NCBI GenBank assembly: GCA_963976795.1
Contig: CAXBLT010000017.1
Location: 549-64,548 of the forward strand
Direction: 5' to 3'
Origin: an uncultured Gammaproteobacteria bacterium
GTDB taxonomy: Bacteria; Pseudomonadota; Gammaproteobacteria; Eutrophobiales; Eutrophobiaceae
DNA length: 64,000 bases
Both the position numbers and the translations under genes were made by a program. This document shows, in pieces, positions 1-64,000 of the stretch. The notes beneath the pieces are model-generated. The model was given only the letters and a program-made list of their open reading frames with translations, did no database searches and was not told the DNA's origin. Positions within the stretch are counted from its first letter, which is position 1, and each line of letters opens with the position of its first letter.

Positions 1-18
1 GACGCTATCTCAAATAAA

Positions 19-570
19 ATGAATCTATCAATTCGAGTTATACCTTTGTTTTTAAAGCGTATTATATTAGTAGCATCATTGTGCTGCTTAAGCGCATGCG
101 AATCAGAAATCGAATCTACCGATAATAAATTCATCGTATCTAGTGCCACTGACAATGAAACGACGGTTTTGCAAAAAGAATTGCCTGTTATTGCCGCACC
201 AGAAATTGAAAATAAAAGTTACTTGTTTGATATTACCAATCACAGTATTGAAGAACTTGAGGCCTTATTAGTCAGAGCAGAAGAAGTATCCCAAACACAT
301 CCCGATGATTTTGAAGACTTGGAAATCGTCATGATCATACATGGGCCCGATATCGATTTATTTACGAACCAGAATTATACCGAAAATAAACAACTCATTG
401 ATCTAGCTGCGCGTTTAGATGCCTATGATGTAATTGACATGCAGGTATGCGAAACAACCATGTCAATGCGTGGTGTGGACCGAGAGGATATCCCATCATT
501 TATCGAATCAGTTCCCTATGCCCCGCTCGAAATCAACCAACGCCTGCAAGATGGCTATATAAACCTTTAA
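19..570 (+). CDS. Putative lipoprotein. Signal peptide plus lipobox LSAC; possible DsrE/DsrF-like fold; function unknown
   Basis: N-terminal hydrophobic signal ending in L-S-A-C lipobox. Central motif IVMIIHGPDIDLF is reminiscent of the DsrE/YchN family. No firm homology recognised by eye. Confidence 0.4.
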   Translation: MNLSIRVIPLFLKRIILVASLCCLSACESEIESTDNKFIVSSATDNETTVLQKELPVIAAPEIENKSYLFDITNHSIEELEALLVRAEEVSQTHPDDFEDLEIVMIIHGPDIDLFTNQNYTENKQLIDLAARLDAYDVIDMQVCETTMSMRGVDREDIPSFIESVPYAPLEINQRLQDGYINL

Positions 571-717
571 TCTGCACAGAATCTTGTGTTGGAATTATTC
601 ATGAAAAGTCTCCACATGACAAAGAGGTGATATCAACTATGGTCAACCTTCAACACGACTTGACTAAGTTACTTCTACCTACGCTGCTCGGTTATGGTTT
701 GTAAAATAAACGTTTCA

Positions 718-1674
718 CTAAAAATGACGATAGGCATTAGCCTGAATATCATATGGCTCATCGTTATCATCCATTAGACTGAGTTCAGATTCTTGACTGG
801 TGATTGTGCCAATACGATAGACAGGGCAAATGGATTCCAGTTCTTTTAAAACTGAATCAGGCACCCCTGATGGCAGCGTAAAGCACAATTCATAATCATC
901 TCCACCGGTTAGTGCCAATTCGATAGCCATATCTTTATCCAGTTTTTTTAAACTATCTGAATAGGGTATTGTTGCCAGCTCTATATCAGCGCCAACCTTG
1001 CTCGATTTTAATATATGACCAAGATCGGCTAATAGACCATCCGAGATATCAATACAACTCGTTGCAACATTCCGTAAAGTAGCCCCTGTTTTTAGTCTGG
1101 CTTCAGGTCGGTGCAATCGTTGAACTTCTTCTTCGCTAGCTGATGGATATAGAACACTGTCTTCAATATTTTTAAGTGCGTACGCCGCTGCACCTAGTTT
1201 GCCGCTGACGTAGATCGCATCACCGGGATTGGCACCACTACGCCTCAATGATTTTCCTTTCGGATTAACACCATGTATTTGTACTGTTATTGATAATGGA
1301 CCTTTAGTCAGATCTCCTCCTACTAATACAAGGGAATGTTTTATCGCCAATTCATTGAAGCTAGAGGAAAACGCTTCTAACCATACAAGGTCTTTTTCTG
1401 GCAACGTCAATGACAAGCTAATCCAATATGGCTTTGCACCCATTGCTGCAATATCACTTAAACTCACGGCAAGTGATTTAATCGCGATATCTTCGGCTAA
1501 GGCATTCTCAAAAAAATGAACCCCGGAAACGAGTGTATCCATTGATAAGACCAATTCAGAATCATCAGGGACATTAATGATAGCCGCATCATCACCAATA
1601 CCTAAAGCAAGATCGCCTTTGCTGCTGGGGTAAGCATCTTTGAAAAAGCGTTCTATTATTTCAAATTCGTTCAT
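718..1674 (-). CDS. thiL: Thiamine-monophosphate kinase
   Basis: N-terminus MNEFEIIERFF...LGIGDDAA and SDGL...DLGHI motifs match the ThiL/AIR-synthase-related family. Conserved position downstream of nusB. Confidence 0.9.
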   Translation of the reverse strand: MNEFEIIERFFKDAYPSSKGDLALGIGDDAAIINVPDDSELVLSMDTLVSGVHFFENALAEDIAIKSLAVSLSDIAAMGAKPYWISLSLTLPEKDLVWLEAFSSSFNELAIKHSLVLVGGDLTKGPLSITVQIHGVNPKGKSLRRSGANPGDAIYVSGKLGAAAYALKNIEDSVLYPSASEEEVQRLHRPEARLKTGATLRNVATSCIDISDGLLADLGHILKSSKVGADIELATIPYSDSLKKLDKDMAIELALTGGDDYELCFTLPSGVPDSVLKELESICPVYRIGTITSQESELSLMDDNDEPYDIQANAYRHF

Positions 1675-1747
1675 GAAAAATTCGTGTAAGGATATTTCAG
1701 AAAATACCGATTTTACAGAATCACTTTAATAATACAGTTAAATATAT

Positions 1748-2203
1748 TTAACTAGCGTTGCTGATTTCTGTAGATCGTAACTCTTTAGCGACCTTATCGA
1801 GAATACTATTGATATATTTATGTGATTGTTCTGCACCAAACATTTTGGCTAATTCGATTGATTCATTGACAACGATACGCCAGGGTATTTCAATATGATG
1901 TTCTAGTTCATAACATCCGATATGTAAGATAGCGCGTTCGATCGCATCAAGTTCATCTACAGGTCGATCGATAAGATTGGTAAGCCTGAAATCAAGTTCA
2001 CTGCTATGTTTGATAGTCCCTCTTAATAAGAGTTTGAAATACTCAACGTCCGTTTTTGCCAGTGTCTGCTCGTCACTTTCAAACTCGGCAATGACATCAC
2101 TGACATCTTTCCCAGTCATAAACCATTCGTATAATGCCTGAACAGTATTCCGTCTAGCCTTAATTCGCGCACGTTTACTAACCGCAGTCATATTACTGCT
2201 CAT
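1748..2203 (-). CDS. nusB: Transcription antitermination factor NusB
   Basis: About 150 aa. ARR..ALQALYEW-like N-terminus. Sits in the conserved ribH-nusB-thiL arrangement. Confidence 0.9.
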   Translation of the reverse strand: MSSNMTAVSKRARIKARRNTVQALYEWFMTGKDVSDVIAEFESDEQTLAKTDVEYFKLLLRGTIKHSSELDFRLTNLIDRPVDELDAIERAILHIGCYELEHHIEIPWRIVVNESIELAKMFGAEQSHKYINSILDKVAKELRSTEISNAS

Positions 2204-2679
2204 GATTTTATTTTTTCCAACACACCAATCATCTCTAATGCTGCTGCTGCGGCTTCTGATCCTTTATTACTCTCTTCATCACCAGCCCTATCCATAGCCT
2301 GTTCGGAATTATCTACCGTTAAGACACCGAAGATAACCGGGACACCTGAATCAATGGCTAATTGCCCTACACCACGCGTGCATTCATTTGAGATGAAATC
2401 GAAATGAGGCGTTTCACCTCTAATAATTGCCCCAAGTGTGATGATTGCATCAAATTCATTCTGATCGAGTAATGTTTGAACGGCTACAGGGATTTCAAAT
2501 GCCCCCGGTACTTTAACTACAGTAATTGCTTCATTAGCCACTCCATTAGAATTAAGTGTCTTCACTGCCCCTTCATACAAACGGTCAACAATGAAACTGT
2601 TAAATCGACTGGCAACAATCGCAATTTTTACCGAACCAGTGTAGGTCTCTTTCTGCTCTATTAATGTTATCTCAGACAT
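2200..2679 (-). CDS. ribH: 6,7-dimethyl-8-ribityllumazine synthase
   Basis: 159 aa. IAIVASRFN...VPGAFEIP motif typical of RibH. Stop/start overlap with nusB. Confidence 0.92.
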   Translation of the reverse strand: MSEITLIEQKETYTGSVKIAIVASRFNSFIVDRLYEGAVKTLNSNGVANEAITVVKVPGAFEIPVAVQTLLDQNEFDAIITLGAIIRGETPHFDFISNECTRGVGQLAIDSGVPVIFGVLTVDNSEQAMDRAGDEESNKGSEAAAAALEMIGVLEKIKS

Positions 2680-2694
2680 AGCTTATTTTGTTTA

Positions 2695-3801
2695 TTAGTT
2701 TACGTATTCAATTACTTCCAGACCAAAACCTGACAAAGCATGTATGCGTTTTGGCGCACTAAGTACACGCATTTTTCGAACACCTAAATCAGAAAGAATC
2801 TGCGCACCCAATCCAATGGTTCGTAAATCTTTACTATTATTAGTATTGTTTGTTTCAACTTTTTGCGTATTAGTTTTATACGATTCGATCTGGTTGATCA
2901 ATTCCACAGGTTCATATTGATTGCATAAAATAACAATGACACCTGATTCTTCTTTAGCAAGTCGTCGTAAGACATCATCGACTGGCCATCCGCGATCTTT
3001 GGCAAGGCTGCCGGTGAGGTCTGAAATGGGGTTCTCTAAATGAACTCGAACCAGTGTTGGGGTCTCAGGATCCAGCTTGCCTTTGACCAAGGCGAGATGC
3101 AGTTTCTTTTCTACTTTATCCTGATACGCATGTAATACAAACTCACCATATTCTGTCGGAAAAATAGTTTCCGTCATGTGCTCTACCGTTTTTTCATTCT
3201 CTATACGATAGCGGATCAGATCGGCAATAGTCCCAATTTTTACACCATGTTCTTTAGCGAATTTCTCCAGGTCTGGTCGCCTGGCCATAGTCCCATCATC
3301 ATTTAAAATTTCAACGATAACCGCTGCTGATTCGAATCCAGCAAGCCTTGCCAGATCACAACCCGCCTCCGTATGACCTGCACGCGAGAGTACCCCTCCT
3401 GCTTGCGCCATCAATGGAAAAACATGGCCCGGTTGTACTAAATCGGTTGGCTTGGCATTTGGCGCCACTGCCTTTTGAATTGTAATAGCACGGTCTGCAG
3501 CAGAGATTCCTGTAGTCACACCTTCTGCAGCTTCGATTGATACCGTAAAATTTGTGCCAAAATTAGAATTTGAATTACTCGTCATTAATGGCAGATTCAA
3601 CTTTTGGCAATGCTCTCCCGTTAATGTTAAACATATCAGGCCACGACCGAATCGTGCCATAAAATTGATATCTTCCGAGCGAACACAAGAGGCCGCGATG
3701 ATTAAATCACCTTCATTCTCTCGATCTTCATCATCCATTAATATGACCATACGGCCATTACGGATTTCATCAATAATTTCTGACGTGGTATTAAGCGACA
3801 T
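2695..3801 (-). CDS. ribBA: Bifunctional 3,4-dihydroxy-2-butanone-4-phosphate synthase / GTP cyclohydrolase II
   Basis: N-terminal DHBP synthase motifs ([16 protein letters not shown]). C-terminal GTP cyclohydrolase II region. 368 aa. Confidence 0.92.
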
Positions 3802-3843
3802 AATATTTCTTTAATTTTTCAAGCAACTAGTAACTATACATTA

Positions 3844-4434
3844 TTATTTTACTATTAACTGATCTAGATATCTCGCTATCAGGTCAACCTCGATATTGAC
3901 TCGACTCCCGGCTTCATATCCCGAAAATATTGTTTCAGATAATGTATGCGGAATAATATTGACACTAAAGGTATTTCTCTCAACAGTGTTAATGGTCAAA
4001 CTGACCCCATCGACAGTCACAGATCCTTTTTTGGATAGATACCGACTTAATGTCGCAGGGATTTCAATCGTATAACGCACAGAACGCGCATCACCAGTCA
4101 AGTCTATAACCTGACCAATCCCATCTACGTGTCCGCTGACCATATGACCATTAAGGCGATCAGATAACTGCATTGCCTTTTCCAGATTGATACGAGAGCC
4201 AATACCCAGTTTCGAGAACGTCGTTAGTTTCAATGTTTCGTTAGATAAATCAGCTGCGAAAGAATCAGCGCCTTTATCGATTATTGTTAAGCACGCACCA
4301 TTGACTGCGATGCTATCCCCCACTTTTAAATCCGTTAGATCCATATTGCCTGTATTGAAGACAAAGCGACTATCACTATCATGCGCATCGATAGCGCTAA
4401 TCTCACCTGTGGTCTGAATAATACCTGTAAACAT
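3844..4434 (-). CDS. ribE: Riboflavin synthase alpha subunit
   Basis: MFTGII...G starts both internal lumazine-binding repeats. 196 aa. Sits in the rib operon. Confidence 0.9.
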   Translation of the reverse strand: MFTGIIQTTGEISAIDAHDSDSRFVFNTGNMDLTDLKVGDSIAVNGACLTIIDKGADSFAADLSNETLKLTTFSKLGIGSRINLEKAMQLSDRLNGHMVSGHVDGIGQVIDLTGDARSVRYTIEIPATLSRYLSKKGSVTVDGVSLTINTVERNTFSVNIIPHTLSETIFSGYEAGSRVNIEVDLIARYLDQLIVK

Positions 4435-4450
4435 AAATTATAATTTAATC

Positions 4451-5536
4451 TTAAAGTGTTAATGTGAATCGCAGGTCTTTACCTACTTGCCTAACATCCA
4501 CTATTTCCAGTCTTTTTGCGTCGTTGAGTTTTTCAAGTTGCTTTAACCTTACTAAAGGATTTGCATCATTACCAAGTAACACTGGTGCCATATACACCAC
4601 TAGTTCGTCGACTAACTCTTGTTCAATCAATACACCTGAAAAAGTAGCACCTGCTTCAACCATGAGTTCGTTAATCTCAAATTCTTGAGCCAAGTGTAAA
4701 AATATATCCTTCAACCATAACGCTGACCATGGAAGATGGACAACTGCTGCACCGAGATTTTCTAATTCATTAATGCGTGCATCGTTATCACTCTCTGTGT
4801 AAATAATGACTTGACCAGGAATACTGAATATCTTCGCCTGCGCCGATATTTTAAGTGTCCTGTCCACAACGACACGAATTGCCGGCTTAAAATCAAAACC
4901 CAGACCTCGCGCATTTAATGAGGCGTCATCTTTTATGAGTGTTTCAACACTGGTTAGAACTGCGCTACTTGCTGCACGTAATCGATGCACGTCACGCCGC
5001 GACAGTTCGGAACTAATCCATTGACTCTCACCATTAGCCAATGCAGTACGCCCATCCAGACTCATTGCCATTTTGATTCGTGTGTAAGGTAAATGCTGTG
5101 TCATTCGTTTAATGAACCCAGGATTTAGCTTACGAGCCTCTGTTTCAAGTAAACCTTGTTTAACATTGATACCTGCATTTTCAAGTTTTTTTATACTTGA
5201 ACCTGCAACAAGCGGATTAGGATCAGTCATGGCAATAATGACATCCGCCACCTTTGAATTGATTAACGCTTCAACACAAGGTGGTGTTCGTCCTTGATGA
5301 GTACAGGGTTCCAGCGTCACATAGACAGTAGCACCTGAGACATCATTACAATTATTAAGCGCATTTATCTCAGCATGTGCTTGACCCGTGACAGCGTGCC
5401 ATCCTTCTGAGATAACTTGATTGTCTCTGCTAATAACACAGCCAACTCGTGGATTTGGATCGCAACTATAACGTCCACGTTTTGCCAGTTGAATGGCACG
5501 CGACATAAATTGAAAATCTTGTGCTGTCCACGTCAA
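4451..5536 (-). CDS. ribD: Bifunctional riboflavin biosynthesis deaminase/reductase RibD
   Basis: CMP/dCMP deaminase zinc motif HAE...PCxxC in the N-terminal half. Reductase domain in the C-terminal half. Confidence 0.9.
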
Positions 5537-6051
5537 TTCTCATCACCATCAGTATCAGTATCAAGAAAATCAAGTTGACTCTTTTTTAATTCAGGTGGGA
5601 GTTCATGTTCGAGACGTTCTATTTCTTCTAAAAACGCGCGCACATCTTCAAAGCTTCTATAGACTGAGGCGAATCGAACATAGGCAACCTGATCCAGACT
5701 ACGTAATTGTTCCATGACCCAATCACCAACCCGTATTGATTTAACCTCACGATCACCCGTTGCTCGTAATTTATGCATTATATTTGAGACAGCAAGCTCA
5801 ACGCGTTCCATCTCAACTGGTCGTTTCTCAATAGCCCGTAAAATACCTCCACGTAATTTTTCTTCCTTGAATGGCTCGCGTCTACCGTCTGATTTTATGA
5901 TACGAGGGAAATTGAGTTCAGCTGATTCGTAAGTTGTATAACGCTCTTTGCACTTTGTGCATTCACGGCGACGACGGATCTGATTACCTTCACCAACAAG
6001 TCGTGAATCGATAACGCGTGTATCAGGATCTGCACAAAAAGGGCAATGCAT
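5533..6051 (-). CDS. nrdR: Transcriptional repressor NrdR
   Basis: N-terminus MHCPFC...CxxC zinc ribbon plus ATP-cone. About 150-170 aa. Conserved upstream of ribD. Confidence 0.93.
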
Positions 6052-6070
6052 TTACTATCTACCTATTTCA

Positions 6071-6121
6071 GGTTCCAAAATAAACAAGGGATTGCCAGAA
6101 AAGTATATCAGGCAACCCCTT
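6071..6121 (-). terminator. Putative rho-independent terminator downstream of glyA
   Basis: An 11-bp inverted repeat, aagggattgcc...ggcaacccctt, with one G-U wobble. It is followed on the minus strand by a T-rich run (gtttattttgg) and lies immediately 3' of the glyA stop. Confidence 0.5.
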
Positions 6122-6146
6122 ACACAAACAAACACTTACATAATGA

Positions 6147-7415
6147 TTACTTCAAGTCATCATTAGATTCATATAATGGGCGGCTCTTACAAAGTGTTAA
6201 AACTTCACCTTTAACACGTTCGATTACAGAATCATCACCAACATTGTCCATAATGTCACAACACCAGTCTGCAACCTGTTTTGAATCTGCTTCATCAAAA
6301 CCACGTGTTGTAATTGATGGTGTACCAATTCGTATGCCGCTAGTCACGAAAGGAGACTGTGGATCATTTGGCACGGCATTCTTATTTACCGTTATATTTG
6401 CACGACCCAATGCTGCATCAACCTCTTTACCTGTCAGGCCTTTCTCAACCATATCTACCAGGAATAAGTGATTATCTGTACCACCTGAAACAATCTTCAA
6501 ACCACGTTCTACAAAGGTTTCTGCCATCGCACTGGCATTCTTCTTGACCTGCTGGATATAAGTTTTGAAACTTGGTTCCATACATTCTTTGAAAGCAACT
6601 GCTTTTGCAGCGATGGTATGCATATGCGGGCCACCTTGATAAGCTGGGAATACCATGAAGTTAATCTTCTTTTGAATATCTTCATTGGCTTTGCCCATGA
6701 TAATACCTGAACGGGGACCACGTAAGGTCTTGTGTGTTGTCGATGTCGTGACATCTGCGAACGGCACTGGACTTGGATATTCGCCAGTAGCGACGAGTCC
6801 TGCAACATGGGCAATATCAGCAACGAGGATAGCCCCTACCTTATCAGAGATCTCACGGAAGCGTTCCCAATCTACAATACGTGAATAGGCAGAAAACCCG
6901 GTCATTATTAATTTTGGTTTATGTTCTAATGCCAGTTCTTCGGCTTGGTCATAATCGATATAACCCTTATCATCCAGGCCATACTGGACAGCATCATAGA
7001 CGCGTCCTGATACGTTTACCGAAGCACCATGAGTTAAGTGGCCACCATGAGCCAAACTCATGCCCATGATTTTATCACCCGGATTGATTAGTGCCAGGTA
7101 GACAGCACCATTTGCTTGTGAGCCAGAGTGCGGTTGTACATTTGCCCAATCAGCGCCAAATAGTTCCATTGCTCGATCGATGGCCAGTTGTTCAGCAACA
7201 TCAACATATTCGCAACCACCGTAGTAGCGTTTTCCTGGGTAACCTTCCGCATATTTATTGGTCAGCACCGAACCCTGGCACTCTAATACCCGTGGGCTGG
7301 TCATATTTTCTGACGCTATTAACTCAATATGTTCTTCCTGACGACGTCGCTCGCCTTCCATTGCAGCAAAGAGCTCATCATCATATCCTGCCACTTTACA
7401 GTCTTTAGTAAACAT
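6147..7415 (-). CDS. glyA: Serine hydroxymethyltransferase
   Basis: 422 aa. PLP-binding motif [12 protein letters not shown]. Canonical glyA-nrdR linkage. Confidence 0.95.
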
Positions 7416-7931
7416 ACGTTTCCCTCAATTATTAATTAAAAATGTTGAAATAGTGAATTGTGTTCGTAGTACTTGTCACTGTTTTCCTATTTATTATTGT
7501 CAGTGAATCACTCTAGTACAGTCTGGAAAAACTACGTTAAACCTAAATGTCGATAAGATGGTGCTTTATGCTAGCTATTTTTATTTAGCCACCAACGATA
7601 TTATTGTTTTTGTCGTAATCGACTTACCCCTTATTACATCACCTCTTTTCAAGCAGAGGCGAATATTACCAAAACCTCTCAGCCAATGCATTGATGTGCT
7701 AAAGCAAATTTTCAATAGTGAAAGTTCCAGCAAAACTTATCGACCATTACCCTCTTATCTCATTGAATAATATAGGTTTTTATTATGTTTAATATGCGCA
7801 TTTTTTATGAAGATATTTCGTAAGCTGCCGATAACTTAATTAGAGCCTCTGATCACAGGAGATGAGAAATGCGGACAACGAAAAATCATCCGAACTTCAG
7901 AAATAAATCATATAAAACAATGAGATAGAAA

Positions 7932-10763
7932 ATGCCTGTCAACCCAGAACAAGACTTAAAACCTAGCCTTGGTAGCGTAGAAACCCACTTCCTTAAGATT
8001 AACCAACAGCGAATCGAACTCACCCGCCAGGGACTCAGTGAGCGCCAAGCCAAATTTATTGAGCTTTTGCCTCTCCTTTTTCATGAGAATAACCCAAGTC
8101 TGCCGGGTTATATTAACGATGCTACGCCAGCAGGTATATCCGAATACGCCCCAGAACAGTCAACGATAAAAATCGCCAAAGGTTTTTTTAAGGACTACAA
8201 AATAACTCGGCGTGCACGCCGGATTATGGATATACATGGTATATATTTTATGGGTAGCAGTGGCTCGATAGCTTATAACAGCAAAAGTGATTTTGATGTC
8301 TGGTTATTACATTCCTCATCATTGGATGCAGACGCCATAGACCTTGTTCAGAAAAAAGCCAGTGCCATTGAACAGTGGGCCGATCAAGAACTGCACCTCG
8401 AAGTGCACTTTTTTGTTTTCTCAGCAGAAGAATTTAAGCACGGAGTACAACAAGGACTGTCTTCAGAGAGTAGTGGTTCTGCTCAACATTATCTATTACT
8501 GGATGAATTTTATCGTTCCAGTTTATTAATCGCTGGAAAAATACCCACATGGTGGCTGGTGCCCCCAGAACACGAACAGCGTTATGATGTTTATATCGAA
8601 GAAATGGCCCAGAAAGGCAAGATTAAACCTACAGACAGTATTGATTTTGGTGCTGTTGCAGATATACCCGCATCAGAATTTTTTGGCGCAGCCGTATGGC
8701 AACTCTATAAAAGCATTCATTCACCCTATAAATCACTAATGAAACTTCTACTTATGGAAGTTTATGCGAGCGAATATCCTTCAATACCATTATTAAGCAT
8801 GATGTTTAAAGAAGCCGTATATCAAGGTGTCGAAACGCTTGATGACCTTGATCCCTACTTAATGATGTATAAAAAGGTCGAAGAATACTTAATGGTTAGA
8901 AATCAGCGTGAACGTCTTGAGCTATTTCGACAATGTTTTTACGTAAAAATAAAAGAGCCGCTGAGTCACGAAGTTAAAAAGAAAAGTTGGCGCAGAGATC
9001 TATTCAAGCAAGTAGTACTGGATTGGGGCTGGACACAAGATCAATTCAAGACAATGGATACTAAGAATGAATGGCAAATCAATATGATTGCCCAGCAACG
9101 AAATCGCTTAATGAATGCTTTAACCGAAAGTTATCGTTTCCTCTCCGCATTTGCCAGAAAAAACACCGAAGTCTCTCGAGTTAGCCAGACGGAGTTGCAT
9201 GTCCTGGGCCGTAAACTATATGTTGCATTTGAGCGTAAGGCTGGCAAGGTCGATATTATTAACCGTAATAATGACACCAACATAAACTATTCTAAAATCA
9301 CGATTTACCAAAAGAAAAATCCGTCAGGAAAAGATAGCTGGCAAATGTATCAGGGCCATATAAATGTACAAGTTATCAATGATTACAAGCCTATCAAACG
9401 TGCGAACAGTGTCATCGAATTAGTTACATGGGCCTATTTTAATAAGATTATAGACTCTCACTCCGCTATATCGTTAACTAATAGTGATGAGTTAACCGTT
9501 AAAGAATTAAGACAAATCCTCATGTCTTTTGAAGAAGAATTTCCATCCCGGCAACTACCGGAAGCTGATTTTAATTCACTCAATCAGGCAGCGCAGGTAC
9601 AGCATGCTTGTGTTTACATTAATGTAGGCTACATTCCGCAAGGCGGCACAAAAGATACTGTCCATCATGTCTCAAGTGTTAGAGACAATATACTCAGCTA
9701 TGGTGGTCAGCATAGCAATCTTGCCTATAGCTTTGATTTACTAATATGCACCACTTGGGAAGAATTACTGACATTCAGATTTGAAGGAACCGATGCATTA
9801 TTACAATGTATTTGTGAGTACTTGCGTTGGACAACACTTGGTGGCGCATCAAGGCCACCTGAGTTAAACGCCTTTAGTTACTCATCGAGCTATGGCTCAA
9901 GCATTACTCGGCGTATTGAAGAAATCATGCTTAATATCACTTCTGAATACTATGGAAAACAGCTACACGAAAACACACGTTATGTCATCGAGATTGAAGA
10001 CTCTCATCACATTCTTTTCAATGAAGAAGGTCGTCTGCAATATAAATACATTGGTTCTGACACCCACTTGTTACGTAGTCTAGCCACTCCCAATAGTAAA
10101 TTCAGCCCCGTTTTTTTCGATAATAAAACACATGGTAGCAACGTCATTCGGGACTTATTTAAATACAATAAACCTGAGTGCATACAACTATTTTATTCAA
10201 CGAATAACAATATGGCCGACATCTACATTATTGATGAAAATGGTTCTTTATTTTTTCAGACCATACCGTTTCATGATAGTCAGGCATTGATCAATCATTT
10301 TGATCTTTTCTTCAAGGCGACAATTAATCGACGCACATTTCTCATACTAGATTCAGAATCAAACATTGATACTCTGGAGATTGAATTTTATTCAATCCAT
10401 TATGACAAAACAGGAAAACTAAACATAAAGAAAATAGACACTAAAATCCGGGAAAACAATCGCCGTTTCTTCAATATACAGGTCATTGGTAGTCCGGACG
10501 ACGAACATAACTCCTTATGTGTCTTCTGCGAAGATACAGAGTTTTCCTTTATAGAACATGGTAAAGACTTATTTAATGTAGTTGCCAATCACATCATAAA
10601 ACAGCGTGCTAACGGTCAAAAGTATCCTATCTATATTACCGATATTGATATATCACGCGGTCTTATAAACCAGATTGAACCAAAAAGTCTACAAACCGTA
10701 CATTATCTGAATTATAAAAAACGTATTGAAGACAAACTCAATCAAGCTATCGCAATAAGCTAA
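7932..10763 (+). CDS. cyaA: Class I adenylate cyclase
   Basis: Long stretches are near-identical in pattern to enterobacterial CyaA, for example HYLLLDEFYR, FGAAVWQLYKSIHSPYK and CFYVK. 943 aa with a C-terminal regulatory region. Confidence 0.85.
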   Translation: MPVNPEQDLKPSLGSVETHFLKINQQRIELTRQGLSERQAKFIELLPLLFHENNPSLPGYINDATPAGISEYAPEQSTIKIAKGFFKDYKITRRARRIMDIHGIYFMGSSGSIAYNSKSDFDVWLLHSSSLDADAIDLVQKKASAIEQWADQELHLEVHFFVFSAEEFKHGVQQGLSSESSGSAQHYLLLDEFYRSSLLIAGKIPTWWLVPPEHEQRYDVYIEEMAQKGKIKPTDSIDFGAVADIPASEFFGAAVWQLYKSIHSPYKSLMKLLLMEVYASEYPSIPLLSMMFKEAVYQGVETLDDLDPYLMMYKKVEEYLMVRNQRERLELFRQCFYVKIKEPLSHEVKKKSWRRDLFKQVVLDWGWTQDQFKTMDTKNEWQINMIAQQRNRLMNALTESYRFLSAFARKNTEVSRVSQTELHVLGRKLYVAFERKAGKVDIINRNNDTNINYSKITIYQKKNPSGKDSWQMYQGHINVQVINDYKPIKRANSVIELVTWAYFNKIIDSHSAISLTNSDELTVKELRQILMSFEEEFPSRQLPEADFNSLNQAAQVQHACVYINVGYIPQGGTKDTVHHVSSVRDNILSYGGQHSNLAYSFDLLICTTWEELLTFRFEGTDALLQCICEYLRWTTLGGASRPPELNAFSYSSSYGSSITRRIEEIMLNITSEYYGKQLHENTRYVIEIEDSHHILFNEEGRLQYKYIGSDTHLLRSLATPNSKFSPVFFDNKTHGSNVIRDLFKYNKPECIQLFYSTNNNMADIYIIDENGSLFFQTIPFHDSQALINHFDLFFKATINRRTFLILDSESNIDTLEIEFYSIHYDKTGKLNIKKIDTKIRENNRRFFNIQVIGSPDDEHNSLCVFCEDTEFSFIEHGKDLFNVVANHIIKQRANGQKYPIYITDIDISRGLINQIEPKSLQTVHYLNYKKRIEDKLNQAIAIS

Positions 10764-10838
10764 TCGGTCAACATTCTGGAGAATATGACAGCAGACTAAA
10801 GTATAATCACACGTTGGTATTAATACTTTGGTGTCATC

Positions 10839-11714
10839 GTGTCAGAAACAGACAAATTAGTAAAACGGCTAGACTCATTACTTGATAAGATTGAACCCTT
10901 TATTCCGGACTTACCAAAGGGTATAAACAAGTTTAATGGTGGTGCATTCCGCTGGCAAAGCTATGGACATAGCGGTCTTTTTCATGAGATTAAACACGCA
11001 ACGAAAATAAGACTCTCGGACTTACAATGCATAAATAGACAAAAAGAAAAGATCGACCTCAATACACGTCAATTTATGTCAAATCTTCCTGCAAACAATG
11101 TTCTACTCTGGGGGCCCAAAGGAACCGGAAAATCCTCCTTAATAAAAGCCCTGTTGAATGAATATAAAGCTGAGGGTTTAAACTTGATTGAGGTTGAAAA
11201 AAATAACCTGGGAGATCTAAGAATTATTATTGAACAACTGAGTGAGAAGGCAGCACATTTTGTTCTTTACTGCGATGACTTATCATTTGAAGCGGATGAC
11301 CCCAGTTACAAGGCCATCAAGGTCGTATTAGATGGCTCCTTGAGTCAGACTCCTGATAATATATTGATCTACGCGACATCAAATCGTCGCCATTTATTAC
11401 CCGAAATGATGAGTGAAAATGTTTCCAGCCAAAATATCCATGGCGAATTACATCTGAACGAAGCAATTGAAGAAAAATTATCCTTATCAGAACGGTTCGG
11501 CGTATGGTTAGCATTCCACCCTTTTAATCAGGATCAATATCTAGAGATTGTAGATTACTGGTTAAGCAAATTTGATTTTGTCAGTAAAGATATGGAAGCT
11601 GTCCGCAAGGCCTCACTAAAATGGGCGCTTGAACATGGTTCGCGTAGTGGTCGATCTGCCTGGCAATTTGCTAGAGATTGGGTCGGTCAAAACAAATTAA
11701 AAAACGGAATATGA
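10839..11714 (+). CDS. AAA-type ATPase of the DUF815 family
   Basis: Walker A LLWGPKGTGKSSL. Walker B-like VLYCDDLSFE. About 290 aa. The overall pattern matches DUF815 (PF05673) ATPases. Confidence 0.6.
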   Translation: MSETDKLVKRLDSLLDKIEPFIPDLPKGINKFNGGAFRWQSYGHSGLFHEIKHATKIRLSDLQCINRQKEKIDLNTRQFMSNLPANNVLLWGPKGTGKSSLIKALLNEYKAEGLNLIEVEKNNLGDLRIIIEQLSEKAAHFVLYCDDLSFEADDPSYKAIKVVLDGSLSQTPDNILIYATSNRRHLLPEMMSENVSSQNIHGELHLNEAIEEKLSLSERFGVWLAFHPFNQDQYLEIVDYWLSKFDFVSKDMEAVRKASLKWALEHGSRSGRSAWQFARDWVGQNKLKNGI

Positions 11715-12265
11715 CGAAAGAATCTATTACTACTGAAAACGCGCAGGCTGTGTTACATGATGCTGAGCAACTCTATAGCGAAAATGATGTTGAACAAGCT
11801 ATTGCTAACATCGCCATAGCCATTACGGAAAAACTATCTACTGATAATCCAATAGTTTTGCCGGTGATGAATGGGGGCTTGATACTAGGCGGGAAACTAA
11901 TACCGCAACTCGATTTCCCCTTACAGGTCGATTATATACATGCAACGCGTTATCGCGGTGCGACTAGTGGTAGCGAGTTACACTGGTTAAAGAGAGCAGA
12001 AATACCCTTGCAGGACAGAACTATTTTATTAATCGATGACATTCTTGATCAAGGCATAACACTTGCCGCAATAATCGATGACTGTTACAAACGTGGTGCT
12101 AATAAAGTACTCACCGCAGTACTGGCAGAAAAGATAATAGAACAGGACAAACCACTCAAGACTGCAGATTTTACGGGCTTAAAACTACCTGACCGCTATG
12201 TCTTTGGAAGTGGAATGGATTATCATGAATACCATCGTAACTTAACGGGTATTTATGCCATATGA
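11711..12265 (+). CDS. hpt: Purine phosphoribosyltransferase (hypoxanthine/guanine PRTase-like)
   Basis: PRPP-binding motif ILLIDDILDQGITL. About 185 aa. The six-frame ORF begins at 11678, but the MTKES start at 11711 avoids an overlap with the upstream gene. Confidence 0.7.
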   Translation: MTKESITTENAQAVLHDAEQLYSENDVEQAIANIAIAITEKLSTDNPIVLPVMNGGLILGGKLIPQLDFPLQVDYIHATRYRGATSGSELHWLKRAEIPLQDRTILLIDDILDQGITLAAIIDDCYKRGANKVLTAVLAEKIIEQDKPLKTADFTGLKLPDRYVFGSGMDYHEYHRNLTGIYAI

Positions 12266-13014
12266 GTAAAATTGCAATCATAGGTGGCAGCGGTTTGACA
12301 GAGCTGCCGGGCTTACAAATCATTGATAAGATCGAAAGAGAAACTCCATGGGGAAAACCTTCTGCAACCATTACCATTGGCAAGGTAAATAATCTTGAAA
12401 TTTTATTTCTACCGCGCCATGGCAACCCCCATACGATTCCACCACACAAAGTTAATTACCGCGCAAACCTTTGGGCGTTACATGAAAGCAGTGTCAGCAA
12501 GATAATTGCGGTTAATGCAGTTGGCGGTATTACGCAAAAAATGACACCCTGCCGTATAGTAATACCCGACCAACTCATCGACTATACTCATGGTCGTTCA
12601 GATAGCTTTTACGAAGAGAACCTGTCTGAGGTAAAACACATCGACTTTACAAACCCTTATTCAGAAATATTACGCCGGCAATTAATAAATGCCGCAACAG
12701 AAGCTAAAATCGATATTGTTAGCACAGGAACATATGCTGTAACCCAAGGACCCAGGTTGGAAACAGCTGCGGAAGTAGCTCGTCTGGAAAAAGACGGTAA
12801 CAACATCGTGGGTATGACGAGTATGCCAGAAGCTAGTTTAGCCAGAGAATTGGACATAGAATACGCCTGTTGCGCATTGGTCGTTAACTGGGCAGCAGGT
12901 AAAACCGATGAAGTCATTACGATGGAAGTAATAGAACATAATTTAACTGAGGGGTTGGAGAAAGTACAAAACTTGATAGCAAACTTCATTAATAATGAAT
13001 CAACTATCAAGTAA
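12262..13014 (+). CDS. mtnP: S-methyl-5'-thioadenosine / methylthioinosine phosphorylase (PNP family)
   Basis: MSKIAIIGGSGL N-terminus plus conserved PNP/MTAP core. The ATGA start overlaps the hpt stop. Confidence 0.85.
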   Translation: MSKIAIIGGSGLTELPGLQIIDKIERETPWGKPSATITIGKVNNLEILFLPRHGNPHTIPPHKVNYRANLWALHESSVSKIIAVNAVGGITQKMTPCRIVIPDQLIDYTHGRSDSFYEENLSEVKHIDFTNPYSEILRRQLINAATEAKIDIVSTGTYAVTQGPRLETAAEVARLEKDGNNIVGMTSMPEASLARELDIEYACCALVVNWAAGKTDEVITMEVIEHNLTEGLEKVQNLIANFINNESTIK

Positions 13015-13186
13015 ATTTATTGCTTGTCCCTATTGTGGTGAAAAAATAGAAATTGTCATTGATTGCAGTGTCTCTGAACAACACTATATAGAAGATTGCG
13101 AAGTGTGTTGTCGACCAATAACTTTATCAGTGTCGGTTGATGAAAATGAAGAAGTCGTTGTATATCCTAAACACGAAAATGAGTAA
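12995..13186 (+). CDS. Small cysteine-rich CPXCG zinc-ribbon protein
   Basis: 63 aa with CPYCG...CxxCC motifs. Overlaps the mtnP 3' end by about 20 nt. Confidence 0.5.
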   Translation: MNQLSSKFIACPYCGEKIEIVIDCSVSEQHYIEDCEVCCRPITLSVSVDENEEVVVYPKHENE

Positions 13187-13215
13187 TAAATATTTCTAAT
13201 GATGGAAAATTAACT

Positions 13216-13686
13216 ATGAAATATAGTCTACTAATATTATTTATTTTAAGCTTGATCGCATGTGAGCAAACAGAGCTTAGTTGGCATACTATCAACGCAG
13301 AGATACAGAAAAAGTTTCCGGAAATAGAACGCATCACGATCAATGAGCTAAATGCAAAAGATCATGCAAACATAATTCTCATTGATGTTAGAAAAAAAGA
13401 AGAATTTATGGTCAGCCATATTGCTGGCGCAATAAATCTGACAGATCCCTTTGACATTGCAGAAATAGCATCAGAATCAGAGAAAGATGTTGTCGTCTAT
13501 TGTTCAGTCGGCTACCGCTCAGCAGCAGTCGTACATGAATTGAAAAATCTAGGCATTAGTAATGCGGTAAATCTAGAAGGGTCCATCTTTGCCTGGTCTA
13601 ATGCAGGTCTGCCGCTTGTCAACAAAGCAGGCCGTACTCGTGACGTACATCCCTACGATGAATATTGGGGGCAACTACTGGATTAA
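13216..13686 (+). CDS. Rhodanese-domain sulfurtransferase, predicted lipoprotein
   Basis: Signal peptide with lipobox LIAC. Rhodanese active-site loop YCSVGYRS. About 156 aa. Confidence 0.75.
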   Translation: MKYSLLILFILSLIACEQTELSWHTINAEIQKKFPEIERITINELNAKDHANIILIDVRKKEEFMVSHIAGAINLTDPFDIAEIASESEKDVVVYCSVGYRSAAVVHELKNLGISNAVNLEGSIFAWSNAGLPLVNKAGRTRDVHPYDEYWGQLLD

Positions 13687-13708
13687 CAGTAAAAGCCTGC
13701 CTATAAAC

Positions 13709-14404
13709 CTAATTACTAGACCTAAGTCTGCTCACTTGTAGAATCACACCAAACATTGGGTGATCAAAGTAGTGGATCTCATTAAGTTTAATCTTCCGGG
13801 TTTCTTTAAGTTTTATCACTGTTTTATTTGTAGTGCCTACGAACGACTCTTCACTGGTGCGAAGGATTTTATTCTCAGCGGGAAGGTCCTTGAAATATGA
13901 AAAATCAACATCAACATGTAAATAAAAACCACTTCTTATCCTGATTGATCCGTCAATAATTCTATTTAGTGGCATTAAATCATCTATAAATTCAGGCTCA
14001 TCATCCAAGCCAGCTGATTCCGCAACAGGAATAGTCGAATTAGCATCCAGTTTCTGTAAATGAACGTAACGCGATTGCCTACGTTCCGTAGCTGGTTGTT
14101 GCCAGGATAGATGTATCAGTGGTCTGTATTGGCTAGAGAGTTTGAAAGCACGTTGCACACCATTTAAACGATTACGATCTTTAGGCAGAATCATATAGGG
14201 AAGCAGGCCATCGCTTGTCTCAGTTGCTTGCAGCTCAATCAAATTGTCTCTCATGGAAAACGTTTCATTTTGCCATTGTTCACCATCCAAATCAGGATTG
14301 ATCCTATCAAAGACAACGACTTCAACCTGATACCAGGATGCGGCTGTTACAGTAGGTGGAAAAACAAAAAGTAAAACGAGGAGACTAAGTTTAAAATGAT
14401 TCAT
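13709..14404 (-). CDS. Periplasmic protein, possibly CsiV family
   Basis: Cleavable signal peptide. About 230 aa. Located immediately downstream of mfd, as csiV is in Vibrio. The family assignment comes from context and size only. Confidence 0.35.
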   Translation of the reverse strand: MNHFKLSLLVLLFVFPPTVTAASWYQVEVVVFDRINPDLDGEQWQNETFSMRDNLIELQATETSDGLLPYMILPKDRNRLNGVQRAFKLSSQYRPLIHLSWQQPATERRQSRYVHLQKLDANSTIPVAESAGLDDEPEFIDDLMPLNRIIDGSIRIRSGFYLHVDVDFSYFKDLPAENKILRTSEESFVGTTNKTVIKLKETRKIKLNEIHYFDHPMFGVILQVSRLRSSN

Positions 14405-14411
14405 ATGCCTA

Positions 14412-17400
14412 TTATGCCGCGATCTTTAGTGCAATTTCATTAAAAAGATATTCTAATATCTGTAACCTTGATTCGGCATCGGGTAAGTCTTTACTAATCC
14501 TGAGCTTATCCTGTCCATCAAGTTTGTAACTACTCGGATCGGATTGAATCAAATGGATAATACGTCCAGGGTCTATATTAGCATCTGGCAGGAAAAAGAC
14601 CCGGCCACCCTTCAAGCCCATATCAATTTTACGAATACCCAGTGGACGTGCTAGTTGCTTGAGATTACTTACCGCAAATAGATTTTTAACCGCGTCTGGT
14701 AATAAACCGAATCTGTCGATCATTTCTTCCTTCAATTCATTAAGCTCCGAACTTAATTTTGCACTAGCAATGCGTTTATACATGATTAAACGCATATGAA
14801 CATCAGGCAGGAAGTCTTCAGGGATCAAGGCGGGGATGTGCAAGTCAATCTCAGCACCATGATCAAGTGGTCGATCTAACTCAGGCTGCTTACCTTCTTT
14901 CATAGCATGCACCGCTCTGTCCAGGAGTTCCATGTACAGACCAAAACCTATTTCTTGTATATGTCCGCTTTGCCCCTCACCTAGTATTTCACCTGCACCT
15001 CTTATCTCAAGATCATGCGTAGCCAGAGTAAAACCAATACCTAATTCTTCCAAAGCTTCTATGGCTTCAAGGCGTTTCACAGCATCCGCAGTCATGGCTT
15101 TACGTGACGGGACAATGAGGTAAGCATAGGCGCGATGATGTGAACGACCTACTCGTCCACGTAATTGATACAACTGAGCCAAACCAAATTTATCAGCTCG
15201 GTTGATGATGATGGTATTCGCTGATGGGACATCGATGCCTGTTTCGATAATGGTTGTACAAACAAGAACATTAAAGCGACGGTGATAGAAATCCAACATG
15301 ATCGATTCGAGTTGCTTCTCTGGCATTTGTCCATGCGCAAACTCAACTCGGGCTTCAGGTAAAAGTTTGCCTATTTCTTCTGCCGCCTTTTCTATGGTCT
15401 TGACTTCATTATGCAGATAAAAGACTTGACCTCCACGTTTGATTTCTCGCAACATGGCTTCTTTTAATAAGGTGTCACTGCGTTCGCGTACAAAGGTTTT
15501 TACCGCAAGTCGCCTCGCTGGTGGTGTCGCAATGATAGAAAGTTCTCGTAGATCTGACAGCGCCATATTTAATGTCCTGGGGATTGGCGTAGCCGTTAGC
15601 GTTAATACATCAATTTCTGCACGTAATGATTTGAATTTTTCTTTTTGCCGCACACCGAAACGATGTTCCTCATCAATAATAATCAAACCCAGGTTTTTAA
15701 AGTTAATATCAGCTTGTAATAGCTTATGCGTACCGATAACTATGTCGGCTTTACCATCCGCCATTGCAGATAAGGCAACGTCTTGTTCTTTTTTTGATCG
15801 GAAACGTGATAATAACTCAATGCGTACCGGCCATTCAGAAAATCGATCAACAAAATTTTGGTAGTGCTGTTGTGCTAACAAGGTCGTCGGCACCAATAAG
15901 GCAACTTGTTTTCCATTTTGTACGGCAATAAAGGCAGCACGCATTGCAACCTCTGTTTTACCAAATCCTGCGTCACCGCAAATTAATCTATCCATTGGTT
16001 TGTCACTGCGCATATCTTCTATCATGCTCTGAATGGCATCATATTGACCCGGTGTTTCTTCGAAAGGGAATTTTTGTGCGAAGACAAAGTACGCATCTTG
16101 GTCGAACTCGTAAGACTGCCCCTGTCTCGCCGCACGTCGCGCATGTAACTCTAATAGTTCTGCCGCAACATCATAGACCTTCTCTGCCGCTTTGCGTCGT
16201 GCCTTCTGCCATTGACCACTACCTAATTTATGTAACGGCGCATGTTCCGGATCAACGCCGGTATAACGTGAGATCAACTCTAATGCCGCAACAGGGACAT
16301 AAAGCTTATCGCCTTCTGCATACTCAAGGTGAATAAATTCACCAGGTATACCGCCAGCGTCAATGGTAATCAGTCCACAATAGCGACCGACACCATGATC
16401 TTCATGGACAACAGGTGAACCTACACTCAATTCTGTCAGGTTACGAACAACCGCTTCTGCATCTTGTTGCTTGCGTTTACGCAACCGTCGTTGCATAACA
16501 CGTTCACCAAACAATTGTGCTTCAGTTATGATAGCAATATCAGGTTCATGCATTATCAAGCCATTCTCAATGGGCATGATTGCAATAGCAAACTCAACAT
16601 CACTCTGGAGGAAACTATCCCAATTTTCTATTTTAGCTGGTGCGCCACTGTGCTTGAATAATTCCATGATAGTCTCGCGACGACCTTGAGTTTCTGCTGC
16701 AATCAATACGCGACCATCGAACTCATTTAAAAAACGCCTGACTAATGCGAGAGGTTCTTTAGCTCGAGCATCTATTGAGAGGCTGGTTGGTAGTTCAGAG
16801 TTGAATTCAATATAAGCAGAACTGGATTCAGGCGATAGATTTACTATATGCACCTGTGGGTAAAGTTTAAAAGCCGTATAAAGGTCGTTAATATTCAGAA
16901 AAACTTCTCGTGGCGGTAATATGGGTCTTTCCACATCGTAACGTTCTTGCTCATACCGCGATTCAATATCTTCCCAGAATGTTTCAGCCGCTGCTTTAAC
17001 GCCTTCATCTAATACGAGAATTGAATCTTCAGCGACATAATCAAATAAAATGCTGGTCTCTTCATAAAAGAGTGGCAAATAATACTCTATACCTGCTGGC
17101 GCGAGTGATTGGCTCACATCACGATAAACGGGGCATTGTGCCGGGTTACCTTCAAATCGCGCGCGCCAATTAGCACGAAAACGAGCGATTCCTTCATCCA
17201 CCAATGCAACTTCTCTGGCGGGTAAAACACGTATCGATTCGACTTTATCAATCGAGCGTTGTGTCTCAATATCAAAAGTGCGAATACTATCAACCTCATC
17301 ATCGAATAAATCGATACGAAAAGGATTTATAGCTCCCATCGGGAATATATCGAGTAAAGATCCTCGTTTTGAAACTTCACCATGTTCAGTAACCTGATCA

Positions 17401-17885
17401 ACAAAACGATAACCTTGTTGATTCAACTGTTTTCTAAAATCTTCAAGCTTGATAAATTGGCCCACATCTAAAACCAGACTATTTGAAAACAAATAATCAC
17501 AAGGAATTAGACGATGCATGATTGTGGTTATTGGGACAACCAAGATACCTTGTTTTGTATTGGGCAAATTAAACAGGGTTTGTAAACGGTCTGAAATGAT
17601 ATCCTGATAGGGAGAGAACAGATCATAAGGTAATGTCTCCCAATCAGGGAAAGTAATAACCGGAATTGAACTACTGTCTTTTATGTATACATTCAATTCA
17701 TTAATAAGGTTAACTGCACTGATAGTATCGGCAGTAACTACAATGATTGGCTTTTTTGTTTGCATTGCCATATTGGCAATAGCAAGTGACCTTGCACTAC
17801 CGTATAAACGAGACCAATTAATTCTTGATTGACCCGGCTCAGGCAACACTGGTGACAACACATTTTTTCGCACGAACTCAGACAT
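14412..17885 (-). CDS. mfd: Transcription-repair coupling factor
   Basis: 1157 aa. DEAD/DEAH helicase motifs GDAGFGKTEVA, DEEHRFGV and QLRGRVGRS, plus UvrB-homology and TRG regions. Confidence 0.95.
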   Translation of the reverse strand: MSEFVRKNVLSPVLPEPGQSRINWSRLYGSARSLAIANMAMQTKKPIIVVTADTISAVNLINELNVYIKDSSSIPVITFPDWETLPYDLFSPYQDIISDRLQTLFNLPNTKQGILVVPITTIMHRLIPCDYLFSNSLVLDVGQFIKLEDFRKQLNQQGYRFVDQVTEHGEVSKRGSLLDIFPMGAINPFRIDLFDDEVDSIRTFDIETQRSIDKVESIRVLPAREVALVDEGIARFRANWRARFEGNPAQCPVYRDVSQSLAPAGIEYYLPLFYEETSILFDYVAEDSILVLDEGVKAAAETFWEDIESRYEQERYDVERPILPPREVFLNINDLYTAFKLYPQVHIVNLSPESSSAYIEFNSELPTSLSIDARAKEPLALVRRFLNEFDGRVLIAAETQGRRETIMELFKHSGAPAKIENWDSFLQSDVEFAIAIMPIENGLIMHEPDIAIITEAQLFGERVMQRRLRKRKQQDAEAVVRNLTELSVGSPVVHEDHGVGRYCGLITIDAGGIPGEFIHLEYAEGDKLYVPVAALELISRYTGVDPEHAPLHKLGSGQWQKARRKAAEKVYDVAAELLELHARRAARQGQSYEFDQDAYFVFAQKFPFEETPGQYDAIQSMIEDMRSDKPMDRLICGDAGFGKTEVAMRAAFIAVQNGKQVALLVPTTLLAQQHYQNFVDRFSEWPVRIELLSRFRSKKEQDVALSAMADGKADIVIGTHKLLQADINFKNLGLIIIDEEHRFGVRQKEKFKSLRAEIDVLTLTATPIPRTLNMALSDLRELSIIATPPARRLAVKTFVRERSDTLLKEAMLREIKRGGQVFYLHNEVKTIEKAAEEIGKLLPEARVEFAHGQMPEKQLESIMLDFYHRRFNVLVCTTIIETGIDVPSANTIIINRADKFGLAQLYQLRGRVGRSHHRAYAYLIVPSRKAMTADAVKRLEAIEALEELGIGFTLATHDLEIRGAGEILGEGQSGHIQEIGFGLYMELLDRAVHAMKEGKQPELDRPLDHGAEIDLHIPALIPEDFLPDVHMRLIMYKRIASAKLSSELNELKEEMIDRFGLLPDAVKNLFAVSNLKQLARPLGIRKIDMGLKGGRVFFLPDANIDPGRIIHLIQSDPSSYKLDGQDKLRISKDLPDAESRLQILEYLFNEIALKIAA

Positions 17886-17897
17886 TAAATTTGAAAC

Positions 17898-18611
17898 TTA
17901 AACGGCTGAATTGATTTCGGCATTTATAGCGTTTAATGCTACAAGTGGATCATCTGCTTTGGTAATCGGACGCCCAATAACCAGATAATGACTACCGGCA
18001 ACAATAGCTTCGGATGGTGTCATAATGCGTTTTTGATCATCATTACTTGAATTAGCTGGACGAATCCCAGGTGTTACCAGACAAAATTCTTTACCTAACT
18101 CAGTGCTTAGATGTTTAGCCTCTTTTGCTGAACAAACAACTCCATCTAAACCAGATGACTTTGCCAACTGTGCTAATAACATTACCTGCTTATCAACAGA
18201 ATTAGCTACGGCAATCTCTCTGAGGTCATCATCCGCCATGCTGGTAAGGACGGTCACGGCAATGAGTAATGGTTTATGAGTGCTTTTGTCGAGAGCTTCA
18301 CATGCTGTTTCCAACATAACCCGGCCACCTGATGCATGAACATTAAGCATCCAGACCCCTAAATCTGCAGCAGCACGACATGCACTGGCTACAGTATTCG
18401 GAATATCGTGGTATTTAAGATCGAGAAAAACATCAAACCCCATCTTAATAAAACGTTCAACTAAAACAGGACCTTCACGAGTAAAGAGTTCTTTACCAAT
18501 TTTAAGCCTACAGGCTAATGGATCCAGATTTTGACAAAGGTTCAATGCTTGTTTTGCATCAGGAAAATCTAAAGAAACTACTACACGACTATTATTCACC
18601 AGCAACTCCAA
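17898..18611 (-). CDS. pyrF: Orotidine-5'-phosphate decarboxylase
   Basis: VVSLDFP...LKIG N-terminus and [10 protein letters not shown] motif. Confidence 0.92.
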
Positions 18612-19773
18612 AAACGGGTTTTACCGTATCCCAATTTTTACAACCGGGACATAACCAATGCAGTAGTTTTGCATCAAAACCACAACTACTGCATTTATAC
18701 ATCGCTCTACCTTCAATCAATTGTGCGGTCAGGTCTTTGATCGTCTTAAGATGTTCATGTGTTTCTCCTTCAGACTTAGACAAAGTGTATTCGATCAAAC
18801 GGTCAACGCCTTTAACGGTAGGCCTACTCTTTAGTTCATCAGAGATAAAACGAATTGCGGCATTTTCCCCTTCTCGCTCAGCAATTAGTTCTGTCAACAT
18901 TAATAAGGAACTAATGCTGCCATAGATATTAACCAGCATTCTCAAGTATTCAACAAACTCATCAACGCGATCTAATTTTCGATAACAATCGAACAAAGGA
19001 ACAATAATTTCAGTTATATAATCGCTATCCTGTGATTCAACACGCTTATATGATTTGATAGCCAACTTATGCTTGCCAATTCTCTGATTCATTTTCGCTT
19101 CAATTAAACTGGCGCGCACACAATTGGGGTAAAAACCAATTGCTCGACGGATATTATCTTTAACAACACGCATATTTCCTTCTAGCAAAGCTGAATCGGC
19201 ACGCTCGCAATAAAATTGGGCAATAACAGGGTTTAGTTCCTTGCCTGATATAAACTCTAGCTTTCTGGCAATATTTATCGCATTTTCCCAATCTTTTTCT
19301 TGCTGATATATTTCCAGCAATTCCGTATAAGCTTGATTTAAATGTAGATCAGACTCAACTAATTCGAGGAATAAACCTTCAGCCCGATCTAGTAAGCCCG
19401 AGCGCATATAGTCCATTCCTAACTCAAGTAAGGCATGTGCGCGCTGTTCTCGGTCTAACGTCGGCCGAGCAATCAGGTTTTGATGAATTCGAATCGCACG
19501 ATCTACTTCCCCACGTCGACGAAATAGATTCCCAAGCGCAAGATGGGTTTCTACTGTCTCACTATCCACTTCAAGCATACGAATAAAGACTTCTATAGCC
19601 TTATCCGGCTGTTCATTCAGCACGAAATTCAAACCTTTGAAATATTCAGGGTAAATTGAATTTGAAGATTGGTTATTTTTTGAATTGCCTCGATACCGAC
19701 CTAAGCACCAACCACTCAAGGCGGCAACGGGTAATAGTAACCAAAGCAGGTTCATTTCATTTAACATCAACAC
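18592..19773 (-). CDS. lapB: Lipopolysaccharide assembly protein B (TPR protein with C-terminal rubredoxin-like zinc ribbon)
   Basis: N-terminal TM segment, multiple TPR repeats, C-terminal CSSCGF...CPGC motif. Positioned pyrF-lapB-lapA-ihfB as in many gammaproteobacteria. Confidence 0.88.
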
Positions 19774-20084
19774 TAATCCCTGACTGGCATAACCCGAAGA
19801 TTGTTAATCTCTTTTTCACTATTATTAATTTGTCTCTCAAGCATTATCTTGTCTCGTTTCAATTTGATAATAATGGGCAAGCTAGCTAATACACCGAGCA
19901 TTGAGCCAATGAACAAAACGAGAACAACCAACCACGACATCGGTAAACTAACGACATCAACATAATAATTTAACTCTATTAGTTGATTGTTTTTAAGGTG
20001 AAAGGCCAACCCAAGCAGTAAAATAACAAAAATAAGAATTAATTTGGCAATACGGGACATATCATCTCCATCGTTAAAATCCAA
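19773..20084 (-). CDS. lapA: Lipopolysaccharide assembly protein A
   Basis: 103-aa two-TM protein immediately upstream of, and overlapping, lapB. Confidence 0.7.
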   Translation of the reverse strand: MDFNDGDDMSRIAKLILIFVILLLGLAFHLKNNQLIELNYYVDVVSLPMSWLVVLVLFIGSMLGVLASLPIIIKLKRDKIMLERQINNSEKEINNLRVMPVRD

Positions 20085-20297
20085 CTCAATTTAATAAACT
20101 CACAGTCAATAGACTATAAAATTAGTTATAGCACGTAATTAGATTATCGATTAGTCACAAAGAAAAGTATTTAGTTATTTGTCTTTGATCTTGAACAGTG
20201 CAGATATTAATACACACTGTACTGTCTGTCTGGATATAACAGGATTTACAAAAGAGGATTGTCTCAGGAGAACGAATTAAGATTACAGCACTTATAT

Positions 20298-20597
20298 TTA
20301 GTCTGTTATCGGGCTGTGGCAGTTATTTACTCTTTCACGCATCTGTTTACCCGGTTTGAAATGAGGAACATGCTTAGCCGGTAATGAGACCGGTTCACCT
20401 GATTTAGGATTACGCCCAACTCTGGGTGGTCGATAATGTAGTGAGAAACTACCAAACCCACGAATCTCAATACGCTCTCCATTGGAGAGCGTAGAAGACA
20501 TATGCTCAAGTATAGTTTTTACCGCCAACTCAACGTCCTTATAAGCCAGTTGAGACTGTCGTCTTGCCAATATTTCGATAAGTTCAGATTTCGTCAT
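20298..20597 (-). CDS. ihfB: Integration host factor beta subunit
   Basis: MTKSELIE...[22 protein letters not shown] is near-identical to E. coli IhfB. The start is assigned to the MTKSEL methionine. Confidence 0.92.
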
Positions 20598-20705
20598 ACT
20601 TTCCAATCTCGGTTAATGTGTTTTGATTTCTATTCAAAACACGTCCAAGCCATTGTTATTATTCCTAAATCCTATCAGAAGATGGGTCTGTTGCAACAGT
20701 AATTT

Positions 20706-22376
20706 TTAACTATTATCTAAATGTTCCTTTAAAAGGTCGCCTAATTTAGCGCCACCACCGGACTCAGGGGCATATTCCTTGACTGTTGCTTGTTCATCAT
20801 CTGAATCTTTTGCCTTTATTGAGAGGTTAATTGTGCGTTTTTTACGGTCAATTGCAGTAATTTTTACTTCCAGCTCTTCACCTTCTTTAACAACAGAACG
20901 CGCATCATCGACAACTTTTTCCAGTGAAATCTCGCTCGCCTTCATGGTGCCTTCAACACCCTCACCCAAGCTAATATTGACATATTTCACATCAACATTT
21001 TGTGCAATACCCTTTACGATTGTTCCTTTTGGGTTTTCAGCAACGAAATTTGAGAATGGATCTTTTTCTAACTGTTTCACACCGAGAGAAATTCGTTCTC
21101 TTTCAGCGTCAACAGCCAGAACGACGGTTTCGACTTCTTCACCTTTACTAAAATTACGGATTGATTCATCTGCATTTTCAGCCCATGAAACATCGGATAA
21201 GTGAACCAAGCCATCAATACCACCATCAAGTCCGATGAAGATACCAAAATCTGTAATCGATTTGATAACACCAACAACGCGGTCACCCTTATTGTGTGTT
21301 GCTGCAAATTGCTCCCAAGGATTAGATTGACATTGTTTCATGCCAAGAGAAATACGACGACGTTCCTGATCGATATCGAGGATGATGACATCACATTCTT
21401 GCCCGATATGAACCAATTTTGAAGGATGCACATTCTTATTAGTCCAATCCATCTCTGAGACGTGAACCAGACCTTCAACGCCTTCTTCCAGCTCTACAAA
21501 ACAACCATAATCAGCAAGATTGGTGACCTTACCATGTAAGCGAGCACCTTCTGGATAACGGCGGGTTAAATCTAACCAAGGATCTTCACCCATTTGCTTC
21601 AAGCCAAGGGATACGCGGTTTTTCTCGCGATCATATTTCAAGACCTTAACTTCTATTTCGTCACCAATGTTAACGATTTCGCTTGGGTTCTTAACACGTT
21701 TCCAAGCCATATCGGTAATATGTAACAGACCATCAATGCCGCCTAAATCAAGGAACGCACCATAATCAGTCAGGTTCTTAACAACACCTTTGACTAAGGC
21801 TCCTTCTTTCAATGATTCCAGTAATGCATCTCGTTCAGCGCTACTCTCGTTTTCGACGACTGCGCGACGCGAAACAACAACATTGTTTCGTTTTTGGTCA
21901 ATTTTAATTACCTTGAATTCGAGTGGTTTGCCTTCCAGATAAGACGTATCACGAACAGGTCTTACATCCACTAATGAGCCCGGTAAAAAGGCACGGACTT
22001 TATCAACATCAACCGTGAAACCACCTTTAACACGTTCAGTAATAACACCAATAATGGTGGCATTATCTTCGTGCGCTTTTTCAAGCACAGTCCAGGCAAT
22101 CTTACGTTTTGCTTTTTCACGGGAGAGGCGCGTAACACCATAACCATCTTCGATAGAATCCAACGCAACATCAACCGTATCGCCAAGGGCAACCTCGAGC
22201 TCACCGTGCTCGTCAAAAAATTGATCTATTGGGATGATTCCTTCGGACTTGAGACCAGCATTGACTATGATGGTATCGTTGTTGACGTCTACGACTACGG
22301 CACTGATTATCGCGCCGGGACGCATTTTTGATTCTATTTGGCTTTGTTCAAATAATTCCGCAAAACTCTCGCTCAT
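20706..22376 (-). CDS. rpsA: 30S ribosomal protein S1
   Basis: 556 aa, six S1 repeats, [11 protein letters not shown]-terminus. Confidence 0.96.
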
Positions 22377-22510
22377 GAAAGGTAATTCCTGAAACCCTGC
22401 TATGACTACGGCAGGATATATCTGTTAATGGACATCTCTAAAAATATACTATTTTTATAGTTATCCGACGTTAATTTTAAGTTAAGCACTCATCGCGAGT
22501 GATTAACCAC

Positions 22511-23218
22511 CTATTTTTGCAATCCCGGAACTGTGTTGCGCACTAATTCTGAGATATTTTCCAAGACCGCATCAATATCAAGCTTACTCGTATCAATAAC
22601 AATCGCATCTTCTGCTGGTTTTAATGGCGATGCTGCACGTGTACTATCACGCTCATCTCGCTCAGCTATAGCAGCGGAAAGGCCGCGGAGATTAGCATTA
22701 ATACCCTTTTCCTTCAACTGTTTATAACGCCTTTTGGCCCGTTCCTCGGCGCTGGCTGTCAAATATATCTTCAATGTCGCATCGGGAAAGACGACCGTAC
22801 CCATATCTCGACCATCAGCAATCAAACCGGGCGCTTTATGAAATGCCCTTTGCCTTGATAACAAAGCCTGGCGTACTTTTGCAATCGGTGCTATGACTGA
22901 GGCCGCATTACCACAAGTTTCAGTACGGATTTCATCAGTGACAGTGAGACTATCCAGTTCAACATCGACTAAAGAGCCCGCGCCTGCAACCTTAAATTCT
23001 ACGTTTAAATTTTCCGCCAACGCTACAAGCGCCGCTTCGTTATCACTACTAATACCATGTTTTTCTGCTGCTAGTGCCAGCACTCGATACAAAGCACCAC
23101 TATCCAAAAAGTGCCATTGCAACCAGTCAGCAAGATAACTACAAATAGTGCCTTTGCCGGTGCCACTTGGACCATCAACAGTAATAACAGGCACTTTAGT
23201 CGCTGGTACGCTAATCAT
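22511..23218 (-). CDS. cmk: Cytidylate kinase
   Basis: P-loop ITVDGPSGTGKGT. About 230 aa. Conserved cmk-rpsA linkage. Confidence 0.93.
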   Translation of the reverse strand: MISVPATKVPVITVDGPSGTGKGTICSYLADWLQWHFLDSGALYRVLALAAEKHGISSDNEAALVALAENLNVEFKVAGAGSLVDVELDSLTVTDEIRTETCGNAASVIAPIAKVRQALLSRQRAFHKAPGLIADGRDMGTVVFPDATLKIYLTASAEERAKRRYKQLKEKGINANLRGLSAAIAERDERDSTRAASPLKPAEDAIVIDTSKLDIDAVLENISELVRNTVPGLQK

Positions 23219-24524
23219 AGGCGATATTCATACCCGCTGTTTGAGCCAATTCTACAAACCCGGGGAATGAGGTTGCTACATTTTCACAATCATTTATACG
23301 TATGGGTGCTTTCGACACCAGTCCCGCAACGGCAAAGGCCATAGCAATTCGGTGGTCGCCATGGCTATTAACTTCACCGCCATTATATTCTCCGCCCTGT
23401 ATGATCATGCCATCTTCTGTGTCTTCTGCATGAACACCTATTGCGATAAAACCATCCAACATCGATTGAATTCGATCACTTTCCTTTACCCGCAATTCAG
23501 CCGCACCAGACAAACGAGTTTCTCCTCGGGCACAACTCGCAGCAACCATAATTACCGGGAACTCATCTATCGCGACGGGCACCAATTCTTCCGGGATATC
23601 GATCCCCTTTAAGTCGCTACTCTTTATATGTATATCTGCAACTGGTTCACCAGACTGTTCTCGCTTGTTCTCAAGCTCAATATCAGCACCCATTAATTGC
23701 ATAATCTGCAGCATTGCGTCACGAGTAGGATTAATACCGACATTCTCAAGCACCAAATCCGAACCGGGGGCTATTGTTGCCGCCACGATAAAAAATGCGG
23801 CTGAAGAAAAATCCGCTGGTATACTGATGTCTGTCCCCATAAGTTTATCTGCCTTGCTTATGGATATTCGGTTTTGATTTCTTGTTATTGGATGAGAAAA
23901 AGCGCTGAGCATTCGTTCTGTGTGATCACGGGTAGCCTGATTTTCAATAATAGTGGTGATTCCCTCGGCATACAGGCCCGCCAACAATAAACAGGACTTT
24001 AATTGCGCGCTGGCAACGGGTAATTCATATTCAATCCCCTGTAACTGATTTTCACCTGTTATATATATCGGCAAAGTACCAGATTCCGCACAACTAATAT
24101 CTGCTTTCATACTACGTAATGGTTTAATCACTCGCAGCATAGGTCTTGTCATTAATGACTTGTCGCCTATCAATTCAGAATCAAAGTTTTGGCCGGCTAA
24201 TAAGCCTGTCATTAAACGAACAGATGTGCCTGAATTACCGAGGTCAATGGGGCTACTGCTCTCCTTTAAGCCCCTAAGGCCTACACCATTAATTCGCACA
24301 AGCTTACCGTCATTTTCTATCTCAACACCCATCTGTTGGAAGGCCTTTGCCGTCGCCAAGGTGTCTTCACCTTGCAGAAAACCGGTGATTGTTGTTTCAC
24401 CTTCCGCTATAGCGCCTAACATCAAGGCTCGATGCGAAATAGATTTATCTCCAGGCACAGTGATTCGACCAGAGATGACACCTCCCGGCTTAACTTGAAA
24501 ACTGGAACCGTTGTTTGAACTCAT
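23211..24524 (-). CDS. aroA: 3-phosphoshikimate 1-carboxyvinyltransferase (EPSP synthase)
   Basis: 437 aa. PGDKSISHR motif. Class I EPSPS pattern. Confidence 0.93.
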   Translation of the reverse strand: MSSNNGSSFQVKPGGVISGRITVPGDKSISHRALMLGAIAEGETTITGFLQGEDTLATAKAFQQMGVEIENDGKLVRINGVGLRGLKESSSPIDLGNSGTSVRLMTGLLAGQNFDSELIGDKSLMTRPMLRVIKPLRSMKADISCAESGTLPIYITGENQLQGIEYELPVASAQLKSCLLLAGLYAEGITTIIENQATRDHTERMLSAFSHPITRNQNRISISKADKLMGTDISIPADFSSAAFFIVAATIAPGSDLVLENVGINPTRDAMLQIMQLMGADIELENKREQSGEPVADIHIKSSDLKGIDIPEELVPVAIDEFPVIMVAASCARGETRLSGAAELRVKESDRIQSMLDGFIAIGVHAEDTEDGMIIQGGEYNGGEVNSHGDHRIAMAFAVAGLVSKAPIRINDCENVATSFPGFVELAQTAGMNIAYD

Positions 24525-24533
24525 TTTGATTTA

Positions 24534-25412
24534 TTATTCAGACTTTTTTCTGGATTTAGTGAATTGATCTCTGGCTTGTTTGGCGCGTTTAAAAATCGAT
24601 AATAATTGTTCACTGTCAGAGTTTTCTATAGCACATTTTATTTCACTAATATGTTCAGAAAATAGTTCTAATGAATTTAATAATGCATCACGATTAGAAA
24701 AACAGATGTCATGCCACATCTCAGGGCTACTAGAGGCAATTCGTGTGAAATCGGCAAAACCACCTGCGGCATATTTAAAAATCTCTTCACGCTCTTGCAT
24801 ACCTGCCAGACAATCGACCAAGGCATAAGCTAGCATATGAGGTAAGTGACTCGTCGCCGCGAGTACGTCATCGTGATGTTTAACATCAAGATCAATTACA
24901 TCAGCACCAACGGCTTGCCACATTTCAGTGACCAACTTATGTGCAGATACATCAGTAACATCCAAAGGCGTGAGTATTACTCGATGGTTGACAAACAACT
25001 CTGCAAACGATGCCTCTACACCACTTTGTTCTGTACCCGCAATAGGATGCCCCGGGACAAAGCGTGAAAACTTATCACCCATTACCTTTTGAGCGGCATC
25101 GACGACACTACCTTTAGCACTACCCACATCGGTTAGCACTGCATTTGGTTTTAAAGACGCAACAATTTCCGGAAGTATTTTTTCAGTGGTCGACAGCGGC
25201 GTACCGATAACAACCACATCAGCACCGGCGACGGCTTCATGTATATTTATAGCGTAATCATCGATGACATCAAGCTCAATCGCTTTCTTCAAAGTATCCT
25301 CATTACGATTACAGCCCGTAACACGATTAACAAGTTTTGCCTTACGCAAGGCACGAGCAAGCGAACCGCCAATAAGCCCAACACCAATAATAGAAAGATG
25401 ATCAATTAACAT
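24534..25412 (-). CDS. tyrA: Prephenate/arogenate dehydrogenase
   Basis: N-terminal Rossmann motif IIGVGLIGGSLA. About 290 aa. Context hisC-tyrA-aroA. Confidence 0.85.
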   Translation of the reverse strand: MLIDHLSIIGVGLIGGSLARALRKAKLVNRVTGCNRNEDTLKKAIELDVIDDYAINIHEAVAGADVVVIGTPLSTTEKILPEIVASLKPNAVLTDVGSAKGSVVDAAQKVMGDKFSRFVPGHPIAGTEQSGVEASFAELFVNHRVILTPLDVTDVSAHKLVTEMWQAVGADVIDLDVKHHDDVLAATSHLPHMLAYALVDCLAGMQEREEIFKYAAGGFADFTRIASSSPEMWHDICFSNRDALLNSLELFSEHISEIKCAIENSDSEQLLSIFKRAKQARDQFTKSRKKSE

Positions 25413-25415
25413 ATC

Positions 25416-26519
25416 TTACAAAGTCATTATTTTAGTTAATTCATTTATAAACCGTACATTTTCAGATTCCAAACCAATGCTGATGCGTAAATGATTCGGC
25501 ATACCATAGTTTGCAACAGGCCGAACAATAACGCCTGCCTTCAATAAGGCTTGATAAATACCATCGGCAGGTTGTTTAAAGTCCACACAGATAAAGTTGC
25601 CTTTTGACGCAATAAACTCCAGGCCCAACTTATCAAATGCACCGATTAATGCCTGCATTCCCGATTGATTTACTGTAACACTGCGCTCTATATATTGTTC
25701 GTCTTGCAATGCCGTCTCCGCCGCAACTAGTGCCAGACTATTATTATTAAACGGTTGGCGTACACGGTTTAACAAGTTAGCTACATCTGGATGAGATAGC
25801 CCATAACCAACCCTAAGCCCTGCCAGACCATAAGCTTTAGAAAAGGTTCGCGTGACCACCAAATTGCTAAATTCGTCCAGCCATAAGCTACTGTCAGGAT
25901 AATCCGCTTCAGAAGAAGCGTATTCAAAATAGGCTTCATCTACTAAAACAACAACATGTTCTGGTACCTTCTCAAGTAAACCCCTCAGACTTTCACTATT
26001 TATCCATGTACCGGTCGGATTATTAGGGTTAGCAATAAACATTAGGCGTGTTTTATCAGTAACTGCAGCCAACATAGCAGGCAAATCATGTCCCCACTCA
26101 TTCGCAGGCACGACAACATGTTCTGCGCCCACTGCCTGAGTCACTATGGGATAAACTGCAAATGAATGCTGCGAGTAAATCACCTGATGTTCACTGTTAA
26201 CAAAAGCGCGTGCTACCATTTCCAGAATATCATTTGAACCATTACCCAATGTAATGCGATCCATATTTATACTATGTTTATCGGCAAGGGCCTTTTTCAA
26301 ATTGAAGCCATTACCATCTGGATAACGTGATAAATCTGTAGTAGACGCAATAGCATCTAACACCTTTTGACTAGGGCCTAACGGATTCTCATTAGACGCA
26401 AGCTTGATGATTTCATCTAGCCCTAGTTCGCGTTGTAACTCTTCAATAGGCTTGCCAGGATGATAAGGCTGAAGACCAGCGACACCCGGCGTAGCAAGCG
26501 AAAATAAATCACAGGACAT
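25416..26519 (-). CDS. hisC: Histidinol-phosphate aminotransferase
   Basis: Class II aminotransferase. KLASNENPLGPS near the N-terminus and PLP lysine motif FSKAYGLAGLRVGY. Confidence 0.9.
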   Translation of the reverse strand: MSCDLFSLATPGVAGLQPYHPGKPIEELQRELGLDEIIKLASNENPLGPSQKVLDAIASTTDLSRYPDGNGFNLKKALADKHSINMDRITLGNGSNDILEMVARAFVNSEHQVIYSQHSFAVYPIVTQAVGAEHVVVPANEWGHDLPAMLAAVTDKTRLMFIANPNNPTGTWINSESLRGLLEKVPEHVVVLVDEAYFEYASSEADYPDSSLWLDEFSNLVVTRTFSKAYGLAGLRVGYGLSHPDVANLLNRVRQPFNNNSLALVAAETALQDEQYIERSVTVNQSGMQALIGAFDKLGLEFIASKGNFICVDFKQPADGIYQALLKAGVIVRPVANYGMPNHLRISIGLESENVRFINELTKIMTL

Positions 26520-26635
26520 ACTATTTAATTCCTAAAAGCCGGTTAGTTTGTTTCAAGATGAGGCGTGACATTTTCGAGAAGCGAGCGGCTTGTATCTAAG
26601 TGACACGACGATGCATTGGGACAAAACAAGCATTT

Positions 26636-27721
26636 TTACAATACAGCTTTAGGGTAAGACCCTAGCAATTTTACCATCGCCGCATGTGCCTCCAACTCAA
26701 GTATCGCTTTCTTAACGGGCTGATCATCAGCATGTCCTTCAATATCAACGAAGAAAACATAACCCCACATCTCACGACGTGAAGGTCTGGATTCAATTCG
26801 TGTCATACTAACGCCGTTTTCAGCAAAGCAACTTAACATCTGGTGTAATGCACCTGGCTTATTTGGTGCGGAAAAAATCAAAGAGGTCTTGTCGTGACCA
26901 CTAGCGCTACACTCTTCTTTACCAATAACCAAAAAGCGAGTCGTATTATCGGGCTGATCTTCAATATTGCTGGCAAGGTTATTTAGCTGATACAACTCAC
27001 CTGCAGCACTACTTGCTATAGCAGCAACATGCTGTTCATCACTGGCAATACGCGCAGCCTCGGCATTACTACTGACGGCAATGCGTTCCGGCTTATTTAA
27101 ATGTGCATCTAACCATGCCCTACATTGTGCTAGTGATTGTTGATGTGAATAAACGATTGTTATTTCATCAAACGATTCATCTTTACTTAACAGATGATGG
27201 TGTATACGTAACTCTACTTCACCACAGATAGTTAAACTGGAGTTATTCAGCATATCTAATGTGTGATTCACAACACCTTCAATTGAATTTTCAACGGGTA
27301 CCACACCATAGTGTGATGCCCCTGATTCAACTTCGCGGAAGACTTGATCAATAGTACCGAAGGCCGTTGTATTAACAGAATGCCCAAAATGTTTTAGTGC
27401 AGCGGATTGGGTAAATGTCCCTTCCGGTCCCAGGTAGGCGATGTCCAGGAGTTGTTCCAATGCCAGACATGCCGACATAATCTCACGGAATAGACGTGCC
27501 ATTTCTTCTTCAGAAAGTGGCCCTTTATTTTGTTCTATTACTTTTCTTAATATTTGAGCTTCGCGTTCAGGACGATAAAAACTTGTGGGTTCTGGTGATG
27601 CATTTTTCACCTCGGCAACGTCTTGTGCCAGACGCGCGCGATCACTGATTAGATCAATCAATTTATTGTCTAATGCATCTATATCAACACGCAACTGCGC
27701 TAATTTTTTATCATCGGGCAT
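26636..27721 (-). CDS. pheA: Bifunctional chorismate mutase / prephenate dehydratase
   Basis: N-terminal chorismate mutase helix. PDT domain with conserved TRF motif. C-terminal ACT domain. Confidence 0.9.
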   Translation of the reverse strand: MPDDKKLAQLRVDIDALDNKLIDLISDRARLAQDVAEVKNASPEPTSFYRPEREAQILRKVIEQNKGPLSEEEMARLFREIMSACLALEQLLDIAYLGPEGTFTQSAALKHFGHSVNTTAFGTIDQVFREVESGASHYGVVPVENSIEGVVNHTLDMLNNSSLTICGEVELRIHHHLLSKDESFDEITIVYSHQQSLAQCRAWLDAHLNKPERIAVSSNAEAARIASDEQHVAAIASSAAGELYQLNNLASNIEDQPDNTTRFLVIGKEECSASGHDKTSLIFSAPNKPGALHQMLSCFAENGVSMTRIESRPSRREMWGYVFFVDIEGHADDQPVKKAILELEAHAAMVKLLGSYPKAVL

Positions 27722-27909
27722 GGTCGAGCACCAGGTTATTTCTTATATAATTTTCCAAGTATGACAGGATACGGTAGAGACCAGTAGTTGTTAAGGAGTC
27801 GCTAATATATTTGCACTATTTTTTCACGAAACTGAACAATTGGAATGTCTTATTGTTAGCGATACATTCCAAAGACTTTGACAAATAGTAAATGTTGTCT
27901 CACAAGAAA

Positions 27910-30468
27910 TCAGCTTTCTTGTTCTTGTTCCTCTTCCCCATATTCGATAATCCGTTCCAGACCGGCCAAGTGTTCTGTTTCATTCAAATTAACCAGTCTT
28001 ACACCTTGGGTATTACGACCAAAGACAGAGATGTCTTTAACAGGTGTTCTTATCAGCGTGCCTTGATCACTGATCAACATAATCTCATCATCATTCTCAA
28101 CTGACACAGCACCAACGACATTACCATTACGTTCTGATACTTGAATGGATATAACACCCACACCACCACGTGATTTCTGAGGATAATCCTCAACCGCAGT
28201 ACGCTTGCCATAACCATTTTCTGTGGCTGTCAAAATCGTCACATCTTTGTTTTCAACAATAATTAATGAAATGACATTTTGGTCTTTACTCAAACGAATT
28301 CCACGTACACCTTTCGCAGTTCTACCTGTTGCACGGACATGCGACTCAGGAAAACGTACGACCTTACCGGTATTGCTAAACAGCATAATATCCTGTTCAC
28401 CATCAGTAATCTCAACACCAATAAGTTTATTGCCATCGGCTAGCTCTATTGCACGTTTCCCACTTGGTCGCGCCCTCGAAAACTCGGCTAATGAAGTTTT
28501 CTTGACGGTGCCATCAGCTGTTGCCATGAAAATAAATTTATTCTCTTCATACTCACGTATAGGCAATATGGCATTGATCTGCTCACCATCTTCCAGAGGC
28601 AATAGATTAATGATCGGTTTACCACGCGCGCTACGGCTAGCTTGCGGTAAATCATAAACCTTAAGCCAATAGACTTTTCCTCGATTAGAAAAGCACAAGA
28701 TTGTGTCATGGGTGCTAGCCATAAATAATTTATCAATAAAATCTTCGTCTTTGACTGAGGTTGCTGACTTACCGCGTCCACCACGTTTTTGCGAGCGGTA
28801 AGTATCCATTGGTTGTGATTTCGCATAACCCGCATGGGATAGTGTTACGACAACATCCTCTTCCGTTATAAGGTCTTCCATGCTCAGATCTTCTTGAGTA
28901 TGAACAATCTCAGTTTTTCTTTCATCCCCATAACGATCCAGAATGTCCTTCAACTCATCGCGAATAACTTCCATTAAGCGCTCAGGTCGTGAGAGGATAT
29001 CCAGTAAATCTGCAATGGCATCTAATAGCTCGCCATATTCTTTTAGAATCTTGTCTTTTTCAAGGCCAGTTAATTTTTGTAGCCGTAACTCAAGAATGGC
29101 CTGTGCCTGAACTGGAGAGAGTCGATAACCAGCCTCAGTAAGGCCATACTCTTTGGATAAATTGTCAGGTCTTGATGCATCGGCACCGGCGCTTTTTAAC
29201 ATTTCAACAACGGCACCAGATTCCCACGTCTCGGCCAATAAACTCTCCTTCGCATCGGCGGGACTCGCAGATTGCTTGATAAGCGCAATGACAGGGTCGA
29301 TATTAGCCAAGGCAACCGCAAGCCCTTCTAATACATGGGCACGAGCTCTGGCCTTACGCAATTCAAAAAGGCTACGACGCGTGACTACTTCGCGACGATG
29401 ACTAATAAACGCTTCGAGTAAATCCTTCAGGTTCATCAAGCGTGGTCGATTATCAGCTAATGCCACGATATTGATGCCGAATACAGATTGCATCTGAGTA
29501 AACTTATACAAATTATTCAGGATAACTTCTGCGACTTCACCACGACGTAATTCAATAACAACGCGCATCCCATCTTTATCAGATTCATCGCGCAATTCAC
29601 GGATACCAGTTACCTTCTTGTCTTTCACCAGCTCGGCTATCTTTTCAACTAAGCGCGCTTTGTTAACCTGATAGGGAAGCTCGTGAATAATAATCTTGTT
29701 GCCCGAGTCATTTTCTTCAATTTCAGTACGTGCCCGGACATAGATACGACCACGTCCTGTTTCATAGGCTTCTCTGATACCCGATGAACCGTTAATAATG
29801 GCTGCGGTTGGAAAATCAGGTCCAGGAATGTATTCCATTAATTCCGGAATTGTTAATTCAGGGTTTTCAATCAAGGCCAAGCAGGCAGAAACGACTTCTG
29901 TCATGTTATGCGGTGGTATATTGGTCGCCATGCCCACAGCAATACCACTGGAACCGTTTACAAGTAGATTGGGGATACGGGTCGGCATGACCACGGGTTC
30001 ATGCTCAGAACCATCGTAGTTCGGGGCAAAATCGACCGTTTCTTTATCGAGATCTTCTAAAATTTCATGCGCGATTCGCGACATACGTACTTCTGTGTAT
30101 CGCATTGCGGCAGGAGAATCTCCATCAACTGAACCGAAGTTACCTTGCCCGTCGACCAATACATAGCGTAAGGAAAAAGGCTGGGCCATACGTACCATCG
30201 TGTCATAGACAGCGGTATCGCCATGTGGGTGGTACTTACCTATGACATCACCCACGACACGGGCTGATTTTTTATAGGGCTTGTTGTAGTCATTGCCCAT
30301 TTCTTTCATCGCAAACAGAACGCGACGATGCACTGGCTTGAGTCCATCTCGGACATCAGGCAAGGCGCGACCAACGATAACGCTCATGGCATAGTCCATA
30401 TAGGACTGCCGCATTTCGTCTTCTATATTGACGTGCGAAAGTGCACGAGCGAAATCAGAGTCTGACAT
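27910..30468 (-). CDS. gyrA: DNA gyrase subunit A
   Basis: 852 aa. Active-site region [19 protein letters not shown], analogous to the S83/D87 region. C-terminal beta-pinwheel repeats. Confidence 0.97.
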
Positions 30469-30597
30469 AAATTATTGATGGAAAAGGGAGCAAAAAAAGC
30501 CTTAATTTCTAGTAATTTTTAAAGCCAAAATTTTAACATATTTCAGCCATTTACCCTACCAAAATTTTACTTTTAAATCGGGATTTTCAGGCCTAAA

Positions 30598-31653
30598 TTA
30601 TCCGAATAATGCAAGCATTTTTTCAGTGTCCGGATTATGCACAATTCCCTTTTCTGTGACGATGACATCAACCAATTTTGCCGGGGTAATATCAAACGCC
30701 GGATTAATGGCCTCGATGTCGTTTGGAGCAATTCGAGTGGCCTTAAAGTCCGTGATTTCTTCAGTTCCACGGTTTTCTATTGGTATATCTGCACCCGTTT
30801 CAATATCCATATCAATCGTCGATGAAGGTGCTACAACCATCACTTTTACCCCGTGATAATAAGCAGAGACCGCATGCGAATAGGTGCCAATCTTATTTGC
30901 GACATCACCATTTGCAGCAATTCGATCTGAACCGACTATCAGCCAGGCTATTTTGTTACTTTCCATCACGCTTGCAATTGCAGAATCTATCACTAACTTC
31001 ACCGGGATCTGATCTTGTTGTAATTCCCAACTGGTCAAACGCGCTCCCTGAAACCAGGGACGGGTTTCAGAAGAAAATACATTTGTAATAGAACCCTTTT
31101 TAAATGCTGTTCTGATAACTCCCAAAGCCGTACCGTAACCACCTGTAGCCAATGCCCCCGCATTACAATGTGTGATTACCTGACTATTAGCTAGAATTAA
31201 CTCAGCGCCTAAACGTCCCATTTCATGATTTGCGGCGATATCCTCTTTATGAATTTGCTTTGCCATTTCTAATAAAACAGGTTCTGGGTTGCCTTCAATC
31301 AGTGCAAAAGCCTGGCACATTTCAGCAATCGCCCAATGCAAATTAACCGCTGTGGGTCTTGCCGCAGCAAGTGTCTCAATATCCCCTGCTATTTTTTCTC
31401 TCCATAACTCCTCTGCATCCTGCCAAGCTGTCCGCGCTGCTAAAACAACGGCATAGGCCGCAGCAATCCCTATCGCCGGGGCTCCTCGAACCACCATGTC
31501 TTTAATTGCTATTGCGACGGCACTAGCTGAGTCATAATTAAGATAGTTTATTTCTCGTGGCAGTTTCCTTTGGTCTAATAAGCTCAACATTCCTGCATTC
31601 CATTTCACGGCAGAAAATGCTTCCGGTGGAAATTCTAATTTATCGTTGTCCAA
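30598..31653 (-). CDS. mtnA: S-methyl-5-thioribose-1-phosphate isomerase
   Basis: eIF-2B alpha/beta/delta-like fold. 351 aa. VRGAPAIGIAAAY motif. Adjacent to gyrA and to the deaminase, as in Pseudomonas. Confidence 0.85.
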   Translation of the reverse strand: MDNDKLEFPPEAFSAVKWNAGMLSLLDQRKLPREINYLNYDSASAVAIAIKDMVVRGAPAIGIAAAYAVVLAARTAWQDAEELWREKIAGDIETLAAARPTAVNLHWAIAEMCQAFALIEGNPEPVLLEMAKQIHKEDIAANHEMGRLGAELILANSQVITHCNAGALATGGYGTALGVIRTAFKKGSITNVFSSETRPWFQGARLTSWELQQDQIPVKLVIDSAIASVMESNKIAWLIVGSDRIAANGDVANKIGTYSHAVSAYYHGVKVMVVAPSSTIDMDIETGADIPIENRGTEEITDFKATRIAPNDIEAINPAFDITPAKLVDVIVTEKGIVHNPDTEKMLALFG

Positions 31654-31712
31654 TTCGTTTTATCCTGTTAATGATTTATCATGATGAAAAAACCAAGGAT
31701 ACCTCTTTCAAG

Positions 31713-33026
31713 ATGAATGTTGATACTTTAGTTCATGCCCGATGGATTATACCTGTAGAACCGGCAAATACCGTCTATGAAAATTATTCGATTGCGATCA
31801 AAGGCGACAAGATCGAAGGGATACTCCCGACAGATGATGCGAAGAAAAAATTTACTGCAATAGCCGAACACAATTTGGAAGACCATGTGCTTATCCCGGG
31901 CCTGATCAATGCACATACCCATGCAGCCATGACCTTGTTACGTGGTCTAGCTGATGACCTGCCTTTGATGGAATGGCTCAATGAGCATATCTGGCCGGCT
32001 GAACAAAAATGGGTTAATCCTGAATTCGTCAAAGACGGTACCGAAATCGCTGTAGCCGAAATGATCCGTGGCGGCACCACTTGCTTTAATGATATGTACT
32101 TCTTTCCCGATCAGACAGCAGAAGTTTGCGCCAATATTGGTATGCGTGTCGTCGTCGGTTTAATCCTAATCGATTTTCCCACTGCTTGGGCTAATGACGC
32201 TGATGAATATGTACTAAAAGGTGAACAAGTACACGACACCTACCGCCATAACCCTCTGATAAATACTGCCTTTGCGCCACACGCGCCCTACACTGTGTCG
32301 GACGAACCACTAAAACATATCGATGTGCTAGCAGAAGAACTCGATATCCCGATTCATATGCACATCCATGAAACAGCATTTGAAGTTGAACAAAGCATCG
32401 AACAACACGGCAAACGTCCGTTACAACGCCTAACAGAACTTGGTGTCATCAGCCCGCGGATGTTGGCCGTGCATATGACACAGCTGAAAAAAGACGAAAT
32501 AGAAGAACTCGCGAAGCTCGGTGTTAGCGTCGCTCATTGCCCGGAATCGAACCTCAAACTTGCCAGTGGCTTTTGTCCCGTCGCAGAACTACATAAAGCG
32601 GGGGTTAATGTTTGTATCGGTACCGATGGTACCGCCAGTAATAATGATCTGGATATGATCGGCGAAATGCGCACCGCTGCCCTACTCGCCAAAGGTGTTG
32701 CCAACGACACCACAGTTCTTGATGCACACACTACTTTAAAGATGGCCACACTCAATGGCGCAAAGGCACTTGGACTGAATGAGTCGATTGGTTCATTAAA
32801 GAAAGGAAAGCAAGCCGACATCGTTGCAATCAACCTCAACCAACTCGAAACCGCTCCAAACTACGAACCACTATCGCAAATCATCTATGCCGGAAACCGT
32901 GAACAAGTCAGCGATGTCTGGATAGCAGGGAAGCAAGTTTTAAAGAACCGAGAATTAACAACAATGGAATACTCCAAACTGATGGAGAAGGCGAAAAGCT
33001 GGGAAAAGAAAATCAAGTCTAATTGA
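31713..33026 (+). CDS. mtaD: 5-methylthioadenosine/S-adenosylhomocysteine deaminase-like amidohydrolase
   Basis: Metal-binding HxH motif LIPGLINAHTHAAMTLLRGLADDLPLMEWL. About 437 aa. The start is assigned to MNVDTL at 31713. The six-frame ORF runs upstream to 31557, overlapping the mtnA 5' end. Confidence 0.8.
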   Translation: MNVDTLVHARWIIPVEPANTVYENYSIAIKGDKIEGILPTDDAKKKFTAIAEHNLEDHVLIPGLINAHTHAAMTLLRGLADDLPLMEWLNEHIWPAEQKWVNPEFVKDGTEIAVAEMIRGGTTCFNDMYFFPDQTAEVCANIGMRVVVGLILIDFPTAWANDADEYVLKGEQVHDTYRHNPLINTAFAPHAPYTVSDEPLKHIDVLAEELDIPIHMHIHETAFEVEQSIEQHGKRPLQRLTELGVISPRMLAVHMTQLKKDEIEELAKLGVSVAHCPESNLKLASGFCPVAELHKAGVNVCIGTDGTASNNDLDMIGEMRTAALLAKGVANDTTVLDAHTTLKMATLNGAKALGLNESIGSLKKGKQADIVAINLNQLETAPNYEPLSQIIYAGNREQVSDVWIAGKQVLKNRELTTMEYSKLMEKAKSWEKKIKSN

Positions 33027-33067
33027 TTTATACACAACGTTTATCTTAAATTTAAGGTAAGACCACA

Positions 33068-33622
33068 ATGCTAGAAGATATTTTTAAAGGATTAAGCGCT
33101 GCCTCTGGAATAGAAACCATTACTGACTTTGGCGCAATCTACAATCGTGACCAAGGCCCAAACCTGGTAACGATAAAACTATCAATAGAACAATATAAAT
33201 CCTACTTCTATCTTCGAATTTCTATTACCTACAGCCGTGGCATGAGTAAAAAAACACGCGTTATTAAATGGCCTTACAGTGAAACAGAAGCAAACGATTT
33301 AACCCTTGTTATTGAGGACATAAAAAAAGTAGTACAAGCCAAGGATCACCCGGAACTTAATTTAAGCGATAACCGAACGGGTATTGGCCGTTGGTTTGAT
33401 TCGCTCACGGGAAGAAAATACTACGGCTATTTTGAATTCACTTCACCGGGAAGACTCACTGAAGACATCAGCGTCACTGCCGAAATCACTGATTCAGGAA
33501 AGGATACCCTTGTCTCACTCACAGAAAGGAAAAAAGGCCACAGCTTTATATTATCCCACCCACCGCATGATGCGTTTGAAGTCATTTTGTCCACACTAGA
33601 AAAATTCATGTCAGAAAACTAA
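33068..33622 (+). CDS. Hypothetical protein
   Basis: 184-aa ORF, 41 nt after mtaD, with RBS aaggtaag. No recognisable family. Confidence 0.4.
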   Translation: MLEDIFKGLSAASGIETITDFGAIYNRDQGPNLVTIKLSIEQYKSYFYLRISITYSRGMSKKTRVIKWPYSETEANDLTLVIEDIKKVVQAKDHPELNLSDNRTGIGRWFDSLTGRKYYGYFEFTSPGRLTEDISVTAEITDSGKDTLVSLTERKKGHSFILSHPPHDAFEVILSTLEKFMSEN

Positions 33623-33767
33623 TCCCTGTACCTCAAAAATTAAAGCATCAAAAAAATTAACCGCTATTGTCTTTATGAATATATATTACCGAATACTTAA
33701 ATAAAATGATTTTTGTCGAATCTCCGACCGGCTTTTTTATACCCGAATAAAAGCAAAACTCACATAA

Positions 33768-33872
33768 GAAGAAGTCGCCAAAACTCGAAACATAACGACA
33801 CAAACAGTCAAACGCTGGGAAACCCGCAAAGGCGCGCCCAAAAGTAAAAAACTCATAATGGAATTAGATTAG
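33768..33872 (+). pseudogene. Remnant of an AlpA/excisionase-like HTH gene (no start codon)
   Basis: A 34-codon open frame bounded by stops encodes ...TQTVKRWETRKGAPKSKKL.... The R-W-E/K-G-x-P signature is typical of phage AlpA/Xis-type HTH_17 domains. No ATG is present. Confidence 0.25.
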
Positions 33873-34330
33873 CTCTATAATATTTCATATCCATGGTTAT
33901 CATTTCATTACGGAAGCGAAGAATATGATTTTGAACAGGGATTTGAACTTGAGGATATTTGGCAAAGACTCGATAGAGAAAAACAAAAAATCACTATGAT
34001 ATATCTTCAAAAATTGATGATATAAGAAAATATAAAATTGAACCTATAGTATTAGTGTTGATTAGTTTTATTTTCCCTTATGACTTGCCGAAGGATTCTT
34101 CTATTTTAATGGTTGAGCAACATGGATGTTGCGAAAGCGTATTGACGACAGGGACATCGTCTATACGCGTGCCGTTGAAATGAAATAACCCCGAGGGTCT
34201 CCGTAGGACAAGTCATTGGGGTGCCCTTTTTTCTTGGTGTCTTCTTTTTTTGGGCAAGCAAAAAAGAAGTTACTCGCCGTAAAAGGCGAAACTAACGTAA
34301 AAAAGAATAATGAAGTTATTATTTGACTGG

Positions 34331-34350
34331 ATTCCCATTTTCATGGGAAT
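34331..34350 (-). terminator. Hairpin 3' of rnt
   Basis: Perfect inverted repeat attcccat-tttc-atgggaat, 30 nt beyond the rnt stop. Confidence 0.35.
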
Positions 34351-34379
34351 GACGGAGTTCTTAAAAAGAATACCGCTGA

Positions 34380-35054
34380 TTATTCATCATCAACTCGAAA
34401 CAACCCTGAATACTCATTCCACCGATTAACAATCTCACAAAACAGTAATGCAGTTTGTTCGGCGTCATAACGCGCAGAGTGCGCTTCCTTGGTATCCCAC
34501 CTCAATCCGGCTTCTTCAGCAGCACGAGCTAATACAGTTTGTCCATAGGCTAAGCCTGCCATGGTTGCGGTATCAAAGGTGCTGAAGGGATGGAATGGGT
34601 TGCGTTTGATCTGCGTACGTTCAACAGCGGCATTTAGAAAGCCCAAATCAAAAGAGGCATTGTGTCCTACTAAAATGGCGCGACTGCAGCGATGCTCTTT
34701 TATTTTTTTTCTTACCGGTTTGAATACTTCTTGCAAGGCTTCTGTCTCACTGACCGCGATCTGTTTACGAAAAGGATGATTGGGATCGACACCGATAAAA
34801 TCTAGCGACGCTTGATCGAGATTTGCACCTTCGAATGGATTGACATGTTTGGAGACAACTTCATCGATGCACCATTGTTTTTCTTCATTGACCGTTACCG
34901 TTACCGCTGCAATTTCTAACAAGGCATCGGTTGCTGCATTAAACCCTGCTGTTTCAACATCAATGATGACGGGTAAAAACCCACGAAATCGTTTTGCAAC
35001 CGGCGATTTATTATTCGCCGTTGTTTCAGTTATTTCTTCAGTTGCCATGAACAT
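34380..35054 (-). CDS. rnt: Ribonuclease T
   Basis: DEDDh exonuclease motifs [22 protein letters not shown] and HSARYDAE. Confidence 0.9.
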
Positions 35055-36064
35055 GTCCCCCCGGCTCGAAAGGGAACAATCTCTTCATTACCAAAAGGGT
35101 GTGATTCAGGAATGGTTTGCTCTTCTCTAACTAATGTCATTTGTTCTGTATTTCGTGGTAAGTCGTAATAGTCTGCACCATAGTGACTGGCAAAGGCTTC
35201 GAGTTTATCGAGTTGTCCAGCAGCATCAAATGCTTCGGCGTATATCTCTAGTGCGTTAGGGGCTGAATAGATTCCGGCACAACCACAGCTGGTCTCTTTT
35301 GTATTTCGCGCATGCGGCGCGCTATCGGTGCCGAGGAAAAACTTCGAATTACCACTCATCGCCGCTGTCGATACCGCTTGGCGATCATCTTCTGCCTTTA
35401 ATACAGGCAAGCAATAATGGTGCGGTTGCAAGCCACCTTTAAATAAATCATTTCTGTTTAAGAGTATGTGTTGCGGCGTAATCGTTGCAGCAAGCTTATC
35501 ACTTGATTCCATCACAAAATCAGCGGCGGCGCGTGTCGTGATATGTTCAAAGACTATTTTAAGCTCAGGAAAATCTTTCACCAGTAGTGCTAGCACTGTA
35601 TCGATAAACACGGCTTCGCGGTCAAACACATCGACATCGTCGCCTGTGACTTCGCCGTGTACCAAAAGTGGTAAGCCACTTTTCATCATGGCATCAAGGG
35701 CGGCATAGGTATTCTTTATATCTGTTACACCTTGGTCAGAATTGGTCGTCGCGCCTGCAGGATAATATTTTAATGCCTTAATAATCTTAGACTCTGCTGC
35801 GGTCTTTATCGTCTCGACTGAGGTGTTATCGGTTAGATATAAGGTCATCAGTGGTTCAAAATTATATTTTTTATCAACACACTGTAAGATACGCTCCCTG
35901 TAAGCCAGTGCCATTTCTGTATTAACCACGGGTGGTTTAAGATTAGGCATGACTATCGCGCGCGCGAATTGCACTGCGGAATGATTCACAACACTGGACA
36001 ACGCAACGCCATCACGCAAGTGCAGATGGAAATCGTCAGGTTTTGTTATAGTTATCGTTTGCAT
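35030..36064 (-). CDS. pyrC: Dihydroorotase (class II)
   Basis: DFHLHLRDG metal-binding motif at the N-terminus. 344 aa. pyrC-rnt adjacency. Confidence 0.9.
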
Positions 36065-36131
36065 AGTTGAATGAAATTATTACATATTAAAGATGAAAGG
36101 TATCTACACACTTTAATAAAGAGAGAACAAG

Positions 36132-37172
36132 ATGGAATTCACAAAGTTAGGCAACACTGACATCAAAGTCAGCCGCATTTGTCTCGGAACGATGACCTGG
36201 GGCGAACAAAACACCCAAGTCGAAGCACACCAGCAATTAGATTATGCGGTGGACGCAGGTATTAATTTTATTGATACCGCTGAAATGTATCCGGTGCCGC
36301 CGACAGAAGAAACCCAGGGGCTGACCGAAACCTATATTGGTAGCTGGTTGGCAAAAAGACAGGATCGCGATAAATTGATTATTGCCAGTAAGGTTTGCGG
36401 TCAAAATCTTTTTGCGCCCTACTTACGCAATGGTCAAGCAAAGCTCGATAAAAAGAATATCCATCAGGCATTAGATGCTTCTTTAAAACGACTACAAACG
36501 GATTACATCGATCTCTATCAAACACATTGGCCGGATCGTGATACTAACTACTTTGGTCAATTGGGTTATTACCATGCTCCGGAAAAAGACGGCACAGCAA
36601 TTGCCGAAACACTGGATGTGTTCGATGGATTGATAAAGGAAGGCAAGATTCGGATGATTGGTATTTCAAATGAAACCCCGTGGGGTTGCGCAGAATATCT
36701 CCGCGCCGCTAAGGAACTCAATTTACCAAGAATAGTGAGCATCCAGAACCCTTACAATCTACTCAACCGAACCTTTGAAATTGGTCTTTCAGAATTTTCC
36801 CATCGCGAACAAACAGGCTTGTTGGCCTACTCGCCGCTCGCTTTTGGTGTATTAAGTGGTAAATTTTTAAACGGTGCCAGACCCGCAGGTACTCGCCTCG
36901 TATTGTGGGATCGTTTCAGTCGATATTCAAACCCGCAGGCCGATGCGGCAACCGCAGACTATGTCAAACTGGCACAAGAAAATGGATTGGATCCAGCGCA
37001 AATGGCATTGGCTTTTGTGAATAGCCGCCCCTTTCTCACCAGTAATATTATTGGTGCGACATCCATGGAACAACTAAAAAACAATATCGAGAGTATCAAT
37101 ATCAAACTCTCGAAAAAAATTATCAAAGCAATCGAAACTATCCATGAAAAAATCCCAAACCCTTCTCCTTAA
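36132..37172 (+). CDS. NADP-dependent aldo/keto reductase (Tas/YajO-like)
   Basis: AKR signature ICLGTMTWG...GINFIDTAEMY. 346 aa. Confidence 0.85.
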   Translation: MEFTKLGNTDIKVSRICLGTMTWGEQNTQVEAHQQLDYAVDAGINFIDTAEMYPVPPTEETQGLTETYIGSWLAKRQDRDKLIIASKVCGQNLFAPYLRNGQAKLDKKNIHQALDASLKRLQTDYIDLYQTHWPDRDTNYFGQLGYYHAPEKDGTAIAETLDVFDGLIKEGKIRMIGISNETPWGCAEYLRAAKELNLPRIVSIQNPYNLLNRTFEIGLSEFSHREQTGLLAYSPLAFGVLSGKFLNGARPAGTRLVLWDRFSRYSNPQADAATADYVKLAQENGLDPAQMALAFVNSRPFLTSNIIGATSMEQLKNNIESINIKLSKKIIKAIETIHEKIPNPSP

Positions 37173-37554
37173 TTTTTATCTCGCCTTAAGCTGTGTTTTG
37201 CTTTCTCCTTCAGCATTTGCATCGGAGACAGAGGAGATATGGTTATATGTCTTTTTAATTCCAGTTTATTTTGTATTGGCCCTGCAATCTCTCTTGGGAT
37301 TGTTTATGTTGGCAATGAAACAATTTAATTCCAGAAAGTCGATTTTAGTTCTGATTATCCCGGCAGTTTTGTTGATGATAATTGGAATCTTAATCACGCT
37401 TTACTTTCAATCTCCAAATGAATTATGGGGGCTCCTCTCAATATATTTAGTATTTACTCCGTTCATCTTTGTACTGCCACCCATTCAATATCGCATTTTA
37501 AATAAACCCGGAGAGACTCCTGAAGAAGTTCTGAAGGAAGACCTTGAGGAATAA
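37144..37554 (+). CDS. Small integral membrane protein
   Basis: 136 aa with an N-terminal signal-like segment followed by 3 hydrophobic helices. Overlaps the AKR 3' end by 29 nt. Confidence 0.4.
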   Translation: MKKSQTLLLNFYLALSCVLLSPSAFASETEEIWLYVFLIPVYFVLALQSLLGLFMLAMKQFNSRKSILVLIIPAVLLMIIGILITLYFQSPNELWGLLSIYLVFTPFIFVLPPIQYRILNKPGETPEEVLKEDLEE

Positions 37555-37659
37555 AGTCATCATCACACTCTATCGGTCTGTTTGAAACAGAATTAGTCTC
37601 TTAGAATTGGCTCAAACTAAGTGCTAATCCATGTATAATCTTGGGTCATAATCAATTAA

Positions 37660-39048
<1,389 letters not shown>

Positions 39049-39074
39049 TAAAGACTTCAGGACGGGAAGCAAAC

Positions 39075-39590
39075 ATGAATAACCTTGATGAATACATTCT
39101 GGGTGAGTCCACAGAAGACCCCATCAAAGTCGAGACGCGCCAGGATAATGCGGATGCGGCACTCGCACTGGTAAAACAATGCAAACTAAAACTCGCTATT
39201 ATCTCCAAAGAGCTGGATCCTTTCGTCTACGATCAACCCGAGTTTGTCGAAGCAGTCCGGCAGTTGGCATTAAAAGGGAGAAATGTCGATATCCGTATTC
39301 TGGCCTTTGAACCCGAATTAATCGTTCGCAGAGGTCATAAGCTCGTTGATTTAGCAGGAAAAATCAGCAGTTATGTTGAAATACGTAAACCATCATCACA
39401 ATATAGATCATTCAATGAAGCGGTGTTGATTGCCGATGAAGTAGGCTATCTGTTTCGAGAAAGCGCAGAACGATATGGAGGCAAAGTAAACTTCAACGGC
39501 CGCCGCGAGTCGAAGTATATGTTGGAGGTATTTAATAGTATGTGGGAGACATCTAAACCAGACCCCAACTTTAGAAGGATGCACATGTAA
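39075..39590 (+). CDS. Hypothetical protein
   Basis: 171-aa ORF, 26 nt after purB, with RBS ggacgggaag. No recognisable family. Confidence 0.4.
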   Translation: MNNLDEYILGESTEDPIKVETRQDNADAALALVKQCKLKLAIISKELDPFVYDQPEFVEAVRQLALKGRNVDIRILAFEPELIVRRGHKLVDLAGKISSYVEIRKPSSQYRSFNEAVLIADEVGYLFRESAERYGGKVNFNGRRESKYMLEVFNSMWETSKPDPNFRRMHM

Positions 39591-39628
39591 GTCTGGAAAC
39601 CCCAATTGACCAACCTTAAATTTAAACT

Positions 39629-40555
39629 ATGCAATACAACACGTACTTTCCTATCTTAGCATCACGCTTATTCTGTGAGCACGCCTACAGATTGAAAAAA
39701 CTGACTCTACTTGCTCTATTATTTACTGCCGTTAACAGCACTGCTGTTATGGCGGAACCGATGAAGATCGAGACTATTCCCATGCAAAATAGACAAGTCG
39801 AAGATGTTATTCCCATTCTCAAACCATTAGTTGCTGAAGGCGGCACCGTTACCGGAATAAATAATAAGTTGATTGTTAAAACCACACCTTCAAACCTCAA
39901 ACAAATTAAGCAAGTCCTGTCAGAAATCGATAATGCCCCACGCCGTTTAATGATCAGTGTCAAACAAGATGTCGATGGAAACCTCAATGTTGAGGAAAGT
40001 GGCGTTTCCGGACGCTATAGCACCGGAGAGGTCACAATAGAATCGCCCGACACGGGTCGTGGCGGCACTATCATTCAGGGCAAAGACAGTGATGGCAATG
40101 TCGTCCGCTACCGTCAATTGGAAACTCGATCACGGCTAGAAGATAGAAATGTCTTTCGCGTTCAAGCATTAGAGGGCAATCCAGCCTATATCAGTACAGG
40201 TCAATCTGTCCCTATACCAAATCAAACTGCATTCGTCACAGGCGGTGGCGTAGTCGTTCAGGATGGTGTCGAGTATCGAGACGTGGAATCCGGCTTTTAT
40301 GTCCTACCCAGGATTCAGGGCGATAATGTCACGCTATTAATATCACCCAAACTATCCCGCGTCAGTCCAAATCAAGCCGCGACATTTGATATACAAAATG
40401 TCGAAACCACAGCGAGTGGTCGATTGGGAGAATGGATACCCATCGGTGGTGCCACACAGCATTACAATGATAGCTCGAAAAGAAACTTGATTAGCACAAA
40501 ACGACGCGGGCAAGAACAGAGGAATGTATTAGTTAAAGTAGAAGAGATTAAATAA
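39629..40555 (+). CDS. Secreted protein with secretin N-domain (NolW-like) and a short secretin-like C-terminal region
   Basis: Region IETIPMQNRQVEDVIPILKPL...NNKLIVKTTPSNLKQIKQVLSEIDNAPRRLMISVKQD fits the secretin_N pattern. The signal peptide KKLTLLALLFTAVNSTAVMA is only in frame if the start is the TTG at 39692. Confidence 0.5.
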   Translation: MQYNTYFPILASRLFCEHAYRLKKLTLLALLFTAVNSTAVMAEPMKIETIPMQNRQVEDVIPILKPLVAEGGTVTGINNKLIVKTTPSNLKQIKQVLSEIDNAPRRLMISVKQDVDGNLNVEESGVSGRYSTGEVTIESPDTGRGGTIIQGKDSDGNVVRYRQLETRSRLEDRNVFRVQALEGNPAYISTGQSVPIPNQTAFVTGGGVVVQDGVEYRDVESGFYVLPRIQGDNVTLLISPKLSRVSPNQAATFDIQNVETTASGRLGEWIPIGGATQHYNDSSKRNLISTKRRGQEQRNVLVKVEEIK

Positions 40556-40564
40556 CACCAGTCT

Positions 40565-40590
40565 GTCATTCCCGTGTAGACGGGAATGAC
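40565..40590. terminator. Bidirectional hairpin between convergent genes
   Basis: Perfect 10-bp inverted repeat gtcattcccg-tgtaga-cgggaatgac, between the 39629..40555 (+) and 40620..40967 (-) ORFs. Confidence 0.45.
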
Positions 40591-40619
40591 AAAGAAAATA
40601 CATATCGTTGTAAATCAGG

Positions 40620-40967
40620 TTAAATATCCAAAACTAATTCCAAACCCTCATTCAGTTCCAGTTTTTGATTCGGATTTAACTTCCCTGCTTTTTCAATTAA
40701 ATAAGATTTATCTAGCGTGATAATCTGTGACAGGTTAATAACTGACTCTTTCTTTAAACCAATATTTTTGTTTACGCCCAATTTAATATTTCCAGGGGCT
40801 CTAGCTAATGCCAGGTTTGATGTAATTACTGCGACAACAATCGTTTTTATTTTACTTTTATTAAAATCATCTGATTGAACGATAACAATTGGTCTTCGGT
40901 AACCGGGTTCTGACCCCCTCGGCTCATCAAGATCTGCCCACCAGATCTCACCTTTTTTGTAGTCCAT
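40620..40967 (-). CDS. MazF/PemK-family type II toxin (mRNA interferase)
   Basis: 115 aa. N-terminus KGEIWWADLDEPRGSEPGYRRPIVIVQSDDFN is characteristic of PemK/MazF. Confidence 0.8.
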   Translation of the reverse strand: MDYKKGEIWWADLDEPRGSEPGYRRPIVIVQSDDFNKSKIKTIVVAVITSNLALARAPGNIKLGVNKNIGLKKESVINLSQIITLDKSYLIEKAGKLNPNQKLELNEGLELVLDI

Positions 40968-40970
40968 ACC

Positions 40971-41210
40971 TCACCATTCATCCCTGTTTATTGACTTCAT
41001 TTGAACTCGTTTGAAACCTTGTTCTAATCCCTGATTTTCTTCATCATCATATATATCATTGAGTAAATCGGTTACTTTTTGATTTTTATGCGCTTCGACA
41101 TATCTTGAGATAGCCCGCACGTATAATTCACTCCTAGATAGTCCTAGTCTTTTTGCCAGTCTTTCAGCTGTATTAAAGACAGGATCAGGTATTGAAATAG
41201 CTGTTTTCAT
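40971..41210 (-). CDS. Ribbon-helix-helix (CopG-like) antitoxin
   Basis: About 80 aa. MKTAISIPDPVFNTAERLAKRLGLSRSELYVRAI is an RHH motif. A 3-nt gap separates it from the toxin. The start could be 41216 or 41210. Confidence 0.65.
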   Translation of the reverse strand: MKTAISIPDPVFNTAERLAKRLGLSRSELYVRAISRYVEAHKNQKVTDLLNDIYDDEENQGLEQGFKRVQMKSINRDEW

Positions 41211-41358
41211 AACCAAAAGTATAACTATAGTTATACCTATGTCAATCTGTAAGTCATGCCATTAATACACATTAAAGATAAAAATAACTTTCGCCTGATA
41301 CACCATAGACTGATAAAATGTCGTTCTTTAAATTCCTTCGCCTAATAAAGCCAATACA

Positions 41359-44300
41359 TTGATGTTAATACTGCCCGGCGGTAACGCCCTTTCTGAATTT
41401 CGTGTTAATAAACTTTTATTTGCCTTGCAATCATGCATACCGGCAATTAGCTCGGTTGAGTCATATTATATTCATTTTGCTGAAACGAGTTCAGACCTCA
41501 ATCAAAAAGAAACGACCCAACTTAATGCCCTGCTGAATTACGGTGCTGCGGTCAAACATGTTGCTGTCGATTCATTCAATCTTATTATTATTCCAAGACC
41601 CGGCACTATTTCTCCCTGGTCCAGTAAGGCAAGCGACATAGTGCATAACTCAGGTTTGAACAAGATCATGCGTCTTGAACGCGGTAGAGTTTATTCATTT
41701 ACATTAAATGATGGCAACACACTAAATGAAAAACAAATAACGCTACTCAAGCCACATATACATGACCGTATGACAGAAATTCTCATAGATAATGAGAATG
41801 ATGCCAGTGCTTTATTTACTATTACTGAGCCTGCTGAATTGACTCAGGTAGATATCATCAACGCGGGTATAGAGGCACTGGAAACTGCCAATACTGAAAT
41901 GGGCCTGGCTTTATCAAATGACGAGATTAGTTACTTGTTCAGCTCGTTTAAAACGTTGGGGCGTAACCCAACAGATGTAGAATTGATGATGTTTGCACAA
42001 GCCAACTCTGAGCATTGCAGACACAAGATATTCAACGCTGAGTGGACTATCGATAACGTTAAACAAGAACATTCATTGTTTAAGATGATAAGACAAACCC
42101 ATGAAGCCAATCCGGGGAATGTGCTTTCTGCCTATCACGATAATGCCGCCGTTATGGCCGGTTTTAATGGTGCACGATTTTTCACCGACCCAATTAATCA
42201 TCACTATGGTTATCATGATGAAGATATCCATATCCTGATGAAGGTTGAGACGCACAACCATCCAACCGCGATATCACCTTACCCCGGCGCGGCAACTGGT
42301 TCAGGTGGAGAAATTCGCGATGAAGCAGCAACCGGGCGTGGTGCAAAACCAAAGGCTGGTCTAAGTGGTTTTGCCGTCTCAAACCTGAAGATACCTGGAT
42401 TTGAACAAGCCTGGGAAACTGACAACGGCAAACCAGATCGAATTGTATCGGCTTTAGATATTATGCTTGAAGGACCAATTGGCGCAGCGGCCTATAATAA
42501 TGAATTTGGTCGTCCGGCATTGTGTGGTTATTTCCGCACCTATGAACAACGTAAAGATGAAACCTTAATTTACGGTTATCACAAACCGATCATGCTTGCT
42601 GGCGGTTACGGTATGATTCGAGAACCAGATGTACATAAGCAAGATATTCCTACAGGGGCAAAGCTAATAGTATTGGGCGGCCCCGCAATGTTGATTGGAC
42701 TCGGTGGTGGCGCGGCCTCATCAATGGCGTCAGGTTCAAGTGACGCTTCATTAGATTTCGCTTCAGTGCAACGCGATAACCCCGAGATGGAACGACGTTG
42801 TCAGGAAGTCATCGATCGATGTTGGGCATTAGGAGATAACAACCCCATTATTAGTATTCATGATGTTGGTGCTGGAGGTCTATCCAACGCCATGCCTGAA
42901 CTTGTGAGCGCAAGTAATCGTGGTGCACAACTGGAACTACGCGAGATTCCGAATGATGAACCCGGCATGTCGCCTATGGGGGTTTGGTGTAATGAGTCTC
43001 AAGAACGCTACGTGCTTGCAATTGCAGAGGAACAACTTGATCGCTTTACGTCATTATGTGAACGAGAACGCGCACCTTACGCGGTACTCGGCGATGCAAC
43101 TGCAAAAGAGCAACTCGTCTTGAACGATGCCCATTTCAGTAATCAAGCAATTGATATACCGATGTCAGTATTACTTGGCAAGATGCCAAACATACAGCGC
43201 GATGTGCAGAGTGAAACTACTCAGCACACTGAATTTGATACTTCAACATTAGATTTATATGAATCAATTGATCGGGTGCTACAACTGCCTACCGTTGCCA
43301 GTAAAAATTTCTTAATTACGATTGGTGATCGTTCAATCTCTGGTTTGGTTGTACGCGATCAGATGGTCGGCCCCTGGCAAGTACCCGTTGCAGATTGTGC
43401 TGTTACCAGTTCATCTTATTTTGATTACATAGGCGAAGCGATGGCTATTGGTGAACGTGCCCCACTTGCACTGATCAATGCAGCGGCTTCCGGACGCATG
43501 GCCATTGCCGAAGCCATTATGAATATATCTGCAGCACGTATCATCAAATTAGAAGATATTGCTCTTTCAGCAAACTGGATGGCGGCCTGTGGTGAGACGG
43601 GGCAAGACGCAAAACTTTATAGCGCCGTTGCTGCGGTTAGTGATCTTTGTAAAACACTAGGTATTGCAATACCTGTCGGCAAGGATTCTTTGTCGATGAA
43701 TACGGTTTGGTCTAAAAACAATCAACAACAAAAAGTAACATCACCGTTGTCGTTAAATATCACGGCTTTTGCACGGGTTGCAGATGTTCGGCACTCACTG
43801 ACACCACAATTACACCAAGATGATGATACCGTTCTACTTTATATTGATTTAGCCAAAGGTAAACAGCGCCTTGCTGGCTCTGCCCTATGCCAGGTGTATG
43901 AACAATTCGGTAATGAAACTCCTGATCTGGATGACCCAAATATACTCATTGTTTTTTTTCAAGCCTTACAGATCCTCAATGAATCAGATTATATTCTTGC
44001 ATACCATGATCGGTCGGATGGGGGTCTGTTTGTCACACTGGCTGAAATGGCCTTCGCTGGACACACCGGGATTGATATTGAGCTTGCATACACCAATGAC
44101 ATCATCGCCAATTTATTTAATGAAGAACTCGGTGCCGTCATTCAAATAAAAAGAGCGCATGAACAAAGTGTAAAACAAACTTTTATAAATGCCGGCATAG
44201 AAGAACGGACACTTCATACTATCGGCACCATTAACAATGATTATACGTTTAGACTCGCGCAAGATGGGACGAACAATCTGGAATTACCGGTTAATGAGTT

Positions 44301-45228
44301 ACATAAAAAATGGTCTGCTACCAGCTTTCAAATTCAATCCCTCCGCGATAACCCTGATTGTGCACGACAGGAATTTGATAACATAGGTGATCAAAATGAT
44401 TCTGGCTTGTTTGTCGACACCACGTTTGAGCTCGAGAGTAATCCGCTTGTCTTTATCAACACCGATGTAAAACCAAAGATGGCGATACTGCGGGAGCAAG
44501 GCGTTAACGGACAATTAGAAATGGCGGCGGCATTTGATCGTGCTGGATTTGACTGCGTTGATGTTCACATGCAGGATTTAATTGACGGTCAAATCAAGCT
44601 TGATTCATTTAATGGTCTGGTTGCCTGTGGCGGGTTTTCTTATGGTGATGTCTTGGGCGCTGGTGGTGGCTGGGCAAAGTCTATTTTGTACAATGACAAG
44701 ATCAGCAAGATGTTTGAAACATTTTTTAAGCGTACCGATACTTTTTCCCTTGGTGTCTGTAATGGCTGCCAAATGATGTCACAACTACGTGACTTGATCC
44801 CAGGCGCAACATCATGGCCTGATTTCATTCGTAATCAATCAGAACAATTTGAGGCGCGACTGGTCATGGTGGAGATAATGGAATCACCTTCTATTTTATT
44901 CAAAGACATGGTTGGGTCTAAAATGCCTGTCGTAGTTGCCCATGGTGAAGGTCGTGTCTCATATAAATCTACAGATTTAATATCAAATGCTGCTATGCGC
45001 TATATTGATAATACCGGTGTAGTGACAGAAAATTACCCTCATAACCCGAATGGTTCTATTAACGGATGTACCGGGTTCACAAATGATGACGGGCGCATCA
45101 ATATCATGATGCCGCATCCAGAACGCGTCTTTTTGCGTAAGCAATTTTCATATTTACCTTCACAATGGGTCAATGAATATAGCCCATGGATAAAAATGTT
45201 CTTGAATGCACGAGATTGGTTAAATTAA
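41359..45228 (+). CDS. purL: Phosphoribosylformylglycinamidine synthase (single-chain)
   Basis: 1289 aa. PurL and PurM-like domains plus C-terminal glutamine amidotransferase with catalytic GVCNGCQ. Confidence 0.96.
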   Translation: MMLILPGGNALSEFRVNKLLFALQSCIPAISSVESYYIHFAETSSDLNQKETTQLNALLNYGAAVKHVAVDSFNLIIIPRPGTISPWSSKASDIVHNSGLNKIMRLERGRVYSFTLNDGNTLNEKQITLLKPHIHDRMTEILIDNENDASALFTITEPAELTQVDIINAGIEALETANTEMGLALSNDEISYLFSSFKTLGRNPTDVELMMFAQANSEHCRHKIFNAEWTIDNVKQEHSLFKMIRQTHEANPGNVLSAYHDNAAVMAGFNGARFFTDPINHHYGYHDEDIHILMKVETHNHPTAISPYPGAATGSGGEIRDEAATGRGAKPKAGLSGFAVSNLKIPGFEQAWETDNGKPDRIVSALDIMLEGPIGAAAYNNEFGRPALCGYFRTYEQRKDETLIYGYHKPIMLAGGYGMIREPDVHKQDIPTGAKLIVLGGPAMLIGLGGGAASSMASGSSDASLDFASVQRDNPEMERRCQEVIDRCWALGDNNPIISIHDVGAGGLSNAMPELVSASNRGAQLELREIPNDEPGMSPMGVWCNESQERYVLAIAEEQLDRFTSLCERERAPYAVLGDATAKEQLVLNDAHFSNQAIDIPMSVLLGKMPNIQRDVQSETTQHTEFDTSTLDLYESIDRVLQLPTVASKNFLITIGDRSISGLVVRDQMVGPWQVPVADCAVTSSSYFDYIGEAMAIGERAPLALINAAASGRMAIAEAIMNISAARIIKLEDIALSANWMAACGETGQDAKLYSAVAAVSDLCKTLGIAIPVGKDSLSMNTVWSKNNQQQKVTSPLSLNITAFARVADVRHSLTPQLHQDDDTVLLYIDLAKGKQRLAGSALCQVYEQFGNETPDLDDPNILIVFFQALQILNESDYILAYHDRSDGGLFVTLAEMAFAGHTGIDIELAYTNDIIANLFNEELGAVIQIKRAHEQSVKQTFINAGIEERTLHTIGTINNDYTFRLAQDGTNNLELPVNELHKKWSATSFQIQSLRDNPDCARQEFDNIGDQNDSGLFVDTTFELESNPLVFINTDVKPKMAILREQGVNGQLEMAAAFDRAGFDCVDVHMQDLIDGQIKLDSFNGLVACGGFSYGDVLGAGGGWAKSILYNDKISKMFETFFKRTDTFSLGVCNGCQMMSQLRDLIPGATSWPDFIRNQSEQFEARLVMVEIMESPSILFKDMVGSKMPVVVAHGEGRVSYKSTDLISNAAMRYIDNTGVVTENYPHNPNGSINGCTGFTNDDGRINIMMPHPERVFLRKQFSYLPSQWVNEYSPWIKMFLNARDWLN

Positions 45229-45351
45229 ACCTATAGTATTGTCAGCAATACATATAACCGCTACCGGCAGCTGATTGACGTTTTATCAGCGCTGACATGG
45301 ATTTAGCCATGCGCTAAACTTCTGTTTAATGACAGGCTCTTATTTAACACC

Positions 45352-45894
45352 ATGAAAAAATCTTCCGGTATTTCAGACGAAGACAGTGCGTTATTTCGTC
45401 AATCAGTTGGCGATGCCCGGCCATTAAAGCAAGATAGTTTTATTGCTGAGAAACCAAAACCCAAAGCTCACCCTGCGAAAACAGAAGCCGATAACCTTGC
45501 GGTCCTTGAGGAAATGAGTGTCGCAGACTTTGACTTCGCTCTTTTGGAGAGAGGAGATGAGCTTTTCTATACCAGTCCTGGACTACAAAATAATATATTA
45601 AAAAAATTACGCCGAGGTCATTATAAGATTGAAGCAGAATTGGATTTGCACGGCATGACGGTTGATAGTGCTAAGATTGCATTAACTGATTTCCTTAAGC
45701 AATGTACAGTACGCTCTCAACGCTGCGTTAGAATCATTCACGGAAAAGGGTTGGGTTCCGTCAACAAACAACCGGTTATAAAAAACAAACTTAATCAATG
45801 GCTACAAAAAATGGACATTGCACAAGCCTTCTGTTCGGCAAGACCTGCTGATGGCGGTACCGGTGCAATTTATTTGTTATTAAAACGTAAATGA
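45352..45894 (+). CDS. Smr-domain protein (SmrA/YdaL-like)
   Basis: C-terminal Smr motif LDLHGMTVDSA...IIHGKGLGS. 180 aa. Confidence 0.8.
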   Translation: MKKSSGISDEDSALFRQSVGDARPLKQDSFIAEKPKPKAHPAKTEADNLAVLEEMSVADFDFALLERGDELFYTSPGLQNNILKKLRRGHYKIEAELDLHGMTVDSAKIALTDFLKQCTVRSQRCVRIIHGKGLGSVNKQPVIKNKLNQWLQKMDIAQAFCSARPADGGTGAIYLLLKRK

Positions 45895-46175
45895 TGAGAA
45901 ACAGAAGTATTAATAAATAAAAAAGTAGTATGACAGTAACCCGATAATGATTTAGCTTCGCTGTTTGTTACCTACACAAGAGCATCTAGTGTCAGGTAAT
46001 ATCAGGTTTAGATATCACTGAAGAATATCAAAATCAGGTTTCGAGCAAAAATTATCACTAATAACACACATATAGAACTTAATGACGGTTTATCTGTTCT
46101 AAAAACGTGCATCATTCACTATACTTGTATTATTATTCAATAATTAATAAGAATAGTAAGATTCAGGGATAAGAT

Positions 46176-47252
46176 ATGATGTTATCACGTCTGAGTAACG
46201 TTGCTGGAAGTAAAACTTCATCAATAATATATATTGTCGATGATGAACCTGTCAGCAGAATGTTACTGAGTAAAACTATTGAGAATATTAATTCTGAAAT
46301 AACTGTAAAGTCATTTCAAAGTGCACCTGCAGCACTTGCCGCGCTTGAGACCTCCCCGCCCGACTTGATAATCACTGATTACAAAATGCCTATCATGAAC
46401 GGTGTTGAATTCACCAAACGGATTAGAAGACTGCATAATTGTAAAGACATCCCGATCATCATGATAACGATTATTGATGATCGTTCTGTTCTATACGACG
46501 CATTAAAAAGCGGGGTTACAGAGTTTCTTAATAAGCCATTTGATAAAGTTGAATGCGAAGCACGGTGTAAGAATTTATTGGCTCTGGGAAAACGTCAAAC
46601 AAAATTAAAACAACGTAGCTTTAAACTTGAAAAAAAGATCAGTGAAACTTCAGAGGAAATTCATGTCAGAGAAAAAGAAACATTAATACGTTTAACGAGG
46701 GCATGTGGATTTAAGGATTGCGTCACAGGTGAGCATCTCCTCAGAATTGGTCGAATAAGCAGGATTCTTGCACTGGAACTGGGCTTTGATGAAACATTCG
46801 CAGAAATACTGGAAACATCTTCCCCGTTACATGATATTGGGAAACTGGCTATACCAGACAATATTTTGATGAAAAAAGGTAAGCTGACTGAACAAGAGTT
46901 TGACATTATGAAGACACACACAACAATTGGTCATGAAATACTCAAAGACAGCCCATCACCTTATTTACAAACAGGCGCATTAATTGCTCTTAATCATCAT
47001 GAAAAATATGATGGTAGCGGTTATCCAAATAAAATACCGGGAAAGGATATTCCTATAGAAGCCAGAATCGTTGCCGTTGCAGATGTATTTGACTCATTAA
47101 GCAACCATAGGCCCTATAAAAAAGCCTGGCCAATCAACAAAACTATTGATTATCTGGTAGAACAACAGGGGCAGCATCTTGATCCGGAGTGTGTGAAGGC
47201 ATTATTGAGTAGAATTGATGATGTAGAACTACCGCCAAAAAAAACACAATAA
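46176..47252 (+). CDS. rpfG: Two-component response regulator with HD-GYP phosphodiesterase domain (RpfG-like)
   Basis: REC domain IYIVDDEP...DLIITDYKMPIMNG. HD-GYP motifs HDIGK and HHEKYDGSGYP. Confidence 0.85.
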   Translation: MMLSRLSNVAGSKTSSIIYIVDDEPVSRMLLSKTIENINSEITVKSFQSAPAALAALETSPPDLIITDYKMPIMNGVEFTKRIRRLHNCKDIPIIMITIIDDRSVLYDALKSGVTEFLNKPFDKVECEARCKNLLALGKRQTKLKQRSFKLEKKISETSEEIHVREKETLIRLTRACGFKDCVTGEHLLRIGRISRILALELGFDETFAEILETSSPLHDIGKLAIPDNILMKKGKLTEQEFDIMKTHTTIGHEILKDSPSPYLQTGALIALNHHEKYDGSGYPNKIPGKDIPIEARIVAVADVFDSLSNHRPYKKAWPINKTIDYLVEQQGQHLDPECVKALLSRIDDVELPPKKTQ

Positions 47253-47270
47253 TGGTTTCATTGTGTAACC

Positions 47271-49826
47271 ATGAAAAATAAATTAGTACACTTAGTTAAA
47301 ACTCGTTTGCAAAACCGCGAAGATTCTGAGCACATACAAACCGTTGTCAGATTTGCCATGGGTGTTACCTGGCTGCTATATATATCGTGGTTAAATCGAT
47401 TTACACACATTGATTCTGCTGCTGCAACGGCGACATCGTATTTGTATATTATTTGCTGTCTTCTAAATCTGGTTTGGATAGTGATTACTCCAAAACCGCT
47501 TCCCGTTCGTCGCTACGTTAGCATTTTTCTTGATATATCATTTGCATCGTTTGCATTTTATCTTATAGGAGAATATGGGGCACCCTTGATTGGCGCATAT
47601 TTATTTTTAATATTTGGCTATGGATTTCGATACGGAAATAAGTATTTATACATAAGTACCGCCATCAGTATTGCTGGAGTTTCTTTGGTGATGATATACA
47701 GCTCTTATTGGCAAAAAGAGATCATGCATGGATACGGTGCCATTATTTCAATAACGATCCTATCTGCTTATGTCTCGACATTGATATCACTACTGCATAA
47801 ATCAATTAATGAAGCCAACTCCGCAAATGAAGCGAAAAGTCAATTTCTGGCAAATATGAGTCATGAAATTCGTACACCGTTGAACGGTGTGGTCGGGATG
47901 AGTTCATTGCTTTCCACAACTGAACTCAATAGTAAGCAACAAGAGTATTCATCGACTATTAATGCTTCGGCCAAAACATTGTTGGCATTAATCAATGATA
48001 TCCTCGATATTTCAAAAATAGAGGCAGGAAAGATAACGATAGAACAAGTAGATTTTGATCTGCATGCTCTTATTAACTCAACAAGTAAAATGCTCTCTCC
48101 ACAAGCGGTAAATAAAGGACTGAAGTTTAACGTTCATATCTCACCTGAGGTTCCTTTTTTACTACGTGGTGATGAGCAACATTTAAGACAAGTACTGATT
48201 AATCTTATTAGTAATGCTATCAAATTCACACAAAATGGTTCTATTGAAATAGTTTTATCTTTAGTCTCAACAGCAGAAAATAAAGCCAGAATAATGTTTA
48301 AAGTCATCGATACGGGAATTGGTATCGCAAATGAATCAAAAGACAATATATTTGAAAAATTTACTCAGGCAGATGCTTCTACAACTCGTAATTTTGGCGG
48401 GACAGGACTTGGGATGGCCATTGCCAAACAATTAGTTAATGCAATGCACGGAGAAATAGATTTCACCAGTGTGTTAGGAGAAGGTTCAACGTTCTGGTTT
48501 AGTTTGGAATTTGAACAACAAACCGTATTGTCAGAAGAAAACCAGTCACTGGAACATTTCTCTGGTGCCCATATTTTAATCATCAACCCAATAAAAGAAA
48601 AACAACAGACTATCCAGGAACACCTCTCATTGTGGCCAATATCATATAAACAATCTGACCGTGCTCAAGATGCGATAGATATGATCATGTCTGCTAACGC
48701 TGAAAATAATTCGTTTAATGTCATCCTTGTTTTCAAGAAGTATCTTGACACAGACCCTGTTAATTTTATTAAGCAGGCTACAACAAAATCAAGCTTCAAA
48801 GACCATTCATTCATACTCATAAATGATAACGAATTACCTGAGTCCGGAAAAACAGATCTATTACAGGCAGGCTATGCCTCCATAATACGTAGTAATCTTG
48901 ATAGAACAAAATTCTTCAGGACATTGCATGCCGTTATTTCTGGTGTCAGTGCCATATCACCTAATAATAACATTCGTGGTTTTGATAATAAGTCAGCTGA
49001 TATAACTCAAGTAAAAAAACTAGAAATACTCGTTGGTGAAGATAACAAGACAAACCAACAAGTAATCAAAAGTATTCTGGAATATGCTAACCATCATGTA
49101 ACACTAGCTAATAATGGAGAAGAAGTATTAGATATTTTGGAAGAAGATACATTTGATCTGATTATTCTTGATATGCAGATGCCTGTTATGGGCGGAATAG
49201 AGGCTGCAAAAATATATCGTCACATGTATCCGGAGAAACGCAGTATTCCAATATTGATGCTAACAGCTAATGCTACAAAGGAAGCTCATGATGCATGCAA
49301 GGAGGCAAAACTGGATGCTTATTTAACCAAACCCGTAGAACCGGATAAACTTGTCAAGGTTATCGCTTCGCTTGTCGGTGACGACCATGAGGAAACACCG
49401 GTTGCTAGCAATGAGGCATTAAAAGTTGTTGATATAAATAATCCTAATAATTCGCCATTAATAGACAAAGACTCTTTGGAGTCTTTGGCTTCTATGGCCA
49501 GCGACAAATCATTTATGAAAACCTTAATAGAAGGTTACTTACGTGACACTGCTAATTCTCTAAAACACATGTCCCAATTTTCCAGTGATGACGATTACAA
49601 TAAATTATCAGAACTTGCTCATAGTGTCGATGGAAGTTCTCGTTCAATTGGTACTAAAAGATTATCAAGAATTGCCGACTTAATATATAAACAAGCCCAA
49701 TCCAGACAACACAAACTAATTTTAAACAATCTGGATTTAATCAATAGCGTATTCGAAGAAACACAAACTGAATTAAAATCATTCCTTTCAAAGACTGCTT
49801 CATCAAATTCGCAACAAAATAGCTAA
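47271..49826 (+). CDS. rpfC: Hybrid sensor histidine kinase (RpfC-like). Architecture: membrane sensor, HisKA, HATPase, pseudo-receiver, receiver, HPt
   Basis: About 5 N-terminal TM helices. H-box [12 protein letters not shown]-boxes DTGIGI and GGTGLGMAI. Receiver [12 protein letters not shown]-terminal HPt motif [11 protein letters not shown]. Confidence 0.85.
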
Positions 49827-49848
49827 GTTAATACATCAAGTTTTATAA

Positions 49849-49874
49849 TTAATGGGACATCCTTGTCTCATTAA
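49849..49874. terminator. Hairpin between convergent rpfC and desaturase genes
   Basis: ttaatgggaca-tcct-tgtctcattaa, an 11-bp stem with one G-U pair. Confidence 0.45.
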
Positions 49875-49902
49875 TAAAATGCTTATCTAATTTATAATTT
49901 AG

Positions 49903-50988
49903 TTATGCTGCTTTTGCATAACCCTTTTCTTCTATTAATACTGTTTTGTTACTAGTTGCATTTCCTGAAAAATCCATCCATAAATGATTATCATAATCAT
50001 ATAATTTGCATTTTCCCATCGTTGCAAAAAAGCTCACTAGTGAAAAGTCCATCGTAATTAAATCCTCTCCGTACAACTCACATAGAACTGTCTGTGCTTT
50101 TGATAAATTATAGAGAGGTATTCTCGGATCAACATGATGCGCCGTGTGCTCCATTGCATTGTGACTAATCAAATTATACCAATGCGGATATTTTATATGC
50201 ACAGTTATATCTTCGAGAGTTGCGTATGCATTACATTCTTTTTGAGTCTTAAACCATGGAACAGTTTCGTGAGTATGATGTTGATACACAGTCACTCCTA
50301 TCAAGAAATTACTTACAAGAAAAGGAAGCACTAGTCCTAACAATATTACTTCTAACGGACTTGTGTATGCGACGTGCATCCCCATATAAATAAGTACTGT
50401 TGTAAAAGCTGCCATATAACTAACTACTAGTACGAAATCCAGAAAATAAGCACCATTTTTCTGTTTGATAATTCGTTTGTATGGAAAAAACTTATCTTTC
50501 CACCAACGTTCAATCATGTAGTTGAAACAAATTCCTAGTGGAGAACGATATAAATGTTCTATCAGCTTTCGACTTGCAGACAAACCATCATATTCTTCTT
50601 TTGACAATGGCGACCATGAATTTATACCTTTAATGTTAGGAGATTGATGGTGTGAGCGATTATGTGCGATTAACCATAAACTGTAATTATGAAATGAAGG
50701 TAAAAAGGCTATGCGGCCTATTATAGAATTCCATACTCGGTTGGATGTAAAACTATCATGTCCCGCATCATGTGAAACCAGGAATAACGTCCCTATTCTC
50801 AGCCCTGCTATAACACTACATGTTATTCTTAACAGCAGGCTTTCAAACATGATTGTCCCGGCTATCGCCAATGCATAGATAGTGAGATCAGAAAAAAATA
50901 TAAATAATGCAAGTTTATTTGATGGTTTTGCGTACTGTTTTATTGAGTGCCGTAACTCTTTTGTATTTAAATTATTCATTATAATCAC
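49903..50988 (-). CDS. Integral-membrane fatty-acid desaturase family protein
   Basis: Three histidine boxes, HDAGHD, HNRSHH and HTAHH, with multiple TM segments, as in PF00487 desaturases. 36 nt downstream of the rpfF-like gene. Confidence 0.8.
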   Translation of the reverse strand: MIIMNNLNTKELRHSIKQYAKPSNKLALFIFFSDLTIYALAIAGTIMFESLLLRITCSVIAGLRIGTLFLVSHDAGHDSFTSNRVWNSIIGRIAFLPSFHNYSLWLIAHNRSHHQSPNIKGINSWSPLSKEEYDGLSASRKLIEHLYRSPLGICFNYMIERWWKDKFFPYKRIIKQKNGAYFLDFVLVVSYMAAFTTVLIYMGMHVAYTSPLEVILLGLVLPFLVSNFLIGVTVYQHHTHETVPWFKTQKECNAYATLEDITVHIKYPHWYNLISHNAMEHTAHHVDPRIPLYNLSKAQTVLCELYGEDLITMDFSLVSFFATMGKCKLYDYDNHLWMDFSGNATSNKTVLIEEKGYAKAA

Positions 50989-51024
50989 CTGTTCCTAAGC
51001 TTGTTTAATTGTTTTACGTAATAA

Positions 51025-51930
51025 TCAAGATACACTTACTTTTGAATATTCATGCTGGTATTCTGTCTCGTACCTTTTCTGACTACGCAACAAACGATTG
51101 ATTGTCCTAATATCTTTATCAGAGATATCAAAAACTGTATCAACCCAAGAGTCACAGCAAATATCCATCAGCTCCTGTTGGTCATAGTGATTTAAATTTT
51201 GAACTATTTTTTGCATCGCCATATTTCCATTCCAGTTTTTATTATGGTTTTGGACATATGAATAAACGGCCTCTTCGCCGCAGTGATCATCCACAAGAAC
51301 ATCAATAATTCCCATGTCATATAATTCTTCTGCGCTATATAAATTACCGCTGGAAATCAGTTTATGAGCCTTGTTTAACCCTATTCTTGATGAGAGTGTC
51401 TGGAATGCCCCCATGCCAGGAAAACAATTAAACAATATTTCAGGAAAACCCATCATTGCTGAACGCTCTGCAATGATCACGTCACCTGATAATGCTATTT
51501 CAAAGCCACCACCAAGTGCATTTCCCCTAACCAAAGATATAGTGACAATGGGTAAATTAAAATTTGTCATTATCGGATAGATCGCTTTTATACAATTAGC
51601 TGCGTATTTCTCCAGAGCTATTCTGTCCTTGTTTTTAATACAATTTAAAAAATGATTGAGGTCACCACCTAAACTAAAGACTCCATTCGCGTGTGAATCA
51701 AGAATGTGATACTTAACCGTTTGCATTTCTCCATCAATGGGTAGCTGTCCATTATTAATTTCAATACATCGATGCAAAGTTCGAATATCATCAACTAATT
51801 GTGGCGTTACACACGGCTTTGGAAATGCATCCAGGTAAACCCAAACTATTCCATCATCAGCATCAAATTCATAATTAATGTGTTCAAGCTTATTGATCGT
51901 ATTTTTCAAATTAAAATTTAACGTACTCAT
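51025..51930 (-). CDS. rpfF: Enoyl-CoA hydratase/crotonase-family DSF synthase (RpfF-like)
   Basis: VRGNALGGGFEIALSGDVIIAERSAMMGFPEILFNCFPGMGAF...GNLYSAEEL closely parallels Xanthomonas RpfF (VQGNALGGGFEAALSCHTIIAEEGVMMGLPEVLFDLFPGMGAY...GNLYSAEQL). 301 aa. Confidence 0.8.
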   Translation of the reverse strand: MSTLNFNLKNTINKLEHINYEFDADDGIVWVYLDAFPKPCVTPQLVDDIRTLHRCIEINNGQLPIDGEMQTVKYHILDSHANGVFSLGGDLNHFLNCIKNKDRIALEKYAANCIKAIYPIMTNFNLPIVTISLVRGNALGGGFEIALSGDVIIAERSAMMGFPEILFNCFPGMGAFQTLSSRIGLNKAHKLISSGNLYSAEELYDMGIIDVLVDDHCGEEAVYSYVQNHNKNWNGNMAMQKIVQNLNHYDQQELMDICCDSWVDTVFDISDKDIRTINRLLRSQKRYETEYQHEYSKVSVS

Positions 51931-52091
51931 ATGTAGTCTCCTGTTTATTTGACTTACTAATTTAGTTAATTGAAAACAGAGTCATTAAAACAAGCTTAAC
52001 GCCAAAACACGAAATGACCCGGAATCGTTTAACGATGGATCAAATTTAAAAGACTAAAATGAAATTTAAAAGAAAAGAATTTTCAGAAAAA

Positions 52092-52565
52092 TTATAGAGA
52101 TGTTATTAAAACGACAGCATATACAGCAATGCCTTCGCCACGACCGATAAAACCCATTTTTTCAGTAGTCGTCGCCTTGATATTGACGTCAGTAGATTTT
52201 GCTTCAAGATCTGTAGAAAGATTTTTCTGCATTGAAGAAATATATCCTGCCATCTTTGGTGCTTGTGCCAAAATAGTTATGTCTGCATTACCCAACACAA
52301 ATTTATTTTTTTTCATTAAATCATGAACTTGCCGCAACAAAATTCTACTATCAATATTCTTTAATTCTGGATCTGTATCGGGAAAATGTGAGCCAATATC
52401 ACCCAAACACATGGCCCCAAGTATCGCATCACAAAGAGCGTGAATTACCGCATCTGCATCAGAATGGCCTTCTAAACCTTTCTCATAGGGGATTGTGACA
52501 CCACCCAGAATCAAAGCTCGACCTTCGACAAGACGGTGGGCATCGTAACCATGTCCAATTCGCAT
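52092..52565 (-). CDS. ispF: 2-C-methyl-D-erythritol 2,4-cyclodiphosphate synthase
   Basis: [12 protein letters not shown]...HSDAD motif. 157 aa. Confidence 0.93.
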
Positions 52566-52569
52566 TTTT

Positions 52570-53271
52570 TTATATCACCTTATCTAGGTATGTTTTAAGC
52601 AACTCAAGATCATCTTTATGGGTGAGTTTAATGTTTTCCTGATGCCCAGAGATCAACTTTGGTTTAAAACCCATTCTTTCAATGGCCATTGACTCATCTG
52701 TGACAACGGTTTCATTCTCAAGAGCGTCTTCAATAGCAGACAAAAGTTTATTATATTTAAACATCTGTGGTGTTTGTGCATGCCAGAGTGATTCTCGTTC
52801 TATCGTTTTTTCTATTTCTCCAGCGTCATTTGCACGTTTCATAGTATCCCGACAAGGCATTGCCAGAATGCCTCCTACCTCATGAATCCGTAATTCAATT
52901 ATCAATCGATCAATTGCTGACTGTTTCAAACAAGGTCTAGCCGCATCATGGACCATAACCCAGTCATTATTTTCTGCTTTACCAGATAGTGCCTGTAAAC
53001 AATTTAGCACTGATTGGTAACGCTCTACTCCACCTGGCGCTGTCATTATTTTATCATGATTTGATATTGCTAATGTTGGCCAGTATTCATCTTCCTTAGA
53101 TATTGCCACAATAATTTTTTCTATATCTTCCCGGTGAATAAAACAATCAATTGTATACTCAAGAATTGTCTTATTATTGATCGAGATATACTGTTTTGGT
53201 TTACCTGCGCCCATCCGCGATCCTACACCGGCAGCAGGTATCACTACCCAATATTTTGAATTATCTGACAT
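52570..53271 (-). CDS. ispD: 2-C-methyl-D-erythritol 4-phosphate cytidylyltransferase
   Basis: [14 protein letters not shown]-terminus. 233 aa. ispD-ispF pair. Confidence 0.9.
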
Positions 53272-53276
53272 GAGCC

Positions 53277-53573
53277 TTAATTAGAATCAATTTGAGATCC
53301 TGAATAATCTACAATTTGATAAAATGTTTCATTGTATTTAATCATCCCCATCTCACTTCGTGCACGTTCTTCGATCGCATCATGGCCTTGTTTAAGATCA
53401 TGAACTTCTGCGGCTAAAGATAAATTTCGTTCTTTAAGATTATTGTTCTCTTGCACGACATTACGGATCTGTTCCTGAAGATGATGCACCTCGGTCAAAC
53501 TACCATTACCGAACCATAATCGATACTGTAATAGTATTAACAAGATGAGGAAGAAAGCCGTAGTCAGTTTCAT
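53277..53573 (-). CDS. ftsB: Cell division protein FtsB
   Basis: 98 aa. N-terminal TM segment plus coiled coil. Conserved position eno-ftsB-ispD. Confidence 0.8.
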   Translation of the reverse strand: MKLTTAFFLILLILLQYRLWFGNGSLTEVHHLQEQIRNVVQENNNLKERNLSLAAEVHDLKQGHDAIEERARSEMGMIKYNETFYQIVDYSGSQIDSN

Positions 53574-53604
53574 TTATACTCTCAAGCTCGCAATAAGTTT
53601 CACA

Positions 53605-54891
<1,287 letters not shown>

Positions 54892-54921
54892 TCAGTTCTC
54901 CAATACGTGTTACTTAAATAT

Positions 54922-57400
<2,479 letters not shown>

Positions 57401-57573
57401 TTAGAGAGAAGAATATTGCTCGGTTTAAATAAACCGATTTGTAGGATAAAAAATAGCCTAAATATCATCATATTCAGGGGAAATAATGCTAACAGAATCA
57501 AAGCTAAGACACCATCATAGAAATGCACTAATGGCTATTCAAACTGCTAAAATCAGTAAACCCGTGGTTCAGG

Positions 57574-59343
57574 TCAATGGCTAACAATTCGGTAATGTTT
57601 TTCAATATCTTCCTGAGTAATAATACCGTAAATTCGATCAGCTAATGGCCCTAACCTACGGGTCACATATAGTGCTTCGGCTTCCGAGTCATTTATTTGC
57701 TGCTGTGCGTGCTGCAAAGTAGATTCAAGACCAACCTTAGCCAATTGTCGACGCTTGGAAGGGATTTCCAGTAGTACAATTTCCTCATTATCTGTTTCTT
57801 CAAGGTAACGTGCCAAATCTGTTGCAGGCATCAACTGGTTCCCCTCTTCACGTCGAATTATTAACCAGTCTGGTGCCTCCTTTAAGTGACTCAATGCTAC
57901 ATTTCGCTGTATCACCGGCTCAGTCATGACATAAGCCTTATTCATCACCGATTCAACGCCAACTCGCCTTAATGACTGAGCTACCGGGTCATTACGATAA
58001 TCCAGTCCAAAGCTCCTGAACTGCGATAAGAACATAGAATCACTTTTAAATAATTCACGAGCGCTAAGATTTGCGCTAACGACCGCAAGCATGGCAGGGA
58101 AAAGAATACTCTGATTCCCGGTCAATTCGAGTAAAGCTAATAAGGCCGCCAGCGGTGCTTGTAAGGTAGCACTCATCATCGCGCCCATGCCCAACAAGAC
58201 ATAAAAGGCCGCATCAGAGAACCCATTGGAAAACTGTTCGACTAACTCACCGACGACACCGCCTGCAATCGCACCCATAAAAATAGCAGGGCCAATCAAT
58301 CCAGCGGGAATGCTAAACCCGACACACAACGACGTTGCGAGTAACTTGGCGACTAATATAAGCAGTAATGCAGAAATCCCTAACTGCCCTAAAATAACAA
58401 CATCAACCGTGTCATAACCTATGCCCATTATCTCCGGACTGACTATACCAATGAGGCCGACCCCAATACCGGCGAGCGTCATGCGTAACCAGATATCAAA
58501 CTTCAGCCCAAACTTGGTAATTATCTCCGTCAACCGAATAAAACCCGCAGCAATAGAGCCAATAAAAAGTCCCATTAAAATAATGATAGGTAATTCAAGA
58601 AATGAATGCAGATCGACAATATGAATTGAAATAAGTGGTTCTGTATCAAATACCAGTCGTGATACCACCGTCGCACTGACTGCCGATAGTATTACCGGGG
58701 TAAATCCAGTAATCGTATATTCCATTAAAATGACCTCCATTGCGAAGATCACACCTGCAAGCGGTGTATTGAAGGAAGCAGCAATCGCCGCCGCCGCACC
58801 ACAACCGACTAGTGTTCGAATACTATTATTAGGTAGATGCAGGTATTGTCCCATCAAACTTGCGCTCGCTGCGCCTAAATGTACGCTGGGGCCCTCTCGA
58901 CCTATAGATTGCCCCGAAGTGATCGCCACAATAGCGCCGATAAATTGCAATACTAGATTCCTCAAAGGTAAATTTCCTTCGTGATAGGACAATCGTTCTA
59001 GTACATGAATGACACCAACCCTTAGTGGCACCCGTGAAATAAAATGAAATAATAAGCCAAGGAGCAACCCACCCGCACTCGCTATCAATAAGCGGACCTG
59101 CCAATTTAAAGCTTCATAATTTTCAGGGTCCGCAGCGGGTAGAAATGACATTTGGGCGTATTCAGTACTATATCGAAAAAGGACAATCACCATCCCAGCA
59201 ACGATACCCGTTACTAGACCAAGTAATGAGAGAGCGAACAGAGCTTGTTTCCCAGCCAACAAGACACGGGTACGTACCAGATATTCCAATAAGACGTTTA
59301 TTTTCTTCTCCTCAAAAATGATAGCACTGTTATCTACTGGCAA
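57574..59343 (-). CDS. ClC-family chloride channel / H+/Cl- antiporter with C-terminal CBS pair
   Basis: GREGP and GxFxP selectivity motifs (GREGPSVHLGA, GVIFAMEV, GIGYD), multiple TM helices, C-terminal CBS-like region. 589 aa. Confidence 0.85.
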   Translation of the reverse strand: MPVDNSAIIFEEKKINVLLEYLVRTRVLLAGKQALFALSLLGLVTGIVAGMVIVLFRYSTEYAQMSFLPAADPENYEALNWQVRLLIASAGGLLLGLLFHFISRVPLRVGVIHVLERLSYHEGNLPLRNLVLQFIGAIVAITSGQSIGREGPSVHLGAASASLMGQYLHLPNNSIRTLVGCGAAAAIAASFNTPLAGVIFAMEVILMEYTITGFTPVILSAVSATVVSRLVFDTEPLISIHIVDLHSFLELPIIILMGLFIGSIAAGFIRLTEIITKFGLKFDIWLRMTLAGIGVGLIGIVSPEIMGIGYDTVDVVILGQLGISALLLILVAKLLATSLCVGFSIPAGLIGPAIFMGAIAGGVVGELVEQFSNGFSDAAFYVLLGMGAMMSATLQAPLAALLALLELTGNQSILFPAMLAVVSANLSARELFKSDSMFLSQFRSFGLDYRNDPVAQSLRRVGVESVMNKAYVMTEPVIQRNVALSHLKEAPDWLIIRREEGNQLMPATDLARYLEETDNEEIVLLEIPSKRRQLAKVGLESTLQHAQQQINDSEAEALYVTRRLGPLADRIYGIITQEDIEKHYRIVSH

Positions 59344-59497
59344 GGTTTCACAAATAAACTAGTTAGTGAATCATGCTGTAACAGGATAAAATAGCCGAAA
59401 AGTTCACAGCTATGAAAATTATAATAATAAGTGAACATAGCGGTTTCATCACATCTTTAATATAACTTTTGTATTCTATATTTTTTGGGAGGGCGTA

Positions 59498-61171
59498 ATG
59501 TCTGATATTGAAATTGCTCAAAAGGCAAAAATGAAGCGCATTGTTGATCTGGCAGCAGATCAATATGGGATAAAAAGTGAACACCTTGAGCCTTATGGCC
59601 ACTATAAAGCAAAATTATCACTCAACTATATAGACAGCCTTAAAGGTAACAAAGACGGCAAACTCATCTTGGTGACGGCTGTCAGTCCTACCCCTGCTGG
59701 CGAAGGCAAAACAACAACCACTGTTGGTTTGGGTGATGCACTAAACCGCATCGGCAAAAAAGCCATTATGTGTCTCAGAGAGCCATCATTAGGGCCTTGT
59801 TTTGGTATGAAGGGCGGTGCGGCTGGTGGCGGTTATTCACAAGTCGTCCCAATGGAAGACATCAATCTACATTTCACTGGTGATTTTCACGCTATCGGTG
59901 TTGCCCATGCATTACTTTCTGCCATGATTGATAACCACATTAATCACGGTAATGAACTCGGTATCGACCCTCGACGAATCCAGTGGAAACGTGTTGTTGA
60001 CATGAATGACCGAGCCTTACGCAAAATCACCGTTGGCCAAGGTGGTCCTGCAAATGGTTATCTGCGTGAAGATGGTTTTGACATTGTCGTTGCCTCTGAA
60101 ATCATGGCTATTCTTTGCCTGGCGACTAGCCGTAAAGATTTAAAAGAACGTCTTGGACGCATTGTCATCGGTTATAAGAGTGATAATAAAACTGCGGTTT
60201 ATGCTCGTGACCTGAACGCTCAAGGTTCTATGGCCGCACTGTTAAAAGATGCTATCAACCCAAACATGGTTCAGACCCTGGAAAACAATATCGCCATCAT
60301 TCATGGTGGACCATTTGCAAATATCGCTCACGGTTGCAATACGGTTACCGCGACCAAGACGGGGCTAAAACTGGCTGATTATGTCGTAACTGAAGGTGGC
60401 TTTGGTGCTGACTTGGGCGCCGAAAAATTCATCGATATTAAATCGCGCATGGCCGGTCTAAAACCTGCGGCCATTGTATTGGTTGCAACTATCCGCGCGA
60501 TGAAATATCACGGTGGTGTTGCCAAGACAGACTTGAATAATGAAAACCTCGAAGCCCTTGATAAGGGCATGGTGAATATGGAACGCCATATCAACAATAT
60601 CAATGATGTCTATGGCTTACCTTGCGTCGTTTGTTTAAATCATTTCACGCTCGATACGGACGCAGAAGTTGATATGCTACTGAAACGTTGTGAATCGCTT
60701 GGCACAAAGGCCGTGGTATCCAAACACTGGGCAGATGGCGGCGCGGGCGCTGAAGATCTGGCGCATGCGGTAGTGGATATCGTTGATAACAATCCAGGCA
60801 CACACAAATATGTTTATGAAGATAATGCATCATTGACGGAAAAAATCGAAGCAGTATCAACCAAGGTTTATGGTGCGGGTTCCGTTTCATATGATCCAAA
60901 AGTGAAAAAACAGTTAGAAGACTGGAATGAAGAATATGGTTCTTACCCGGTTTGTATGGCCAAGACTCAGATGTCATTCTCAACAGATCCAACGGTGATA
61001 GGTGCCCCAACAGGGCATAACCTTCATGTCAGTGAAGTACGTCTGGCGAATGGTGCTGGTTTCATTGTAGCCATCTGCGGCAATATGATGACCATGCCTG
61101 GACTACCTAAAGTACCCGCGGCTGAACGTATTGATATTGATGACAATGGTAATATCACTGGATTGTTTTAA
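59498..61171 (+). CDS. fhs: Formate--tetrahydrofolate ligase
   Basis: [11 protein letters not shown]-terminus. P-loop [15 protein letters not shown]. 557 aa. Confidence 0.93.
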
Positions 61172-61203
61172 CTCTATATTTTACTAATAAATCTGCTTAA
61201 CTT

Positions 61204-61228
61204 GTTAAGGGCGCTATGAGCCCTTAAC
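61204..61228 (+). terminator. Hairpin 3' of fhs
   Basis: gttaagggc-gctatga-gcccttaac, a 9-bp stem 33 nt after the fhs stop. Confidence 0.4.
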
Positions 61229-61233
61229 TCATT

Positions 61234-61515
61234 ATGACTATTACTATGACTAAAACTAACTGCAAAATATATCGTTGCTCTAAACAAGATGAAATGTATC
61301 TCTATGTACATGAAGACAAAACGATTGATGATTTGCCTGAAGAACTTATTAAGATCGTACAAGAACTAACTCATGTGATGGACCTCAAACTATCCCCTGA
61401 AAGAAAACTTGCTAGAGAAGATGTCTTGTTGGTGATGAAAAACATTAATGACAAAGGCTTTCACCTGCAAATGCCACCTGATCCACTAAAACCTATTCTA
61501 CATTTCGGCGATTAG
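61234..61515 (+). CDS. ycgL: YcgL-domain protein
   Basis: Pattern YRCSKQDEMYLYV...LPEEL...HLQMPP resembles E. coli YcgL (YRSSKRDQTYLYV...YLQLPP). 93 aa. Confidence 0.7.
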   Translation: MTITMTKTNCKIYRCSKQDEMYLYVHEDKTIDDLPEELIKIVQELTHVMDLKLSPERKLAREDVLLVMKNINDKGFHLQMPPDPLKPILHFGD

Positions 61516-62900
61516 CTTGTTCTTAGCTTTCCTCTTGCGATTGAAAAATAAAGTCCAGGCACACACAGCATCGCTGCAATAGTAAACGTCAACCGAATAG
61601 CCTTCTCCAATGAATCATAAGTTGATGGTTCTATCTCAACAGTACCAATAACAATGACAAAGATTAACGTGACTAACACCATGCTACTCATTTGACCAAT
61701 GATTCGCATCGTTGCCATGACACCATTCGCACTGCCATAAAAACGTTTCTCAACAGAACTCATAATCGCGTTAACATTTGGTGACGAGAACAGGCTAAAC
61801 CCGAGTCCGGTTGTTACTAAAGCAAAGATTAAATAATTCAATGTTGATTCAATCTGTAAGTTTGAAAGCAATATCAATCCACAAGCACTAATAGCCATTC
61901 CCATTGTGGCAAGGTGTTTAGGTTCAAATCGATCAGACATCCTCCCCGCCAATGGCGAGAAAACGGCCATTGTTAACGGTTGACACATCATTACCATGCC
62001 GGCTGTTGTAGCAGACAATTCCTTTAAATATTGCAAATACAGGCTAACCTGCACCACATTAGCAAAGGTCGCGGTATACATTATTAATGAAGCAAGACAA
62101 GAGAATGTGAAGACACGATTTGTAAAAAACAAGCTCACATCAAATATCGGATGTTTATGTACACGTTCAAATAAAAAGAAGAATATAAACCCAAGCATAG
62201 CAACACCAAGAAAAATGAAACTGCTATAGGCAGGCAAAAAGGAGACACCAATACAAATCATTAATATCGATAAGGCGTATAAAAGCGCACCAAACAGATC
62301 AAAACTGCCTCGCTCCTCCGCCAACCAGTCACCTTTAACAAAAAACAACCCTACACATAAGACCATAACAGCTAATGGGATATGTACCATAAAACTCGCA
62401 CGCCAACCAAAACTGTCAATGACATAGCCACCTATTAACGGTCCAATCGTTAACCCTAGGTAAATTGTTGAGACAGTCAGACCTATCGCTTGACCGCGTT
62501 TGGCTGGTGGAAATACTGATGAAACAATAGCGACTTGAGTCGCATATAACATGGCAGCGCTAACACCCTGTAAGAAACGCGCTGAAATTAACATTGTGCT
62601 ATTAACCGCGTAGGCCGCGATTAAGGATGTAACAATAACGCTCGCCGTACCCAACAGAAATATTCTTTTACGACCGACCATATCGGCAATGCGACCAAAG
62701 ATTAAAACAAACATCGCACTCGCCATCAGATAGGCCATCGGCACCCAACTTATCAATACCGCATTCATTGACAGATCAGTGGCAATAGCAGGCAGTGCCA
62801 CATTAACGGCAGATAACATCAACGGTGTTGTAAATGCATTTAACAACACCATCACTAAGGTAATACGCTGTAAGGGGTTTTTAGACTGACCGTCTTGCAT
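61512..62900 (-). CDS. MFS transporter (14-TM DHA2-type drug:H+ antiporter family)
   Basis: 462 aa. MFS motif A GRIADMVGRKR. About 14 hydrophobic segments. Confidence 0.85.
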   Translation of the reverse strand: MQDGQSKNPLQRITLVMVLLNAFTTPLMLSAVNVALPAIATDLSMNAVLISWVPMAYLMASAMFVLIFGRIADMVGRKRIFLLGTASVIVTSLIAAYAVNSTMLISARFLQGVSAAMLYATQVAIVSSVFPPAKRGQAIGLTVSTIYLGLTIGPLIGGYVIDSFGWRASFMVHIPLAVMVLCVGLFFVKGDWLAEERGSFDLFGALLYALSILMICIGVSFLPAYSSFIFLGVAMLGFIFFFLFERVHKHPIFDVSLFFTNRVFTFSCLASLIMYTATFANVVQVSLYLQYLKELSATTAGMVMMCQPLTMAVFSPLAGRMSDRFEPKHLATMGMAISACGLILLSNLQIESTLNYLIFALVTTGLGFSLFSSPNVNAIMSSVEKRFYGSANGVMATMRIIGQMSSMVLVTLIFVIVIGTVEIEPSTYDSLEKAIRLTFTIAAMLCVPGLYFSIARGKLRTS

Positions 62901-63181
62901 GTTTCTTAATAACTGTTATGAATTGAACTGAATTCTACAGTGTTTACAGCTATTAAAAAGCCCTACAGGGTCTACAGACATCAAAACAAAACAACTGCGC
63001 TTGAAGGACTAATTTTTTGTGAGATAATTATATCGCGTCCTTCCCTCGTAACAGAAACAAGAAGTATGATGTAAGAGTAAATATACTGGGTAAACTAAGG
63101 TCGTAAACTATTTTCAAAATTAGCCCAGAAAATTATTCGGGCTTCCTTATAATCAGACTGTTAAGTGTACTAAGGATAGTT

Positions 63182-63979
63182 ATGGAATATATCTTCTACG
63201 GAGATGAATCAGGTCAAAACCTCAAAAACTATAAAGCTTATGGTATAGGAGCTTTTCTAATACCTAAAGCACAAGAAGAACGATACAACAGGGTCTTTAA
63301 AGAGTTAGCTGAGAAACATAAAATTAATAAAGAAATTGGTTGGAAAACCTTAAATAACAGCTATAACACAATCAATTTTGGCATGGATGTTTTACGAGTA
63401 ATCTTAACAACGTCCGCTAGTTTTACTGCGATTATTGTTCACAAAGATCATTTTAGAAATTGGAGTAGTGGAAGGGTTTCTAAAGAAGATGCTTTCTATC
63501 AAACGTACACATTTTTACTCCTGCATATTGCTAAAGTATTGCAAGCCACTGTCACAGCAAAACTTGATCGAAAATCTGATAGCTATAATAAGCGTTGTGA
63601 AGTAGTTGAAGTTATTGCAAACAATACCCTTAAGGAATCAAGCGCAAAAATATCATCAGTAGAAAAAGTAGACTCTAAACACAATGTAGGCATCCAAATA
63701 GCAGATTTATTAACAGGGGCTATAACAGCTTCGAGAAGTATGTATCTAAATGAGAACTTCCAAATAAATGCTGCTAAAACATTATTTATATCTAAATTAA
63801 GCCAAATTCTTGGCTGGGAATCCTTACATTTCGATACTTACCCCGAGTCAAAATTTAATATATGGCACTTCCCAGAAGAGTGTAGAAATTCTCCCGAAAC
63901 TAAAAAAGAATACCAACGTAATAGAATAGCGTATGTTACTAAAGCTGAATTTGATGTTTTCAAAGAAGGTTACGCGTAA
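63182..63979 (+). CDS. DUF3800-family protein
   Basis: N-terminal FYGDESG and C-terminal IQIADLLTGAI match the two conserved DUF3800 motifs (DES near the N-terminus, QxAD). 265 aa. AT-rich codon usage. Confidence 0.55.
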   Translation: MEYIFYGDESGQNLKNYKAYGIGAFLIPKAQEERYNRVFKELAEKHKINKEIGWKTLNNSYNTINFGMDVLRVILTTSASFTAIIVHKDHFRNWSSGRVSKEDAFYQTYTFLLLHIAKVLQATVTAKLDRKSDSYNKRCEVVEVIANNTLKESSAKISSVEKVDSKHNVGIQIADLLTGAITASRSMYLNENFQINAAKTLFISKLSQILGWESLHFDTYPESKFNIWHFPEECRNSPETKKEYQRNRIAYVTKAEFDVFKEGYA

Positions 63980-64000
63980 CGTACACTTAGCAAGTTGTTT

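Follow-up and report, generated by a model that had tools for sequence, protein, structure and literature searches.

The phosphorylase gene that directly follows hpt in this locus raises the question of which nucleoside its product cleaves, 5'-methylthioadenosine (MTA) or 5'-methylthioinosine (MTI), and whether the neighboring phosphoribosyltransferase gene tells us the answer. We addressed this in the 64-kb stretch of DNA analysed here (the window) and in related loci. A deaminase-first pathway has been described for Pseudomonas aeruginosa (review PMC6302742), whose 5'-methylthioinosine phosphorylase (PaMTIP, PA3004, PDB 3OZB) is also known (Guan et al., 2011, cited in PMC6302742). Reviews present this route as an unusual P. 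aeruginosa pathway. We find it highly probable that the window carries a methionine salvage branch of the same deaminase-first type together with an attached purine-recycling enzyme.

Gene organization around hpt and the phosphorylase

The features of the two loci are collected in Table 1. The ATGA overlap of the original prediction can be read directly from the sequence: the ATG at 12262 opens the phosphorylase ORF and the TGA at 12263–12265 closes that of hpt (...GCCAT ATG A GT...). The two genes are thus separate, overlapping ORFs, although the original prediction had spoken of fusing them. A second ATGA (11711–11714) joins the hpt start codon to the stop of the DUF815 ATPase gene. This ATPase gene opens the chain of overlapping genes and is found with the identical 4-nt overlap onto hpt in the closest relatives as well. 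The hpt/phosphorylase overlap of 4 nt likewise recurs in the gene calls of relatives with 90 and 80% identity. Further downstream, the last 20 nt of the phosphorylase gene are shared with the CPXCG gene, which keeps its position in three other loci (L001, L002, and L164), and the rhodanese gene is found at the same place in the relatives with 90 and 80% identity.

Table 1. Predicted features of the hpt-phosphorylase and mtnA-deaminase loci (positions in the window).
Feature	Position	Strand	Basis
DUF815-family AAA ATPase gene	10839..11714	+	PF05673 DUF815, 327 bits
hpt, predicted hypoxanthine-guanine phosphoribosyltransferase, 184 aa	11711..12265	+	NF006605 PRK09162
ATGA junction, phosphorylase start over hpt stop	12262..12265	+	read from sequence
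Predicted S-methyl-5'-thioinosine (MTI) phosphorylase, 250 aa	12262..13014	+	NF006599, 3OZB
Small CPXCG cysteine-rich zinc-ribbon gene	12995..13186	+	PF14255, 74.5 bits
Rhodanese-domain gene, last same-strand gene of cluster	13216..13686	+	PF00581, NF045521
mtnA, S-methyl-5-thioribose-1-phosphate isomerase	30598..31653	-	TIGR00512
5'-Methylthioadenosine deaminase-type amidohydrolase	31710..33026	+	4DYK/4GBD, 4F0R

An ATGA overlap is ordinary by itself: of the window's 39 pairs of adjacent genes on the same strand, 10 overlap by some length and 4 by exactly 4 nt. We therefore rejected it as meaningful evidence when taken alone. A scan for promoters and terminators between 10600 and 14500 gave no signal inside the cluster above the shuffled expectation. 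We infer the operon boundaries, with the rhodanese gene as a presumed member, and hpt and the phosphorylase gene are probably co-transcribed and translationally coupled.

Hpt scored 236.5 bits on the NF006605 PRK09162 model (cutoff 181), and its best solved structures are 5ESX and 5ESW (E 1.6e-48). The ATG at 11711 is the best placed start, because the 183-position profile aligns in full length from residue 7 of the resulting protein (residues 7–184 to profile positions 3–180), because gene calling in the relatives with 90 and 80% identity yields the same protein of 183–184 aa, and because this ATG overlaps the stop of the DUF815 gene.

The phosphorylase is predicted to be specific for MTI

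The phosphorylase had been predicted to be a PNP-family enzyme of the MTI type, and its family assignment agrees with this. It scored 362.3 bits on the curated equivalog NF006599 "S-methyl-5'-thioinosine phosphorylase" (cutoff 223), 81 bits ahead of the next-best model, TIGR01694 for MTA phosphorylase (MTAP), whose cutoff was passed marginally, by 6 bits (280.8 against 274.85). The top sequence match is 3OZB (E 4.8e-82), with MTAPs at 6.6e-48 or weaker. A Foldseek search with an AlphaFold model (mean pLDDT 82) also returned 3OZB as the top fold match (E 6.6e-34, TM 0.88/0.91). The 3OZB structure of the P. aeruginosa enzyme was determined with hypoxanthine. Sequence comparison thus supports an MTI phosphorylase, a known family that annotation pipelines already name so, and mtiP is a better label than mtnP.

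In MTAP, Ser178, Asp220, and Asp222 recognize adenine, while PNP binds 6-oxopurines through Glu201 and Asn243 and contacts the 5'-hydroxyl through His257. We aligned the window phosphorylase with human MTAP and PNP sequences that had been checked by the expected residues at 178/220/222 and 201/243. Glu167, Asn209, and Ala211 align with the MTAP triad, none of whose three residues is present, and Glu167 and Asn209 match Glu201 and Asn243 of PNP. At these purine-specificity positions, whose comparison had been proposed as a check, PaMTIP (PA3004) has the same three residues as the window enzyme. Both Glu167 and Asn209 are invariant in 80/80 relatives, and among the 150 best cluster representatives we counted 111 with Glu-Asn-Ala and 10 with Ser-Asp-Asp, two states that co-vary cleanly.

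Outside the base pocket the enzyme resembles MTAP at the alignment level. Arg52, His53, His126, Met185, and Thr186 are common to both, with Arg52 and His53 as MTAP-like phosphate-site residues, and Met221 and Ile224 are hydrophobic, as in MTAP, where PNP has His257. The position aligned with His257 (Ile224, beside Met221) is hydrophobic in at least 79 of 80 relatives and likewise in MTAP and PaMTIP. For the individual pocket residues we assume the ligand contacts known from MTAP and PNP structures.

The neighboring phosphoribosyltransferase differs between the two phosphorylase types

We compared 80 related loci of the Glu/Asn type with 80 MTAP loci of the Ser/Asp type. As raw counts uncorrected for shared ancestry, 56 of the 80 Glu/Asn-type loci have hpt upstream on the same strand and none has the adenine phosphoribosyltransferase gene (apt), whereas 25 of the 80 Ser/Asp-type loci have apt as a neighbor and none has hpt. 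This bears out the idea that an hpt neighbor predicts MTI rather than MTA specificity, and the partner gene appears to track the base that would be released. Among the 56 loci with hpt, the gene overlaps the phosphorylase gene in 15 (by 4 nt in eight), and in 22 more the distance between the two is 30 nt or less. It is the conservation of the pair, not the overlap itself, that exceeds chance. In P. aeruginosa-like and Marinobacter loci the phosphorylase gene has no adjacent hpt, and the pairing is therefore not obligatory.

Fusions of Hpt with the MTI phosphorylase are rare. We found two such proteins (P0201 and P0271), which are 49% identical and are both encoded on contigs of ≈2.7 kb; frame errors in sequencing could explain them, and we count them as weak support. 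Fusions of MTAP with Apt were also found (P0254, L082, and L088). Literature searches for a published link between hpt and MTI phosphorylase returned nothing relevant, which does not prove the link to be unpublished.

A predicted deaminase gene is located next to mtnA

MtnA scored 426 bits on TIGR00512 (cutoff 279). Its gene is separated by 56 nt from the divergently oriented amidohydrolase gene, which probably begins at the ATG at 31710; this is close to the spacing of about 60 nt given by the original prediction. The prediction that the amidohydrolase resembles MTA deaminases held as well: it matches the P. aeruginosa structures 4DYK/4GBD over residues 5–436 of 438 (E 9e-151) and the "MTA/SAH deaminase" 4F0R (E 1.9e-139). 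Its NCBIfam name, "TRZ/ATZ family hydrolase," is no more than generic, and JGI names homologs MTA/SAH deaminase. The order serC-gyrA-mtnA followed by the divergent deaminase gene is kept in three relatives (69–77% identity). We take 4GBD to be the product of PA3170, and the gyrA/mtnA/deaminase arrangement of the window presumably matches PA3168–PA3170.

Proposed salvage route and alternative explanations

Together, the genes probably encode the following route. The amidohydrolase would deaminate MTA, a by-product of S-adenosylmethionine use, to MTI, which the phosphorylase would cleave with phosphate into hypoxanthine and methylthioribose-1-phosphate. MtnA would isomerize the latter en route to methionine, and Hpt would convert the released hypoxanthine with PRPP to IMP. 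The computed basis of this route consists of the family assignments, the base-pocket residues, the fold, and the conserved hpt pairing, from which we infer the substrate preferences and the flux through the route. The 64-kb window contains no genes for the MtnN nucleosidase or the MtnK kinase, nor any mtnB, mtnC, or mtnD.

The lack of the last three genes from the window would also fit an enzyme that acts mainly as a broad 5'-deoxy-6-oxopurine nucleoside phosphorylase, with MTI as one of several substrates and with methionine salvage not as its main purpose. Like the promiscuous archaeal MtiP, such an enzyme might clear 5'-deoxyinosine, a radical-SAM by-product, after the deamination of 5'-deoxyadenosine. 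For the MtiP of M. jannaschii, activity on six purine nucleosides has been described, MTI and 5'-deoxyinosine among them (PMC6302742). The related 4F0R carries the name of a bifunctional MTA/SAH deaminase, and the substrate range may therefore be broad already at the first step. However, the deaminase gene is conserved beside mtnA, a dedicated methionine-salvage gene, and the closest characterized relative of the phosphorylase, at 55% identity, is the MTI enzyme of P. aeruginosa. We therefore consider a mainly broad enzyme improbable, although this reading overlaps with MTI salvage and does not exclude it.

The PNP-like base pocket (Glu167/Asn209), the neighboring hpt, and the name "purine nucleoside phosphorylase" that JGI gives to some homologs could instead be taken to indicate ordinary purine salvage, in which an inosine/guanosine PNP feeds Hpt with no link to methylthio-nucleosides. 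This is very improbable, as PNP models gave at most 83 bits, far below their cutoffs (e.g., NF006054 82.6 against 218 and TIGR01700 55.8 against 293), and the identity to human PNP is just 22%. The hydrophobic residues at the His257 position and the MTAP-like phosphate site also speak against a PNP. That the enzyme is a true MTA phosphorylase releasing adenine, next to hpt by coincidental operon packing, is scarcely credible. The TIGR01694 cutoff was passed, some sources label close homologs MTA phosphorylase, and 4-nt overlaps are common in the window; yet Ser178, Asp220, and Asp222 are replaced by Glu, Asn, and Ala, the MTI model is well ahead of the MTAP model, and of the 80 MTAP loci of the Ser/Asp type none had hpt close by and 25 had apt instead. 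The MTI phosphorylase of a deaminase-first route thus remains our preferred reading.

Significance

The reading of the gene pair is supported, but the route is already known from P. aeruginosa, the enzyme is already named by annotation, and the pair is common to many related bacteria. The finding opens no new mechanism. What our analysis adds is the comparison of hpt and apt neighbors across the phosphorylase types. The practical value lies in annotation. Public records still do not agree on a name for the family, which appears there as MTA phosphorylase, MTI phosphorylase, or purine nucleoside phosphorylase; homologs with 80% identity are already called MTI phosphorylase. The top protein match in the collections searched, on a Logan contig, has 90% identity. 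The named relatives come from metagenome assemblies and are listed as "Gammaproteobacteria bacterium" or "Thiotrichaceae bacterium." In the sampled sets two markers split the enzyme types cleanly, namely Glu/Asn versus Ser/Asp in the pocket and hpt versus apt as neighbor. The results also suggest a wide distribution of the deaminase-first route among Gammaproteobacteria, which would make it no peculiarity of P. aeruginosa.

A more far-reaching reading joins three claims: that the hpt or apt neighbor is a general marker of the purine released, that phosphorylase and phosphoribosyltransferase form a complex, and that the deaminase-first route is common. As part of it, the frequent start/stop overlaps and the occasional fusions of both kinds (hpt-phosphorylase and MTAP-apt) may reflect a physical complex in which the base is handed over directly. 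If true, the deaminase-first route would be common across sulfur-oxidizing and methane-oxidizing Gammaproteobacteria. We hold this joint reading to be doubtful.

Comparison with known systems

The closest known system is that of P. aeruginosa. PaMTIP and the window phosphorylase share 55% identity over 242 residues and membership of the NF006599 family, and the Glu/Asn/Ala base pocket as well as Arg52, His53, His126, Met185, and Met221 are identical in both. The relatives, Pseudomonas-type loci included, also have csiV and mfd as downstream neighbors in common. The upstream side differs: in the sampled Pseudomonas loci nagZ is the gene directly before that of the phosphorylase, with no adjacent hpt, whereas in the window it is preceded by hpt with the 4-nt overlap, within a DUF815-hpt-phosphorylase-CPXCG chain. 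For the first step of the route, the window amidohydrolase is a near full-length match to the MTA deaminase of P. aeruginosa (4GBD/4DYK) and the MTA/SAH deaminase of Chromobacterium (4F0R), and its gene sits beside gyrA, divergent from mtnA.

Human and archaeal MTAPs (EC 2.4.2.28; 1CB0, 2A8Y, and 1V4N) have the same fold as the window phosphorylase (TM ≈0.85), and human MTAP is 36% identical to it. The two types have like phosphate-site residues and a hydrophobic 5'-alkylthio pocket, and both would give methylthioribose-1-phosphate for MtnA, as predicted for the window enzyme. They differ in the base pocket, with Ser178/Asp220/Asp222 in MTAP against Glu/Asn/Ala in the window enzyme, and the phosphoribosyltransferase neighbor of MTAP genes, where there is any, is apt and not hpt. 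Hpt itself is a member of the PRK09162 family, to which the Legionella-type hypoxanthine-guanine phosphoribosyltransferase (5ESW/5ESX) belongs, and in comparison with these enzymes we found nothing distinctive in the window protein.

Gene arrangement around the phosphorylase

The phosphorylase gene lies in a cluster of four plus-strand ORFs, from 10839 to 13186, whose ends touch or overlap. The original prediction had the phosphorylase starting on the stop codon of hpt, and this can be read from the sequence, where the ATGA at 12262–12265 holds both. A second ATGA (11711–11714) links the DUF815 gene to hpt likewise. The Hpt start at 11711, giving 184 aa, agrees with the 183-position family profile and with the gene calls of the two closest relatives. 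Taken alone the ATGA overlap is unremarkable, since 4 of the 39 same-strand adjacent gene pairs in the window overlap by 4 nt. No promoter-like or terminator-like signals beyond the shuffled expectation were found within the cluster, and the genes may be co-transcribed and translationally coupled.

Features of the hpt-phosphorylase cluster and of other loci in the window
Feature	Coordinates	Strand	Remarks
DUF815 AAA ATPase gene	10839..11714	+	ATGA overlap with hpt
hpt	11711..12265	+	184 aa
PNP-family phosphorylase gene	12262..13014	+	
CPXCG cysteine-rich zinc-ribbon gene	12995..13186	+	63 aa, PF14255
mtnA	30598..31653	-	TIGR00512
Amidohydrolase (MTA deaminase-type) gene	31710 (likely start)..33026	+	4DYK/4GBD, 4F0R matches
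MazF/PemK-type toxin gene	40620..40967	-	

The two closest relatives (phosphorylases 90% and 80% identical) have the same gene order and the same 4-nt overlaps as the window. The shared order is DUF815, hpt, phosphorylase, CPXCG and rhodanese, with csiV, mfd, pyrF and lapB on the opposite strand. The DUF815-hpt ATGA arrangement is retained in the nearest relatives (loci L001, L002 and L162–L165) and is missing from the other 78 related loci. The CPXCG gene, which overlaps the final 20 nt of the phosphorylase gene, is conserved in position in L001, L002 and L164 and uncalled in L162, L163 and L165; some gene callers miss it.

Identity of the encoded proteins

Hpt scores 236.5 bits on the curated hypoxanthine-guanine phosphoribosyltransferase model NF006605, above the cutoff of 181, and its top solved relative is 5ESX/5ESW (E 1.6e-48). 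The phosphorylase passes NF006599, 'S-methyl-5'-thioinosine phosphorylase' (362.3 bits, cutoff 223). Among solved structures its best sequence match is 3OZB (E 4.8e-82), titled in the PDB as 5'-methylthioinosine phosphorylase from P. aeruginosa in complex with hypoxanthine, while MTA phosphorylases score 6.6e-48 or weaker. 3OZB is also the top match of the AlphaFold model (mean pLDDT 82; TM 0.88/0.91).

The mtnA and amidohydrolase genes were found to be divergent as predicted, separated by 56 nt (about 60 nt in the prediction) just past gyrA. The order serC-gyrA-mtnA followed by the divergent deaminase is kept in three relatives (69–77% identity). MtnA passes TIGR00512 (426 bits, cutoff 279), and the amidohydrolase aligns end to end with P. 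aeruginosa 4DYK/4GBD (E 9e-151) and with 4F0R, named MTA/SAH deaminase (E 1.9e-139). None of mtnN, mtnK, mtnB, mtnC, mtnD and ahcY was found in the 64-kb window.

Base-pocket and sugar-pocket residues

The phosphorylase was aligned with the P. aeruginosa MTI phosphorylase (PaMTIP, PA3004), human MTAP and human PNP. The outcome agrees with the predicted purine specificity, as human MTAP Ser178/Asp220/Asp222 are replaced by Glu167/Asn209/Ala211, and PaMTIP likewise has Glu, Asn and Ala at these positions. Glu167 and Asn209 align with human PNP Glu201 and Asn243, the residues that contact the 6-oxopurine. The phosphate-site residues Arg52 and His53 equal those of human MTAP and the hydrophobic Met221/Ile224 are also MTAP-like; Ile224 aligns with human PNP His257, the 5'-hydroxyl contact. 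Judged by these residues, the enzyme appears to join a base pocket of the PNP kind to a sugar pocket of the MTAP kind.

All 80 related genomic loci keep Glu167 and Asn209 without exception. Among the best 150 cluster representatives from a 1.84-billion-protein library, 111 carry Glu-Asn-Ala, 8 Glu-Asn-Gly and 10 Ser-Asp-Asp, and mixed states are nearly absent. A few full-length family members (P0149, P0205, P0189, P0199 and P0207) have neither Glu/Asn nor Ser/Asp at these two pocket positions, with pairs such as Pro/Gly, Ala/His, Ser/His and Gln/Cys, and could have another base specificity or be inactive.

Phosphoribosyltransferase neighbours and fusions

Scanning a single genome of each species gave 80 loci with a Glu/Asn-type phosphorylase (51–68% identical), all in Gammaproteobacteria, including Chromatiales, Thiotrichales, Methylococcales, Marinobacter and Pseudomonas. 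As control, Ser/Asp-type representatives gave 80 metagenomic MTAP loci. In 56 of the Glu/Asn-type loci an hpt gene precedes the phosphorylase on the same strand, whereas no hpt homologue was found in the flanks of the 80 MTAP loci. Conversely, apt was absent from all 80 Glu/Asn-type loci and adjoins the phosphorylase in 25 of the 80 MTAP loci (24 on the same strand, within 300 nt). Fisher's exact test gave p = 5e-24 for hpt and p = 6e-9 for apt, values that are no more than indicative, as shared ancestry is ignored and flank lengths differ between the sets. Spacing in the 56 hpt pairs is an overlap in 15 (eight by 4 nt), 0–30 nt in 22 and 31–150 nt in 14. The Pseudomonas and Marinobacter loci have no hpt beside the phosphorylase.

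Single-ORF fusions split likewise. In P0201 (455 aa) and P0271 (428 aa; locus L081, 966..2252) an NF006605-type Hpt is fused with an NF006599-type phosphorylase, and in three examples (P0254 and those at loci L082 and L088) the partners are a Ser/Asp-type MTAP and Apt. The two hpt fusions are 49% identical, each on a contig of about 2.7 kb, and may have arisen from frame errors in sequencing. The neighbouring phosphoribosyltransferase thus corresponds to the purine base released, and predicting specificity from the hpt neighbour is therefore sound.

Set against 12262..17885 of the window, the 80 loci show a widely conserved neighbourhood that reads nagZ, hpt (missing in some) and MTI phosphorylase, then csiV/mfd on the opposite strand. 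In many loci csiV and mfd follow the phosphorylase. nagZ is upstream in 48/80, immediately before the phosphorylase gene in Pseudomonas, and the window lineage has cyaA and DUF815 where others have nagZ.

Proposed route and alternatives

The analysis establishes the protein families, the residues of the pockets, the fold and the conserved pairing of the genes, and the reading it favours as likely is a deaminase-first route with recycling of hypoxanthine by Hpt. MTA would be deaminated to MTI, which would be cleaved with phosphate to hypoxanthine and methylthioribose-1-phosphate; MtnA would pass the sugar phosphate on toward methionine, and Hpt would convert hypoxanthine to IMP. The predicted MTI reading is supported by NF006599, the Glu/Asn pocket, the 3OZB fold and the hpt pairing, which point to a probable preference for MTI.

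A broader role in clearing 5'-deoxyinosine, compatible with this reading, is improbable as the main explanation, and plain inosine/guanosine salvage is very unlikely. The older MTAP model TIGR01694 is also cleared, narrowly (280.8 against a cutoff of 274.85, by 6 bits); a true, adenine-releasing MTAP is the least credible reading of all.

Other loci in the window

The remainder of the window holds housekeeping genes. At 49903..51930 (minus strand) a crotonase-family protein resembling the diffusible-signal-factor synthase RpfF (NF006452 passed, RpfF model below cutoff) stands beside a fatty-acid desaturase-family gene, and the pair may serve a fatty-acid signal or lipid modification. Grouped at 39075..40967 are a DUF7931 gene, a short ORF of 308 aa with a secretin domain (Secretin and Secretin_N matches, both weak) and the MazF/PemK-type toxin gene; no antitoxin partner was found among ORFs of at least 110 aa. 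ORFs 33068..33622 (184 aa, following the deaminase gene directly in the same orientation) and 37144..37554 (136 aa) have no NCBIfam or Pfam family match.

Relation to known systems

Public names of the homologues vary between MTA phosphorylase, MTI phosphorylase and purine nucleoside phosphorylase, and the NCBIfam name of the partner deaminase is 'TRZ/ATZ family hydrolase', nothing more specific. Together with the passed TIGR01694 cutoff, this makes misannotation a hazard. The MTI phosphorylase name is already carried by NF006599 and by many homologues at JGI, and one member of the cluster represented by P0008 (80% identical to the window phosphorylase) was deposited as 'MAG: 5'-methylthioinosine phosphorylase'. 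The deaminase-first pathway and both special enzymes have been described in P. aeruginosa (Guan et al., 2011, 2012, as reviewed in PMC6302742). As pathway, enzymes, model and names already exist, the window phosphorylase is another member of a known family, and novelty is low. Our literature search, of incomplete coverage, found no paper on a conserved hpt-phosphorylase operon or an apt-MTAP counterpart; this pairing is a modest extension of the known pathway. The combination of a PNP-like base pocket and an MTAP-like sugar pocket is the one also reported for PaMTIP.

Follow-up and report, generated by a model that had tools for sequence, protein, structure and literature searches.

Among the known systems closest to the locus described here is the Rpf circuit of Xanthomonas campestris (Xcc), with the synthase RpfF, the hybrid kinase RpfC and the HD-GYP regulator RpfG. 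In Xanthomonas, the rpfGHC operon itself adjoins rpfF and converges on it (PMC4504480). The residues of Xcc RpfC that bind the signal (R15, D17, S18, E19 and Q22) are experimentally essential, as established by mutagenesis (PMC5391125). Clusters of rpfF, rpfG and rpfC outside the xanthomonads, including marine Methylophaga, are already in the literature; those of Methylophaga, Thiobacillus, Methylobacillus and Leptospirillum appear in reviews and are little studied. Other described systems include the BDSF system of Burkholderia and Cronobacter, with the synthase RpfF-Bc/Bcam0581 and the cytoplasmic PAS-GGDEF-EAL receptor RpfR, and the cis-2-decenoic acid synthase DspI of Pseudomonas aeruginosa, whose gene is part of a cluster for fatty-acid catabolism and has no sensor gene linked to it.

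[quoted passage not shown] Family models, active-site residues, the sensor motif of RpfC and the conserved linkage of the genes give good support to this interpretation, which was first proposed in a sequence-only reading of the same DNA. The Pseudomonas-like genome proposed alongside it did not hold: GC content is about 41% in the window (35-37% in the locus), and the nearest genomes are uncultured marine Gammaproteobacteria MAGs, together with Tara Oceans contigs. A complete DSF-type gene set in an uncultured marine gammaproteobacterium is an ordinary find, annotation pipelines already label close homologues "DSF synthase," and the whole departs only modestly from a known system. The sole non-classical element is the gene of a membrane fatty-acid desaturase, coupled to that of the signal synthase; any novelty may lie in this desaturase subfamily, which recurs beside rpfF and rpfC in several gene orders.

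Genes of the locus

The features of the locus and its flanks are as follows.

45895..46175, + strand: presumed promoter region of the rpfG-rpfC operon, a 281-bp gap from the smrA stop to the HD-GYP gene start
46176..47252, + strand: RpfG-like response regulator, 358 aa, with REC (phospho-acceptor D68) and a predicted HD-GYP c-di-GMP phosphodiesterase domain
47271..49826, + strand: RpfC-like hybrid sensor kinase, 851 aa, with HisKA, HATPase_c, Response_reg and Hpt (Pfam) and a hydrophobic N-terminus (hydropathy)
47316..47339, + strand: putative DSF-binding sensor motif R-E-D-S-E-H-I-Q, kinase codons 16-23, immediately before the first hydrophobic segment
49827..49902, no strand: AT-rich 76-bp gap between convergent stop codons, with an imperfect hairpin (ATTAATGGGACA / TGTCTCATTAAT) read from the sequence
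49903..50979, - strand: membrane di-iron fatty-acid desaturase (Delta12/omega-6-like), 358 aa, Pfam FA_desaturase 1.8e-25
51025..51930, - strand: RpfF-like DSF synthase, 301 aa, a predicted crotonase-fold dehydratase/thioesterase (Pfam ECH_1/ECH_2) with catalytic residues E144 and E164
51931..52091, - strand: presumed promoter region of the rpfF-desaturase operon, 161 bp between ispF and the crotonase gene

All three components named in the earlier reading are present, and the open reading frames are intact; there are, however, four of them, and the desaturase had gone unnamed, being only implied by the phrase "convergent rpfF operon." Gene content, domain architecture, functional residues, operon-like spacing, purifying selection and linkage across lineages can be read directly from the DNA. 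Purifying selection acts on all four genes (dN/dS 0.03-0.14), with values of 0.03 for the crotonase, 0.07 for the regulator against its relatives, 0.09-0.12 for the kinase and 0.11-0.14 for the desaturase. The kinase gene starts 18 bp past the stop codon of the rpfG-like gene, so the two probably form one operon. On the opposite strand, an AGGAG ribosome-binding site lies 7 nt ahead of the crotonase ATG. The hairpin between the convergent stop codons could act as a bidirectional terminator; a terminator scan including this gap gave no enrichment over shuffles, and a promoter scan of both upstream regions found sites no more frequent than in shuffled sequence.

Sequence scores and residues place the crotonase in the RpfF/BDSF-synthase clade. 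On the NCBIfam model NF006452, which likewise recognizes Xcc RpfF and the 5fus protein, it reaches 313.9 bits (cut-off 177), against only 72 bits on the next non-RpfF model. Comparison with RpfF, Bcam0581-type proteins and DspI, as the sequence-only reading had advised, gave 162.8 bits for PDB 3m6m (Xcc RpfF), 158 for 7zq7 and 149.8 for 5fus. Ordinary hydratases reach at most 58.5 bits, and DspI, although it shares the crotonase fold, does no better than these generic enzymes (45.5 bits, E 7e-11); RpfF-type structures score about three times higher than either. The match to Xcc RpfF (E = 1.2e-46) is far beyond chance, yet identity is only 38%, and the strict NCBI RpfF equivalog model is failed (199 vs 550 bits), as it also is by the validated-type 5fus protein (184 bits). 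That BDSF-type protein (5fus/6dgn) is 34% identical to the crotonase. All nine pocket and catalytic residues published for Xcc RpfF are kept: G88, L139, G140, G141, E144, E164, M173, W262 and L280 correspond to Xcc G85, L136, G137, G138, E141, E161, M170, W258 and L276, and the catalytic pair that was to be checked by alignment is among them. Two of the motifs quoted earlier, GNALGGGFE (residue 136) and GNLYSAE (residue 195), are present as given, whereas the third reads CFPGMGA here (residue 169), LFPGMGA being the Xcc RpfF version.

The kinase agrees with the membrane-anchored, RpfC-like hybrid kinase described earlier in its Pfam domains, hydrophobic N-terminus and sensor motif. It consists of an N-terminal sensor, five to six hydrophobic segments (residues 24-176), HisKA (H198), HATPase, a pseudo-receiver insert, REC (D634) and HPt (H784); the sensor would face the periplasm or not depending on whether the helices number five or six. 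As in Xcc RpfC, an R-x-D-S-E-H-x-Q sensor lies beside the first membrane helix and is followed by HisKA-HATPase-REC-HPt; its position and spacing are the same as in the Xcc protein, a comparison that rests on eight published sensor residues. Across all retrieved sequences (1.64 million ORF residues), the pattern R.D[ST]E..Q occurs 38 times, every time at the N-terminus of an rpfF-linked kinase, and kinases encoded next to rpfF keep the motif in many lineages. Pfam has no model for the input domain, for which there are 1,728 representative relatives. Between the ATPase and the true receiver, at residues ~430-580, the kinase carries an additional pseudo-receiver of about 150 aa that sets it apart from Xcc RpfC; a profile of this insert aligns with that of REC (hhalign 97.4%, E 9.6e-12), but the Asp/Lys residues are missing. 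Xcc RpfC is shorter, at 726 aa.

The regulator has the REC plus HD-GYP architecture of RpfG, as had been noted, with Pfam matches to Response_reg (1.5e-25) and HD_5 (3.7e-35; HD_5/HD). It matches the HD-GYP phosphodiesterase PmGH (PDB 4mcw) at 7e-53 and keeps its catalytic residues intact, with seven of the eight PmGH metal ligands, the catalytic D/K, the GYP motif and the substrate R/K. Unlike Xcc RpfG, it retains a His that the Xcc protein replaces by Phe.

The cluster also differs from that of Xcc in the absence of rpfB (acyl-CoA ligase) and rpfH, with ispF upstream instead, and in the membrane desaturase behind rpfF. The predicted output, c-di-GMP turnover, is shared with the BDSF systems, but the receptor here would be a membrane RpfC-type kinase with an HD-GYP regulator rather than RpfR; no PAS-GGDEF-EAL gene was found among the open reading frames and Pfam domains of the locus. 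The non-xanthomonad clusters have the same three genes in the same convergent layout, but their crotonases are at most 47% identical to the one here and most lack a desaturase. Several, such as those of Methylophilaceae, have a short, non-hybrid kinase with a degenerate sensor motif.

The desaturase

The desaturase gene lies between the kinase and crotonase genes, 45 bp downstream of the latter on the same strand, with its own AGGTGA ribosome-binding site. Its product resembles the membrane Delta12/omega-6-type acyl-lipid desaturases (PF00487) in its three His boxes, HDAGH (70), HNRSHH (106) and HTAHH (278), which are invariant across the family, and in the four long membrane helices of its AlphaFold model (pLDDT 85.7). 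The top solved fold matches are the desaturase-like chains 8xks_K (TM 0.75) and 8xqw_M (TM 0.71), followed by AlkB. Unlike the acyl-lipid desaturases, the protein scores far below the cut-off of 500 bits on the NCBIfam equivalogs DesA (76 bits) and DesB (32 bits), and it belongs to a small subfamily (391 hits) whose members adjoin DSF-synthase or DUF4442 thioesterase-like genes, not lipid-synthesis genes.

Homologues of at least 47% identity are nearly always beside rpfF-like and rpfC-like genes, and several at 37-42% identity are also rpf-linked, with differing gene orders and genomic contexts. This recurrence suggests that the desaturase tailors the signal, although linkage alone does not prove that it acts on it. 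On the side of such a link is also the relative L087, which lacks the desaturase: its crotonase and HD-GYP proteins remain about 80% identical to those here, while identity falls to 55% in the kinase and to 45% in the kinase's sensor domain.

Proposed working and competing readings

The biochemical activities of the locus, including the signal, its release and its perception, we infer from homology and gene linkage. Like RpfF and Bcam0581, the crotonase (E144/E164) would dehydrate 3-hydroxyacyl-ACP from fatty-acid synthesis to the cis-2-enoyl form and then cleave the thioester, yielding a free cis-2-unsaturated fatty acid. Judged by gene linkage, and with the odds somewhat against it, the co-transcribed desaturase might modify the acyl chain, in the simplest case introducing a second double bond, so that the signal of this lineage would differ from that of relatives without the gene. 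The signal would bind the short N-terminal sensor of the kinase (R16, D18, S19, E20, Q23), which would autophosphorylate on H198 and hand the phosphoryl group on, via D634 and H784, to D68 in the regulator. The HD-GYP domain would then hydrolyze c-di-GMP, switching c-di-GMP-controlled behaviour.

The desaturase may instead be a passenger in a genuine DSF circuit, an ordinary membrane-lipid desaturase that takes no part in the signal and merely occupies a variable position between rpfF and rpfC; this is a serious possibility, if somewhat short of even odds. Membrane desaturases usually act on chains bound to lipids or CoA rather than on free acids of short or medium length, and the automatic JGI name for this one is acyl-lipid omega-6 desaturase. 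Close relatives (L087, L088) keep the locus without it. A family subgroup at 42-48% identity has no rpf linkage at all, but its upstream partner is again thioesterase-like (DUF4442, hotdog), which suggests that the family works with a partner that cleaves acyl thioesters. The passenger role also fits poorly with the 45-bp spacing, with no terminator between the genes, and with a linkage to rpfF/rpfC that persists over at least four gene orders in unrelated contexts (L043, L096, L117, L120, L122).

Two further readings dispense with cell-cell signalling. The locus could be a membrane-lipid or fatty-acid homeostasis module in which the kinase senses the state of its own membrane or free fatty acids, much like DesK, the five-helix thermosensor for the Bacillus des gene, while the crotonase and the desaturase reshape the lipids and the output is c-di-GMP. 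A desaturase in the crotonase operon, a kinase with membrane helices and no periplasmic domain, and the dilution of planktonic cells in the ocean, for which a quorum-sensing role is not obvious, are in keeping with this, and RpfF enzymes have a broad thioesterase activity that disturbs the pool of fatty acids (PMC4504480). It is nevertheless unlikely: the kinase bears the specific DSF-binding residues of RpfC, the regulator has no DNA-binding domain (Pfam) with which to control the desaturase operon directly, and most lineages without the desaturase keep rpfF, rpfC and rpfG together. Homeostasis and signalling also overlap, as self-made DSF can report confinement or diffusion. It is highly improbable that the crotonase serves as a common enoyl-CoA hydratase of beta-oxidation beside an unrelated two-component system, the case that the earlier reading had named as its refutation. 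Pfam returns only the generic ECH_1/ECH_2 families, and RefSeq names related plasmid genes "crotonase/enoyl-CoA hydratase family protein"; such an identity is already contradicted by the scores and pocket residues above and by dozens of lineages in which the gene is linked to one for an RpfC-type kinase.

Gene order and site history

The order of the genes, rpfG then rpfC on one strand converging on rpfF, had been taken to differ from the classical arrangement. It is in fact the layout of Xanthomonas, where rpfGHC faces rpfBF, and the rule in most of 80 loci of other species (Beta-, Gamma-, Zeta- and Alphaproteobacteria); a genome scan found it in Methylobacillus, Thiobacillus, Sideroxydans, Gallionella and many MAG loci. 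Nor is the locus an unexpected insertion among housekeeping genes, as had been supposed: it occupies the same ispF / smrA-purL site in distant relatives whose enolase identity is only 79-96%. The locus is an old, variable resident that has been deleted in one sister lineage. Among relatives, the HD-GYP gene is lost in L088, L089 and L091, the desaturase gene in L087 and L088, and nearly the whole locus in L008; these losses indicate that the circuit is dispensable and may work differently, or decay, in some lineages.

Four genes in two convergent units

Positions 46176-51930 of the window probably encode a working diffusible signal factor (DSF) circuit of the RpfF/RpfC/RpfG type, a reading to which a probability of about 0.75-0.8 is given on the strength of the sequence comparisons below. 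The open reading frames resolve into four intact genes arranged as two convergent units, the ends of which are separated by 76 bp:

46176-47252, + strand: response regulator, receiver plus HD-GYP, 358 aa (ORF and Pfam)
47271-49826, + strand: hybrid histidine kinase, 851 aa, with a hydrophobic N-terminal third, HisKA, HATPase, receiver and HPt (Pfam)
49903-50979, - strand: membrane fatty-acid desaturase, 358 aa, with its own AGGTGA ribosome-binding site (ORF and Pfam)
51025-51930, - strand: crotonase, 301 aa (ORF)

The HD-GYP and kinase genes lie 18 bp apart, and the crotonase gene is followed after 45 bp by the desaturase gene on the same strand. Operon structure is read from spacing alone, because scans of 45700-52300 performed no better than shuffled sequence (24 promoter-like sites versus 29.6 expected; 3 terminator-like sites versus 3.5 expected). 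No Rfam match falls inside the locus; the sole match in the 64-kb window is a TwoAYGGAY RNA (RF01731) at 34066-34229 on the + strand, scoring 50.6 bits against a gathering score of 43.

The kinase gene, encoded together with an rpfG-like gene, is convergent on the rpfF-like crotonase gene, and this is also the layout of the Xanthomonas rpf cluster, in which rpfG-rpfC is convergent on rpfF. The two differ in three respects: ispF occupies the position upstream of rpfF that in Xanthomonas is held by rpfB (an acyl-CoA ligase gene), the rpfH gene found between rpfG and rpfC is absent (only the 18-bp gap is present), and, of the two, only the window locus has the desaturase gene. According to reviews, the rpfB and rpfH features are variable even within the xanthomonads. 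In BDSF/RpfR-type clusters a PAS-GGDEF-EAL receptor gene is convergent on rpfF, and the window locus has no such gene. Clusters of rpfF, rpfG, and rpfC were known earlier in Methylophaga, Leptospirillum, Thiobacillus, and Methylobacillus (PMC4504480). In a genome scan limited to one genome per species, the majority of the best 80 loci (from Beta-, Gamma-, Zeta-, and Alphaproteobacteria) pair a crotonase with a convergent kinase whose input domain is homologous, an HD-GYP regulator coming next. The gene order that a sequence-only reading had called non-classical is instead the classical one, and the usual one among these 80 loci. The locus is a further member of a known, widespread system, and its linked desaturase is one undescribed variation.

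Predicted synthase, receptor kinase, and HD-GYP regulator

The crotonase scores 313.9 bits against the NCBIfam model NF006452 (equivalent to PRK08788; cut-off 177). Calibration fragments taken from structure-search alignments scored 392 bits for RpfF of Xanthomonas campestris (Xcc) and 391 bits for 5fus, a protein of the Burkholderia BDSF-synthase type. The second-best model, the Xanthomonadaceae RpfF equivalog NF053515, gives 199.2 bits versus a cut-off of 550, which 5fus likewise fails to reach (184 bits); because it falls below this cut-off, the crotonase is regarded as a clade member rather than a strict RpfF ortholog. Models of ordinary hydratases reach at most 72 bits. Among solved structures, the RpfF-type entries score highest (Xcc RpfF, 3m6m, 162.8 bits; 7zq7, 158; 5fus, 149.8; 6dgn, 149.5), with sequence identities of 38% (Xcc RpfF) and 34% (5fus), whereas the best ordinary hydratase scores 58.5 bits and DspI (5wyb) 45.5 bits. 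The sequence excludes an ordinary hydratase of beta-oxidation; a better alignment to such hydratases was the outcome that the sequence-only reading had named as refuting it.

Nine residues are assigned to catalysis and substrate binding in RpfF: G85, L136, G137, G138, E141, E161, M170, W258, and L276 (PMC9864630). All are kept in the alignment of the crotonase, as G88, L139, G140, G141, E144, E164, M173, W262, and L280, and most are invariant among 23 homologues, including both members of the catalytic glutamate pair (E144/E164, aligned with Xcc E141/E161). Three RpfF motifs had been reported from the sequence; two are exact, and the third reads CFPGMGA rather than LFPGMGA. Close homologues are already labelled "DSF synthase" by annotation pipelines, and the homologues that a plasmid search recovered with the crotonase (29-37% identity; Methylobacterium, Burkholderia, and others) have generic names only. 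By alignment, the crotonase belongs to the RpfF clade of DSF synthases (RpfF/Bcam0581), and its predicted product, formed from 3-hydroxyacyl-ACP, is a cis-2-unsaturated fatty acid.

DSF binding by Xcc RpfC takes place at an N-terminal sensor of 22 residues, in which R15, D17, S18, E19, and Q22, within R-A-D-S-E-H-A-Q, are essential (PMC5391125); the likening of the window kinase to Xanthomonas RpfC in its sensor is based on these published residues. The window kinase has R16-E-D-S-E-H-I-Q23 directly before its first hydrophobic segment, so that R16, D18, S19, E20, and Q23 match the essential residues and H21 corresponds to H20. An R-x-D-[ST]-E-H-E-Q signature is present at the N-terminus of many rpfF-adjacent kinases in other genomes. 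Among the ORFs of the window and of all loci fetched (1.64 million residues), the sensor pattern R.D[ST]E..Q occurs 38 times, in every case at the N-terminus of an rpfF-linked kinase. RpfC has an input domain of five membrane helices with an extracellular N-terminus; the input domain of the window kinase has five to six hydrophobic segments (aa 24-176) by hydropathy. Pfam matched no family in the input domain or in the insert at 430-580, and a word-indexed protein search with the input domain gave two matches, neither a named RpfC. An exhaustive representative search with the same domain (window 47271-47825, aa 1-185) recovered 1,728 representative relatives at E <=0.001, mostly kinases of 830-860 aa. 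Some relatives carry two to four tandem copies of the domain, and others, 140-250 aa long, stand alone in a manner that recalls RpfH.

The remainder of the kinase contains the HisKA-HATPase-REC-HPt phosphorelay (Pfam), with H198, D634, and H784 located, and its receiver matches the RpfC receiver chain 3m6m_D at 6.6e-21. An insert of about 150 aa separates the ATPase from the true receiver; it is receiver-like by profile-profile comparison (97.4%, E 9.6e-12) and has no acidic pocket, phospho-accepting Asp, or Lys, which makes it a predicted pseudo-receiver. Xcc RpfC, with 726 aa, appears to be too short to hold one. As judged from these features, the kinase is RpfC-like in its sensor as well as in its architecture, and DSF binding is predicted. 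In RpfC itself, DSF activates the kinase, and the receiver domain restrains RpfF. On ENA contig NODE_426 (locus L002), which shows no other difference from the window, the kinase region (12105-14659) is split into two ORFs, 387 and 470 aa long, through a frameshift variant or an assembly error.

The regulator is a receiver followed by an HD-GYP domain (Pfam Response_reg, HD_5) in which the HDIGK and HHEKYDGSGYP motifs can be read directly. When it is mapped onto PmGH, an HD-GYP phosphodiesterase of known structure, seven of the eight metal ligands are kept (H187, H219, D220, H248, H274, H275, and D303); the only change, E185 to valine (V183), affects the ligand that varies between HD-GYP subfamilies. 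Also kept are the catalytic D181 and K223, G282-Y283-P284, and the substrate-binding R312 and K315. The regulator looks RpfG-like, with a phosphodiesterase that appears to be active. The family model, the RpfF residues, the sensor motif, the HD-GYP residues, and the layout all support the sequence-only reading of the locus as an RpfF/RpfC/RpfG-type DSF locus.

A fixed chromosomal site with changing content

The GC content is about 41% in the window and 35-37% in the locus, and the nearest species representatives are two MAGs of uncultured marine Gammaproteobacteria (93% and 91%), which does not fit the Pseudomonas-like genome initially proposed. One cluster mate bears the name "marine bacterium B5-7," which denotes a gammaproteobacterium without further classification. 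An identical crotonase is found on about 20 contigs, 22 in one search and 19 in another, from Tara Oceans, ENA, and Logan samples, and the Tara Oceans and other marine metagenome contigs among them share its neighbouring genes. Across relatives with an enolase identity of 79-96%, the locus is without exception flanked by ispD-ispF and smrA-purL; it had been thought unexpected in this lineage, and its constant position in these relatives speaks against that view. The content of the site varies among the homologous loci fetched from other genomes and metagenomes (designated by L-numbers).

Table. Gene content at the site in homologous loci.
L087: desaturase absent; HD-GYP gene present
L088: desaturase absent; HD-GYP gene absent
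L089: desaturase present; HD-GYP gene absent; kinase shortened
L091: desaturase present; HD-GYP gene reduced to a 39-aa remnant
L007 (MAG OFTM147): desaturase present; HD-GYP gene present; second RpfC-like paralog
L008 (MAG B_MB66): desaturase deleted; HD-GYP gene deleted

In the sister lineage L008, a clean 5.3-kb deletion at 10731-10739, equivalent to window 45899-51199, eliminates three genes (HD-GYP, kinase, and desaturase) and truncates the crotonase gene at its 3' end, so that the first ~243 crotonase codons abut smrA. Divergence is uneven elsewhere: L024 has an enolase 88% identical to that of the window, yet its crotonase is only 43% and its desaturase 35% identical, and in L087 the crotonase (81%) and HD-GYP regulator (80%) are better conserved than the kinase (55%) and its sensor domain (45%). 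This pattern points to allele replacement or to a rapidly evolving receptor, at a chromosomal site that is itself fixed. The second kinase of L007, at ~16500-18050 between the HD-GYP gene and smrA, is diverged (nucleotide identity ~70-74% over parts of the first copy), begins with FKDRPDSELEQS, and has no counterpart in the window.

The dN/dS ratios (crotonase, 0.03; HD-GYP regulator, 0.07; kinase, 0.09-0.12; desaturase, 0.11-0.14) show purifying selection on each of the four genes in the lineage to which the window belongs. A decaying pseudogene cluster, a state that is real in some relatives, is rejected for the window on account of the intact ORFs, these ratios, and the identical crotonase on about 20 contigs. 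The 5-7 point dip in GC had raised the possibility of a recent horizontal island, which is likewise rejected, because distant relatives hold the locus at the same site. The locus is an old, variable resident of its chromosomal position, and its variants (desaturase present or absent, HD-GYP gene present or absent, receptor duplicated, or locus cleanly deleted) form a natural comparative series.

To our knowledge, DSF signalling has been worked out almost wholly in plant and human pathogens. A complete and selectively maintained circuit in an abundant uncultured ocean gammaproteobacterium would make the DSF system a part of ordinary marine microbial life. Metagenome surveys reportedly count rpfF genes already, and a marine DSF circuit is consistent with them. 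A rival reading, considered unlikely, is that the module as a whole would sense the state of the cell's own membrane and fatty acids, not its neighbours.

The linked desaturase

The desaturase scores 90.6 bits against PF00487 (cut-off 29.7), and its histidine boxes (HDAGH, HNRSHH, and HTAHH) are invariant in 25 homologues. The structure model, a confident one (pLDDT 85.7), has four long membrane helices, and its best solved fold matches are 8xks_K (TM 0.75) and 8xqw_M (TM 0.71), ahead of AlkB. It falls below the NCBIfam equivalogs for DesA Delta5 (75.6 bits) and DesB Delta10 (32 bits), both with cut-offs of 500, and the "Delta-12" label is a JGI automatic name only. The family is small (391 matches), and many members lie on the same contigs as crotonase matches.

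With the desaturase as bait, 80 metagenome loci were collected and assessed for linkage. Almost all bait loci with at least 47% desaturase identity and usable flanks have both an rpfF-like and an rpfC-like gene. Several desaturases at 37-42% identity, and likewise that of L043, are also rpf-linked, in other genomic contexts and gene orders: upstream of rpfF, after the kinase, or with all genes on one strand. A high-GC soil subgroup (42-48% identity) has no rpf linkage; in at least two contexts, its desaturase gene comes immediately after a gene of the DUF4442 hotdog (thioesterase-like) type, and the latter is a second recurrent partner of the desaturase family. No further gene recurs with the rpf and desaturase set in the fetched loci, and no description of a desaturase within an rpf cluster was found in the literature. 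In transcriptome data on the salt adaptation of Leptospirillum ferriphilum, RpfF was induced 10.7-fold and a fatty-acid desaturase 4.9-fold; the two were treated as unrelated, and adjacency is not stated (PMC9053815).

Two accounts of the desaturase can be weighed, each at somewhat less than an even chance. It may be a passenger lipid enzyme, in which case the locus would be just one more member of the known, widespread system. The desaturase may, tentatively, tailor the DSF signal instead. The indirect evidence for tailoring is that the linkage survives rearrangement, that the crotonase-desaturase spacing fits co-transcription, that a thioester-cleaving partner recurs, and that the receptor sensor diverges disproportionately where the desaturase is absent, a trend confounded by phylogenetic distance. 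If tailoring were true, the desaturase would be the first dedicated modification enzyme of DSF biosynthesis and would explain signal diversification among related populations. A more elaborate and rather unlikely extension of the tailoring account is that the rpfF-linked desaturases form a dedicated signal-tailoring subfamily that, with the synthase, would make an undescribed DSF-family signal (e.g., a cis-2,x-dienoic or otherwise oxidised acid). Desaturase gain and loss and a fast-evolving RpfC sensor, with a second receptor copy in one MAG, could then split related ocean bacterioplankton into "dialects" at one conserved site.

Four soil and other metagenome contigs of 58-69% GC (L099, L103, L105, and L110) carry desaturases at 42-46% identity directly downstream of DUF4442 (PF14539). 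On three related contigs, genes for a Crp-like regulator and for an AMP-binding ligase lie nearby.

Follow-up and report, generated by a model that had tools for sequence, protein, structure and literature searches.

A candidate DSF synthase gene paired with a membrane desaturase gene in an uncultured marine gammaproteobacterium

The known sources of DSF-family signals are a few cultured pathogens. To our knowledge the ways in which these signals vary in structure (chain length, branching, a second double bond) have been credited to the fatty-acid synthase pool and not to dedicated tailoring enzymes. Here, we ask why a membrane desaturase gene follows an rpfF-like gene in an uncultured marine gammaproteobacterium, and whether its product might act on the signal itself. 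The DNA analysed, hereafter the window, is a stretch of 64,000 nucleotides from contig CAXBLT010000017.1. A conserved synthase–desaturase pair would be the first hint of enzymatic tailoring of DSF signals, which would parallel the acyl-chain variation of AHLs and the desaturase-driven diversity of insect pheromones. Our full-text search of the literature found no paper in which an rpf cluster is tied to a gene for a membrane desaturase; the desaturase-bearing DSF cluster is a variant of a known system for which we found no published description. In DSF reviews, the word “desaturase” denotes RpfF’s own dehydratase step.

The four-gene signalling module

The window holds a four-gene module for DSF-type fatty-acid signalling, flanked by smr and ispF, in which an rpfF–desaturase pair on the minus strand converges with an rpfG–rpfC pair on the plus strand. 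The product of the first minus-strand gene (51025..51930; 301 aa), a member of the crotonase/enoyl-CoA hydratase family, scores 88 bits against ECH_1 (PF00378; cutoff 27), as expected of a crotonase fold, and 313.9 bits against the NCBIfam PRK08788 model NF006452 (cutoff 177); against the RpfF equivalog model NF053515 it reaches 199 bits, below the cutoff of 550. Its best relatives of solved structure are Xanthomonas RpfF 3m6m (E 1e-46), 7zq7, and Burkholderia 5fus (E 1e-42) together with 6dgn. Alignment to 3m6m places both catalytic glutamates (Xcc E141 and E161; GGGFE...PE) in the window protein, where E144 and E164 (GGGFE, PE) are invariant in 19 diverse homologues. The description of this crotonase as RpfF-like, first given in a sequence-only reading of the locus, is upheld by 3m6m and 5fus as best solved relatives and by the two retained glutamates, and we regard the protein as a candidate RpfF-type DSF synthase. 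The region upstream of rpfF (51931..52091, minus strand) is conserved, with a mean identity of 87% across six relatives, and contains a perfect palindrome, ATCGTT-A-AACGAT (52024-52036), present as a single copy in the window.

The convergent pair consists of an RpfG-type response regulator (46176..47252, plus strand; 358 aa) and an RpfC-type hybrid sensor histidine kinase (47271..49826, plus strand; 851 aa). All four domains of the hybrid architecture (HisKA, HATPase_c, REC and Hpt) were detected in the kinase, and hydropathy analysis suggests about five hydrophobic segments within residues 25-176. At its N-terminus, the motif R16-E-D18-S19-E20-H-I-Q23 matches R15, D17, S18, E19 and Q22 of Xcc RpfC with all five residues identical, and these are the residues beside TM1 that are essential for DSF sensing in Xanthomonas (PMC5391125). 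The regulator combines a receiver domain (Response_reg, 89.9 bits) with an HD-GYP c-di-GMP phosphodiesterase domain (HD_5, 121.6 bits; HDIGK and GSGYP motifs seen in the translation), the REC plus HD-GYP composition of RpfG-type regulators. With an RpfC that carries the N-terminal DSF-sensor motif and a REC-HD-GYP regulator, the cluster is a genuine DSF-type system; within it we found no ACP, ligase or electron-donor genes.

The second minus-strand gene (49903..50979) encodes a 358-aa membrane di-iron fatty-acid desaturase-family protein of the Des/DesA-FAD-like branch. Both minus-strand ORFs, RpfF-like and then desaturase, lie where the sequence-only reading had placed them, and its account of the desaturase as downstream on the same strand stands, although the 36-nt gap that it reported does not. 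That length followed from a start at GTG 50988, which falls within an AGGTGA Shine-Dalgarno-like motif (50990-50985) situated 5 nt ahead of ATG 50979; since the ATG is the likely start, the gap is 45 nt (50980..51024, minus strand). The motif and the ATG are kept in close relatives, and the 358-aa form is the one used by public gene calls. Given the shared strand, the short gap and the absence of any terminator-like site found in the 50980-51024 spacer, we infer that rpfF and the desaturase gene are co-transcribed. One minus-strand terminator-like match lies inside rpfF (51281-51266). An internal desaturase promoter was considered and rejected, as the sole promoter-like match within the spacer has the start codon at its -10 element; promoter-like matches around the gap are fewer than in shuffled sequence.

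Between the convergent desaturase and rpfC stops lies an 11-bp inverted repeat, TTAATGAGACA-N4-TGTCCCATTAA (49849..49874, no strand assigned), which is imperfect, AT-rich and single-copy in the window. It is conserved in six relatives and perfect in two of them (L005 and L007), so that the earlier description of a hairpin closing the pair holds for a conserved palindrome after the desaturase gene but not for a convincing terminator. We rejected a canonical intrinsic terminator because the stem is AT-rich, a U-tract is absent from the repeat and its folding is weak (20 of 200 shuffles folded at least as well; z = -1.4). The repeat may form a stem-loop that acts in both directions, or it may be a palindrome to which a protein binds.

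Linkage of the desaturase subfamily to rpf clusters is conserved and withstands rearrangement

A search of related genomes, as the sequence-only reading had proposed, found the pairing kept both in relatives and in other classes, so that a pairing conserved in no relative, the outcome that was to have spoken against the idea, is not what is seen. Among gammaproteobacterial MAG loci having upstream sequence, rpfF lies directly upstream of the desaturase gene on the same strand in 19 of 19, with gaps of 17-90 nt and with sequence identities as low as 48% (desaturase) and 38% (RpfF); no desaturase orthologue apart from rpfF was found in this clade. The hosts of all desaturase loci are uncultured MAGs.

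Within this clade, the neighbourhood as a whole is syntenic too (pyrG-kdsA-eno-ftsB-ispD-ispF, and from pyrG to purL), so conservation of the pairing there could reflect inherited synteny alone and adjacency inside the clade is by itself weak evidence. The corresponding explanation, that the desaturase gene was inserted once beside rpfF and then carried along with no functional link, would account for the syntenic clade, but we judge it quite improbable, for the desaturase also occurs in rpfF/rpfC clusters of differing order and context in Alphaproteobacteria, Betaproteobacteria and another gammaproteobacterium. The gene order is hotdog–desaturase...rpfF with rpfC convergent in Kiloniellales/Rhodospirillales; rpfF, rpfC, desaturase, rpfG in two betaproteobacterial loci (L038 and L044); hotdog–desaturase, rpfC and a convergent rpfF, without rpfG, in a third (L049); and rpfG, rpfF, rpfC, desaturase in the distant gammaproteobacterium. 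The RpfFs of these clusters are dispersed over the RpfF tree, whereas the desaturases form one proteobacterial clade. We also set against simple carriage by synteny that, in a sample centred on RpfF, the only loci with a desaturase nearby (2 of 84) both come from this marine gammaproteobacterial clade. Since deeply diverged lineages and clusters of altered gene order share the adjacency, it is not due to chance, and the link between the desaturase subfamily and rpfF/rpfC clusters is shown to be conserved and resistant to rearrangement.

In sister genomes the same ispF-smr site is occupied by rpfF-rpfC with no desaturase gene, so the desaturase is not needed for a signal of some kind; in that subclade it was apparently either lost or never acquired, with rpfF-rpfC retained. 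For many members of the desaturase subfamily (in Stellaceae and others), rpf genes are absent from the surrounding 7 kb. Relative to the rpfF-rpfC core, the desaturase is accessory.

The same sample bears on the suggestion that the desaturase stands “in place of rpfB”, which proved misleading. In xanthomonads rpfB adjoins rpfF in the same orientation (PMC4504480), but in no sampled locus does an acyl-CoA ligase gene adjoin rpfF. A rough, motif-based screen found an ORF with an AMP-ligase signature in 0 of 84 RpfF-centred loci, and likewise in none of 29 environmental loci flanked by at least 1.5 kb to either side, of which 27 have a convergent RpfC-like gene; by the same rough screen the signature is absent from the nine largest of the window’s other ORFs (at least 458 aa). 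With an RpfC-like gene in 27 of these 29 loci and a ligase in none, the usual arrangement does not include a linked rpfB, and the desaturase is an addition to the cluster and no substitute. Other rpfF-rpfC clusters carry accessory genes of their own (KAS, ACP and acyltransferase; a PF14518 iron redox enzyme; an alpha/beta hydrolase; 2-oxoacid dehydrogenase E1/E2), which fits a variable tailoring or precursor layer surrounding a constant rpfF-rpfC core.

Substrate and role of the desaturase

What the enzyme acts on was approached through the protein itself and through its partners. It scores 90.6 bits against Pfam FA_desaturase (PF00487; cutoff 29.7), and the three boxes recognised at first reading are all present, HDAGHD at residue 70, HNRSHH at 106 and HTAHH at 278 in the numbering of the 358-aa protein. 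The His-box histidines are invariant across 70 homologues (invariant positions of the alignment: H70, H74, H97, H106, H110, H111, H235, H278, H281 and H282), and the protein has the three His boxes with eight conserved histidines of the PF00487 superfamily. Two hydrophobic hairpins span residues 22-68 and 177-232, and the AF2 model (pLDDT 91.3) has the four-TM di-iron fold. A Foldseek comparison of this model with the PDB gave Chlamydomonas FADL first (8xks_K; TM 0.76, E 7e-12) and then AlkB (8sbb; E 3e-4), no meaningful neighbour beyond these two being found in that search; 8xks_K was also the sole match in a sequence profile search of the PDB.

In 14 loci the desaturase gene lies directly 3′ of a gene for a DUF4442 hotdog protein, an order found in many Alphaproteobacteria, and hotdog–desaturase pairs also occur without any rpfF. 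(In Stellaceae-type loci the partner was found by targeted search, neighbour clustering there being confounded by spurious high-GC ORFs.) The hotdog protein is predicted to be an acyl-thioester-binding fold or enzyme; no curated NCBIfam family was found that covers it, and in the PDB it has a single relative, the uncharacterised PA5026. With RpfF and the hotdog protein as the two partners, the conserved upstream neighbour of the desaturase is always a (predicted) thioester-acting enzyme, which favours as substrate an acyl chain that is free or bound as a thioester, and not bulk phospholipid.

The nearest curated model is that of the Bacillus acyl-lipid delta-5 desaturase DesA (NF052548), aligned over its full length at 75.6 bits, far below the cutoff of 500, and JGI pipelines label the homologues acyl-lipid delta-12 desaturases; phospholipid substrates are therefore the default expectation for this branch. 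An ordinary Des/DesA-type acyl-lipid desaturase might be co-expressed with RpfF to adjust membrane unsaturation, either offsetting the drain of RpfF on acyl-ACP pools or tuning the membrane around the multi-TM RpfC. Besides the full-length match to DesA as best curated model and the automatic annotation of homologues, the classical four-TM topology, the many subfamily members without rpf genes nearby and the lack of a carrier protein or ligase in the cluster all agree with such a housekeeping function, and the layout would echo Bacillus des-desKR. We nevertheless consider it rather unlikely, in that the desaturase of the gammaproteobacterial clade was never found away from rpfF, the sister clade is cleanly without it at the same locus, the hotdog protein, its other conserved partner, is a predicted thioester enzyme and not a product of lipid-synthesis genes, and the regulator is an HD-GYP phosphodiesterase and not of the DNA-binding DesR type.

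There is precedent for membrane desaturase-family enzymes working on non-lipid substrates: JamB acts on acyl-ACP (bioRxiv 10.1101/291195), polyyne desaturases work with an ACP and a thioesterase (PMC9828172) and UndB acts on free fatty acids (PMC11204201). It seems likely that the desaturase is functionally coupled to the signalling module. That it tailors the signal molecule itself is the best-supported role, one that the gene neighbourhoods suggest without proving and to which we would give a shade under even confidence. By such a route, RpfF would make a cis-2-enoyl fatty acid from 3-hydroxyacyl-ACP, like its characterised relatives. The O2-dependent membrane desaturase would work on the same acyl chain, either as an acyl thioester or as the free acid within the inner membrane, and would introduce one more double bond or perhaps a hydroxyl group. 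What the cluster releases would thus be a DSF-family signal tailored to the lineage and sensed by the RpfC of the cluster, with c-di-GMP hydrolysis by RpfG as the output. For the whole of this explanation, in which the rpfF–desaturase pair and RpfC/RpfG together make and sense a tailored DSF-family signal, we regard the balance as about even.

Two other fates of the acyl chain were weighed against tailoring. The desaturase might oxidise a DSF-type acid, by desaturation or hydroxylation, to inactivate it or mark it for degradation, in a turnover or quenching role analogous to that of RpfB in Xanthomonas; like rpfB in xanthomonads, its gene adjoins rpfF co-oriented (PMC4504480), and enzymes of the superfamily can hydroxylate, AlkB being a structural neighbour. 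We find this improbable, because a synthase tightly co-expressed with its own destroyer, at 17-90 nt spacing throughout the clade, would be wasteful, the sequence gives nothing that favours a hydroxylase over a desaturase, and hotdog–desaturase pairs without rpfF do not suit a DSF-specific quencher. Alternatively, the enzyme might be an UndB-like oxidative decarboxylase that makes volatile 1-alkenes from free fatty acids supplied by RpfF or a hotdog thioesterase. Conserved partners predicted to cleave thioesters match the UndB pathway logic of a thioesterase plus a desaturase-like enzyme (PMC11204201), but the His-box spacing differs (HELEHDLIH and HLHLNHHK in UndB; HDAGH and HNRSHH here), and an hhalign profile comparison with P. 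mendocina UndB (sequence from the SI of PMC12746148) gave 0.5% probability over 17 aligned columns around the third His box only. On this profile comparison we rejected an UndB-type identity for the desaturase, and we regard 1-alkene formation as a highly improbable role.

Returning to signal tailoring, we propose, more tentatively than the role itself, that the dedicated O2-dependent desaturase turns the RpfF product into a di-unsaturated or hydroxylated acid, an unseen DSF subclass of oxygen-gated identity, and that hotdog–desaturase pairs may act alike without RpfF. If true, this subclass would span uncultured marine Gammaproteobacteria, Kiloniellales and some Betaproteobacteria, with signal identity gated by oxygen, and by extension the alphaproteobacterial hotdog–desaturase pairs would make free unsaturated fatty-acid signals without RpfF. 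The rpfF–desaturase pair is present in abundant uncultured marine bacteria from Tara Oceans assemblies, and the survey’s picture of a widespread core of rpfF and convergent rpfC within a variable shell of lipid-enzyme genes offers a handle for finding new fatty-acid signals.

Comparison with known systems

The module most resembles the Xanthomonas rpf system, with which it shares an RpfF-type crotonase with both catalytic glutamates, adjacent synthase and sensor genes, a hybrid kinase in which a short R-x-D-S-E-H-x-Q sensor at the N-terminus precedes about five putative TM segments, and a REC-HD-GYP regulator. It differs from the canonical xanthomonad cluster in that no rpfB/FadD was found in it and a desaturase gene lies downstream of rpfF, in its RpfF, which is ~45% identical to that of Xanthomonas and scores below the equivalog cutoff, and in its host, an uncultured marine gammaproteobacterium. 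The BDSF system of Burkholderia cenocepacia (RpfF_Bc/BCAM0581) has a synthase of the same family of PRK08788-type crotonases (5fus, E 1e-42), but its receptor is the PAS-GGDEF-EAL protein RpfR and not of the RpfC/RpfG type seen here, and a desaturase is not described at that locus (PMC4504480).

Bacillus des-desKR, a delta-5 acyl-lipid desaturase gene next to that of a 5-TM thermosensor kinase, offers the other near likeness, a desaturase gene beside a multi-TM sensor kinase gene with DesA as closest curated model. The window system is set apart by its DesA score (75.6 against a cutoff of 500), by an RpfC-type hybrid kinase with a DSF-sensor motif, by a c-di-GMP phosphodiesterase regulator in place of DesR and by a crotonase as the co-oriented partner. 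The acetylenases JamB and TtuB and the desaturase triad of the cay/pgn polyyne clusters provide a works-like analogy, a desaturase dedicated to a small fatty-acyl product together with thioester-handling partners (bioRxiv 10.1101/291195; PMC9828172); an acyl-AMP ligase and an ACP belong to those clusters, whereas the cluster here has neither. Finally, insect pheromone desaturases, which unlike the window desaturase are eukaryotic acyl-CoA desaturases, share with it by analogy only the concept of desaturase diversification leading to species-specific signals derived from fatty acids (e.g. PMC3266893).

Synthase, sensor and desaturase genes of the rpf block

Judged from homology, these genes make up a true DSF-type module. 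Following purL (41359–45228, plus strand) and smr (45352–45894, plus), a REC-HD-GYP regulator (46176–47252, plus) and a hybrid histidine kinase (47271–49826, plus) converge on a membrane desaturase (49903–50979, minus) and a crotonase (51025–51930, minus), and ispF, ispD, ftsB, eno, kdsA and pyrG continue on the minus strand from 52092 onward; all domain assignments were confirmed by Pfam and NCBIfam. The crotonase proved RpfF-like, as a sequence-only reading had proposed: among solved structures it is closest to Xanthomonas RpfF (3m6m, E 1e-46) and 7zq7, followed by the Burkholderia/Cronobacter-type enzymes 5fus and 6dgn, and both catalytic glutamates are invariant among 19 diverse homologues. 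It passes NCBIfam PRK08788 and fails the narrow NCBIfam RpfF equivalog model, while “DSF synthase” is the JGI pipeline label on its homologues. The kinase opens, just ahead of its first hydrophobic segment, with R16-E-D-S-E-H-I-Q23. To bind DSF, the 22-residue sensor of X. campestris RpfC needs R15, D17, S18, E19 and Q22 (PMC5391125), and all five are kept in the window kinase with identical spacing. The four-gene block (46000–52000) has a G+C of 35–37% compared to 38–45% in flanking housekeeping genes; despite this low G+C, its ispF–smr site is common to deeply diverged genomes, so the block is an old insertion and not a recent one.

The three His boxes previously read in the desaturase are present, and their histidines, together with H97 and H235, are invariant across 70 homologues. 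The GTG formerly taken as the start (50988) falls within an AGGTGA ribosome-binding motif; the likely start is a conserved ATG at 50979, making the gap to rpfF 45 nt rather than 36 nt. A confident AF2 model (pLDDT 91.3) has the Chlamydomonas FAD-like subunit FADL as its structural neighbour (TM 0.76), with AlkB more distant, and FADL is also the sole PDB match at the sequence level. An UndB-like identity was rejected.

Of the hairpin said to close the gene pair, an 11-bp AT-rich inverted repeat stands (49849–49874, flanked by the stop codons of the converging desaturase and rpfC genes), its sequence conserved in relatives; it lacks a U-tract and folds unremarkably (z = −1.4), and may form a stem-loop or act as a palindromic protein-binding site. 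The highly conserved rpfF upstream region (51931–52091, 87% identity) holds a perfect palindrome, ATCGTT-A-AACGAT (52024–52036), that could serve as an operator. Elsewhere, a TwoAYGGAY RNA motif (Rfam RF01731) occupies 34066–34229 (plus) at 50.6 bits (gathering threshold 43).

Recurrence of the desaturase beside rpf genes

Searching a single genome for each GTDB species with a desaturase profile yielded 80 loci. The pairing noted in the window is real and recurs in relatives: an RpfF-like gene lies directly upstream on the same strand in 19/19 gammaproteobacterial loci having upstream sequence, at measured gaps of 17–90 nt and with identity dropping to 48% (desaturase) and 38% (RpfF). Wherever downstream sequence exists, the pair faces a convergent RpfC-like gene, and ispF and smr flank every one of these loci. 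Synteny there extends over the whole neighbourhood, so this clade alone is no proof of a functional link. Among close relatives, L010, L012, L013, L020 and L088 lack rpfG at the locus, and L006 (12095–14590) and L011 (12816–14042) have an additional RpfC-like paralogue (~50% identity) in the rpfG–smr interval. The 2.7-kb contig of L005 (BQJP01000161.1), labelled Thermodesulfobacteriota, shows 90–97% protein identity to the window rpfF–desaturase–rpfC and is probably a mis-binned gammaproteobacterial contig.

Stronger evidence comes from recurrence in different gene orders and contexts. Kiloniellales/Rhodospirillales loci read hotdog, desaturase, a ~580-nt gap, rpfF, then convergent rpfC and a REC-PAS kinase; betaproteobacterial L038 and L044 read rpfF, convergent rpfC, desaturase, then an HD-GYP regulator, separated from the desaturase in L044 by an alpha/beta hydrolase and a LuxR solo; betaproteobacterial L049 reads hotdog, desaturase, rpfC, then convergent rpfF, its locus lacking an HD-GYP regulator; and the distant gammaproteobacterium L045 reads rpfG, rpfF, rpfC, desaturase. 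By neighbour joining, rpf-linked desaturases fall inside one proteobacterial clade and take in its basal branches, and their RpfF partners are scattered over the RpfF tree. Every host is an uncultured MAG. This comparative genomics supports well a functional coupling of the desaturase to the DSF-type module, which we consider very probable.

Candidate substrate of the desaturase

In 14 loci (L018, L019, L024, L025, L026, L028, L031–L035, L040, L049, L050), a DUF4442 hotdog protein of ~150 aa is encoded directly upstream of this desaturase subfamily on the same strand (for example L024 6416–6886, plus), apparently as a further conserved two-gene module. At four of these loci, three from Kiloniellales/Rhodospirillales and one betaproteobacterial, rpfF/rpfC are present as well; the other ten (Stellaceae and other Alphaproteobacteria) lack rpf genes within 7 kb. 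A hotdog fold typifies acyl-thioester hydrolases and dehydratases; this uncharacterised protein has PA5026 as its sole PDB relative and no NCBIfam family.

The nearest curated family to the desaturase is the Bacillus-type delta-5 DesA (full-length alignment, score far below cutoff), and delta-12 acyl-lipid desaturase is the pipeline label on its homologues. The main rival reading, in which a conventional acyl-lipid desaturase is co-expressed to maintain membrane homeostasis, is judged less probable than signal tailoring. Mainly since the conserved upstream neighbour is either RpfF (dehydratase/thioesterase) or the hotdog protein, a free or thioester-bound acyl chain is favoured as substrate over bulk phospholipid. 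There are documented membrane desaturase-family enzymes with acyl-ACP or free acids as substrates. The best single mechanism, a tentative one whose chemistry and transcription are inferred, is that the desaturase would tailor the acyl chain of the DSF-type signal.

Core and accessory genes of rpf clusters

Lookup of RpfF homologues at ~43% identity gave L085 and L086, with rpfF–rpfC at the same ispF–smr site without desaturase (convergent genes 12–25 nt apart), L087, likewise without desaturase at another site, and L088, with it. These were pooled with 80 further loci from an RpfF-profile metagenome scan; among the 29 having at least 1.5 kb on each side of rpfF, 27 hold a convergent RpfC-like gene and 12 an RpfG-like gene. 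Only two RpfF-centred loci of the survey, both from the marine clade, contain the desaturase, which is thus, by gene content, an accessory rather than a core part. Genomes lacking it at the ispF–smr site form one subclade beside those possessing it in the RpfF tree, implying few gain or loss events. RpfC N-termini of that subclade (L085, L086, L090–L092, L140) carry a degenerate sensor motif (NDKTEREQ, SSADSENEQ, RGNTEFEQ); in desaturase-bearing genomes R-E-D-S-E-H-x-Q is largely retained, L010, L020 and L055 departing from it at a single residue. This association, from one evolutionary contrast, is suggestive only.

Other accessories occur. Soil-type loci L133 (1881–4265), L138 (1825–4238), L146 (2061–3610) and L112 encode a PlsC-type acyltransferase and a FabB/F-like KAS between rpfF and convergent rpfC, with a stand-alone ACP in the first three, which may form a dedicated precursor-supply set. 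A PF14518 iron-containing redox enzyme (haem-oxygenase-like), encoded between rpfF and rpfC in a different lineage (L139 5998–6726, minus; also L165, L136, L121), is another candidate oxidative tailoring enzyme. Beta-type clusters (L044 8153–10007; L100, L104, L153, L124, L113, L119, L144, L108; L049 3227–6238) recurrently contain an alpha/beta hydrolase (PF12146) and LuxR-type autoinducer-binding solos, and three (L049, L156, L108) a fused 2-oxoacid dehydrogenase E1, after which an E2 was identified in L049. Such an invariant core, surrounded by lipid-enzyme genes that change from cluster to cluster, is in keeping with diversification of the signal.

No account of a membrane desaturase gene inside an rpf cluster emerged from full-text literature searches; “desaturase” in DSF reviews denotes RpfF's own dehydratase step. 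The sequence-only reading had placed the gene in lieu of rpfB, the FadD-type acyl-CoA ligase gene, a framing that proved unsuitable: an AMP-ligase-signature ORF occurs in 0/29 of the counted loci, so that, given the prevalence of convergent RpfC-like genes, the widespread core is rpfF with convergent rpfC, and rpfB linkage is a xanthomonad feature.
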